NCBI GenBank assembly: GCA_964057225.1
Contig: OZ059898.1
Coordinates: 13,144,001 to 13,208,000, forward strand
DNA from: Auanema rhodensis
Lineage: Eukaryota; Animalia; Nematoda
Reading direction: 5' to 3'
Length of the DNA: 64,000 bases
Part shown: positions 1 to 64,000 of the stretch, one piece after another
Layout of the letters: every line of letters starts with the position of its first letter
How positions within the stretch are numbered: position 1 is the stretch's first letter
Translations under genes and position numbers: made by a program
Notes under the pieces: model-generated
What the model was told of the DNA's origin: nothing
The model's database searches: none
The model's input: the letters and a program-made list of their open reading frames with translations, nothing else

Positions 1-172
1 GTCATCTATATGCCTGGTTGGCTCAGGATATGGATTAACTGGTCTTCCGGTAACTGTTGGATGAACATCGACTACGCTTCTGGTTGTTGATTGGTGAGCC
101 CCACCTGGTCTTCCAGTAACTGTTTGGCGATCGTCATCTATATGTTTGGTTGGCTCTGGATATGGATTAACT
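1..172 (-). repeat. 132-bp (44-aa) coding tandem repeat
   Basis: gtcatctatatg(c/t)(c/t)tggttggctc(a/t)ggatatggattaactg occurs at 1 and 133; the unit contains two TVTGRP sub-repeats. Confidence 0.8.
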
Positions 173-2158
173 GACGTTCCGGGTACTGTAGAGTAGCTAT
201 TTGATCCAGTTGGCATACGTGTTGATAGAGTTCTGATCACAGGCTGTGTGAATGGGAGGATTTGAATTCCTGGCAACATGCCAATTTGATCATCAAGCTT
301 AATATTAGTGATATTTCCAAATAATGTTTCCGCATCTTTGAGTTCTGATTCTTCAAAATTTTCTCCAAGCTTGCAGAAATAAGGATTTCCACTAGTTTCA
401 GCACAAACAATTTCGCTGGCTGGAGGATCAATAAGTGATGTATATTGGTCTGGGTCTGTGGAAATATCACAATATTTCCATTTGCCATCGATTTTCGTGT
501 AATTATTCATAGCAATAGTCATTGATCCAGCAACACAACCTGAAAAGCTTTGATTGTAAACTAACATATTCATTTTCTGAGATGAATAAACCTGTAGCTA
601 CAGTATGGAAGGTATATGTTTGAGTGTTTGGATCAAATGGTCCACGTATACATTGAAAGAATGTGTTGCTTTTGGTCAAAGTACGTGTTGCTTTCACAAG
701 AGTTCCATCACTTTCACATCCATCTATAATGCATGTTCATCAAGCGGTAAAGATTTTATGATTTTTGATACTCGTGAAGAATAAAGCTGGTCCTGTGCCA
801 GAAGGTGTACAGTAGAATGGATTATCAAAACAATAGAAAATACGTCCAGCATTGAAACGATTGGTTTTAGCAATGCAAGCTTAAAATGAAGTTCAAGTTG
901 TTGCCATATATCTTGAACAAAGCTTCTCTTACCAATCTTAACGGCAACACCTTGTTCACACCTATATACGGTCATTCCTGATTTGTCTGTAAATTCTTCT
1001 GATTCCTTATGCTTCTGACCATAGTATACACATTGTTGTGAACTGCTTGATGTTAAAGATTCTTGCCGAACAATCTTAAACGATACATGGATGATGCAAT
1101 AGTAACATCATTCTACTCACTTGTCCGTCTTCATTCTTTTTACAACTGATTTCAACATCATCGTCCTTAAACTTCTCTCCGATTCTGATAAATTCATTCT
1201 TTGAACTTGTGCATCCTATTGTTATGCATGATGATTACAAGGAAAATAGAAAACATATTCTACCAAGAATTTCAAGTTTATATTTCAAAGTTGCATCCTT
1301 CTTACATTCAAACTTGAAATGACCAATTTGTTCAAATGTTTCTCCATCTTTCAATATTTTATCATCCGAGCTGTATGGCATGATACAACCTGAAAAATAG
1401 ATACAACTTAACTATCATTCATTTGTTTTTCTAGTAGTTCAACCTTCAGCTTCCAGCTTACCACCTACGCATTTATAGTGGACACCTCTTATGTTCAAAT
1501 CTTTTGTACATTTGATATTCTCAGTTATTTCAACTTCTAAATAAATACAAAAAAAAAACATTTAAAGGTCGATTTTCAAATATCATTTACCATTCAAATA
1601 CCAAGAGCCTTCAGGATAATGAGTACATGCAAAGCGTTTTCCATGTTTGCTTAGAGCTGTTTCTCCATCTTTCAATAATTTTCCTTCAAACTTACAGCCT
1701 AAGAGAAACTTTCATAAAACTTTAAATTTAATAAATAGAATAATACCAATAATCTGCTGTATAGCATAATCTTTTGAGAAGAAACATCTGAAAGCGAAAT
1801 TAGTTCCCATTCGCTGAACAATCTTATCATCAGTTATTGTGATATTATTTCTTGGAAAAGAACAATCTGAAAATTGAATCAGAATTCATATTGAACATCA
1901 TCTTTTCTTACATTTCACAGAAAATTGAAGTTCTCCATTGATTCTTTCACAAGTTCCTCCAAAATGAGGATAATATCGATGTGATTGGATAACATTTGAT
2001 TCTTTTGAGCAAAAATGATTGTTTGAACATGTTGTTAGATAGAAGAAACTTGTAAATAGAACTGAAAAAAAACCTTTTTTTTTCATTTAAGAAATTCTTA
2101 AAAGCAATGAGCAGAAGAGGTAGGATGAAAACCTACGAAGCTTATATGCCAGCGCCAT
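1..2158 (-). CDS. Secreted Cys-rich repeat protein (MIG-18-like fibronectin type I repeats) with a Pro/Thr-rich repeat tail; multi-exon, runs off the window start
   Basis: ATG at 2158 (MALAYKL|LLFTSFFYLTTCS, signal-peptide-like). Short GT-AG introns join repeated GC.F.G..L.DGE...F.C modules. The last exon is open to position 1 and encodes PVNPYPEPT(R/K)HIDD repeats. Confidence 0.65.
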
Positions 2159-2460
2159 CTTTACACGAGCATCAATCAGCTTTGGTATAGTTGGGAAATG
2201 TTTGAGCTTTAGTTGTGATATTTTTAAAGCTTATAAAGGAATTTTCGAAATGATATAGCTATCATTAAAGAGAAATATAAACGTGGGAATTCAGTTTATA
2301 TTCTAAAAACAATGTTAGAAAGTTATATTTCATACATTATATTTATTGAAAACTGAATAATGGGAGACACAAACGCTCAAAAAATCATTTGAAAGACGAC
2401 AAAATACGAAAAAAAAATTTTAAAGCACAAATGAGTCAAGAATGTGATAACCTTGATGAC

Positions 2461-3092
2461 TTAATAGATTTCCTCACTCTCTAGCTGAGTTTCTGCAGTT
2501 TTTCCTGGATTCAAGTACATGAATACGGGATGTGGACCATACTCATGCATTCCGCAATCAGTACTTTTATCCTTTCGAGATACAGCTACCTCATATTGAC
2601 GTCTAGCATTCTGTAAAATAAGGTAATTTTAGAGAAAAGAGATAAGAAGAACTTACACATGTTGAATTAACTTCAATAAAGAAATAGTAATCAGAGGACA
2701 TAACTTCATCATCAGCTATCTTTTGTTGTAAATTGATGATAAATTCTGTTTCATTATACTTTGTCAGATGTGTGTACGTTTCCAGAGTATCATCTCCGAA
2801 CTTATCCAATTCTTTCAAGACTACAGTAGATATATGAAAAGGATTTTCACAAGCTAATAAGATCCAGAAGCTGTACAGCTTGTTTTGAACACTACACTGA
2901 ACAAGTTGAAACTTAAGGATGAAACAGAGCGTAACAATAACTTACGCGAGTAAAAACATTAAATAAATCGAAAGATCTTATTGTAAGAGGATGCAAAAAA
3001 AGCAAAACACACAACAATTTTCCTATATTCTGAAGTTTTTTATTGTTCATAATTCTATTTTAAATGATTAAAATATGTTTTACCGTATTCAT
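2461..3092 (-). CDS. Small secreted transthyretin-like/DUF870-like protein (4 exons)
   Basis: ATG 3092, GT-AG introns, TAA 2461-2463. Hydrophobic N-terminus, then C..C..VVLKELDKFGDDTL..FIEVNSTC, a TTR-like pattern. Confidence 0.55.
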
Positions 3093-3303
3093 ATTTTTGT
3101 GAGAGTAGTAGCCCACCAATTCCTGTAGAATATGTGGAAGAAATGAGCTTTGCAACGTGATTCACGCTTTACGTGAAACTTTACCAACATAATAATGCCG
3201 TGCGTCACGCGACATAAAATTACATTTTCATACACTTCTCAATGATTTGATCCTATTTTTTATTTGTTAAATAAGAAATTTAAAAAAATTAATTAGCTTG
3301 ATT
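3093..3303. promoter_or_regulatory. Compact bidirectional promoter (211 bp) with clustered ACGTGA motifs
   Basis: Divergent ATGs at 3092 and 3304; aacgtgattcacgctttacgtgaaa at 3154-3178. Confidence 0.5.
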
Positions 3304-4280
3304 ATGGAAAAAGTTCCAAGTTCAAGTAATATTAATGTTAATCATAACATGTAAAATGTTAAAAACTTTAGCTGAAACAACTTCCATGAAAGAATTTCCA
3401 AAAGGATATCATATTGAGAATTTCGTTATTCGAAAAACTTTAGGACGTGGAACATATGGAACTGTTTATGAAGTTGGTTAATGCTTAAGAATGTAAATAA
3501 TAGTCAGACAACGTTTTAAAGTTATAAACTTAGGTTGAAAGAGTTAACTCCACTCCAAATACAACTACGTTTGCTCTCAAAACAATTAGTTTTGATGCTC
3601 CAATCCATGAATTTAAAAATGAAGTTAATGTGCTAAAGTTGAATAAGTTGTAATGACGTTTGTAAACTTTATTCCTAGAGCACTATTGGCTTCTGGATCG
3701 AAATTCTGTTGTTCTGTAATCGAAACAGGAAAACACTTGGGCCTATCGTACTTTGTTATGAGTCGCTTGGGACAAACTTTACAAGTTTGTACTAGAAATG
3801 CCTTTAAGTAGAAAAAAAAATTCAAATAGCAACTATTACAATCAACATATATTCTGAAAAAAACACGAAGATTCACATTACCTTGTGCTTTGAGGATTGG
3901 AAAGGAATGCTTGGAAGCTATTCATGATCTTCATAAAACAGGGCAAATTTTCATTATAAGATTGCGCTTCTAATTCAATTTACATTCGAATTCAGATACA
4001 TTCATGGTGATATTAAGCCATCTAATTTTGCCGTTGGATATACAGACCCAAAGCGAATTTATATTTTTGATTTTGGAATGAGCAAAAAGTTCCAACATTT
4101 TAAAAGTTCAAAACATTTATTTCGTTGGTCAGTAGGTTTTCGAGGTACAGCAAGTTATGTGAGCTTCAGCAATACTTCTAGTAACGAAGTTGGTTTCTTC
4201 AGATATGCCTCATTAGATGCTCATAAACATTTAGCTTTATCTGTCAAAGATGACTTGGAAAGCTGGCTCTATCAACAGGT

Positions 4281-4347
<67 letters not shown>

Positions 4348-4739
4348 GTTTGTATAATTTAAAACATATATACATATCAAACATTTATAAGATTGAATTG
4401 ACATCTGGACGTTTACCATGGAAAAAGCTGAAAGAAATAAAAGAAATTCAAAATTACAAGAAAAAGTGTCGTAATGAATGTAATTGAACACTCATATCCT
4501 ACAAATATATTTTTACGAATTCAGATATTTCAACGTTGTTTCGTGATTGTCCGTCAGAATATTCACTAATTCTGAAATATATTGATGATTTGAAGTATAC
4601 AGATACTCCAAATTACACAAACCTTCAGAATATATTGAATGAATCAATGCAAAAAGCTGGATGTAAGCCAAGTGATGTATATGATTGGGAAAAAGCTGTA
4701 CCATTTAGTGATATAAAAACACAAACACAAACAAAATAA
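3304..4739 (+). CDS. Casein kinase 1 / tau-tubulin kinase family Ser/Thr kinase
   Basis: Spliced motifs LGRGTYGTVYEV, FALK, YFVMSRLG, IHGDIKPSNFAVG, DFGM, FRGT.RYAS, DDLESWLY, GRLPW, YDWE. The model needs one GC-AG intron and one TT-AG (or retained) intron. Confidence 0.9.
4285..4342. repeat. (CT)n microsatellite in kinase intron
   Basis: Direct dinucleotide run. Confidence 0.95.
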
Positions 4740-5114
4740 TAAACAATTTTTTTATTTTTTTTTATAAAAAAAAACTAAATATTTACATCGCCTGAACGAT
4801 AATCAATGATTTTTAGCATTAGATATCCAATCATAGATAGAGCAGATCGAAGACTGTTCCCGTGTGTTTCATATATTTTGTATTATTATTATTATTGTTG
4901 TTGTTGTTGTTGTTATTGTTGTTGATGAAATCAAAGCAACGAGGAAAAGTATAAAGAAAAAACAATTAGAATGATGAACTGAATGGCAAAAAAAGTTTAA
5001 AAATTAGTGAATTTAACATTAAAATAACAAATTGAACCAGGCTAGTGCTGGAAGATCGTATGACATGAGCTGTTATATTTGGAAATTACTGCAAGTCTAA
5101 GATACTAGGACGTG

Positions 5115-7391
5115 CTACTGAAGTCCTGCAGCAGCTTTTTTAGCTTTAGATTCTGCTGACCTCTTTTTGGTTTTTTTTGGCGAAGATAAGGCTTTTTCCT
5201 GTAATATAGATGATTGAAATGAGCATCTTTTGATTAAAATGAAAGAAAAAAACCTTTTTAGGAGATTCTGGCCTGGACTGCTTTTCATAATCCTCAAGTA
5301 ACTCTTTTTCTTTTTCCTGGCGACTAGACCTTGATAAGCTACGACGAACTCTTTCTACAAGTTTCGAACCCATATGTTTGAATGGATTTCGGCCCCCTGT
5401 AAGCAAAGCTTCAACTCACAAACGTAGTTTGTATCAATTACCTCTGGGCATTGTTCCGTAAGCATTGATGGTAGGATCTTGATCAGGTGATTGGCATGAG
5501 CTATACTGTTGGCGTGATGTATCCTGAATACAAGAAAATCTTTAAAAATATCAAAAATACAAATCTAACCTTTTTCTTTCCGCGATCTTGAGTAGCTTCA
5601 ACAGATCGAGACTTGCGCATTCCGAAGAAGCCACGTTTTTCCGATTTTGCTTCATCAATAGATTCAAAAGCTTTAGCCATAAGCTTAACAGACGGTTGTC
5701 CACCACGAGCTAATTCTTCTCTACGAATACGATACAGTATATTAGTACCTTTAAATATAAAATTTTAGATAAAAGAAACTAATATACAAGACAAACCAGT
5801 ACTGCCACATCGACTGTGATTTGGCTCTTCATCTTCCACATCACTTCTACGATCAAATGATGCTGTACGATCTAAAACAATTAAATTTTTAGTAAAACAA
5901 AGCTTAATACATAGAAGAAGCTAGAATATACAACTTACTGAGATAGGGATCGGTATAGAGAGGCTTACGTTGAGAAAGTGGTCGTCCATAGCGATCATAT
6001 CCAGTATTACTTTCAGTACTGGAAAATTAATTATTAAATATGTTTTTCTGTTATACAAAGAAAAATCAAATTAAAAACGAAAAATTTGTGAATTTCATAT
6101 TGTTCTAATTAAGTTTTCTATGTTATTTTCTGCTGAATGTTAGTTAAGAAGCAGCTCGAACATGCTTTTAAAAAGTTAACACATGTGCTTTAAGAAATTG
6201 CATAGTTGCAAATCCTGATACGTGCTTTTTCACTGAGTTTTTTTCGTTTCGTTTTCGATTTTCTACCTGAATGACCGTTTACTAGCTGGAACATTTGGTG
6301 TGCTGCTGGTATGTTGAAGACTATATGGGCCTATGGCTTTTCCCTTTGTTGCATTGTTTGGAACTGAGCCATTTGAGACGGTTAAAGTTGCTGAGTTACT
6401 AGAAGCGAGAATTCCAGAAGCCGATACTTGTAGACGGGAAGGTGGTGCTGGGCCATGTGGCTGCTTGCTAACAGGTGGAGGTGAAGAGATAGTGCTGCTT
6501 ATAACACTAGCTTGGTTAGCTGTCCATCTAAAGTACGTGAAAGAGATGCTTTAGATGAACAAGTGCATATGCTGTGCACAAGTGAACAGTTGGAAAGTGA
6601 GGTGGAAGAAGAGATACGAAGAAGAAGAAGATATGAAAGAAGTTGCAAAGGATTGAAGCAAAGAATCTTGCAGATGAGTGTAGAAAAGAAGTTTTGTATG
6701 ATTTCTGTGCATTTGAAATGTGTTTTGGAAAAGATTACTTCAAAAGAACAATATAAAATCTGAAATACAAATTGCAAAAAAGCCAAAAACTTAAAAAAAA
6801 TGCAAAGACGGAAAAAAACGGATCATTAGAAAAAAAAGAAATATTTCTATTTAACAGATTATTTAAAACGATATTCAATAGATCATGCTTAAATTCTGAC
6901 CAAAATATCAAATAAAATCAACTTAAAAATTCAAAAAACTCCAAGAAAAACAACAAAAAAAAGAAAGAAAGCAACAATGAAACTTGATTTCAAAATTTAC
7001 CTGACTGTACTTCTAACTGGCATACTAGTTACAGATCGTATAGAGAAGGATGATTGAGATATGTTATCATATGTTCCTTCACCACATTCACTGATTGATG
7101 GAGCATATCCATTCCGTTGTTCTATCAGTGATGGCTGAACAGAAGAGCAACGGTCATCACTGAAATATGCTTTCAAGTTTATATAAAAAGCTGCAAAACG
7201 TTATACCCATTAGCTGCAGATTGAGTATCTTCATCACGAATAGCAGTTAACTGGTTAATGATATATCTCATACCATCTGGATGATCGAGATTACCTGACC
7301 GACGAAGTGGATCAGTTACATATTGTAGCTAGAAAATAAAATATAATAAAATATAATTAATAAAAAAAATCAATTATTATTTTAAAAGTAT

Positions 7392-7430
<39 letters not shown>

Positions 7431-10400
7431 TCTATTTCGCGCGCTGTGCGATCAATAGTAAGTGATTATCCATTTTAGTTAATTTTCATTAATGAATCGG
7501 TTGTATTTTTATTCAATTTTTTGTTTATTTTTCATTAATTTATCTTTTATATTTTTAGATAAATTATCAAAAGTAGCATTAATTAGGAGAAGTGAACAAC
7601 AAGTAGGATATCAGGACTTTCATCAACAATTTTCACGAAATGAGGTTTCCGAGAAAAGGTATGATCTTGCGTTTTTTTAATTTGGAAAATAATAATTAAA
7701 TATTTTAATTAATTAATTACCTGATCAATTATTGATGAAAGTCTATACTTTCTAGTCAATTTTTGAAGTTCAGTCATATGAACGATTTGTTGTAATCGCT
7801 CTGCTTCTGATTCCAACATTTCACGAGCAGCTGCATGAGTATCCTTATTTTGACATAGATTTCTTTGATCAATTTCAAGCATACGAATAGTTTCACGAAG
7901 CTAAATATAACATTAATTAAAAATAATTTATATATATATATATATAGTTAGAAATATTACCTCTCCAAGTGTTTTTGATGTTTCATTCTTTTGTTGATTA
8001 GCTGATGATGTAATTTCTTTTATTTTTTCATTTAATCTATCTATCTCTTTAGTATAGAATTTTTCACATTCTTTATAATGATTTTGAACACTTTCCATTT
8101 GTTTTTTCTCTTCTTCACTATTCTTATCAGTTCTAGCTGAAAGAACAAGACCTAAAAACAATCAGATATTATACATATAGCACGGCAATTCAATGTTATT
8201 TAACATGAAACTTTTTTTTTCTGGACAAAATTCACAAAATTCAAATTTTTTTGGACAAAATTGAACTGTAAATGGACATTCAAACTCAATAGTTGACCAA
8301 CAAACATAGAAAAGATTGACATTTAGCAAACAGCTTACCTCTTTCACGATCCATATTCCATAAGATTTGATCAGCTTTACGAGCTTCTTTTGTTAGTCTG
8401 AGATCGGTTTTAATTCTTTCTAATTCGGATTCTAGGTCAGAAATCTTTGTAGCTTGAAATTTAATTCTTTCCAAAGATTCTCCAAGTTCTTTACTCTTCG
8501 TTTCATAAGTTTTATTTTCTTCCTGATTCTTCTTCTCAGCTTTTCCTAAGTTTTCCTTATGAGTGTCACGCTCACGTCGTGCTAAGACAAGCTGAAAATA
8601 TTAGTTTTAAGCATTTAAAGCATAAAACTTATGTTGTAACAAACCTGTGAATGCAAAGACTTATTCGTATCTTCCATAATGCGCATTCGACTTGAGAACT
8701 TTTGCTGAACAGCATCCATCTCAACACTTCGAATCTTCTCAGTTTGTCGTGTCTTATGTTGGAATGATTCCTTATCTTTTTGCCAACTTTGTTTGGTACG
8801 ATTCAATTCATCTCTAAGCTCAGCATTAGAAATCTTGACTTCTTCCAATTTGGCTTCAGAATCAGAATTCTTCAAAATCAATCAATGAGAATACAAACTA
8901 TTTCTATGACTATATACCTTCTTTTCCAATAAAGCTATCTGTTTTTTCAAATCAATGATATGAACACGATCACTTTCATGACGACTGAGCTTCATACACT
9001 CCGGCTGGTCAGATTCATTCGATTTTTCTAAAAAAAAACAGATTTTTCATTAAAATTATTGGTAAAATGATCTGAACTAACCTTTCACATCGTGCTCACT
9101 ACCTTCACCATTCTTGGAAGCTGCCAGCTGCTTCTTAAGAGATACAATCTCACGTTCGAAGCCAGACTTCTCAGACTTCCAAGTAGAATCTTTCTTACGT
9201 AACTCTTCAGTAGTTGATTCTATAATCATAGATTATCTCATCAGAAGTTTGAAAGCTAGATTCTTACTCAAAAGATCTTCAGCATCATTTGATATTTTCT
9301 TCAAAGCAACAATCTCATTCTTAGTTCGGCTACGCTCACTATTCATCTTTTCTCGTTCAGCATCAAAGATACTTTCTAACTTTTTGTACTTAATTTCATA
9401 TTCTTTAATTGTTTTTTTATTTGTATCCATATCCTATACATAATATTAATTAAATACATATGGTTAATTAATTATATTTACCTGTATATCTTTCTTTTGG
9501 TCATCAAATTCTTTTTGAAGCTGATTAACACGTTCTTCAGTCTCTTCTAAAGTCTTTGATTTTTCCAAAAGAGAAGATGATTTGGATTCGAGAAGTTGTT
9601 CCAACTCTTCGAGTTGTCTCTTGTTATCACCTAGTCGGAGATTCAAGCTCTTGATCTACAAATGCTCGTATGACGTTAAGCAAAATGTATTATAACTAAT
9701 CCAACCTCATTTTCAAAGATTTGTCGTTGCTTTTCAATCTCAATCGTCCAACGATCTTCAGTTTGTAGAACTTGATTAGTCAAATCTTTGTTCTTCTTCT
9801 TATAGAATATGATCTCATTCTGTTGTTCTTCAATGAATTTATCATTTTCTTTGCATTTTTTACAATCCGCTACAGCTGGAGTAGCAAGAATTTCACGTAA
9901 TGGACTTCGTCTCATCAATACTGTTGGGTCAGACGACTGAAATCTTTGGCATTTTTAAAAGATTACAAATTGAAAATAACCTTAATAGTATCCATAACCT
10001 TATGAACATTCTTTAATTCTTCCATCATATGAGCTAATTCAGCAATGATCGTAGCTCCACTATCCTTAGATAGCGATCGACGTCTATCTTCCTGCAAAAT
10101 AATTATTTAATTTAAAATAATAATAGGAAACTAAAGCAAAAAACCTTTTGAGTGAGATCCATCTTTTCAACTTGCTTACTAATTCGAACAGTTTGTAATT
10201 CAATGCATCCAAGAACTTCACAAACTTGCTCTATCTGCAAAATATTTCAGCTTAAACTGAGTATATTTACACCTATTTGTAGTATTTTTAAAGAAAAAAA
10301 TTGTATTGGGGAAGTTCAAATGACTAATTGACATGATATTTCACTTTGTCAGTTGTTGTCTATAGTTGAAAGGGAGGGTCAGTCTCAAAAACGAATCGTC

Positions 10401-13400
10401 CAATGTAATTCTTCTTATCAGATGTAGCTTTAGAAATTTGAAAAGCCAATTAATCAGGAGGGTCTAACCTCATCGCAAGTCGGAACTTTTCCTTGTAAAT
10501 CTTGAATAGTGGTTGTTGCTTTCTTTTCACTAAGTTGACGTTCAAGCATTTCAATTTTAGATTTCATTTCATCCTGAATATTACAATATGATCAATTTGT
10601 CTTTTTAATTAATTAAAAATTTCTAACCATATATTTAGCGGAATCACCCTCCTTAGCTAATCGCTTGTGAAGTGTGTTGCAACGATCATTTGCCATTGAC
10701 AGTTGGCTGTTCAGTTGTTCAATCTATAATTAATTGTATACAATTTTAAAATTGCTAACAGCTTATATATCATGAAAAATTGTTTCAACTTGGCTACTAT
10801 AATAAGCTGACAATGTGCGACAAACCTTTGTTGCTAGTGAGATCAGCTTCTGATTATCTGTTTTAAGCATAATTTGCTTTAATTCTTGCAACTCTATTTC
10901 TACAGCTCGGCGTTTCTCTTGTTCACTTCGAAGTTCATTAGTAGAACCTGTATAGAAACCTGTTAGCTATTCGAAGCTTAAACTTATGGCCATACCTACA
11001 ACACCGGTTGATACTACATGAACCTTTGTTTCTTGACTTTTCAGTTGATGAGAAAGTTCAAGATTTCTACGTTCAAGATCACTAATGGTTGTTAGCATTT
11101 TGCTCATGTCCTGCTTTACTTCGGCCGACAACTGAATCAATGAAAAACATTTCAAGAACTTGAAAGAGACAACACTTACTTCTCCACCACATAATCGGAC
11201 TCCCTCCTCTATGCGCTTCGTGTAATCGGTTTCCAACTCGAGGATCCTGTCGATATACTTCATATAATATTCAAAAGCTTTTAACAAACTTCTTGGTTAG
11301 ATGGTCGTTCGTCTTTTCGAGCCTTTCGACCTTTGACGTCAGATGTTCGACTTCGTGTTCCGCCAGCTCCAGCTGTAAGTGTGCATTCCCTTCGCTAAAA
11401 CAGAGCACGGTTAGAGAAAGTTGGTATTATTCGTGCTGATTTGATTAAATCTCAAATACAGCAAGAAAATACAACATGGAGTAGTATAAGCAAGCATGAT
11501 GATAATGCTAAATCTATTGATAACACAAGTTATGTATATCCTGACGGAATGCTACAGCCATTTACACAAACAAACGATTAAACAGCAAACGATTCGTGCA
11601 TCAATAAAAAACACAAAATAACTCAAAAAACCAAAAGAAGAAGCACTAAAAGCAACACATTCACAAGCATTCCAGCTATCATTGGTATGGTTTTCGTTTT
11701 CAATTTGGTAAATAAGAACTCAAATGCTATTAGGGGTATTGACTAGTATATTTCAACAATCATCAGAGTAGATTCATCTAATTCCCATATTTGCAACATC
11801 TATCTCTCTGCTAAATCAACCGAATCTTCATATATAGCTGTCTCGATATGTGATGCTGATGGTGTTGTTGTTGATGATTGTTTGTGAAGGATAATTTAAA
11901 TAAAAATAAAACAGAACAAACAGACGAACATTGATAACACATGCGGCTACCCACCTTGCCGATCGAATCATCGGTGGTCGAAGCTTAGCTGACTTTGATA
12001 ATTTTTTAATAAGTGATTCATTTTCAGCTTCCATTTCCTAATAAATTTAGAAATGATGTCATTATTTCTCTTAAAGCTACGATGAGTTATATACCTGAAG
12101 CCGACTTTGAGTGCGCTTAAGATCTTCTTCAGAATAACGAAGTTGTTCCCTGATATCAATTTCCCGTTCTAAAGCATCTCGAAGTTCTTTACTCATATCT
12201 CCTTCAGGGATTGTGATTGGTGCCGAAAGTTCGGCTGATAATCGTTTCTGAATGTAACGCCCAGTTTTGCGCATTTTTGAGTTTCAACTAACCACAGCAT
12301 TATCTGTCCGATTGCGAGCTTCACGCCATTTACTTTGAGTTTGAAGTTCTCGTACTTTTTCTTTCAAATAGAATACTTCATCCTCTAACTTATATCTAAA
12401 TATAATCAAATCATTAAGTTTTACTTCATCTATATAGCTACCGTTTCTCTTCTGTCTGCTCTAATTCATTGTGTAAACGAACAGAAACCTGAAATATTTG
12501 AATATTTTCAAAATGAACAGCCGTTCAATCGCCTTTTACAATCAAAATGACCTGTCAATTCAAATTTCACGTGAATTCACGTGAATACTATGTACGCAAA
12601 CAACAGTAACTAACCTCTTTGGCTATTCGAAGTTCAGATTCTAATTCCTTGATTTTACTAGTTTCAGTTGGTGTTGGAATAACTCCGTTCTCATTACCGG
12701 TTGCCATAAGATCCTAGATACACAATTTTATTTGTTTATCAATTCACTATATGACATTATGCTTACTTTAAGCTTATTTTGAAGTTGCAACTTCTCTGTT
12801 TCTGCTTGATCTTTCTGTCGATCAGCTTTGCGTAACTTGAATTGCAAAACTCTACAATTTTTAGCATTTTGCTCTAATTCTCTTTGTAATTCTCTGAATT
12901 CTTCTATTTCTTCTTCACGATATTGATCCTAAAATACAAAATTGCATTGGTACAGGCTTATTCTGAATAGAAAATGTGATGATATACCTGCATTTCCTCA
13001 ATTTCATGCTGTAAATCTTTGACTTCAGCTTTGAGCATTTCATTTTCCTCCATCAATTCATCACATAATGATTCAGTATTCTGAATTTTGTCTTTGAGCT
13101 TCTGATCCGAGTTCGAGTATGTTGTTTCCTAACAGAGACACAGTTGTATGGATTATGAAATTGAAAACATACCTGTAACTCTCGAAGCTCACATTTCAAT
13201 ACCGTGTTCTCATCTCTATAGTCTTGAATACTATTTTCAGCTTCATTCAAACGATCTTCTAACATCTGTACTAACGTTTGTTCAGAATCATCTTTTGAAC
13301 GATATGCTCGACGTTGAGCAGCTTCTTCTCTGTCATCCTATGAAAGTAATTATAATTTTGAAAAAAAAATTTTTTTTGGCTCTGAATACCTTCAATTGTC

Positions 13401-14248
13401 TGTTTTCTTCTCGAAGACGAGTAACTTCTTCTTTGAGGCTGAGCACCGCTGATTGCTATAAGTTAAAAAAATAATTTCATTTCCAATCATAACAATTGCT
13501 TTCTGGAACCCTTTTTTGAACTTTTATCAATTGTATACCAAATTTCATGATTTATGCACCAAAGGAGTTAGAGTAGTAGCTTCCAAACGAGTATATCTTC
13601 AAATCTCTCTGTCAATCTCTTTCTTCAAAACCTCCCCACCCTCTCTCTCTCTATTTCTCTCTCGCTCTCTCCTGCTTTCTCTCTTTCTTTTCTCATTTGT
13701 TTTCAATCTCTCTATCTAACCCTCTTCTCAGTAGCCTCATTTGAAGCTCTCATCAAATTGCCTTTGATGTTTCCTGCTTTGAACGATTTTCATCAAAGTT
13801 AGTTGATAGCCAATTTTCGTTGGCTTTTAAACTTTGTACTCAGGAAAACATAATAAGAAACAGATAATTCTTATTTTCTTTTTTCTTTTCGTAAACGACA
13901 TGTATACTTTCTATTCAAAGCTTCTAATAATTCTCTCATCAACATTCTAACATCATATCAATATCTGTAATGTTTCTGCTTATCCTCTTCATATCTCTGT
14001 TCGTCCTCTCTATGTTTAGATCTCTTGCTCTCTATCTCTTTCACATTCTTCATACATCACACTCGTATATATCAGTGGTTTCTTTCTATCTCTCTCTTAC
14101 AACCTGCTTTACTGGAGCAATGCCAAAACAAGAACAGTTGTCCTTGTGACTTAGCTTTGTCCTTCTCGTCAATATGAGTAAGACGAGTCCATAACTTGGC
14201 TTGTCTTACCTCGCAGCTTCATCACACAATCTCTTGTTGTTTCAGATC

Positions 14249-14296
<48 letters not shown>

Positions 14297-15242
14297 AATT
14301 CTCTCTAGCTGTCTAATAAACCCTTAAGTCAGAATTTCCTCGTTATATCATTGCTCTATGCTACTTAGTTGCTGAAGGCAATACTCATATTCACGTTGTA
14401 AATTGAAAGTTAGGCAACATTGAACTATTTCAAAGGACTGATTGCCAACTTTCTGACGTTCATATGATCTTGGTTTAATTATTAAATGATGGAGTGTAAT
14501 TGAAATATTGTAAACTAAATGAAAACAACAAGGAACTAACGTCATCTTCTGTAGGTGTCATGGCTCGATCTTCTTCGCAAATAGATCCACTGATAGCTGT
14601 TACCATGCTTTTTGTGTCGTTGATGGACTCTTGAGATTTAATGGACGAAAAGCCTTTTGATGTAGCTGATAGGTACGAAGAGACGGACAGAACTTCAGCA
14701 TCATCTGATACTGACACTGAAGAAAAGACAAGCATATAAAGTACGACGCTGAAGTAAAGCGGACGTCAAACTGCAACTCTGCCGACGTCGGCGGATAAGA
14801 GAGGGGGAGACAATTTCCTATTTGGGGTCAGAAACTTGATGGAAGAACTTCTTTTGGGTTGCAAAACAAGCCGATTTTTTTTGAAACAAAAGATGAAATA
14901 AGGCGATGGAAAGGGAGAAACGATGTCATTGAATGGATTGCATATTTCATGTTTGAAGCTACAAAGCGGAAGGCCTTTTTACCTTCATCCGGAGCTCCGT
15001 TGTCGGCTATGCGATCCTTCCAGCTTTTCCTTCGTTCCTTTTTTTGTTGGACTTGTTGCTGAACGTTCAGCATAACGTCATCATGCTTATCCTGTAATTT
15101 GATATTCACATATACATTTATGAATTTCTAAGGATTTTAAACTGAAAATCTGTTATTTCAAACATACTTTGTGCCTAAAACATCGTCTACATCTATCTTT
15201 CAAGTAGTTTTGAGGTTCAAATCCTAGACAAAGATCAGCCAT
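5115..15242 (-). CDS. Large coiled-coil protein, SOGA/MTCL-like (C. elegans tag-241-like), >30 exons
   Basis: ATG 15242 MADLCLGFEPQNYLKDRCRRCFRHK|DKH. Many heptad-rich exons, including the SOGA-like ELQRELEQNAKNCRVLQFKLRKADR. Terminal exon ...KKAAAGLQ* ends at 5115. Confidence 0.8.
6267..6527 (-). CDS. Probable frame-preserving cassette exon (261 nt, phase 2-2) of the coiled-coil gene
   Basis: ctttag|ATGGACAGCT...TCATTCAG|gtagaa; open S/P-rich frame; lies inside unusually long introns. Confidence 0.6.
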
Positions 15243-18200
15243 GCTATGCGTTGATCTTCGCCTAGTAATAGGCTTTGGAGTTAAAACCTTCTGATTTGCT
15301 TGATCAAGAGGCTTCCTTCTCCGTTTCAGCCGGGAATGACTAGCCACAAATCTCAGCGGCTCTGAAATACATGAGAATGATTCGAAAAAAATTTAGAAAA
15401 CAATCTTTGTATTGACAAAACGGAAATGATTGAAAGTTTGATATGAGCAGATTGATTGAAACTGCTACTCGGAGGAGGAGTGATGATGATGATGATGGTG
15501 GTATTGCTGTTAGTGGTGAACATGAGCCAAGTGACTTTGAAGTGAATATCTCTCTTGATATCAGAAGAAAACATCAAGAGAATTTGACTCAATTTCACAA
15601 AAAATCTCATGAAGCGATGTAGGATCATTATCAAACGAAAAAAAAATTTTCAAATAGATAGCCAAAATGAACAACTTGCTCATCAACGTTGATGAAAAAA
15701 GTTTTAAAAATGGAGGTGAATGATGTTGCACGACGATCATTAATCAAGTTTACACACGTCAAAAAAAGGTTTTAAGCCTATATTTTTTGGCTCTTGGCTC
15801 TGGAAAGAAAGAGAATTTAACATAGAATCTGTCGATTTTGCAGTCTATTAGGAAGGAGAAGAAAGGGATGGTTGGACATTTCAACATAAATTCAGTTAGG
15901 TCAAAGGTTATCGTGCTTCAATCTGAGAAAATAAAATAATGATTAAGTTAATTATATAAATTATTATGTAAATTAATAAAAATAGCAATTAAATATAATA
16001 ATAATAATATTATTATTATTGTATTGAAGGCTTGTAATGTTTCAAAGATTTGGGCGATCTAGTGAGGAAAAACGAATGACATGACAGTGGATTTTCTGTT
16101 TGATTTTTATCTATGCTTATCCTTCAAATAACTGTTGCTCCATCCGTCATTAGCAAATTTCAAGAAAAGATTTTTTTCTCGCCGATGACGTCGTCATCGT
16201 TGTCGTGGTGTTCGTGATGCTCACAGTTATCATGCACGACTAATGGAGCACAGGAGAAAATCATCAGATGACAGATAAGAATAGATATAATATAGTTAAC
16301 TATAGCCATATAGTTAATAGACAAAAATAAAAAATTTAATTGAAGAGAAGAAATTGATGAAAATAAATATGTGAAACAGTGCATGTTGGTGCAAACGTCT
16401 TGGCAAATACAACATGTGTCATTAGTGGTGGAGATGGTGAAGACGGTGAGTGGTAAGGAAGAGAAGAAGGGAGGGAGGGCAGTTAGATGATCATAGAAAA
16501 AATTTTAAAATATGTTTCCGGACTTTTGCACTTAATTTTTTGAATTTTGTGAAGAAAAAATGACGAAGAAGCTAACAAGTAAGCTATAATAAGCAACAGA
16601 AGACCTATAGTTGTGGAGCTGGATAAATAGAGAAGATGATTGAGATTTGAAGACAAACAACAGTTTTTGAAAAAAAAAGGAGTAATCTACCTAAATGTTA
16701 TAAATATTATACATTATATAAGATTTATACATATTTATGTGTTAAAGACTTGTAAAAGAAAAAAGATGATCAGCTGTTTAAAGCTTGAAGAATGTTTTAG
16801 AAGTTGCATAAGGCTGTAGCTCTAGCTACGACATGTAGGTGTGAGCAGAGCCGAGGGAATATGATAGTTGAGTAGATTTGAAGAGTTAAGAGAGAATGAG
16901 AGACAACATCAAGAGATAGTGCACTAATTAGGTGAGAAGAAGAATGTTATTTAATGAAATGAAGACTAGTTCGGGGGAGAGAAGCAATTAGAATGAAAAA
17001 TCATATCTGGATGAGAGAAATGAAAAGAGCAACTCTTGGCTGCTCTACATTGGTGCTGGTTAAGGACTCACAGACTCTGATCCACAACACAGTGTGGCGA
17101 CAAGCTCTGATGTTCAAACAGAAGATTTCTAAAAGAAAGAAGAGATGGAGAGTGAACGAGATAAAGTCAACTCTACTGTCTGTCAGATAAAGCATCAAGA
17201 GCCAATAGAGCAAAGAAACGAAGAAAAGCAGAATATGCAGGAGAGATGGAGAGAAGGTGCAATACACAGATAGGGAACGGCAGATCGCTATTCGTCGTCG
17301 TCATAGTCTACATGAGCACAACAAGTGCAGAATGTTTCCCACATTGATGACAGATCAGATTTGGAAAAGTGTGAACAAGACGACGGATGTATAAAGGATA
17401 TGCTGAGGTGTGAAGAAAATAATTTTCAACTTGAAAAGGTTTGCTGATCCAACTTGTCGTCTATTGATGAATGAATAAGTATTGCTGAATGTGAACATAG
17501 AATGCGGTAAAGGAAGAATTGTGCATTACAATGAGAGGGAATAGGGAGAGGAAGAATAGAAGATGCTCCTTTGAGATGCAGATCTTGCGATCAGAATATT
17601 GATTTGAATGAACGTTTGAGAGTAGCAGAAGACGATGTTTGAATGGCCGATCAAATAAAATCTATGAGCTAGCTTGGTAGCAGTAGCATATGGGACACGT
17701 GTGCTCAATGGCTACATGGAACGCTTTTTGTGAATGAAAAATGTGATCAATGTATGATGGAATAAGCTGGTATTGGTGATAAGAGAGAAAAGATGAAGGA
17801 GAAAGAGAAGTGGAATGTTTCGTGGAGATGGTCCATGTCGGTGTTGTAATAATCGTCTGGTCACTCGGACCCCTCTCTCATTTCTTCTATTGTCAGCTTA
17901 GATATTAAGCAAGGTACAGAGAGAGCGAGATGATGAGAGAAATGAGGGAAAGTGAGAGAGAGATGATGAGCTCGATGAGCACGTGAGGCTGGTAGCAGAT
18001 TGAATGAATGAAGGATATGTAGGAGTTCAGGCTAGGCACAACGATTTCGTTGTTGGAGGGATAATGATGAAGATATAGGTGAAAGGAGAGAGTAGTGAAT
18101 AAGATGAAACTGATGTAGTGCGGGGTGAAGATGAACAGGTAACAGTTAGCATAGAATAGAGATGCTAAGTGGAGAGAGAGAGAGAGAGAGAGGGGGGAGA

Positions 18201-20284
18201 TGTCTGCATAGAAAAAGGAGAGTTAATGAAGAGAATGAGACAATGTTGTGGAAGATCTAATAAGATAGATATATAGATAGAAGAAGAGTAATGATGAGAA
18301 GGTGTTCCTTTACCGAGAGAAGAAGAAGCTTCTTTCTATTATTCATCAATTAAATATATCTTCTCTTTGAACCTGAGACGAAATGAATCAGCTTTTTCTC
18401 GCATCATTTCTTCTCAATTACCATATATGAACAAGAAATAGATATATGAATAGATCTATCTCTCTCTCTTTCTCTTTCTATCTTTCTCTCTTTCTCTCTC
18501 TATCTCTATCTTTCTGAAAAGCTCGTTAACCATATGTTGTTCGAAAAAATGAGAAAGAAAAAATATATAATTAAGATGATAAAGTGCAGTAATGGACATT
18601 AATATAATATATAAGATAGAAGCAAGTACAACCGCTCATAGTGTCAGCATTGACTCAAAATAAATATGTGTTTACGTGAAATTGGACGTATAATATGCTA
18701 ATGTGAGGAAACGTTTAAGCTTTTACCTGCCGTAATCTCCGTTTCATTTCTTAAGTTTTGAACAGAAAAAGTTGGAAAAAAAGCTTGTTATTGTTTTACA
18801 AAATTATAAATTACTTGGTGATTGACACAAATCATTCACCAAAGCTCAGTCATGAACAGATGCCCAGTGCACATGTATATAGCTTGCTCAAAACTTTATT
18901 TAAAACTTGTTTATTAATTTTCAACTATTTTAAGCTGATGTAATAAATAATTTGATTATTTCAAAGTTTGTAATAAAAAAATCAATTAAAACATGTACTT
19001 AATGAAGTGATAAGTATCAAATCTTCACCTGTCATTGTTATTTCAATTTCAAACAGTTTTTCAATCTTGTAAGTTCGATCAAGCATCAACTATCATTCTT
19101 ATCATAATATTTTTCAATTTTTGTCCAAAAATTTCTTTTTTTTTTCAATTTTTCAGTCAAGTTGTTGTATAAGGAGCATGTGTATAAACATTAATAAGCT
19201 AACATTGGCAAACAGTAGAATTTGACAAATGTGAAATGAAATATCAGTTGAAAATCTTTTATATAAACTATAATTGTATTATAATAAATATTTTATAATT
19301 AGAATAATTAGAAAATTATAATTTTCTTGCTGAGAAAATAAAAGAAAAACATTCTTACTTTGCTAAAGCCTTGAACTTTCCTTTATGGAAAGCGTACTGA
19401 CGATTTATGGACGAAATCAGTCGTTCGTTGGTCGTGAATCGTGTTGTTGGCGAAGACTAGCACTGATTATCTCATTGGATATGAGAGGAATGATGATGAC
19501 AGAACTGTTTTTTGCCCTCTCTCTCTCTCTATCTTCCTCTCCCTCTCCCCTCTCTCTCTCTATTCGATTTTGTATTTTTTTGCTTTTCTTCCAATAGTCT
19601 CTATCAATTGGCTTCCTCTCAAAGCTTCAAGCCGATCAAAGTTATCGGAGGTAAGCATAATGACGTTTGCTTGCTATTACTCGCAAAAGACAACAATTAA
19701 CAAGAAAGAAGTAAGATGTAAGATGTGATTAGAAAATATTTTCTTCATGAGAGTCTTCTTGTTAAAAATGAATATGATAACAAAGTATAAAGAGAAAAGA
19801 GGGGTATTGGAAGAGATTGAGAGAGTGAGAAAGAAAGAAAGAGGTAATGAGTCAAGGAGTGAAGCATTATGTCATCAAAAACTATTTGTGATGTTCTTTC
19901 TTCATTCTATAGTATTTAGCAGAACATCTTCACGTTAGACCTCGATAATCTCTGTTTCTCTCTTAATCTATTAACCACTTATCATCTCTCTCTCTCTCTT
20001 TCTCTTTCTCTCTTTCTGTATCTTTCCTATTGTTATAATAAAGAGAATTTTCCCCATAATTGGTTAACAACGTGGTCATGTTGATCAAACCTACTGTGAA
20101 GTATTATGGTCATTGGTTGATCAGTTATTTTCCTGTTTATAATAGAAAGAGGAACACGAAAAAGCTGACTATAAGTATAAAAAGTATTTGAAAAAAAGAT
20201 AAAATTTTAGAATATACACAGCACACCAAGTAAGTAAGTAAGTAACTAAGTAAGTAAGTAGAAGATAACTTTTGGAAATAATAT

Positions 20285-20288
<4 letters not shown>

Positions 20289-20338
<50 letters not shown>
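20289..20338. repeat. (GA)n microsatellite
   Basis: Direct run. Confidence 0.9.
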
Positions 20339-20339
<1 letters not shown>

Positions 20340-21596
20340 AGATTAGCTGTTGATAGAGTCAGCTTTTAAGCAGAGTTAAGAAAGATTAGAAAAAGTTAAC
20401 GTTAATCATATAGCAAGATATAATAATAATAAATGAATATAAAAATAAGATTTATGGAATAATCTAATGAACTTACTACATTTATTATGTATAATCTTCT
20501 GATAACGTCGCCATTTAGCCCTCAAGTAAAGACGAAATCGAAAAAAAGCCAAAGCTTGTACCATCTATATTCTGAAATAACATAAATTAGCGAAATCAGA
20601 TACATATAGTTAATAGATTATGAATAATACGAGAGAAATAAGGTAACTGTAAACAATAAAGCATTAGAATTCAAAGTGTTTCATGAAAATGAAAAGAAAA
20701 TATAAGAGATAGAGAGTGAAAAGTGAAAGCTTTATTAAGTTATAAAACGATCTTGTGGTGGTTTATAAACTAAACTTTGTGAGAATATGTGAGCGTATAT
20801 CCTATGTATGAATAATGTGGAAAGGAGAGCCGGAAATTGAAATCCATATTTTGGGGGTATCAGAACGGCTGAAATGATGTCCACTTCCCGTTTTACATGA
20901 AAAAGAAGTCTGTCTTGTGATGATGATGAGCATGGCTTCATTGATAACATTAATGTAATGATAGAAACGTTTTTGATGCCAAAAAAGTAATATAATTAGT
21001 ATAGTTTAGCTAAATTTTTACATATAATTTAATTAAATGGTAGGGTATGCTTATAAAGGGAAGGAGTGAGGGAGGGAGGGAGGGAGGGAGGGAGAGAGAG
21101 TGACAAACTAATCTGAATATATAATTTAAGTGCTCATTGCATTGAGTAGGCTAACACAGCCTTTTTTGAAAAAATAATAAATTCAAATTCTTTTCCAAGT
21201 TCTTTCAGCCCTTCCATATAAGCTGTCTGCCATCTGGAATAACAGAGCATCAATACTGAAAGTAAATTTTTAAAATGGAATGATTAAAAGAGTGAAGGGA
21301 TGGAGGTAGAGGGAAAGAGATAGAGGGGAAGTGTGAAGTAGTTGAAGAGTAGAAGAGAATGAAGGTTCTTCTACAGAATGAGCATATTCTCTCAACAGTT
21401 TATGAAGTACAACCGTTCTCAAGTGTTGAATCGAATGAAATGACGGAAATCTACGTGAGATATTCACGTCGTCTGTTTTTGGTGTTTAAGTGTGGATAGT
21501 GAAATGAACGAACAACAAAACTTCTGTCTGTTGGCCTTCTCATTGTGTATGTAACTAGCAATAGTGAGTAGAAATAAGAATTCATGAGAATAGCTC

Positions 21597-21737
<141 letters not shown>

Positions 21738-24700
21738 CCATCTGTGTTTATGTGTGTATGCTTGCCACAAAAAGCAGTAAGTGACTGGTCATCACACACG
21801 AATCTCATGACTTCACCCGGTCTTTTTCGAAAAAGATTCCTGAAGCTTGCTTAATGTTTTTCCTCATTCATTACTCCACACTACTAACCTCTCGTATTCC
21901 CATATTTTCAACTATTTCTTCAATATGTATCGCATCCGAATGCAGCTTTTTTTTCTTTTTAAAGCTTGTGACTCAATGAGCAGGTAAGGTGCTCGTTTGT
22001 CCACTTGCCCGTCGAATTTGAGAAATCTACCATGCATAATGGACGATCTATGCATGTCTACGTGTTTGTCAGTTTGTTCATTCTTCTGTTCCAACCATGA
22101 AACAATGGACGAAAATATTTTATATTTTCCATTCAAATTATAAGCATTTGAAGACGTTTTCTGGAAAAAAATAATAAAAAATAAAAGTTATTGCTATAAG
22201 GAATATAAAAAAATAAAAAAATAATATTGTAAAAATAGTACAGGATAAAGATATTAATATAAACTTAAGTTTAATCTTGAAAAGCCATGTGATCTCACTT
22301 GCTTTTCGCTCTCTCTCTCGCCTTCACCCTCTCTTTCGTGTTCGCGTCTTCCCCGTGGCTATTCAAATCAAAGTTATTGGGTTTTTGATATATAAGCTTG
22401 TTCTTATATTAATAAACGATTGGAAGAAATAAGAGGATAAGTGACTAGAAAAAATATTTGAGATGGAAATTATGAATTTTGGTCAAACGAAGTAAGTTAG
22501 AAGTACAGATTTGTGGACATTTATGATTCTCGAATACACTTTAAGAGAAAAATGTCTTGCAAGTATTGTTTTGCAAATGAAAATGAGAATGAGAAGAACG
22601 ACTGAGAGAGCAGTTTAAGAGAGAAAGATAGAAAGATTGAATGAGGTACCTGAATTAAGAAGCTATTTAACCATTGTTGAATGCAAAAATTAAATGAAGA
22701 AACGGGGGGTAACGTACATACAAGGAATGAAATCATGCTCTCTTAATCGAGACGGAGAAACATGAAAGAAGGCAAATGACTGAAGGAGGGATTATTGCCT
22801 GAGGGCTTAAAGAGTGGAACATAAAGGCAACAGGGGCTCTTATATCACATGAAGAATATTGGAAGAAGGATAGATGATAGTGAATACTTCATAAATCTCC
22901 TAACCATATGTAATCTAGTAAACATATAGCACTGAATGAGAGAGAGAGAGAGAGAGAGTTATGTATATTCGGAAGAGAAAGGTCAGACTATTAGTGCAAA
23001 TGTTATTTAAAAGAATTTTTTTTCTTTTTCTCATGACTGACTATGCCATTTGCCACTAATTTTGGCGGTGAAAATCGTTATAAACTTATAATTTTTTCAT
23101 ATTTTTAATAAAACAAAACGGAAAGAAATATGTTCTATCTGAGAAGAAAGGACGAAAAAAAGCTGACAAAAAGGAATCCAAGGATTAGTATTGACATACA
23201 GACCAAGTAAAGAGTGGATGTATTCACATGTACATACATAGTATATATAGTATGTTTGACGTAATAGTAGAAATACATAGATTTATACGTTTTTTAACCT
23301 CAACTATGCATGAATATAAACATATAATATAAATTTATTTAAGTAAGTAAGTAATACAAAACATTTATTCTGAATATTAAAAGTTCTTTTTAATATATTT
23401 TATTATATAATACTATACTATATACTATGCTATATAATTAATAATTGTTATATTATATTACCTATGTCTATATCTATATATAGAAGATATACTATATTGA
23501 TTTCATTCATTTTATTTAAATTTATTTTTTGAAAAAAAAAAAACTTTAGAGAAAAATATTTTAAAGAAAAAAAAATGAGATAAGAATTATAAATTAATAT
23601 TAAAATGTTGAAGATTATGTTTGACATCATCTATCAGCTGATTTAATTATATGTATAATTATATATTTTATTATAAATATATTTTTAAATAATCATTCTA
23701 TTATTATTCTTGTAATTCTTCTTCTTCTTTTTTTTTCTTCTTCTTTGGGCAAATATAAAAAAAAACGATCTAACATGAGAAAGATGATTCTAAACATTAT
23801 CATGAATTCGTAGAATTACATCGAAACATGTATATTCTTTTTCTTTTCTTTTTTGTTTTATTTTTCTAATTAAAACTATAAATTATATTTAATATTATAT
23901 TATAAAAATACACAGCTTAAACAACCGCACATGTGAAAGGTAATCAGTTGAAATGGATATGACGTGAAAATCACGTAAAATCACGTCAAATCAAGATATA
24001 TGCATGCTAATTTATTTTTTATTATTCATTATACTATGCATAGTAGTACTAAGTGAAAGTTTGTGATCTTGAGAACGAATATACTGAGCCTATGCACTTT
24101 TGCCTAGTTTCACCTCCTTTCCCCCCTTCTTCGTATCATTCTTTCTGCTTAATATTGCTCAGTATTCTATTCGATCACGTTTGCATACTTCCCTTCCAGT
24201 CTGATCTCTGGCTCAATTTGCTCATTTCTCCGCAAATTATCATCTTTGATTATCGAATAATATTTTTTTTGCTCAGACAGACAAGATAAATCATGAAAAT
24301 ATGCTATGAGTTGACGCCTTTCATCTGAGAATTAGCTGGATAACGTGAAATCAGCAAATATTACGGTTGTCATGTATATCAGACGCTGTCTACTGACGAC
24401 GTCGTCACTTTTTCTGTCTGTGAACGAACTAGAGCAGACGACGGTAAAGCAAGCTTTGTAGGCATGTTTTTCATTTTCCTACATCGTCAGTAGCAGTGGT
24501 TCTCGTCGCAGTGAAGGGAAAAACGGAGGGTAATGAAGCATGATGACAGGGAAATAGGGAGAGTGAAAGTCTGATGACGAAAGACTACGTCAAAACGGAC
24601 AGGGCGCATGTTGAAACAGGATAGACAACGGAAGGAAGCACAGAGCACATGTTGATATAAGAAAATGGTTGAAGACAGTGATAGAGAAGAGAGTATAGCT

Positions 24701-26456
24701 GATAGAAAATGAAAATACAAGATGTTAGAGCAAAACCAGAGAGAAAAAGAACTGAACAGTAGAGAAAAACGATCAGCCGGTCATAAAGCTTGTCCGGAAT
24801 AGTTAAAGTAGACAATGTGTTGAACAACTTTCTTTGATAGGGCTTTTCCCTTCGGTTAGTATCTTGAAAGTTTTATTTGTGATTCGATCTTGCCTGCTTT
24901 ACTGGACGATGAGTAATGACTTCTGAATTTCCACGCTGTGCATCATCATGCTCTTCCTCTTTCTTTTTTTGGACTGTTTCGTTCAGTGAAGTGCTGAATT
25001 CTTCAAATATTTCGCAAGTCATGCTTCAATCGTTGTATGCCGTTATCTCTCATTCATCATTCATTCTCCCCTCCCTTCCTACAAATCTTAACTCTTCTTC
25101 GGTTTGGAGATAACGAGCATTGATGATGACCGAAACGAGAAAAGCTCCTTTTTAGACCTTTAATCAGTCAGAGCTCACAGCCCTTGATCACCTGTCCATG
25201 TTTGTTCTGCTCTTCGTTGTTTCGCCTGCTCACCGGCATCGCTTCGGTGTTGATGAGAAAATTTGTCGTCGTCACCATCTGAAGACGAAACTCTGACAAA
25301 AACTCGAGATTACCGTATGTTTCAAGAATCAGTGTTTCTTCTATCAATGACAACATCCATTATCTCAAAAATTATTTTGGAACAATATAAGACATGACTT
25401 CAATTTTGCTCACTCCTGTGTCGGACGTTATGAATCAGGAATTACTCAACTTCGATGAATAAGCTTTGACGCCATTCTCTGCAGCTTGTTTGCTCTTAGA
25501 CCATTAACTTGCATTTCTTGATAATTTCATTTCTTTCTCATATTCATTTCAAACGTTTTCATTTTCATGTTCGCACACACTATTCAACCATGCTATAACT
25601 CCGCCTATTGCTCCCGGTTGGACTGTCGAGCACGTCCATGTGATTTTCTTTCATCTCTCTCACTTCTTCATTGTCTCTCATTCTCTCTCTCTACTATTTC
25701 TGGAATTCACAGTCTCCTCATCTCTCATTATTTCATCATTTGACCATATACCTGCTCTCTCTTTTCCTCTTTCTGTATCTATGTTGCCTCGGAGGCTCGT
25801 TGTCGTTTTTGCGGAAATCAACGTTCACAGTCCCCACCCCTTTTTGCCTAAGGCATTTGCTTCCGTCTTCTACGTACCGTCACACGTCTATTCATCAACA
25901 ACCTCGCTCATACAGTTGTGCTTTTAGATTTGAAGCAAATTATTTCTTCATTATCATCATCAAGCCTCAGCCTTGCTTTGTCTTATTCTTGAATCGCTTC
26001 TTTTCAATCATTCTTGAGCAACTGAAGGGCTGAGAAGCTGCTGTCGCTCAACGACAGTCCACATTGATTGGATACATTCGCGATGAGTATGCGAATGGTT
26101 TTCAGGTGATTATCAAGTGGATATTATTCTTCTACAGCTATTTCTATGAATATTCTTACTATACTTCTGCCAATACTTCTTCATTTTTTTCAATTTTACT
26201 GCTTTTTTCTAGCTTTTTGTATCTTCTTTTCAGCTTATCTTTAGGCTAGATCTATCGTACATATTATGAAGCATTTTATTTTCAAGATATTTTGAATATC
26301 AGAATTTATTTTTCTTCTTTATATTTTCATTTTTCAATTTTCTATTTCTGAATTATCAGCTTCTATTCCGCTTTACTTCTTCAGTTTACCTTTAAACTTC
26401 GTCTTTTCTTATAATTTTGTTGCAGAAAACGTGAAGAAAGCAGTGCAATAGCCCGA

Positions 26457-29281
26457 ATGGGGGCCATGTCACGTGCTAGTCTCGTACATGGTACGAATCA
26501 TAATCAGAATGATACATGGTTTGATGTAGATTCCTTCCTTCTAGTAAGTTATATTATATTTCAAGTTGTAAGCTTATTCATTCATATCGTATTCCAACTT
26601 ATTTCATTCACTTTCATTCTTTTTTTTACATTTTTAATGGAAATTTGATCGATAAATGCATTTTGATCAAGAAAAGCATTTTACCTGGAGTTTGGTTTCA
26701 AACATATGTTTCTTTCTTTATATAAGTACATTTGCGCACAAGTCGCATCTTATCCTGCTCATATTTCCATTCAAGCTCGTTATTCTTCTATCTCTTTGCC
26801 TCGTCATTCTGTCTTCTATGGGAGAAGAAGTGGACTAGTCGTCATTCCCTTTTTCTTCTGATTCTGATGCTAAAGCGTAGTAGTATGAAGCAGCAGCTTA
26901 AGCTGACGAAGAAACATAAGCAAGTAGGCAAAATCATGAAATATATGAAAAAGTGCCATTATGCTTGTCGATCAGTAGAAGCGAAAGATGCAACATACTT
27001 GTCTGTGTTGTTCCGGTATTTGACTTATGGATTAGTGAATGAGCAGAATGCCCATTGTTATCAGTTTCGATCACTGAAGCCTTGCTTATGAAAACCTTGT
27101 ATTCATCCAGCATAGTCTTAAGTCAATTCATCATTGTTCAGGTTGCAAAAGAGAAATTCAAAGTGGTTCATAAAGCTTCTGCTTGTTGACCTTGCTCTTG
27201 TCCATCTCACACAATTTCTCTTTCAATCTCCTTCACACAAAGAACTTTTTCACTTTTCGCATCACAATAACACATCAGTTGGATAGTGAAGAAGTCTATT
27301 TTTCTTCATCATCTCTTTCAATGTTATGAATTTATCCTTTTTCATTTCATCTTAATCATTTTTCTTTCACTTGCATCCACTAGAGACCATATCTGGTAGA
27401 TACATATTGGTCCAAAGTGTGTTAGAGCATTGAAAGAACAAACTGGATATCAATACGATAGAACCGAATCAAGAAGAATATCGTTTTGTTTTCATTTCAA
27501 GTAGATATTGAGAATTTTTGAACATTTAGTCGTCTTCCTCTTTTCCAAATGCTTCATGAGTTCAGAAGTTCACTTGTGGTTTTCACTCCTCAAACCAAGT
27601 AAGGTTACAGCTTTTCATCTTATTTTTTGTAATTTCTGAAGACAGCTCATCGTCTTATGCTGGTTATAAGTTTATTCTCTTCTTCAAAACAATCATAAAA
27701 ATGACTTGATAGATTTTGATTGAAGTTATAATAGAATAGGCAACAGGGTATTATGAGTAAGCTTGTTTCGGCCGATGACCAAGAACTTCTAAAACCTGCT
27801 CATATGCAAACAAATGCCATAATAGGAAGTCAAATTACTAGATTGTAAGTGGTCCAGATGACTCAACTTCTAGGTCTTTATAAGAACTTACATCAAACGT
27901 TCTCCATGTTTAATCTGTTGAGTGTTGAGGAGCCAAAGATTGATTTCATCGAGCAGAAAAACGTTTCTAGCATGATTTCTAATCATTTAAGATTAAAATA
28001 TTTTGTCGTTTCGACTAGTTTACGAGCAGCAAAATGAAGCTCACACATGCAGTTCCGTAAATTGAAACCAGTGAGTTAATCTGATTAGATCAACATTCTT
28101 CTCTTCTCATCATGAGTTCGGTTTCAAATAGAAACGTTTATAGTAGGTGTAGCTTACCCGATCGACAGTTCCGGTAATTTGGAGCGGAAGTGATGATAAG
28201 CTTGGCGATCTGTCAACAGCAGGTCTTGTCAGAACATACTTTCTGCTCACTACAATTAGTCTGTTCCTGCTCTTTGTCTTCAACATTCTCCGATCTCTCA
28301 TTATCTGTCCAGCAATTTCGGTCAGTTCTCTCGCTCGTTCGCTCTCCTTGTGCCCTCTGCAGCTCCTCTCTTCACTGAATGTTGTCGTTTTTCGCCAGGG
28401 GAGGGCCAATGCTGTCGCCGTCTATGCTGTTTTGTGCTGCTTCTGTTTATATTTGACCGATACTTCGTTTCGCTTTCGTTCTGCATCACATCTGCTCTCA
28501 TCTATACTCATAGTCTCTGCTCAAAACACACTATATCCGGGCATTCTTTCTCATTATTTGTATAAAGACCTCCAGTCTTTCTCCATGAAAATCGGCCGAT
28601 GACAAGCTAAGAGGGAAGAAAATATGGATACAAGGATGTATGAAAAGCGAAGGGGGAAACGGGATGAAGAAATTGTATTGTAGATTGGCGTACGATACAT
28701 AACCCTTGGGCATTTCTCATCCGCCGAAAGGTGAAAGAATACATGCTGTCGATCAAACTTTAAACAGTTTGCTCGCAATCGCCTATTCTCGTCTTCAAAT
28801 TCTGTATGAAAGAATGGGTCTCTAGAGGGAAGTGAAGATGGGTTTTCCGAGAAAAAAAAGTTTTTTGTGGAAAATATCTGGATTTTTGAATATATTCTTT
28901 CCTCTATAGTCTCATTTCATTTATCGTTTTTTCAATGTTTCATTGCAAACCCTTTACTCGATGGGGAGGGGGGAGGGACAACTGAAAGCTTTGTCAATAT
29001 TCAATTGCTATTCAGCCCTTTTTCTTCTGAAAACTGTATCTCAAAGAAATGTGACAATATTTCAGATTTTCCTTTATAAAATCATTGGAAGTAGTTGTGT
29101 ATAACAAGAATACTTGAGAAATTTTTATTTTCTATCGTAATGCTGATTGTGACTAGAAAATTGGTTCAGCTTCTTGACGTACGGTATTGGCAATTGGTGA
29201 CAACGGCTAGGCAGCTTAGAAAAACACTACAGAGCGCTGACTGTATGATATAACCAAGAGAAGAAAAACGAATAACGAAAA

Positions 29282-29324
<43 letters not shown>

Positions 29325-32300
29325 ATACAATTTGTGTATCTATGAGCATTTTGACGGACGAGAAGCTGAAGACCATCGTCCAGAAACCGGAACACATTCC
29401 GGAATTGCTTATATCATTTTTCCGTTAGCTCCTGTCTTTAAGTCCAATACACTAGCTATTGTATGTATATTAGTCGCAAACGATTGACGACTTATTAATT
29501 TGACGGCTTCAAACCGGTGTTAGATGAAAATGAGCATTTTTGATCAGGCTTTTTGTTAAATTATCGAATAATTTGAAAAGCTTGATTTATGCTTGAGTAA
29601 GGGTACAATTTAAACATAAATCTTAAAAATTATGAGGAAAATAAGCAACATGAAACATACCAATGACTAGATATACTTGACCCGAAACATCTTGTGCACG
29701 CACTTCTTCATTCAAATTTCATTTTTGCTTTTAAAGTCATGGGAAGCGGTTGTTCTCAAATTATTATAATGATTGGTAATATGCTAATGATGATTATGTT
29801 ATTTCAGGATCAAGCAAAGGAAGTTCTTAATAAGCTTATTGATGGATCAATTGATGATGAAATATGGGGAAAAATTGTTATTATGGAAAGGTAAAAAAGA
29901 AAGAATATTTCCTGTTATATTAAGTGTTATTCCTGCATTTACTGATGACGTATCTTTTGTCAAACATGCTGAATCATAGGTCTTTCTTTGATTTTGCCTG
30001 TTTATTTTTTGACCAAAAAAAAGTGTTCGACGAGAATTGACGAATGACGACTGAACAGTGATTTTTTATGATTTTTTTTAGATGTAAACGTGTTGCAAAG
30101 GCATATTTGCGTAAAACTACAGTGATCATTGATGGTTCAGAAGATGAATTTGATGGTAAAACATTAGGTTTTAATCATTTTGATAATCCGGAGAGAGATG
30201 AACATACATCTGAGATTCGAAGTAAAATAGGAGATGTACGTCCTTGATATCATATCTCATTATCTGTTGTTAACAAATTGCTTATAGGGAGTTATTTTGA
30301 AGATGGATCTTCAAGGAAATATTAAAGGAATGGCTAGAGGTAGTATGAACTTATCATCATTGTAATTACTTTAATATATAATGTTTAGGAGCAGCTCCAG
30401 TTATTACCCAAGGCTGGCGAAGTGATCGAACTAATTGTATTTCGGATCGCTTAATACGACAACAAGGTCGTCTAAATTCTGGTGAAGAAGAGAAATCCTA
30501 TAAGGTATTAATTATTATTTATAAACATACATATATCTAATAATCTTATATTTATTTTAAGATTTTTGATATGAAAAAGTTCAAATACTGCTTGGAACGA
30601 GAGCTACATGATGGTATGCCAGATGCTAAATCTCTTTTACTTAAGACTTGTATACGAGTTGCTTTGGTTAAGGTATGATTTCATAGATGAAAATGAAAAT
30701 AATCATTTGAATACAGGAAGGATCAGAAATGTCACGTACTCCTTGTTGGTTTGCTATTGTTAATCTAGTTGCTCTGGATATGTTACGTGAAAAAGTTCCA
30801 AACATCAGAAAATTAGGTATATTTAAACATTTAAATGAATTTTTATGAAAAGTTATAGTTAAAGTGGATAGTATGCCTGGAATGAGTTCAGCCTTATCAA
30901 CTTCAACATTAGCTCCATCAGGTCATAGCTCATCAGCAATCTCACAAGAAGCTTTGACCCAGATCATTGCTGCTGCTGTCAGTCAAGTTAATACAGGGTT
31001 TGATCAAGTAACTGTGATACTTTCAAATTATAATGCTTCAGACGATTACCAGTTACACCAGGAGAAATAGCTCAGTTAGCTAGTACATTGAATATGTCAA
31101 CTCTCAATGAAACTATTAGCAAATCAATAAGAACGTATGTTTATAATTTAATTATTTCAACGTTTTATTCAACTCTTTGTTTCAGAAATGATTTACCAAA
31201 ACGAAAACACTATCATTGCTCTTCCTCTTCATTAGATTCTTCTGGAGATGACACCAAAAAAGGAGGCAGAAGGTATAGCTTTCTTCTTCTTCTTTTTTTT
31301 TGGAAAAAATCATTTTCTGTTGCAGATGGGATGCTCAACAAAAGATTCATGATAGCTTTTATGACAGTGGAATTGAAAAATCTCGAGAAAAAGAGGTTGG
31401 TTTAGATAAGTTTTTATCTCATAATATCCTAATTATTATAGAAGAAGAAGCCAGGAAGATCAACAACAGCTTGTAGACCACGTTTGAGTGATGTCATGTT
31501 TACAAGAAGTCATTCTATTACATCTGATTATGATTCAAATCGTGAAGTATTTGATTCTGGAAGTTGGAGTTCCACAAATAGTCGAGGTTTCAAGGTGAGA
31601 TTAGCTGAACAAAGATGCTCCTTGATAATTTTCACATATATGATAGATCTTTTCACTTTTTTCACTATATTTTGAAGAGCACCTTAAATATTTCACTTCA
31701 ACTATATCATATAAAATCAATATTTATCTTTATTTTTTTGAAATACTTCAAATTATTTTAGGCTTGCTCAACTTCTTCTTCATTGGCTTCTGAATCAGAA
31801 CATGCTCACTCAGCTACAGATGAGGAACGGCATCGTAGTTCCGAGATCGAGAGACTAGATAATTCTCGGCACATTTATGAAGAAAATATTTCACGAAGTC
31901 AAAAGCAGGATATGGATGAATCAATATATTCTGCGGGTAAATCAACTGATTATCTTGCTACAAATTATCAAAAATTGATTATAACTGATATGGATGATAA
32001 CAATATTGACATATATGTATACATTCCTTTAATAGTTTGAAATTAACTATATACTAATTATTAATTCAAATGGAATGATTATCTAATCTATACTTTCAGC
32101 TAATTCTAACAATGAGCACGTGCCTGTTGCACCACCTCACGAACGATCGACAACAGAAATTCACATCGGATTACCAAACTCAACAGCGCAAACGGAGAAA
32201 GCATCAGCTTCCTCCATATCACAAATCACAAAATCTGATAAAGCTAATTATGATGATGACGTTGATGATGAAGCAAATCATATTGAAAAATCAATAGCTG

Positions 32301-34419
32301 ATTCTACATCAACATCTTCACGCAAATTATCAAGTAGTGGAAACGTAGAACGAATACGAGAAGCTTTATCCAGACGATCATCAATAGAATTTAAAAATGA
32401 AAATTCAACAACTCAAGGTATTAACATTTATATTTTTTTAAATAATTACAATAACAAATATCAGAAATTTATTTAATTTTAATAATATTTTTCACATAAA
32501 ATAATAAATAACATAAAACATTTAAACACAAAAATACTAATTTTAGCTCTAAAATTAATTATTTTAATCTTTTCATTTAAGTTTATAAGCTTACCGTTCT
32601 GTTTAATTATATTTTTCTCTAAAAATTACTAAAAACAATTTAATTTTAATTACTAAAATATTAAAATATAATAACAACACTAAGTTTATGTGTTTTTTTT
32701 TGAACTAATAATGATATTTGCTAAGCTTTTATAAATGCTTTTATGTTTTTCTTATGTTTCCTTTTAGATTCACATCAACATGCAATGACAAAGTAAGTTG
32801 CATGGCTTTTACATCAGTTTCCATTTGAACATCGAGCCTTGAACGAACCAAAAGATGCAGCTTCTTTTGCTATTTTCTCAAATTCAAACTTTACTGCTTA
32901 TCAATCAGCATATGTGTATCCGCTTTTACCTTAGTTATATATCAAACCATTACCCTCATGCTTTATCTGCATAGCTTATAGTAACCTTTTTTGATTTTTC
33001 TAGCTTGAATGGCTCTATGATGCTACGGAACCATGAGGTAACGCTTTCTTAATGCAAGCCCTATATGCTTCTTCTTCTTCTTTTTCATTTGTTTTGTTAT
33101 CCTTTGTGTTTCGCATGTGATCTAGCAAGCACCTTCAGCATATTGACACTGTTTAGATGGTTTTGCTGTGATTGATGGAGTTAAACCTGGTTTGCATTGT
33201 ATATTTTCAACGAAATTCATACGCATGTCTACTAACCTCTAATCATATTTTGCAAATTAGATTTTACTCAAATACAGCACGAATTCAGATGAGCATGTGT
33301 TTTTTTAATTTCATACTGTAAGTCAGCTTCATTTATTTTAGCAGCCAATTTACGAGGGTCGCAGCTCGAAGATGGAAAGCCAAGTCATCTACGAGCAAGG
33401 AATGCAACAGCAACATCAGCTCCCCCGTCATCCAGCGGCAATGCAAAATTCAAACCTCCGAAACAACTCGAAGAACGGATCGTCAGTCTCCAGAAAGCCT
33501 TTCTTCAACGAGCTCAGACAAGTATTTAACTGAGCTTATCAGGTCTGCTAACTGATATGTTTTCAGGTATTACATCAAAGATCCGACCCTCCGATGCGAA
33601 GAGGTGCGAACTCCTCAAATGGAACAAACCAGAAACTCGGAGAGACGATCAACGAACCTTCCAACCTGGTCATCGGACGCAATCCAGAGCTGGGGAGAGA
33701 ACCCCACAGACAACAGCAGAAGCAACATCAACAACATCAGCAGCAACGGGCGATGGACTCAAAGCCCATGCCAACAGCGAAATGTCAGTCCGGTCGCCCA
33801 CTCTCGATCGGAAACACCAACACTTGCGTCAACAACTCAATGGAATACAGCAGCCGAGACGGGACAGCGGCTCTGTACGGTACCGTCAGCCATTATGGAC
33901 AGATTCCAGGACGAGGACTTCGAAGAACCAGTACCAATATTGCACACTACGCAGGCCAGCAACAGCAGCAGCAGTCCACGAATCAGCCTCAACATCCAGC
34001 CTATCGATACCGATATTCAGCTCATCCAACAACTCCACCATATCAAGCCAGCAACAGCAGTACCAACAATCAGCTTGGAACACCCAGCAGTTCTGGAACG
34101 CACGTCACCTGCATGGCACAGTCCGCCACAACCGCAGTCGGACCATCAGCGGTCGGAGCATCCCGATTATTCAACAGCAAAGCTTCAACACCAACATCCT
34201 CGGCAGCAGCAGCTCACCGACTTACAAGAACAGCCTCACTGCCTTGGACCGGATCCACTCCATACCAACCTACTCACCACCAGCAACATCAACAACAACA
34301 ACCTGTACCTCCAGCGCACAACTCCATCTCCCAATATCCGAGACGAAACATATAACTCGTCTGATGGTCGATTGAACTTAGATGAGATATTTGATGATTT
34401 GCCGTCATTGAGCGTCTAA
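26457..34419 (+). CDS. Expansion/Rebuf-family atypical Smad (MH2-domain) protein, C34E11.2-like, with three alternative-frame C-termini (stops at 34355, 34375, 34419)
   Basis: Exon 26457-26543 splices to 29808 and gives DTWFDVDSFLLDQAKEVLNKLIDGSIDDEIWGKIVIMERCKRVAKAY..IDGSEDEFDGKTLGFNHFDNPERD..KIFDMKKFK..TPCWFAIVNLVALDML. This matches the Drosophila Expansion/Rebuf MH2 pattern. Canonical introns continue in frame to 32417. Confidence 0.85.
32768..32792 (+). CDS. Cassette microexon A (25 nt, shifts phase 1 to 2)
   Basis: cttttag|ATTCACATCAACATGCAATGACAAA|gtaagt, followed by TGCATG. Confidence 0.8.
33004..33037 (+). CDS. Cassette microexon B (34 nt, shifts phase 2 to 0)
   Basis: tttttctag|CTTGAATGGCTCTATGATGCTACGGAACCATGAG|gtaacg; reads open when it follows exon A, but hits a stop without A. 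Confidence 0.75.
33157..33189 (+). CDS. Possible cassette microexon C (33 nt, phase 1-1; DGFAVIDGVKP)
   Basis: gtttag|ATGGTT...AAACCTG|gtttgc; open only in phase 1. Confidence 0.5.
33342..34419 (+). CDS. Triple-frame-open penultimate (33342-33521) and terminal (33567-) exons
   Basis: No TAA/TAG/TGA in any forward frame over 966 spliced nt. The 45-nt intron between them (33522-33566) contains stops. NAGNAG acceptor at 33341/33344. Confidence 0.85.
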
Positions 34420-35635
34420 CGCATGTGTCCAGTATCTGAATGTCCAAAGTTGATTCGAGTTCCAAAATCCGTAGTTGTGAATATTTTCCGAAATTTTTAA
34501 AAAGAAAACCTCGTAGAAAGCAACATTTGCAACGAAAGTTATTTATCGTTATATAATATATATCATATAGTATTTGTTTTTATCTTCAAATAACTTATTA
34601 TATACGATATAGTTAACTAGATATACTATATATTACTTATCTCGATTGTTCAATCATCATTTTGCTCAAGCTTTCAGCCCGTATATGCTCTTACAGCAGC
34701 TTGTTAAACCTACCAACTTTCACGATCATCTTTTAAATAATATCTACCGTAACACCCAAGTGAGTAGACGCACCGACCAAACCACAATTACGGAATTTCG
34801 CCTTTCAGCATTGTTTCAGCTCTGCCTTCTTTCTGTAATTATTTGAAATTACTTTGCTTTGCTTTTAGTAGGTACTTCTAGTACTCAACTAGAAACATTT
34901 CTATTCCCTCTCTCTCTCCCTCTCTCTCTCTCTCCTTCTCCCTCTCTCCCTCTCCTCTAGAATACAAAAACGTCCTATATTCCTTCACTATTACCTATCT
35001 TCTAATATCTGAATTAGTATTAACACCCTATTATATTCTATACATAAAAATTATTTTCAAATCCATTTATCCGTCTTCTCTTTATATTTTTTTTAAATTT
35101 CGAAATATATTCCTAAACCTGTATCATAGGCCGGTTAAGAATGTTATTATATTTCTTTCGTATGCTTATCTGATATGTTCAAATGCTTTTTCTTTCAAAT
35201 TTTCTTTTTACATACATGTTTTCTTCTCCTAACATCAGAGGAAAATCTTTTTTTTTTTGTTTTTACTTTGTCTGTATATATGGTTCTTCTAATCTATATA
35301 TGTATATTTTATATAATTCATTATAATACTTGTAGAAATAATCATTGTTTTAATAAATATTTCGTTTAATTATCTATTTTAACTAATAATATATTTAAGA
35401 ATATTATTTTATCTTTAAAAGTTTCGTATTATCGATTGAAATTTAAAATATTTATATATGAGATAGCACGTCAAAAAAAATTTTGAATTTCTTTTCCCTG
35501 TTCATCATCGTGCGGTCGGTTTAGCATTCCATTTTCTACCGTTTTTTTTTTGATGTTCAACATCAAAATTCTCAAATATCAATTTGTTTTCTTTTTATTT
35601 CTTTTAATTATTTGATTTTAATTAGAATTAATTTA

Positions 35636-35666
<31 letters not shown>

Positions 35667-38620
35667 AAGAATTAATAATAAAATATTGTCTAAAGACATT
35701 ATGATGTAGATTATATATTGAATGTAATCTGATACGATTAATTTAAATTTAAAAAAAAAGAAATAATAAGATGAAGAACATATTGAACAGTTAAATGGAC
35801 GTCAATTTTAGAAATGGAAAATGAAAACAGGAACACTTATCGGATACTAAAATAACACTGAGTTCGTTTAATAGAAAACAAACAGTTAGATGACACCTTT
35901 TGAATCGAATGCTCTTTCTCTCTCATACTCTCTCTCTCTCTCTCTCCTTTTCTCATGTGTTTTCTATTTCAATCTAAATGTTTCTGCCATCAATTTCTCT
36001 CCCTCTCTTTACTCTCTTTTTCGCTCTCTCATTCTCCCCCTCTCTTTCTTTCACTTTTTAAGATTTTAACCTTTTTGGTCTTAGAAGAGAAGAAAAAAAA
36101 GAAACATTTATCATGAACATGCATACTATATCAGATCACTTAAACAAATATAACCAAACAACAAAGATTATCAGTCAAGTATCATCGGCTTTTTGATCCA
36201 AAAAAACCGGATAGTCTGGTTTTCAATTTCAATAAAGAGGTGCAGCATGCTCATCCATTTATCTTATGAACTATCTTATCTCAGCCCTTTTCCATCTATA
36301 TTTATGCTTATTTTCATTATTTTAAACCATTTATTCTCTACTTGAAACTTGAAAATACCTAAGAATCAAATCCTTTTTTTTGTATTGAACCTGTTGTCGA
36401 TGTGTTTTTCTGTATTTCAATGAACATGCTGTCGGTAAAAGCACAGAATAGGGAGAGGCATGACGGTCTATGTAACTATGTTTACCGGAAGGCGACCAAC
36501 ATCTATTCACTGGCTATAGATGGAAAACGATGTGTTCATCGAAGACAGAACAGATTAACATGAACGAACTACTTAACCACATATACACACATACCCACAA
36601 ACACAGAGGCAGACAGTGACCATCGTCTTTTCCATCTGAATCTCTTCCGTTCACAGTACCTTTTTGTCGTTTTCTGATTTGTCACATGCATTTTCAGTGC
36701 CGGTTATTCCGATTCGCCTTTGTTCAACGACGGATTAGGCGATGTTGGCCGGCGTTGTCGTTCGGCTTTGTTTCTCTGAGACGACGACGGCGACAACGAC
36801 AATTCAATACAGCGAGGTGTCGACGACTACGTATGAATACAGTGAGAGAAATAGAGAAAGAAACAAGAAGACGATGATGAAGATGAAGATGAAGACGATT
36901 GGAAGTTGAGAACAGAGTGTCAGACGGTCTGCAGGTAGTCAAATTCTAGCTCTCGTTTGCAAACTCGACTGTTTGACCAGAGTAGCCGTTAGTGAAACAA
37001 CTATCTGGCTTCTCCGTCATCAACATCTTCATCATCTCATTCAGTTTCTCATCCCGCACTTTTCCACACAGTTTGCCAGAGCAAGCTGTGACGAATGAGA
37101 ACAAGGAAACCCATTTCCAGCCTGTGTTACTACCATATACAGTGCATCTGATGAATTCCCAATAAACGATTCCTATTGTATTGCAATCTAAGTTATTCTA
37201 ACTTTTATTTTTTCTGTGTCAAATCTACTTTAGAACAGATCATAGGATGGATTTGTCTCTCCGTTTTTCAATTTTACTTGAAAAGATCATAATCTAAAAA
37301 GCGCTCTATTTCCTTCATTTCGTTAAGATTTTGAAAAAATTCAGACGATTCAAACCATTTTTTTTGTTTATTCTTACTTTAACGATATGAACTCAAATAG
37401 TTGAATAAATAAACAAAATAGATTAGTATGTTTAATTGTTCCAAATTCCCATTGATTTGTGAAAATACTAAAGTTCATACTTGTAGTTTACTCTCTATTC
37501 ATCCTTTTCTCTCTCTCCCTCTCTCACATTCTCTTATTGTTTTTCTCATATCTCAGTCTTTCAAAATTTCTAAACTTCAATTTGATGATGTTTTGATTCT
37601 CATTGTCAGAATATATTCTTTGTCAAATTTTACTATATTAACTATATTAACTATACATTTTCCATTTTATTTAAAAATTATTTTTCTCCAATCTGTTATC
37701 TTTAGTCTTGAATTGAATATTAGCTTTCACTGTGCTCTATCAAAAATAGACAATGAGATAGTTTATACGATATAGTTTATAAAATAGAATGGTAATATGA
37801 AGAATTGTCTCGTTAATTTTGCTCAGAAGTCAACATCTCGTATCAATTAAAATTTGTCTGTGTCTCTTCTTATTGTTGATAAAAATCTGAAAGATCACTA
37901 GTACCTAGTCAGTCATTCCTTTCTATTCATCACTTTTTATTAAATTTTAATTATTATTCTGTATAGTTCCTTTTACTTTGTTTCTTATTTATGCTATTGA
38001 GCTTTATCTATTGAATTAATCAACGAATTATAGTTATTAATATCCTTTTTGTAGTTCCAGAAATTTTGTTTTTTTGGGACAAAACTTGCTTTCTCATGAT
38101 GAACATCTAATAAAACTTACAACTTGATACATCCAATTCATGTTTTACCTTTGCTCTCGCATCTCCAACTGCATACAACTGCAACTAAATGCTCGGAATT
38201 TTTAAAATGAAATTATTTCAAGAATGAACTATCTGATAACATATCTCTACTGGCTATTTTCTCTCTTGTTCTCTACCTTACTCTTCATTGTCTCTTTTCT
38301 GTCCCTCTCTCTCGATCTCTCTCTCTCTTTACCCTCTCTCCTTAACTTTATGGCTGGCTTCTAAATATTCTCATATAACTGTCTATTTCCATCTCTGCTA
38401 TATAGCAACTTTACGCATAATTTATCATATCATGAATAACATTTATCTTTTAATTTCCAAATTAGGAGATAGACTTCACGTATTAACACGTGGTTTCCTA
38501 GTGCCGCCTTGCTTGTCTACAGATGGATGCAATGACAAATACGTTGAAAACTTGTTTTCTTCGTCGATTTCAGACATCCAACTGTCTTTTAGATCAGTCT
38601 ATCTCCATCCCCCTTTAGTA

Positions 38621-38651
<31 letters not shown>

Positions 38652-38876
38652 GTATTTCCTTTAAAAGCTTCTTAATGTTTTCATCTATCGATAGCTGTAT
38701 TTCTAATCGTTGCCACGAAATGTATTTTAACAGGAAAATCAAACCATCTTATCATTTAATTCTCATGAACTATGTAATTTTTTGAAGTTAATCCAGTATG
38801 CTATTGCGTTCCTTTCTATAATTCGCAATAATTCTTTGTATTTTTATAATTTTATCGTTTACTTCTTTCAGTTGAA

Positions 38877-41183
<2,307 letters not shown>

Positions 41184-41566
41184 AGTCCTTGCCTCAAACT
41201 CAATTAAAAAAAACCGAGTAACATTCGACATGATCTAGTCCATTTTTTGTTATTTGTACATAGTTTTATTTTTATTAATTGTACACACATATATATGATT
41301 TTTATATATTTATTAGTAATTTTAATATTTTTTGTTAATTTTACTGTTTATTCCTGTTTTTTAAGGGATAATTTTACTTTCCATAATAAAATTTGTACAT
41401 AATTCTTTAAAAAAAAGAATAAATTGTATGTGAACATATAACAAATTTGAACAACTTAAACATATGAATCGAATATCGAGACTAAAACAATGGAATGAGA
41501 AAACAAAAGAGGACCTGGTGTTATGATACCCGATGAATGAGGCAGAGAGACTTGTGACTTCATTTG

Positions 41567-42561
41567 TTAATCTGTTTCATCTTCAGAAACATTATAAGCT
41601 TGTTGCAACATTTTAAAGAAGAAGTTTGTGTGACTTTCACAGTTTTCCAACTGTCTTTCAAGTCTTGAGAGATTAATAGAATCAGTCAGCTGTTTGGAAA
41701 TAATCAAATAAAGTTATTAGAAAGTTGAAAGTCTTACTTACCACAAGTGAATCAAAGAATTCTCTTGAAGTTATCGTTGTTACTTCGTTAGACCTGTAAA
41801 TAAATTTAAATTCGAAGAAAATAAAAATTCAATTTACATTGTATTATCCTGTCCAAAATATTTAATAAAACCATGATCATTAATGGCGCTTGTTTTCTTA
41901 ACTCTTATAGCCGATTCTATACGTTCTTTCAAAACACACTAAAAAAGTTGAATTACTAAAACTTAAGTTGTGAATATAAACTTACCCTAACAATGTTATT
42001 AATCAATTTTCCAGGATCACCAGATGGAAATTGAAATCCATGTTTGAGACAATTTAATATAAGAAGAGCATTAATGTTAAAAGCACTTGGAAGATGATCA
42101 TCCTAAATTAATATAAAATGATTATATCATAAGTTGGTTACAACTTACAGCCTTATTTAAACCTTTACGTATGGTTTGCTTGTTTTTTCGAGAATCATCA
42201 ATTATATCGTTCTAATCATAATATAGAATGTAAGTTGCAGATTGAATGACTTACCAAAGCACACATACTCATTAAGGTTGCAAAAAATTCATCGTGATCC
42301 TCTAAGGCTTCAAGTGGTAAAAGTTCAGAAATTTCTTTAGTGAATTGATTCACATTTGTATATCCCATAAGATATTTCTTTAGAAAATCAAAATATCTAA
42401 AATATCAGTTCAGAACATATTTTGTGATATTGTCAAAGCTACATTTCAGCTTGTTTTTCCTCTAATTTCTCAATTATTCTGTTCCAAACAGGCAACATCA
42501 AACCATACTCAGATGTGCTGAATAGGTTTGTCTCCCATCTAGTAAAGAAATCCAAAGCCAT
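41567..42561 (-). CDS. Uncharacterised ~210-aa protein (7 exons)
   Basis: catttcag|tagATG at 42561 (MALDFFTRWETNLFSTSEYG...). Canonical short introns keep the frame to ...VSEDETD* at 41567. Confidence 0.7.
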
Positions 42562-42878
42562 CTACTGAAATGTATTAGACAGTCAATACACATTGAACTG
42601 TTCCATTGATATATGCAAACTGTGGTTTTCGACACGTTTAGAAATAGAAACATAGAATAAGATTACGTTTATTATATATATCCCAGTAAAAAAGTACCAT
42701 AAACAGAGAGCTAAATACAGATTTTGCCAAGGAGATGAAATAGTAAAATCTAAAATAGAATTCTAACAAGTGAAATCAACGATAGTTTAGTGTTATGGTA
42801 TGTAAACGGACTAGCCGAAGACTTATTATAATCGAAAATATGAAAAAAAACTAGGAAAATGACATCAGAAGGTTGAAT

Positions 42879-45800
42879 TTACAGTAAAGTCTTTATGAAT
42901 TCTATAGCAGATGTAAACTGTGTGAACCAGTAGCCCTCAGCTCCTTCGAGTAAAGCGCCACCAAAGCTTTGGACATACTGAACGTTGGAGAACAAAGCAG
43001 GTGGATTAGCCTAAACTTCCAAGATACATTATAAAAACCCAAACTTTAAATACTTGAATTAGAACGTATACTAATACGGGAGTTACATCATCAGCAGCAG
43101 CTGCACCTACTCCTGGAGCCATAGACAGCAAGTTGCTAATAGTCTCGCAACATCTGGAAGTGCAAGTTCAAAAATTTTCATCATTTCTTGTAGATATACC
43201 TAACAATACAAGCCAGTTTATCTTTTACAGACTTATAAGCATTAATGACATTGACCTCAGCTTGCGCAGAAGGCCAAGGAGCTTCACCATGTAAAGCCTT
43301 AAAATCAAATAAACTTCAGAACAAAAAAAAGAAGAAAAAATACAGTTGGAATCCTTAACATTGGATGATCTGGAGTGATTGTACGAGATAACCTTGACAA
43401 TGCTTTGCAGAACAAGCTGCAAATTAATTTGGTTTCATTGTCGAAACAAACAATAGCTTACTCATCACGGTGACGATCAGCTTCATGATTAGGATAGAAA
43501 GCGGTCACATGAATTTGAGCCATGATAACCCTTTCCAAAGCTAAGCGAGAGTATCCTAACATTGCACTGGGAGCATCGCACAGTATGCTAGATTTAGACA
43601 TTCTAGCATACAAAGAGTTGAGAACCCGAGATAGAGCTTCAATCTTTTCATCCTAAAAATCAAAATATCTTTCAGATAATCCGAATACAACAAACCTGTG
43701 CTTTAAGGGCGCAGAAATCATGAATAAACATACGCACAGAGTTATCTTTATTCTCAAGATAGAAACGAATGAGAACATCAACTATACAGTCGGATGTTAA
43801 ACTCTTTTCTCTGAAAAATAGATAAGTTAATACAAAAATAAATAAAATAGCTTTTCATGCCTTTGAATTCGTGATGATAATCGATCTAAATAGCTGATAA
43901 GACGAAGAAGAGTTAATCTAGAATGTTGGAGATACATGACATAGGATGTTCTACGACGATGCTCTTCACGTAATGTTCTCAACAGTTTGCGAATACTGTA
44001 AATAAGGATATGAGAAACAAAAAGAAAATATATTACAACCCCTTCGAATCAAAAACTTGGATACATCTCATCACTTCTCTTATGTGAGCTGAAAGAACTT
44101 GTTGCCTTCCATTGATGGCTTCAGCTAATAAGGTTCTCAACAAACTAGTAAGTTGTTCCCGCTCATTACCATTTCTAAAGTTTTGAAGTGTAAATGGGAA
44201 ATAGACAAACGGGCGAACCTTTGTTTTTCCTCTTTTGACAATTCAACACTCGGTAAACCACCTGCACTACTGAGAACTAATCTGAGTTTTCGTTTTGCAT
44301 CTAGGAAAGCTCTGAAAAATAGAAATAATTGAAGATACTGTTGTACCAAGTTACCGGCATTGAGAAAGATTCTCAGGGCAGTAATAAGGGGGAATATCTT
44401 CCATAGCAACAGGGGGGATCAATGGAGCAGGAGCAGCACCAGCCCCTTCATCTGATACGTCAATGAGGACAGCCGGAGAAGGCTTCTGATATTTAGCAAG
44501 AATATCATCGGCTAATCGATCCATATCTGAAACATAATTGAAAATCTAATTAAATTGTAGGTAAAGTAACCTGCTAGTCTATTTTCGCTCTGACTGCTAG
44601 CTAATTTCGGATCATTTCTATCATTTACCCCCATGTCGCCAAACAAATCAGAAAGTGTTGAAGAATGAGGAAGTTGACGAAGTGGAGTGTTAGCAATTCC
44701 TTTAAAGAAAGAAATCTTAGTTTTTGATACAAAATCATTAATTACCTTTTCGAACTTTGTCTCCAACTTTCTGCAAGCCTTGGAAAATAGCTAAAGTTCG
44801 ACGATTCTGACCTTGCTCTACTGGACGAGATGGCCCTGGAGCATTTGGATCTACTGGAAGTCTATCTCTACCACTTGGTGATGAATTAACAGATGGCATT
44901 CCATTAGACCGAGAATCATTCGAAGTATTTCGGAAAACTGGTGGTCGAGCAGGTAATGGTGGAATCTGCTGCCTATCTTCATCATGATCTCTGTAAGGTA
45001 AATTTCCAGATACAAGAATAAGATCATTACTCACCTTTCTGAACCAACTTCACTACGTGAATAACTGAATGAGCTACCACTACTTTGACGTCGCATACGC
45101 TCACCACCCGCTACATCAATTAATTGGACAGGCATAGCCTTAATATACTAAATTTTAAAAAAACAATTATACACAATACCTCTGCATTATTTGCCGCGGC
45201 CATCTCTTGTTCTCGAACTTCTTCTTGAATTTCTCGAACTTGCCGGTCCCTTTCTCTTCCACCATCTGCTTCAGAATCGCTGGCTATAGCATCCAGAGAC
45301 CAAGTATCACTTCTGTCCTCTACAGGCAAAGCACCGCCTCCAACAGAACTTGTTCGGTTCACAGGTCTAACATTTCGATTATTTTCAGCTTCCATAGGAG
45401 GTAACTGAGGCAAGGGAGGAGCAGGAGCTGAAGTTTCATCGTCAGAAGCAACAACATTAGTAGACCAGCTGTCAGACAGAAGAGATCTCTGATCATCACC
45501 TCAAAAAAAACAAAGAATAAAAATAAATTCGAGAATAAATGAAATTACGATATGGACGATTCTGATCTGAAGTGGGAACAGTGAACTTTCCAAACTTTTC
45601 CTCTAATCCTTCGGCATTCTCTTTTCTCACGGCTACAGGAACGGGTGGTAAGCCTCGTTGTTCAACCCTAACAGTAGCTACTCCTGCTGAGATTGATGCA
45701 GCAGCAACATCAACTTCTACATAACAGTTATATAATCTTCGGGAAAAAATTACCAACCTTGTTCCATTCCTTCATTATCACGATTGAGCTGGCTTAGTGG

Positions 45801-48531
45801 AGTATCACGTCCACTCAAGCTTGGGGATCCTCTTCCGCTCATTCCACCAACATCGGATACGTTATCCGGCAAAGTAGAAGCGTTATCTTCATCCATTAGC
45901 AGAAGTCTGGAAAAGACCAAACAACGTTTAATGTTTCAATAAACAATAAAAGTAGATTAATCAGAAATGAACTGACCTGTCTTCTTGAGGAGCTTCCTGA
46001 CTGCTTGAAACAGATGCAACTTCATCAGCAGCTTCCTCTTCCAAATCTGACGCATGATCGGTAGTTCTATCAGAAATAGCTGATCCGACTAAAACGAAAC
46101 TATACTTTGAAAAAAACAAGAGACTGTACCAATACTGCTGGTTTCTACAAATCGAGCTCTCTTTTCATTTCCATCTCTACTTCTCTTCGTCGTTTCTTTT
46201 CCAATACTTTCCATATACATTTCTTCAGCAATCAGTCCAATCTTTTCACTAAATCAATAATAATAAAAAGCCAAATCAAGTGGATAAATACCCATTAGGT
46301 TCAGCAATGAATAGCACAAGATCAAAATATTCGTTAGAAAGTTGTGAAGTTGATTGTAACTCTGAAGCTGATGCAACTGATAAACGAGAGGGAGAATGAT
46401 TCGAATTTAGAGAAGTTTGAACTGAAATTTGAAGAATAATAGAAAATCAGACAACTATTTGAAAACCTTTATCACGTAGGTTTCTTAATCGACTAGATGA
46501 TTGTTGTGAGGGAGGAGTAGAGCTCTCAGCGTTCACAGGCATAGAAGCAGAAGTGAAGGAAGTTGGCAGTTTCTTACACAGAGTTTTGATTTCTTCCTTG
46601 ACCGTAGACGAAGTTATATGCTCAGCTATTCCAAAATGTAAAATTGATAACTGAAAGAAAAGATCATTAATAGCAACAAAAAAATTGAACAAACCAAGGT
46701 GTTCACTTCTGATACAGATCCCATAGAGTGTTGTCTACAAAAAAGTTCATGTGTTCTATTCGAACCAGCTAATAGAACTGGGAATAGAGAATCTAGAGAA
46801 GGTGTGGGTTTTCCAAGAAGAGATTCCACTATCGTTGATATTTGACTCTAAAAATAACATATGTATAAGTAAATATTAAAATCGACCAACATCTCTGAAC
46901 TGCGTTGCGAAAATATGAAAATGGGGAGGTGGGGCTTCATGACGACTAAGCACTAAAGTCTAAAAAATAAAATTTAGTTGAATCAATGTGAAAATCCAAA
47001 AACCTGAATGATTTGACCAATTTGCATAAGATTAAACCGAGCTATATGACTAATGGGTGTATCACTGATAATTCCAATTGTTTCAGGATTGGCAATGGCT
47101 GGACAGATTAGATTAGTTACAATCAGATCCGAACATATAAGCATTACCTCAAAATATAAAAAATATAAAATAGAGAATATTTAAACTTACTTCATTATCA
47201 GATAATCCTCTATTTACAAGCGAAGTATGAAGTTCTTTTACCAAATATATTAAACTAGAGGGAAAACTGTTTAATGCATCGCAGATGCCTGAAGGAATCA
47301 CACATGTTAATATTTCAAACATACACATACCTTTTATAAAGTTATGAGCCAGTAAAACAAGCTTTTCAACAATAATTTTACGATGAGCAGCAACTTTTTT
47401 GTGATATTGAGGGTTTAGCGGATCATCACCAAACCTTCTAACACGTTCAGCTGCAGGAAATCTTAGAACTGACTGAAACAGCTTATTTTTATAAAATGTT
47501 TTTTCATGAAAGTTTTACTTTTGATGGATCAATATCCAGAAAAATATCATCTTGACAAAGTACCAACATAACCGAATCGTGTAGAGCCGATGTGAGGAAA
47601 ATCTGAGAATATTGTTTTAAAAGAGATATTTAAATAAAATCACCTTCGATGTGAATAAAGATTCACTAAATAAACGGTATAAACGTGGAAATGCTGCATT
47701 CCCTTTTCTTAAAATAAGACGAGGATCATTGGCGCAAACAAGTTGAACCCTGACAAGATGAGTCAGAACTTCAAGAATAATTTTTTCATCTGACGGAAAT
47801 ATTCCATTTCCATAAATCAGAGAAAAAACAGCTTGAACAGCATCTTCTGTTGATAAGCTCTAAGAATTTCAACAATTGTCAATACAAAAATAAATAAAAA
47901 TGAAACCTGTGCATTGTCCACAGCATGAAGAACTTCTGCTACGCTTTTTGGTGAAGATAATAGTATTTGCAGTATGCGACCAACTGATGAATGATGATGA
48001 CCCAACCGCCTGAAAAATTAATGAAGGATTAGAAATATAAGAAAGAACTTTGCATACTTGTAAGCTTCTGTAACTTCTACTCCGTCTAGACGAGATGCTA
48101 TTGTTGAAGTGTTTTCCGGTGAAACAAGTGCATGAGAACTTAATAAACGAGAAAGAACAATCTGTCAAATAAACTAATGAAGAAAAACGCGAATACAACT
48201 ATAACTACTTGATACTGCCTGCTACACCATGACAAAGAACCGAGATCAATAAGCTTTTTTTCGAGAGTTATATGTAGATCACGAAGAGAAGATACCTAAA
48301 GCGAAAATAATATTTTAAAGGTAGACCGCTAAATCAGATGTCAAAATTCAACCACCCTCTAGAGAAACGGTGTGAAAAATAAAAGTTATTCATAACTTAC
48401 AAGTTCATAATTGATTATGTAACTTTTTCATGAAATAAAAGTACAAGAGCACTCACCTCACTGGATACAAGTAGCTTTTCAGCACGAAGTCGATCACATA
48501 GCAACCACACTGTATCTCGTTGCCCTTCCAT
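42879..48531 (-). CDS. rme-6: RME-6/GAPVD1: RasGAP-like plus VPS9 Rab5 GEF
   Basis: N-terminus WLLCDRLRAEKLLVSSE; DDPRLILRKGNAAFPRLYRLFSE; WSLDAIASDSE; AFYPNHEADRHRD; GEAPWPSAQAE; AADDVTPVLVYVLIQANPP; EGYWFTQFTSAIEFIKTLL*. Confidence 0.9.
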
Positions 48532-48818
48532 CGAGTTACAATAAGTACCTACTCCATCTACAAAATTCGTACCTATGAATAAAAATAAGACAATTTAAAA
48601 AAAACAAATGCGATATCCAAGAGGAACATAACCATACGAATATCTAATAAGATGAAAAAATAAATCAATTTATAAATATAATTTTACAAAGGAATGAGAA
48701 AATACTATCACATAAAAGAGAACATAAATACACATAATAGGGCAGATTGACGAATACTCGTACGCGTTCCTACTACGAAAAAAAGCTGATTATAAAGAAA
48801 AATTCGTGACACCGACGA

Positions 48819-50896
48819 TTATTTAAGTTCAACGTGGACCATCTCATTACGCGAGAATCCCAGATTTTTTAATGTACATTCAGACTGATCAATAGAATAC
48901 TCTCTTCTGGGAAATGAGAGTATAAAAACATGATCATGTCCGGAAATGCCTAATCCATTGATGCAAGATATTAATGCCTGATAAAAGTTATGTGTGAAGG
49001 TGCTCGTATCATACAACTTACTTTTAGTTTACTTTCATCTGTAATCTCTAGAGTATGCAGACGACCATCAGGTAGTTTAAGACGAATTCTACAAGGAGAG
49101 CCGTTGGGAGCCACCTACAATTACAAAACACTATGTTAAAAAAAATATCAGAAAACAAAACCTCTTTCAGCCAGTCATCCTTATCAACAACTGACAAAGA
49201 TTTAGTATCATGATTTAATAGCTCTTCAACATCCGTATCATCTAAGCATAAATTATCTAATATGATAAAAAAATAAAATGATTACCTCCCATTTCCATAA
49301 ATCTTGATCGTTTATTTTTCAATAATCCATTCTCGGAATTTGGTTTCCGTTTTCTGGTCAACTTTGGACCGGCATCCATATCATCGTCCATGGCGACAGA
49401 TCTACTACATTCTGGCTGAAAATCACAACTGTCTGTGACATTTAGATTGCCTTAATATCTTACCTCTGCAGCTGCATCTGGATTATAACCGGGTCCAAAG
49501 GCATCGGGTTCTGCACCTAGCATACGCCCTCCAATAATAAAACGGTCGCGAGTGGCAAGATCAGGAAATTGATCTAAGAAGGTGGTCACTGAAAATGATC
49601 AAGTTAAAATAGTACAAAATAGTAAAATTTTGCTTACAACTATCACAAAATGTTACGGGATCTTGTTGATTAAGCAAGATTGTTGTAACTAGTTCTCCAG
49701 TCCGAGGGTCAACGATAAACAAAGATGGGAAAGAATTGATTCTATAATAATTACAAACACGTTCCCCATCACTGGAATCGTGACTAATCTGAAAAAAAAA
49801 GAACAAAAAAATAAAACATAAAAAGATTAAGACACATACCTGATAAAAAATGAAATTAGTTTTAACTAATTCTTTGACCGCACTATTACTCCATACATCC
49901 CTATTTAACTCTTCGCAAGCGAAGAATTTATAGTTTTGTATGTTAACTAAAAGCCATTTTTCTGCTCTGGAAGCCATTGTTTTCACCTATAATTCAAAAC
50001 GTTACAATAAAAAAAGCACAGATAACATGCCGTTTCCCAAGAGCCAGAGAACATGATATCAACCGGAGGTCGGAAAAGGAAGGACAAAGAGTTTGTTGAA
50101 CGGTTGTTATTACCTCTCTGAAATGATAATATTTATGATAAAATAATTACTAATTCTACCAGCTCAACAGGAGCATCATTATCTTCAAAAGTTATTCCAT
50201 TTTGAGCTCTTCTCATGGTTCTTTCTTGTTCAACTGAAACCAACAGATATTCAAATTTTCAAAATAAAATTATCTTACGTGCTTCCTGTCGGAAATCCCT
50301 AACTTCATTGTTAAATGCGCTATGAACACGCGTTCGAGATCCTGATAAATTTAATTAAATTAAAAAATAAATATATAGAAATTACTTACCATATTGTTGA
50401 TTGAATGACTGCTGAACTAGAGGTCCGCGGGAAAATTGCATGGGGGCTCGTACCTTAATTGGAAATTAATAACTGGAAATGAAAGTAGGGTATACTTCTG
50501 GTTCCATACATACAGGAGGTAAAATATTATTACGATTGTTACATTTACCGTTCGTTTTAGATTTAGGGGGAGGTTTGCGTTGATGAACCACTTGCACATC
50601 ATCGTTATCACATGTCATGGGTCTGGAGCACACAGCTATAGCATAAACAAAATCAGTGTAAACTAACTCATCGTTAAACAGGGGAGGATCATTTGCCCCT
50701 TCAGAAGATCCTGCTACCGCATCCCTAGCAAAAAATAAATCTACTGCTGTTGCCAAATCGAATGAACAAGCTTCTAAATATTGTGTGATTTCTTTGGGGT
50801 TTCGGCAGCCTAAAACCATAATGCATAAGTTACAACATTGAGAGTAAAGTTACCGGTTATATTGCGGAACTCCTCACAAAGATGTTTCTTATTCAT
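48819..50896 (-). CDS. UBXN7/Ubx5-like p97 adaptor (UBA-UAS-UBX)
   Basis: UBA (FRNITGC..YLEACSFDLATAVDLFF), UAS (LFRPPVDIMFSGSW..KWLLVNIQ..FACEELNRDVWSN), UBX (CRIRLKLPDGR..FPRR..TLKNLG). Confidence 0.85.
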
Positions 50897-51415
50897 ACTA
50901 TTTGTCCTTTCATGTGTGATAGCTTAGCTAACTAAACATGAAAATTCCAACTTTGAATAAAGTAAACAAGAAAAAAACTTTAAGGAAATTAAAAAATTAT
51001 AATCGTTAGCATCAAATATGGCAACGACATAGTTATAACACTATGATAGTCATCAACGTACATAATGAGAAACAGGAAAACAATTCTTAAAAGAAATTCA
51101 ATATCAAAACAAATTAAAAGTCTTCTTATGCATGTATTTCATTATTAAAATTCAACAAAAAGCCTAATTATAGTTTTAACAACATTTACATAAAGCAATA
51201 GCTTGAATGCAGTAGCTTTCAACAGTAGACACTCATTTACCGTAAATTACCATCGAGTCGTTTAAAGAAAAATGGTGTTCGTAGGCTGAATTCGACAGAC
51301 TTTTTGGTCTGACGTCTGCAACGTCAGCAAATTCCAGATTTTAAAATGAAAAGTGTTTTTTTCATATTATTTTAGATTCTGAACTTCTCATTTTCATTAC
51401 TGATTTTTTCAGAAT
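50897..51415. promoter_or_regulatory. Bidirectional promoter region between two operon-like clusters
   Basis: Head-to-head ATGs at 50896 and 51416; inverted CTGACGT/ACGTCAG at 51309-51327; TTTTTCAG acceptor ending at 51412. Confidence 0.5.
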
Positions 51416-52288
51416 ATGTCAGTTACCAACTATCAGTCAGATGAAGAGGCAAAGCACAAAATTGTGCCAATGTTTGTGGTCTGTATATAATCGTTTTTTC
51501 AAATCAAATTGTATTTTCAAGGCTGAACGGGACTGCGGCCCGAAAGAACACCCATTAGAGTTCACATACGTGTATTCTTATTTTGTTCGACCTGAAAAAT
51601 TTGATCCTGAGGATTATGCCAAGTATGTACAACCCGTGGCTGCAGTAAAATCAGTTGAACAGTTTTGGAGAGTTTATCGTCATTTGCAGCGGCCATCCGG
51701 TAGTTCTTATCATTTGTTTTGAATTTATTGCCTAGTATTTAGATATCAATGACAAAGTTGATATTCATTTTTTTAAAAAGAATATCAAACCCGTTTGGGA
51801 AGACGATGACAATGTAAAAGGTGGTAAGTGGATTTTGAGACTGAAGAAGGTTTGTTTACTTCTCTCTCCGCTTACATCCTATTTCTCATATCTTTCAGGG
51901 TTTGTCTACTCGTGTTTGGGAAAACTTATTACTCGCCATGATTGGTGAACAGTTCCTAGTAGGTGAGGAGATTTGTGGTGCTGTATGTTCTATCAGAAAC
52001 CAGGAAGATATAGTCTCTTTGTGGAATAGGTAACCTTGAATAAATTTCATTTCCTCAAATTCAATTGTTATTTTCTCAGAACTGCTTCCGATGTAGGCGT
52101 AACTAATCGAATTAGAGATACTCTTAGGCGTGTATTGAATCTCCCCATAAATGCCGTGCTTGAATATAAACGTCATGATGACTGTTTGAGGTAATCTCTA
52201 GTCCCTCCAGAAGTACCACTAATTAATAAAATATTTCAGGGACCAAAGTAGTTATCGCCATGCTAATGTCGGCGTTCGAAGAGTTTAA
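51416..52288 (+). CDS. ife-4: eIF4E class II (4EHP) cap-binding protein
   Basis: HPLEFTYVYSYF..SVEQFWRVYRHL..FKKNIKPVWED..GGKWILRLKKGLSTRVWENLLLAMIGEQF..EYKRHDDCL. Confidence 0.92.
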
Positions 52289-52458
52289 AACAGTTACACT
52301 TATCACTACTGAATTGTTTCATTGTTATTGTTTTACTAAACATATATCCAGATTCTATTTTTCAATTTTCTGAGTTTTCCTCTCGTTTCTATCTTGCATC
52401 TCATCTATATCGCTTTTTTTGTGCGCTAAATATCTTTTATAATCTAGGGCCAAAATAG

Positions 52459-55400
52459 ATGTGGAGTAAGCGATGTATATTTTTGTTTTTTGCTTTTCTC
52501 ATCATACCATCAGCTTATTGTGGTCTCAAGAGTTTTAGTGATGGAAATAAGGTTTGTTAACTCTATAACTTCTCAACTCTCTCTTTCTTCAATATATTAT
52601 AGATTGATGTCTATGTAAATAAAGTAGGACCATATGCAAATATTCATGAAACTTATCATTATTACCAACTACCTTTGTGCAGACCAGAAAAGGTTTATTT
52701 TGGTTTCTATAGTTTGTTTTCACAACATTGAACATCCTAGATTGTTCATAAATCTCTATCTCTCGGTCAAGTTCTTGATGGCGATCGCATGGCTGAGTCC
52801 GCATTTCGAATAAATTTCGGTCAATCTGTGCAAACGACTTCGCTATGTGGCGAGCAGAGTATATCTCTGAAAGAGTCTATGAAATTGATCGAGGCTATTG
52901 AGGAAGATTATTATTTTGAAATCATAATTGGTTAGGATACGCTACTTGGGTGATAACGTCAACCCATTATGCCTTTCAGATGATTTGAAAGTTCGTAATT
53001 TCCTGGGATATGTTACGGAAGAAAAAGTTTTTCCTCATGAACACAATGTCTATATTTATACACAATTTGTGTTTTTAATCACTTCAAATAAGGAAAACGT
53101 TAGTTTCAATAATAGCGACACGTTTTATCTTTCCATTTGTTAGATCCTCAACATTGAGTTAGCTATGAATTCTCCTAGAAAGCTGCATCACGACGAAGCT
53201 ATCGAATTAGATCTTCAATACAGCGTTCGTTGGAATACTACAGAGTCGGGAATTTTCAACAAATGTTCTTTGAATGTTACTATTTTCAGTTTACCATCAT
53301 CACAAAGGGCTAAAGAAGGCGTAGTTCATTTCTCCCATAAGACTATGAGAATTCATTGGTTGTCAGTTTTGAACTCTGCCCTTCTAGTATGTCTTCTGGT
53401 ATTATTAGTATCTATAATAATAGTAAGTTGTTCTCTGATCTTATCATGAATTTGATGAATTGGTAATTTCAGTTTTCCTCTGTTAAGCGTGATTTGTCTA
53501 AATATAACAAAGAGGATGATAATGACATTTTATTAGATAATGGCTGGAAGACTATAGGAATGGATGTTTTCAGATACCCAAATAATCCAATGCTTCTGAG
53601 TGCTATCATTGGTCTTTCTTTATCATTAATTGAAGTAGCAAAACTGATCTGTTCAGGTGTTGGATCACAATTCTTAGTTATTGGAGCTTGTATTCTGATA
53701 ATTGGTTCTTTGAATTTAATGAATGTTCATAGGCATGGCTTATTGAATACTCTAAGTGTAGTTCTTTATGCTTTGACCTCAGGTTCGAAATGGAGTGAAT
53801 ATCACCAAAAACTTTACTTATTACAGGAATTGCTGGATACGCATCTGCATCCAAGTATAGACAATTCCAAGGAAAAAACTGGATTGCTAATATTAATTTA
53901 ACATCTTTCCTCTTTGCTGGTCCAATGATCTTTGCTTGGTCGATAAACAACTCAGTATTTTGGGCATATCAAAGCACTCAAGCTTTACCTTGGACCACTG
54001 TACTGGTTGTGCTTGGAATTTGGCTATTGTTTGGGTATCCGTTAACAATTCTTGGTGGAATTTTGGGTAGAGGACTTAGCAATAAGTATTCAGCTCCGTG
54101 CCGGTTCGTTTTTTAGTTAAAGACATTAAATACATTTTTATAGAACTCGAAATATCCCACGACAACTTCCTCCACTTACCATTATGCACTCCACTCCAGT
54201 GTTCTCAGCTATTGGTGGCTTTCTACCATTTAGGTAATCAGAATTTTCAATTATTAGTTTTCCTCAACATCTGACGTTCAGCGCTATTTGCGTGGAACTG
54301 TATTATATTTTTTCTACGATGTGGGGTCGCGAGTCGTATACTCTGTTCTACATGGTTTTGATTGTGTTTGTTCTAACGGTAATTCTTTCCTTTCCTCGTT
54401 CTCAGATATTCAATTGCTCTTATCAGATCATCGTAGTTGCTTGTTGCGCAGTTGCCTTAACCTATTTCCAGCTGAATATGGAAGATTATCGTTGGTGGTG
54501 GAGAAGTGTGTTCCTTGGAGGGTAATTTTTTACAATTTATAAATTAGAGTCTTATTTAAAATCAAAATATATTTGTTCCCACATTACATCATGCATGTAC
54601 AACGCAACTGCTTTAAAACTGGCTTTATACCTAACTTTGCCAAGTAATATACGCAATGCAACTTGATAGGGAATTATTTCGGTCTCTTGAATTCCAATAT
54701 TGCCTTATGGTCCGCACTTTTGTTTTCAAAAGAACTATAATTGATATATTAAAACTCTGATCAAGATGCGATTCCGCTTATTTTCTTGTATGCAGACCCT
54801 CCGATCGGTTGCTCTCGTGTATCTCTCTCTCTTCTTTAACCTTCTACTAAGGGTTTAATTAATTTTCAAATTTAAAAAAAGGCTTTCATAGCGAAGTATT
54901 ATATCAAGAATTTTTAATATAAATCTCAAAAAGCATTTTTCTTTTCCAGTTTTTCTCTTTATAAAAAAGCTGTCAATTTAAAAAATTATTTTTCTACATT
55001 ATCAATCATTAACAATAGAAAAATACTTCTCCTTCTTTTGTAATTTTACAAAATAAGGTGTCAGTAAACATTTAAAACTTCCAACTTCCAATTTTTTTTG
55101 CATTGGACAAATTTTTAGAAGAGAATTGTGTTCAAAACTGATGGTTTTTTTCTTTATGTCAAAAACTAGTTTTTATTAATTAGTTCATGAAAATACTAAT
55201 TCTATTTAGTTAGAAAAAACCCAAACAACCGATCTTCCCAATTTTCTACCAACATTTGTGTTGTGTGAAAAAATTTTTTTCATAATTTCATATTGCTTTC
55301 ATAAATCCAATCTTAATTATTATCAAGGTTAATTTTCATAAACTATCACAAAGATGTACAATTTGTGATCAAATTTATCAAATATCTGTGCAATATTAGC

Positions 55401-56258
55401 ATATTTATAATCCAACGGCTAGTTATCTGACAGCTTGTCACTCTTTATGGGATTGCATGAACAACGCTTGCATTCCTTCATATAAAAACAAATGATTTTG
55501 AACAAAAGAGAAAGCGATCCCTATATTCTAGTCTTGTTCAAATGATCTAATGTATCGAACAGAACAACCACTTTCATTATTTTTTTGTTACCCTATATAT
55601 GGAGTGGTAGGATACTCTAACCGCTTATTTTTATCTAAACAATGATTCCTCTTTTAAGCTTTACATAAGGTTACCTTGAACCTTTAATTCATTAACGTTA
55701 TGAAACAATTTCTAAACATAGTTTAACGTGTTCCCTTAACCGAACAATAACGAATCAAAAAGTACTTTATGCTGTAAAGAGTGTAGAACTTCCCTTATTA
55801 TCTCTTTCAATTAATCTTTCATCATCTATGACGTTGTGTTAGTCCACCTATTACTCTGTAGAGTTTAGGAAATGAATACAACTCCGAGACTGACTACTCT
55901 GCACTCAGGTGCTAGCTACCTTTGACCCCGTTCTCAATTTTGATCTGCTAACCTTCTATCTTTTGTAGTTATAGCTTTAGATGGCGGTAAATAATATTAT
56001 TTAAAAATGATCTCCTGACCTCATGGCTTGGCGCGAAAAAAGAATTTTTATTTCAGGTCAGTAGGAGTGTTCGTATTCTGCTACGGACTATACTTTCTTC
56101 ACTATAGAAGTGAGATGACTGGCTTTGTTCAATTAACGGAGTTTTTCACTCATCTTTTCCTAATTTGCTATGTAACATTTCTTTCTATGGGTACTATATC
56201 TCATTGGGCCTCTCACAAGTTCGTTGTATATATATTTTCTTCTGTTAAGAGTGATTAG
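52459..56258 (+). CDS. Transmembrane 9 superfamily member 1 (TM9SF1/EMP70)
   Basis: Signal peptide; [23 protein letters not shown]; IHWLSVLNS; [13 protein letters not shown]; EDYRWWWRS; C-terminus SVKSD*. Last intron is 1.5 kb. Confidence 0.9.
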
Positions 56259-56623
56259 AGGTATATTTATGGTTGGGATTGTTTACTGTGATACTTTATT
56301 TTAAACTCTAATAAGCTATTGTTGTAATATCAGGGGATTCTTGCATAACATTATGGGTTGGGTTAGTAAACCTGTTTAGCTGTGATCTTTCAATTGTGAT
56401 GACTTTTCATGCTTTATGACACAAAGTAAATCGTATTATTCCTTCTAATTGTTCCATTCTGTTGTTGATTGTGTATTCCTTTCTTCTCGATGCTTAACTT
56501 TAATTTCAGTTCTTGGTTACGTTTCAAACGACAGGAACCCGCATCAGTGATTAACTAACTAACACATAAAGTTCGTTTTTCATTGATTTTTCAAAATATT
56601 CATTATTTTTCAGATAAATTACC

Positions 56624-58158
56624 ATGAAACTGCTTAAAGGTGTTTCACTCACTAAATGGCTCGTAGCCTACTTTTGTGCTTTTGGCTTACTAGCCATAGC
56701 TGTTCATCGACCACTACCTGAAGGTTTTACAAAAACAAAACTTGATAGATTTGTAATGCATGTTGTTGAGCCTGCTCTACGAGTTACATATTACTGGCCT
56801 GTAAGCTGTTCCTTTTTTTTGATTTTTTACTTTTTTTCTTGTAGAGTAGACTGTTCTTTTCTTCTACATCTGGAATGGTATGGTGGACAAGACTTGTTTT
56901 GAACAATCTTGCTCTGTTTGTTGGACCAATTTGGAATTATGACGAACAACTTATCATGGAAACTACTAATTGGCATGGTGTTGATGTCAGAGTTTATTCT
57001 CCTCGCCGAAACGCTAGCTCCAGAGGTGCTGTAGTGTTTATCCACGGTGGAGGATTTGCTCTTGGAAACATCGTTATGTACGAGTCATTGACCCGTCGAA
57101 TTGCTAAAATGTTTGTTTTGTTTATTTCTATTATTCTTCACCTATCTGTGTAATTACAGGCTAAACTCTGTCGTTATTTCTGTTGAGTATCGACTCTCTC
57201 CCGAAACACCATATCCAGGTGGAATTAGCGATTGTGAAAACGTTTTGGAATATTTCTTGAGCATTGCTGAAGAAAAGTTCGACGTTGATCCCTCAAAGGT
57301 ATGTCTTCGTCTTGTTAAATCATAAACAGTTCCTATTAAAGGTTGTAATTATGGGAGATTCTGCTGGTGGAAACTTGGCTGCTGTTATCACTCAACGCCG
57401 TAGGGAGCAGAAGAAAGTTCCTGAAATCGCCGGACAAGTTCTCCTGTATCCTCTTTTGCAAATGGCTGATTTGCAATCCGTTTCTTACCGCTACTACCAA
57501 AAACACCTTGAGGGTTTCGCATTAGTTGGTAACTATACATATTGAAAGTTCGATTTCATTTATTTTCTTGTAGACCCTGAATCCGTTGTTCTCTACTACA
57601 TGTTTTACGCTGGAATTGATATGGATAAGCATCGTGATTTAGCAAAGTATGTTCTCACAAATGGTCATGTTGCTCCAAAGGATAGACCATATATTAATAA
57701 GGTGAATTGAGCTTAAATATATTATAATACATTTCTTGTTCAGGTTTTGAATTACACAACCTTTTCTGAGATGAACTACGCTAATGATGTGTTACCTGAT
57801 CGTGCTCCTATTCAAGAACATCCTCTCTTGCAAGAACTCATGGCTCCCTGGTTAACAAACCCAGAATTTTCACCACTGATGCGCGAAGTAAGATTGTTTT
57901 TCCGAACTCTTTTACTGTGAATATTCTTAGGACTTATCTGGATTACCAAAAGCCTTCGTTATGACATGTAACTTTGATGTTCTAAGAGACGAAGGAATTA
58001 TGTATGCCAAGAGATTAGAGAGAGCCGGAGTTCCTGTTGAATTACATAATTATGAGAACGGATTTCATGCCATGCTAAACTTCCACAGGGAAGTAGAAGA
58101 AGCTTCAAAAGCATTAACAGACGTAGTTGATTGGACCCTTGCTGTCCTAAAATCCTAA
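56624..58158 (+). CDS. Arylacetamide deacetylase / neutral cholesterol ester hydrolase (HSL-family alpha/beta hydrolase)
   Basis: [27 protein letters not shown] and GFHA motifs, with an N-terminal membrane anchor. Confidence 0.92.
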
Positions 58159-58538
58159 CATACTGCAAGTTTGTTAGAATAATCTTCTAGTCAGTCCGTT
58201 TTTTTGGATTTTTAATTTTTTTTATTCTTTTATATACTTATACATGCGATTTGTAATTTAAATTTTAAAAGATATTATAGGAGTGGAAACCCTCGTTTCA
58301 TCTAAATTAACTTTTGTCTTTAAATGGCAATATAATGCATATAATTTTGTTTTCATAGCTTTAAGCTCAATACGTATCCATGATTGTATTGATTCTGTAA
58401 GATTTCACACATATTTGCCATGAAATGAAGCAGTTCTACATACTTTTTCAGTTTTTTTTATTTGTTTCGTTTATTCGATCACACAATATTTGTTCTATCT
58501 TTCATAGTATTAAGTAAGAGAATCATTAGTTACTTGAG

Positions 58539-59251
58539 ATGCCAGATTTCGATACATCGGTTAATTTTACTACTCCAGATGGAGGAGGTAAAACGGTATA
58601 CATACTAAAGTGTTAGGTATATTTGATTTCGAGGTTTTTAAGGTTACTAGACCTATGGCGGAGCTGTCGTTAATGGTGAAGCGAATGGTCGAATTATACG
58701 GGGAAGATACACCCTTAACTGAAGCTATACCTTTGCTTAAGCTTAATTCAGCAACTTTGAATTGCTTGGGTATGATTCTATTTGTTGCTAGAATTTTTAT
58801 AAAAATGTTTAGTGGATTGGATGCGTCGCAAAGCTGCGAACATCAGTCCGCCCAATAGTGGAAGATCCAGAGAAAGCCATCATATTAGTGACGCGCGTTA
58901 TGATGGAGTGGTAGAACTCTGGTTTAGTGTTAAACTGATGCAACATTTTTCCAGGATACACGACTCACTGAATGGGAACGAACGTTCTTCATCAACTTGC
59001 CCAGGAAACAACTTTTCCAACTTCTGAATGCTGCCAATTATATGGAGATTCCTTCTCTCATACAGTCTGGTTCTCATTTTATCTCTGAAAGAATTGCTGT
59101 AAGTTTAAGAATATGGATATGCTATTGAAGAATTTGTTAATTTTAGGGGTTGGACCTTGATCAGATAAGAACTTATATGAATATTGAAAGAGACTTTACA
59201 CCTGAAGAAGAAGATGTGTTAAAGAATCAGTATGACTGGTTGGAGACATAA
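58539..59251 (+). CDS. Divergent SKP1-related protein
   Basis: TPDG..VTRPMAELSLMVKRM..IPLLKLNSATLNCLVDW..WERTFF..LFQLLNAANYMEIPSL..IRTYMNIERDFTPEEE. Confidence 0.85.
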
Positions 59252-59420
59252 GTAGTAATGTGCCAATCGTAGGATTTTGTTTTCTTCCGAGTGCAATCCA
59301 TACATGTTCTTAAAACTAACAATTTGATACTTATACCATACTGATAGATCTCTTTCATTAAATATTTTTATTCGAAATGGCAGTAAAGATGCTGAATAAC
59401 ATACACGTATTCAAGTTAAC

Positions 59421-61742
<2,322 letters not shown>

Positions 61743-62727
61743 CCTCAATGAGACTAAACATAAAAATAAAAATAAAAAGTTAAGTGATATTGTATGAACG
61801 CTACAAGAAAAAATAACGAAATTAACGAAAACGGAATAGAGTCAGCCGGCTAGCCTTGCTGCTTTGCTCTTAAATACGCTGTAACTAGGACATGAGAAAA
61901 GGAAAAGAAACATGTTGTGTCTTGAGCTAATTACTTGGAATTCAAGGGCATTTTTTAGGAAGGCTTAGCTGTTATTGCGAGAAAAAATTATCTCAACTAT
62001 GCAACTCGTGACTGAATAAAGAAAGTTTAAATCTTCCGTTAAACTGACATAAGGAATGGCTTTTATAGGATCAGGACTTTGAATTGACAGTCAAAAGTCG
62101 CAGATCTAAATACAAACAGATGTCAGATGATTTGAAGGGTCAAAGCTGCACAACCAACTCACGCTCTCATGAACGCTTCCTATTCTCTTCATTTTCTTTT
62201 AATGAACACTTAAAAAAAGGAGTTAAGAAATTATATGCTAAACAACAAAAACTTTGTATTAAAAGATCAAAGAACTATGCGGGATCTTCTTATTGCGTAC
62301 GATGAGATAATTCTTTTAAAACAGATTGCAGATTAAATTTTGAAATTTTATGGTAAAGCATTTATACATTAACATAAACTTCTATAGCAAAACTATTGAA
62401 AAGAAAAACAAACAACAACTTTGGTATCGAGATAACTGAAGGACTCACATTGAAAGTACACTAACAATACTGAAAATAAAATTTTGCATTAAATTCACAA
62501 CAATAATACCTCATGGGGTAAAAACAAGAGCTATAAAAGATTTGGAGTATACGAAAAATATATCTGCGGGATATAATCACATAAATCCAGGTCATACTTT
62601 GATTGAGAAATTGGAAGATAACTCTTGAAAGGATAGAAGAGAACTTTTTCTTTTGTTTTACAAAATTATGAACAAATTGGAGGAATAACACGTAGTGTTT
62701 ACAATTTTATGGAAAATACTTATAAAA

Positions 62728-63422
62728 TTAATGAAGGTTGTGTTTTCTTTTGTATTCCTTCAATATGCCTCGGTCAAAAATGGGTGTGATCATTTTCAAT
62801 CCGGCACTATCATAACCCTCATCCACACCGTTTATAAAGTCACTTTCAACTTGCTCTGTGCAAAATGTGTATCCAATCCATCGTACTGCATAATGCCTAA
62901 CTCCGTCAACATATCGATGAGAGAAGATATCTTCTACGACATAGCATCTTCCTGTTAAATGTGGTAATTTAGCTGAAATATAGAATTTCATGTTTACCAA
63001 ATCCTGGAGCCAAATATTGGAAATCCCAAAAATGTCGGACATCTAGACCAACAACAGACTGATATTCTTTCAAAGACTTAGGTATCAAGGTCTAGAAGTT
63101 GATGAGTTTCTCGGTTGACAGCTGTTGATGGTTTAGGACTTACAGATACGAGTTCTTCGGGAATATTTTGTTGGACAATTCCTTCTCGATCGAATACGCA
63201 AGTGTATTCCATGTTTCCGTAAGCATCTTCTTGATGACCGACAATCCCAAAAACCTAGAAGTAAAAGTTAACTTTGCTAAAGATTTCAGAAATAATTCGC
63301 TATGTTGCCATTTACATAAAAAAAATGTTTTTAGAATAAGAATATTATTTGGTTTGAATTTGAATTAATAAATAAATAATACCTATAAAACAATTTTTAC
63401 GTCTTACCTGAGGAGGCTCCAT
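62728..63422 (-). CDS. Small chromodomain protein (~150 aa, 4 exons)
   Basis: ATG 63422 MEPPQ|VFGIVGHQ.. with canonical introns; C-terminal YVVEDIFSHRYVDGVRHYAVRWIGY..E.ESDF chromodomain. Confidence 0.75.
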
Positions 63423-63799
63423 GATGCTATATTAATGTTAAGACTGACAGATAACTAAAACAGAAATAGCTATTATGAAATATTTTATTAATCAAGCTGC
63501 CAAGGCGGTAAATTTTTAAATTTTTAAATTTTACATCAAAATTTTTTTTTTTTTAATGTGAAATCATGGAAAGTACACGTTTGGATTACATGCTTAACGT
63601 GACTACGTGAAAGTGCAAAGTCAGTTCACGTAACGCAACTAGGATAGTTGTATTATCATGAAGCAATTAAGATAGCAATTAATGCTTTGAATGAAATTAA
63701 TAAAATTAACTAAAGGTAAACAACTAAAATATAAAATAATCATCCTATGTAAATTCTTCGGTAATCCGCTAGAATCAGCAAAAGGATTAAATAACGAAG

Positions 63800-64000
63800 A
63801 TCTACGTACAAGACAAGCAGGATTTCCACTGTGGGAAAAAGGCATTTTTTTCCGAAACAGTGAGATATTGGTGATTACAGCGAGCGATCACAATCACTTT
63901 TGGCCGAATAACTGATCCATACGGCTTTTTAATGAATAAATTCTTAAATACATTCAAAAAACCAACAACACCAGTTAACAAACGGCCTGGCCCGCTCTTT
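63800..64000 (-). other. Possible 3' end of a further minus-strand gene entering from beyond the window
   Basis: Frame is open from the window edge (KSGPGRLLTG...CLSCT*), with plausible splice sites but no recognisable motif. Confidence 0.25.

What the first reader, a model, noticed from the sequence alone, without database searches (positions are those of the whole stretch)
33342..34419. Triple-coded terminal exons: ~1 kb open in all three forward frames in an MH2-domain gene
Seen: exons 33342-33521 and 33567-34352 (966 spliced nt) contain no TAA/TAG/TGA in any forward frame. The 45-nt intron between them, the upstream exons and the antisense strand all have stops. The three stops then cluster within 67 nt (34355, 34375, 34419), all in the last exon, so none should trigger NMD. 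The region is also abruptly T-poor and C-rich compared with the rest of the gene. Tails counted from 33342 are 322 aa (QPIYEG..KPFFNELRQVLHQR..YPRRNI*), 329 aa (..FKPPKQLEERIVSLQKAFLQRA..RLMVD*) and 344 aa (..DRFQDEDFEEPVP..LNLDEIFDDLPSLSV*). My rough estimate from composition is that a couple of dozen off-frame stops would be expected by chance. Known: dual-coding exons exist (GNAS/ALEX, INK4a/ARF, XBP1), but I know of no long triple-coded exon in the Expansion/Rebuf family. Inference: one stretch of DNA encodes three different C-terminal proteins under selection.
Basis: partly seen in the sequence, partly recalled or inferred. Interest (0 to 1): 0.95.

Follow-up and report, generated by a model that had tools for sequence, protein, structure and literature searches.

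The report
Triple-coded tail chosen by two microexons
The last ~1 kb of a nematode Expansion/Rebuf-type (MH2) gene is kept open in all three reading frames, and two tiny optional exons upstream decide which frame is read, so one stretch of DNA gives three different protein tails; the arrangement is conserved in other nematodes and is annotated, but not described as triple coding in any paper I could search, in C. elegans C34E11.2.

Summary
Exons 33342-33521 and 33567-34352 (966 spliced nt) have no stop in any forward frame. Shuffles that keep dinucleotides or codons expect 16-20 stops and never gave fewer than 4.

The gene is the orthologue of C. elegans C34E11.2 (Exp/Reb family).
- **Frame choice.** The 924-nt intron before the region holds two cassette microexons, A (32768-32792, 25 nt) and B (33004-33037, 34 nt). 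Both lengths are 1 mod 3. Skipping both, including A, or including A+B gives the three frames. B alone gives an immediate stop.
- **Conservation.** The same layout is found in Auanema sp. JU1783 and four Caenorhabditis species, always with microexon lengths of 1 mod 3. The triple-open tails there are 357-855 nt.
- **C. elegans.** Five RefSeq isoforms read the same exons in all three frames. Published RNA-seq lists cassette B as non-triplet and NMD-resistant.
- **Selection.** Each frame has a motif kept through synonymous codon changes. Only the A+B frame shows pN/pS below 1 over the whole tail.

No transcript data exist for the window's own species. This is a new, unusually long member of the known class of splicing-derived triple-coding regions.

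The parts
26466..26543 (+). First coding exon of the gene (MSRASLVHG..DSFLL)
   Evidence: tblastn of Auanema sp. JU1783 protein P0003, residues 1-26, 88% identity.
30082..30236 (+). Exon of the N-terminal MH2 domain (CKRVAKAYLRK..SKIGD)
   Evidence: Pfam PF03166 MH2, E = 2.6e-7, 31.5 bits against a cutoff of 25. It is 92% identical to P0003.
32100..32417 (+). Exon N, the last constitutive exon before the frame choice. It ends in phase 1 (..ACT CAA G|gtatta).
   Evidence: Read directly from the sequence. The same phase-1 'G|gt' exon end is seen in JU1783 and three Caenorhabditis species; the C. auriculariae exon end was read from the sequence as ..GTCG|GTAGGT.
32768..32792 (+). Microexon A, 25 nt (+1 frame shift). 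Sequence: ccttttag|ATTCAC..ACAAA|gtaagtt. Encodes DSHQHAMT.
   Evidence: Found in the splice-site scan. The homologous 25-nt exon is part of annotated protein P0003 in JU1783 (DAHHQQMP). About 35 nt upstream and 17 nt downstream are nearly identical between the two Auanema species, in an otherwise unalignable intron.
32799..32804 (+). UGCAUG (RBFOX/ASD-1/FOX-1-type motif), 7 nt downstream of microexon A
   Evidence: Conserved at the same place in JU1783. One copy also lies 16 nt after microexon A in C. auriculariae. Absent from the C. elegans, C. briggsae and C. remanei introns. Its function is not tested.
33004..33037 (+). Microexon B, 34 nt (+1 frame shift). Sequence: tttttctag|CTTGAATGGCTC..CATGAG|gtaacgc. 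After A it reads NLNGSMMLRNHE. Without A it gives GCT TGA, an immediate stop.
   Evidence: JU1783 has a 34-nt homologue (NLNGSEPHRSHE). C. auriculariae has a 37-nt homologue that starts with the same CTTGAATGGC. C. elegans exon B (43 nt) is a cassette seen in RNA-seq.
33342..33521 (+). Exon P, open in all three frames. A tandem acceptor (tagCAG|) also allows a start at 33345.
   Evidence: JU1783 uses the acceptor equivalent to 33345.
33349..33378 (+). Motif FTRVAARRWK, specific to frame t1 (microexon A only)
   Evidence: 8 of 10 residues are invariant in six species, and 7 of those 8 have varying codons (for example R = AGG/AGA/CGC). The other two readings of the same DNA are not conserved.
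33501..33581 (+). Motif FFNELRQ|VLHQR, specific to frame t2 (A+B). It spans the 45-nt intron 33522-33566.
   Evidence: 8 of 12 residues are invariant in six species, 6 of them with varying codons. The motif is also present in Mesorhabditis and Steinernema proteins.
33567..34419 (+). Coding part of the terminal exon. Triple-open up to 34352. Stops: t2 TAA 34353-34355, t3 TGA 34373-34375, t1 TAA 34417-34419.
   Evidence: In all six species the t3 stop lies exactly 20 nt after the t2 stop.
33912..33926 (+). t2 motif RGLRR
   Evidence: 5 of 5 residues invariant in six species, all with varying codons.
34218..34247 (+). t2 motif RLTRTASLPW
   Evidence: 7 of 10 residues invariant, 6 of them with varying codons.
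34340..34375 (+). C-terminus of frame t3 (no microexon): ETKHITRLMVD*
   Evidence: The pattern E..H[VI]..L..* is kept in Caenorhabditis with synonymous turnover, downstream of the t2 stop. The Toxocara canis orthologue ends in EHITRLVVD*.
34363..34419 (+). C-terminal extension of frame t1: DGRLNLDEIFDDLPSLSV*
   Evidence: Between the window and JU1783 there are four synonymous differences and one I/L difference. It is absent from the Caenorhabditis t1 tails.

Best explanation
**What it is.** This is a real triple-coded C-terminal region of the nematode Expansion/Rebuf-family gene, the orthologue of C. elegans C34E11.2. It is read in three frames through alternative splicing.

**How the frame is chosen.** Exon N ends one base into a codon. 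The following 924-nt intron holds two cassette microexons, A (25 nt) and B (34 nt), each of which shifts the frame by +1.
- Skipping both joins N to exon P in frame t3 (ANLRGS..HITRLMVD*).
- Including A gives frame t1 (..SQFTRVAARRWK..DEIFDDLPSLSV*).
- Including A and B gives frame t2 (..QPIYEG..PFFNELRQVLHQR..RGLRRT..SLPW..PRRNI*).
- B alone gives an immediate stop.

**What is kept.** Exon P and the terminal exon are held free of stops in all three frames, mainly by a shortage of T and by avoiding TAA, TAG and TGA. The three stops cluster in the last exon, so no isoform should be an NMD target.

**Products.** Three proteins share the N-terminal MH2 domain and linker. Each carries a different hydrophilic tail of about 330-350 aa that is probably disordered and has its own short conserved motifs.

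**Shown versus inferred.**
- Shown: the open frames, conservation of the layout, use of all three frames in C. elegans gene models, alternative splicing of cassette B in C. elegans, and frame-specific motif conservation.
- Inferred: that the same three mRNAs and proteins are made in the window's species, and what each tail does.
For: **Open frames.** 0 stops against 16-20 expected. The run is an outlier in the window.

**Orthology.** An MH2 Pfam hit. The best relatives are Auanema sp. JU1783 P0003 and Caenorhabditis MH2 proteins. C34E11.2 is placed with Exp/Reb in PMC6176944.

**C. elegans isoforms.** P0163, P0005/P0160 and P0161/P0162 map exactly to the same exons P, Q and R in three frames. 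They differ by skipping both microexons, including A (43 nt), or including A and B (43 + 43 nt).

**Transcript evidence.** Source data of PMC13247117 list the C34E11.2 cassette X:11807745-11807787, which is exon B. It is called non-triplet and NMD-resistant, with dPSI -0.05.

**Microexon lengths (A/B).** 25/34 in the window and JU1783, 25/37 in C. auriculariae, and 43/43 in C. elegans, C. briggsae and C. remanei. All are 1 mod 3, and B alone is non-productive in every species.

**Triple-open tails.** 966, 855, 462, 414, 540 and 357 nt in the six species, and 507 nt in Mesorhabditis. P(0 stops) is at most 0.003 for each.

**Independent annotations pick different frames** in C. briggsae, C. remanei, C. 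auriculariae and JU1783.

**Suppressed synonymous change.** Among C. elegans, C. briggsae and C. remanei, the t2 wobble position varies at 21% of codons in the tail, against 60% in the upstream exons of the same gene. pS is 0.17-0.30 in the tail against 0.62-0.70 upstream.

**Frame-specific motifs with synonymous turnover** exist for t1, t2 and t3.

**Stop avoidance.** Random placement of the observed Auanema substitutions would create about 7.5 stops in t1 and 9.5 in t3. None is observed.

**Steinernema.** Two S. hermaphroditum isoforms are consistent overlapping-frame readings over 205 residues.
Against: - No RNA or peptide data exist for the window's species. The three splice patterns there are inferred from conservation.
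- Over the whole tail, pN/pS is below 1 only for t2 (0.24-0.57). For t1 it is 0.96-1.95 and for t3 0.91-1.16. These are lower than the 2.0-3.9 seen for off-frames of single-coded exons, but they are not by themselves proof of protein-level selection.
- The t1 C-terminus is not conserved between Auanema and Caenorhabditis. In C. briggsae t1 stops earlier than in the other species.
- In the Auanema pair, synonymous divergence in the tail is only slightly reduced: 39% of wobble sites vary, against 47% upstream.
- The RNA-seq paper lists only cassette B and classes it as 'C-terminal length', not dual coding. I did not see direct read evidence for the skip-both isoform.
Confidence: 0.82

Rival explanations
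1. Only the A+B frame (t2) makes a functional tail. The other two splice forms are tolerated by-products. Their frames are kept open only so that the products are neither truncated nor degraded. Selection would then act on openness, not on the t1 and t3 sequences.
For: Tail-wide pN/pS is about 1 for t1 and t3. t2 carries most of the cross-genus invariant columns, 32 against 13 and 16. The t1 end differs between genera, and t1 stops early in C. briggsae.
Against: The t1 motif FTRxxARRWK is invariant at 8 of 10 positions in six species, with 7 codon-variable positions, while t2 and t3 read non-conserved peptides from the same DNA. The t3 end lies past the t2 stop, is conserved with synonymous changes, and its stop is always 20 nt after the t2 stop. 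The Auanema t1 extension differs by four synonymous changes and one I/L change. Keeping 0.4-1 kb open in two extra frames in at least seven species is itself costly.
Confidence: 0.12
2. The stop-free state is a by-product of a T-poor, Q/S/T/P-rich low-complexity coding sequence, that is, of composition or repeat origin, with no relation to translation in other frames.
For: The region is T-poor (15%) and rich in CAA/CAG/AGC/ACC-type codons.
Against: Shuffles that keep dinucleotide or codon composition still expect 16-20 stops and never gave fewer than 4. The property is conserved across species whose tails are largely unalignable. C. elegans gene models use all three frames. The Toxocara orthologue has an ordinary last exon with 0, 14 and 28 stops in the three frames.
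Confidence: 0.02
3. A constraint at the RNA level, such as structure, splicing enhancers, or avoidance of UAA/UAG/UGA-containing protein-binding or cryptic 5' splice sites in a long exon, removes stop triplets and lowers synonymous change without multi-frame translation.
For: Synonymous change is suppressed in Caenorhabditis. GTAAG and GTGAG donor-like sequences contain stop triplets.
Against: It does not explain the conserved 1-mod-3 microexon pair, the annotated isoforms in three frames, the peptide motifs kept through synonymous changes in each frame, or the fixed 20-nt spacing of the t2 and t3 stops.
Confidence: 0.04

Closest known systems
C. elegans C34E11.2 (Exp/Reb-family MH2 gene), RefSeq/WormBase isoforms
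   Same: It is the direct orthologue. Exon N ends in phase 1, followed by two cassette microexons of 1 mod 3 and terminal exons read in three frames. Cassette B is alternatively spliced and NMD-resistant in RNA-seq.
   Different: The microexons are 43 and 43 nt instead of 25 and 34. The tail is split into three exons. Only about 462 nt are triple-open, against 966. t1 ends before t2 and lacks the DEIFDDLPSLSV end. No searchable paper describes the triple coding.
Vertebrate triple-coding regions made by alternative splicing (SH2B1, CCSER2, ATP2B1 and others; bioRxiv 10.64898/2026.05.28.727796)
   Same: Inserted exons or exon extensions whose length is not a multiple of three shift the frame of a shared terminal exon. 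This gives different C-termini, with selection detectable in more than one frame.
   Different: The genes are unrelated. The conserved vertebrate overlaps are described there as short. Here 0.36-1 kb is involved, and the frame is set by two consecutive +1 microexons.
C. elegans dual-coding isoforms from non-triplet microexons, for example tnt-3 (PMC13247117)
   Same: A non-triplet microexon chooses the frame of a downstream shared region. The isoforms are NMD-resistant, and the recoded regions tend to be disordered.
   Different: Those cases have two frames, with 83 recoded residues in tnt-3. Here there are three frames and 320-350 residues each.
Human SRD5A1 triple coding (PMC13352861); GNAS XLas/ALEX; INK4a/ARF
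   Same: One nucleotide stretch is translated in more than one frame into long polypeptides (GNAS and INK4a from general knowledge).
   Different: The frame is chosen by alternative start codons or alternative first exons, not by cassette microexons before a shared 3' end.
Drosophila Expansion and Rebuf
   Same: An N-terminal N-alpha-MH2 domain followed by a variable, non-domain C-terminal region.
   Different: No multi-frame tail is reported for the fly genes, and I did not examine fly DNA. The fly proteins act in chitin deposition, while the function of the nematode gene is uncharacterised.

Membership tests
Expansion/Rebuf (N-terminal MH2, Smad-like) family | An MH2-type domain near the N-terminus | tested here: met
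   Pfam PF03166 on exon 30062-30244, E = 2.6e-7, above the gathering score. All orthologues carry PF03166.
Expansion/Rebuf (N-terminal MH2, Smad-like) family | Orthology to the recognised nematode member, C34E11.2 | tested here: met
   The JU1783 orthologue P0003, which is 92% identical to the window's MH2 exon, matches the C. elegans protein at E = 8.7e-153 and 59% identity. The exon layout of the tail is shared. The locus coordinates coincide with the C34E11.2 event in PMC13247117. C34E11.2c is grouped with Exp/Reb in PMC6176944.
Expansion/Rebuf (N-terminal MH2, Smad-like) family | A variable C-terminal region without known domains | tested here: met
   No Pfam family was found on any of the three tail readings at E up to 1. 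The composition is hydrophilic and rich in S, T, Q and P.
Splicing-derived multi-frame (triple) coding region | The same nucleotides are open in three frames over a length far beyond chance | tested here: met
   966 nt with 0 stops against 16-20 expected. Conserved in six further loci.
Splicing-derived multi-frame (triple) coding region | Alternative splice events whose lengths are not multiples of three place the shared exons in each frame | tested here: met
   Microexons A and B are both 1 mod 3 in six species. In C. elegans the exact isoform maps show none, A and A+B.
Splicing-derived multi-frame (triple) coding region | Transcripts for each frame exist in vivo | tested here: inconclusive
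   Shown only for the C. elegans orthologue: RefSeq isoforms for all three frames and RNA-seq for cassette B. The JU1783 annotation includes microexon A. There are no data for the window's species.
Splicing-derived multi-frame (triple) coding region | Purifying selection on each frame | tested here: inconclusive
   Met locally, with a frame-specific motif showing synonymous turnover in each frame and stop avoidance in t1 and t3. Tail-wide pN/pS is below 1 only for t2.
Splicing-derived multi-frame (triple) coding region | Proteins from each frame are detected | not testable with these tools

The most novel reading that the evidence does not exclude
All three tails are functional proteins. A two-microexon '+1, +1' counter has selected among them since before Caenorhabditis, Auanema and probably Mesorhabditis diverged, with at least dual coding reaching Steinernema. 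Splicing of microexon A is tissue-regulated, possibly by RBFOX-type factors through the conserved UGCAUG just after it in Auanema. This would be an exceptionally long animal triple-coding region (0.4-1 kb), sitting in a genetically tractable uncharacterised gene of the Exp/Reb family.
Probability: 0.5. Interest if true: 0.75.

Novelty: new member of a known kind. Interest (0 to 1): 0.6.

Why it matters
Long regions under selection in three overlapping frames are rare. They constrain how sequences can evolve, because every base is a wobble position for only one frame.

This case is unusually long and conserved across nematode genera. It has a simple, readable mechanism: two optional microexons act as a frame counter. 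It also has an orthologue in C. elegans, where isoform-specific stops, tags, reporters and ribosome profiling are routine. That makes it a practical model for two questions: how triple coding arises and is maintained, and what different disordered tails on one MH2 domain do.

It is also a warning for annotation. Automatic gene models in related species each chose a different frame, and one (C. japonica) is a chimera of two frames.

Tried and rejected
- **Tail search found nothing new.** The search for homologous proteins with the JU1783 tail (P0003:545-853) returned only P0003 itself, so tails had to be compared through loci.
- **Some loci could not be fetched.** The look-up of encoding contigs failed for P0005, P0160, P0181 and P0009, because only the longest product per gene is on record. 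I therefore have no Steinernema DNA. I used a back-translation consistency test instead.
- My first JU1783 coordinates for microexon A were off by one and gave a wrong t1 reading. This was corrected.
- **Timed-out run.** The first stop-creation simulation with rejection sampling timed out. It was rerun without rejection. In that run the Caenorhabditis t1 figures include stops that already exist after the natural t1 stop, so only the Auanema figures are clean.
- **Rejected alternative start.** An apparent start MGSGCSQ.. (about 29740) reading into the DQAKEVL exon is not open in JU1783 or C. elegans, so I rejected it.
- **Mesorhabditis.** No FTRxxARRWK motif and no clear homologues of A or B were found. 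Its triple-open tail is therefore recorded without a mechanism.
- **One coordinate mismatch.** The fourth coordinate of the PMC13247117 event ID is one base off my position for the end of exon A. The other three fit exactly. I treat this as a difference in coordinate convention.
- **Not attempted.** Structure prediction of the tails (expected to be disordered) and a test for RNA-structure covariation.
Full report
**1. The observation**

I read 32400-35000 and counted stop triplets by frame.
- Exons 33342-33521 and 33567-34352 have no TAA, TAG or TGA in any forward frame.
- Between them, forward stops occur only inside the 45-nt intron (33527, 33531, 33549, 33553).
- The antisense strand has 18-30 stops per frame over 33200-34500.
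- The three frames end at TAA 34353-55, TGA 34373-75 and TAA 34417-19.

The composition is A .33, C .33, G .20, T .15. Upstream exons of the same gene have T .23-.30 and C .10-.22, and T jumps back to .36 directly after the first stop.

Composition does not explain the result.
- Dinucleotide-preserving shuffles give 19.9 +/- 3.1 stops, with a minimum of 9 in 5000.
- Codon shuffles in each frame give 16.5-19.3 off-frame stops, with minima of 4-7 in 20000.
- The 800-nt all-frame open run is the longest in the window. The adjacent exon (188 nt) is second and the next unrelated run is 187 nt.
- Upstream coding exons of the orthologues carry 3-6 off-frame stops per 100 nt. That is at the shuffle mean in four species and 2-2.5 sd below it in two, so the null is roughly calibrated.

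**2. The gene**

An upstream exon (30062-30244) hits Pfam MH2. A profile-free search of 1.8 billion representative proteins with that exon found nematode MH2 proteins. The closest is P0003 from Auanema sp. JU1783 at 92% identity. Others come from C. elegans, C. remanei, Mesorhabditis, Steinernema and further species.

The C. elegans locus (L003, X:11803458-11817153) is C34E11.2. A splicing event labelled C34E11.2 in the source data of PMC13247117 has the coordinates of one of its exons. PMC6176944 groups C34E11.2c with Drosophila Expansion and Rebuf. The window therefore holds the orthologue from an Auanema-like rhabditid. Its first coding exon lies at about 26466-26543.

**3. The frame-selecting microexons**

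Exon N (32100-32417) ends one base into a codon. A scan of the 924-nt intron for acceptor-donor pairs found two small exons:
- A, 32768-32792, 25 nt.
- B, 33004-33037, 34 nt.

The arithmetic and translations give:
- Skipping both gives frame t3 (ANLRGS..RLMVD*).
- A alone gives t1 (DSHQHAMT-N-SQFTRVAARRWK..PSLSV*).
- A+B gives t2 (..NLNGSMMLRNHE-QPIYEG..PRRNI*).
- B alone gives GCT TGA.

I tested it independently.
- In JU1783 (L001) the annotated protein P0003 contains the homologue of A (DAHHQQMP) and continues in t1 to DGRLNLDELFDDLPSLSV*.
- JU1783 also has a 34-nt homologue of B that starts with the same CTTGAATGGCTC and reads NLNGSEPHRSHE after A.
- The intron is otherwise unalignable between the two Auanema species. 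Islands around A and B are nearly identical, including UGCAUG 7 nt after A.

**4. C. elegans uses all three frames**

Five RefSeq/WormBase isoforms have three different C-terminal tails. Exact mapping shows the following.
- Exon N ends in phase 1.
- A is 9238-9280 (43 nt) and B is 9367-9409 (43 nt).
- The shared exons P (114 nt), Q (330 nt) and R are read in three frames.
- P0163 skips both microexons (t3). P0005 and P0160 include A (t1). P0161 and P0162 include A+B (t2).

Cassette B is listed as a non-triplet, NMD-resistant cassette (dPSI -0.05) in RNA-seq of wild type against smg-1. There it is classed as 'C-terminal length'. No searchable paper describes triple coding in this gene.

**5. 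Conservation of the layout**

I fetched loci for C. remanei, C. briggsae, C. auriculariae, Mesorhabditis spiculigera and Toxocara canis.

| Species | Microexon A / B (nt) | Triple-open spliced tail (nt) |
|---|---|---|
| Window | 25 / 34 | 966 |
| Auanema sp. JU1783 | 25 / 34 | 855 |
| C. elegans | 43 / 43 | 462 |
| C. briggsae | 43 / 43 | 414 |
| C. remanei | 43 / 43 | 540 |
| C. auriculariae | 25 / 37 | 357 |
| Mesorhabditis spiculigera | not found | 507 |

- Both microexons are always 1 mod 3, and B alone is non-productive everywhere.
- For the six species with microexons, codon shuffles give P(0 stops) of at most 0.003 each, and the t3 stop is always exactly 20 nt after the t2 stop.
- In Mesorhabditis the tail has 0 off-frame stops against 5.7 expected (P = 0.0002). 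I found no A or B homologues there.
- Independent gene models chose different frames: C. briggsae t2 and t3, C. remanei t3 and t1, C. auriculariae t2, JU1783 t1. The C. japonica model is a t1/t2 chimera.
- Two Steinernema hermaphroditum isoforms differ by an NLNG.. microexon. Their 205-residue tails can be back-translated to a single DNA sequence read in two frames over the full length.
- The Toxocara orthologue has an ordinary last exon with 0, 14 and 28 stops in the three frames. It nevertheless ends in EHITRLVVD*, like the Auanema t3 end HITRLMVD*.

**6. Selection**

*Caenorhabditis trio (C. elegans, C. briggsae, C. remanei).*
- In the tail, sites vary at 12%, 13% and 21% of codons for t2 positions 1, 2 and 3.
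- In the upstream exons of the same gene the figures are 11%, 5% and 60%. Fourfold sites vary at 72%.
- Pairwise pS in t2 is 0.17-0.30 in the tail against 0.62-0.70 upstream.
- pN/pS is 0.24-0.46 for t2, 1.2-1.95 for t1 and 0.9-1.1 for t3. Off-frames of the single-coded upstream exons give 2.0-3.9.
- Synonymous change is therefore strongly suppressed and the off-frames are less 'non-synonymous' than expected. Only t2 shows tail-wide purifying selection.

*Auanema pair.* The tail is more diverged (33% of aligned bases) and its wobble positions are only slightly protected, 39% against 47% upstream. If the 277 observed substitutions are redistributed among sites with the same base and phase, they create about 7.5 stops in t1 and 9.5 in t3. 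None is observed, and no run out of 1500 gave zero.

*Motifs*. Each frame is kept through synonymous change.

| Frame | Motif | Invariant residues (six species) | With varying codons |
|---|---|---|---|
| t1 | FTRxxARRWK | 8 of 10 | 7 |
| t2 | FxxELRQVLxxR | 8 of 12 | 6 |
| t2 | RGLRR | 5 of 5 | 5 |
| t2 | RxxRTxSLPW | 7 of 10 | 6 |

- For the t1 motif, the other two readings of the same DNA are not conserved.
- The t3 C-terminal pattern E..H[VI]..L..* lies beyond the t2 stop. In Caenorhabditis its V, I and L codons vary synonymously.
- The Auanema t1 extension DGRLNLDE[IL]FDDLPSLSV* differs by four synonymous changes and one I/L change.

**7. Mechanism and properties**

The best reading is a two-microexon frame counter placed in front of a shared, triple-open 3' end.

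All three tails are hydrophilic and rich in S, T, Q, P, R and N, with no Pfam domain. In the window t2 and t3 are basic (+19 and +25) and t1 is slightly acidic. They are probably disordered regions that carry different short motifs behind one MH2 domain. What the tails do is unknown. The fly relatives act in chitin deposition and apical localisation, but the nematode gene is uncharacterised.

**8. Comparison and novelty**

Triple-coding regions produced by alternative splicing are known in vertebrates (SH2B1, CCSER2, ATP2B1 and others). Non-triplet microexons that set the frame of dual-coded regions are known in C. elegans (tnt-3). This locus belongs to that kind.

The new points are:
- explicit recognition of triple coding in the Exp/Reb gene of nematodes;
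- its length, 0.36-1 kb;
- the tandem +1/+1 microexon design;
- its conservation across Rhabditina, with at least dual coding in Steinernema.

The C. elegans gene models already contain the isoforms, so I rate it as a new member of a known kind.

Noticed in passing
window 32799-32804; L001 7451-7456; L005 8495: UGCAUG (RBFOX/ASD-1/FOX-1-type site) lies 7 nt after microexon A. It is conserved in both Auanema species, and one copy lies 16 nt after A in C. auriculariae. None occurs in the corresponding introns of C. elegans, C. briggsae or C. remanei.
   Followed up: partly
window 33336-33347: Tandem NAGNAG-type acceptor (ttttagCAG|CC) at the start of exon P. JU1783 has only the downstream site. 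Either choice keeps the frame and adds or removes one codon.
   Followed up: partly
L007 (Toxocara canis) 17522-18655: The last exon of the ascarid orthologue is single-coded, with 0, 14 and 28 stops in the three frames. It nevertheless ends in EHITRLVVD*, close to the Auanema t3 end (E[TA]KHI[TI]RLMVD*). The no-microexon frame may therefore carry the ancestral C-terminus.
   Followed up: partly
proteins P0009 and P0181 (Steinernema hermaphroditum): Two annotated isoforms differ by an NLNGDTIQRNVQ microexon. Their 205-residue tails are fully consistent with one DNA sequence read in two frames. The DNA could not be fetched.
   Followed up: partly
L006 (Mesorhabditis spiculigera) 12164-13150: The four tail exons (507 nt spliced) have no off-frame stop, against 5.7 expected. 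No A or B microexon homologue and no FTRxxARRWK motif was found, and the gene model is partial.
   Followed up: partly
protein P0169 (C. japonica): The gene model reads exon P in t1 (GSFTRAAARRWK) and then switches to t2 (VLEQRTNG..RGLRRT..SLPW). It is probably a prediction artefact caused by the triple-open exons.
   Followed up: no
window 29740-29891: An ORF starting MGSGCSQ (a myristoylation-like start) reads without a stop into the DQAKEVL exon. The equivalent stretch has stops in JU1783 and C. elegans, so it is probably not a real alternative start.
   Followed up: yes
window 21585-21777: A stretch of about 165-190 nt is free of stop triplets in all frames on both strands, well upstream of the gene's first coding exon at 26466. 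It was not examined.
   Followed up: no
L003 7922-8203; L004 9342-9605; L002 7271-7540: In Caenorhabditis, a further frame-preserving optional exon (282 nt in C. elegans; DDEPPTNPP..) lies between exon N and microexon A. It combines freely with the tails in the C. elegans isoforms. I did not look for a counterpart in the window.
   Followed up: no
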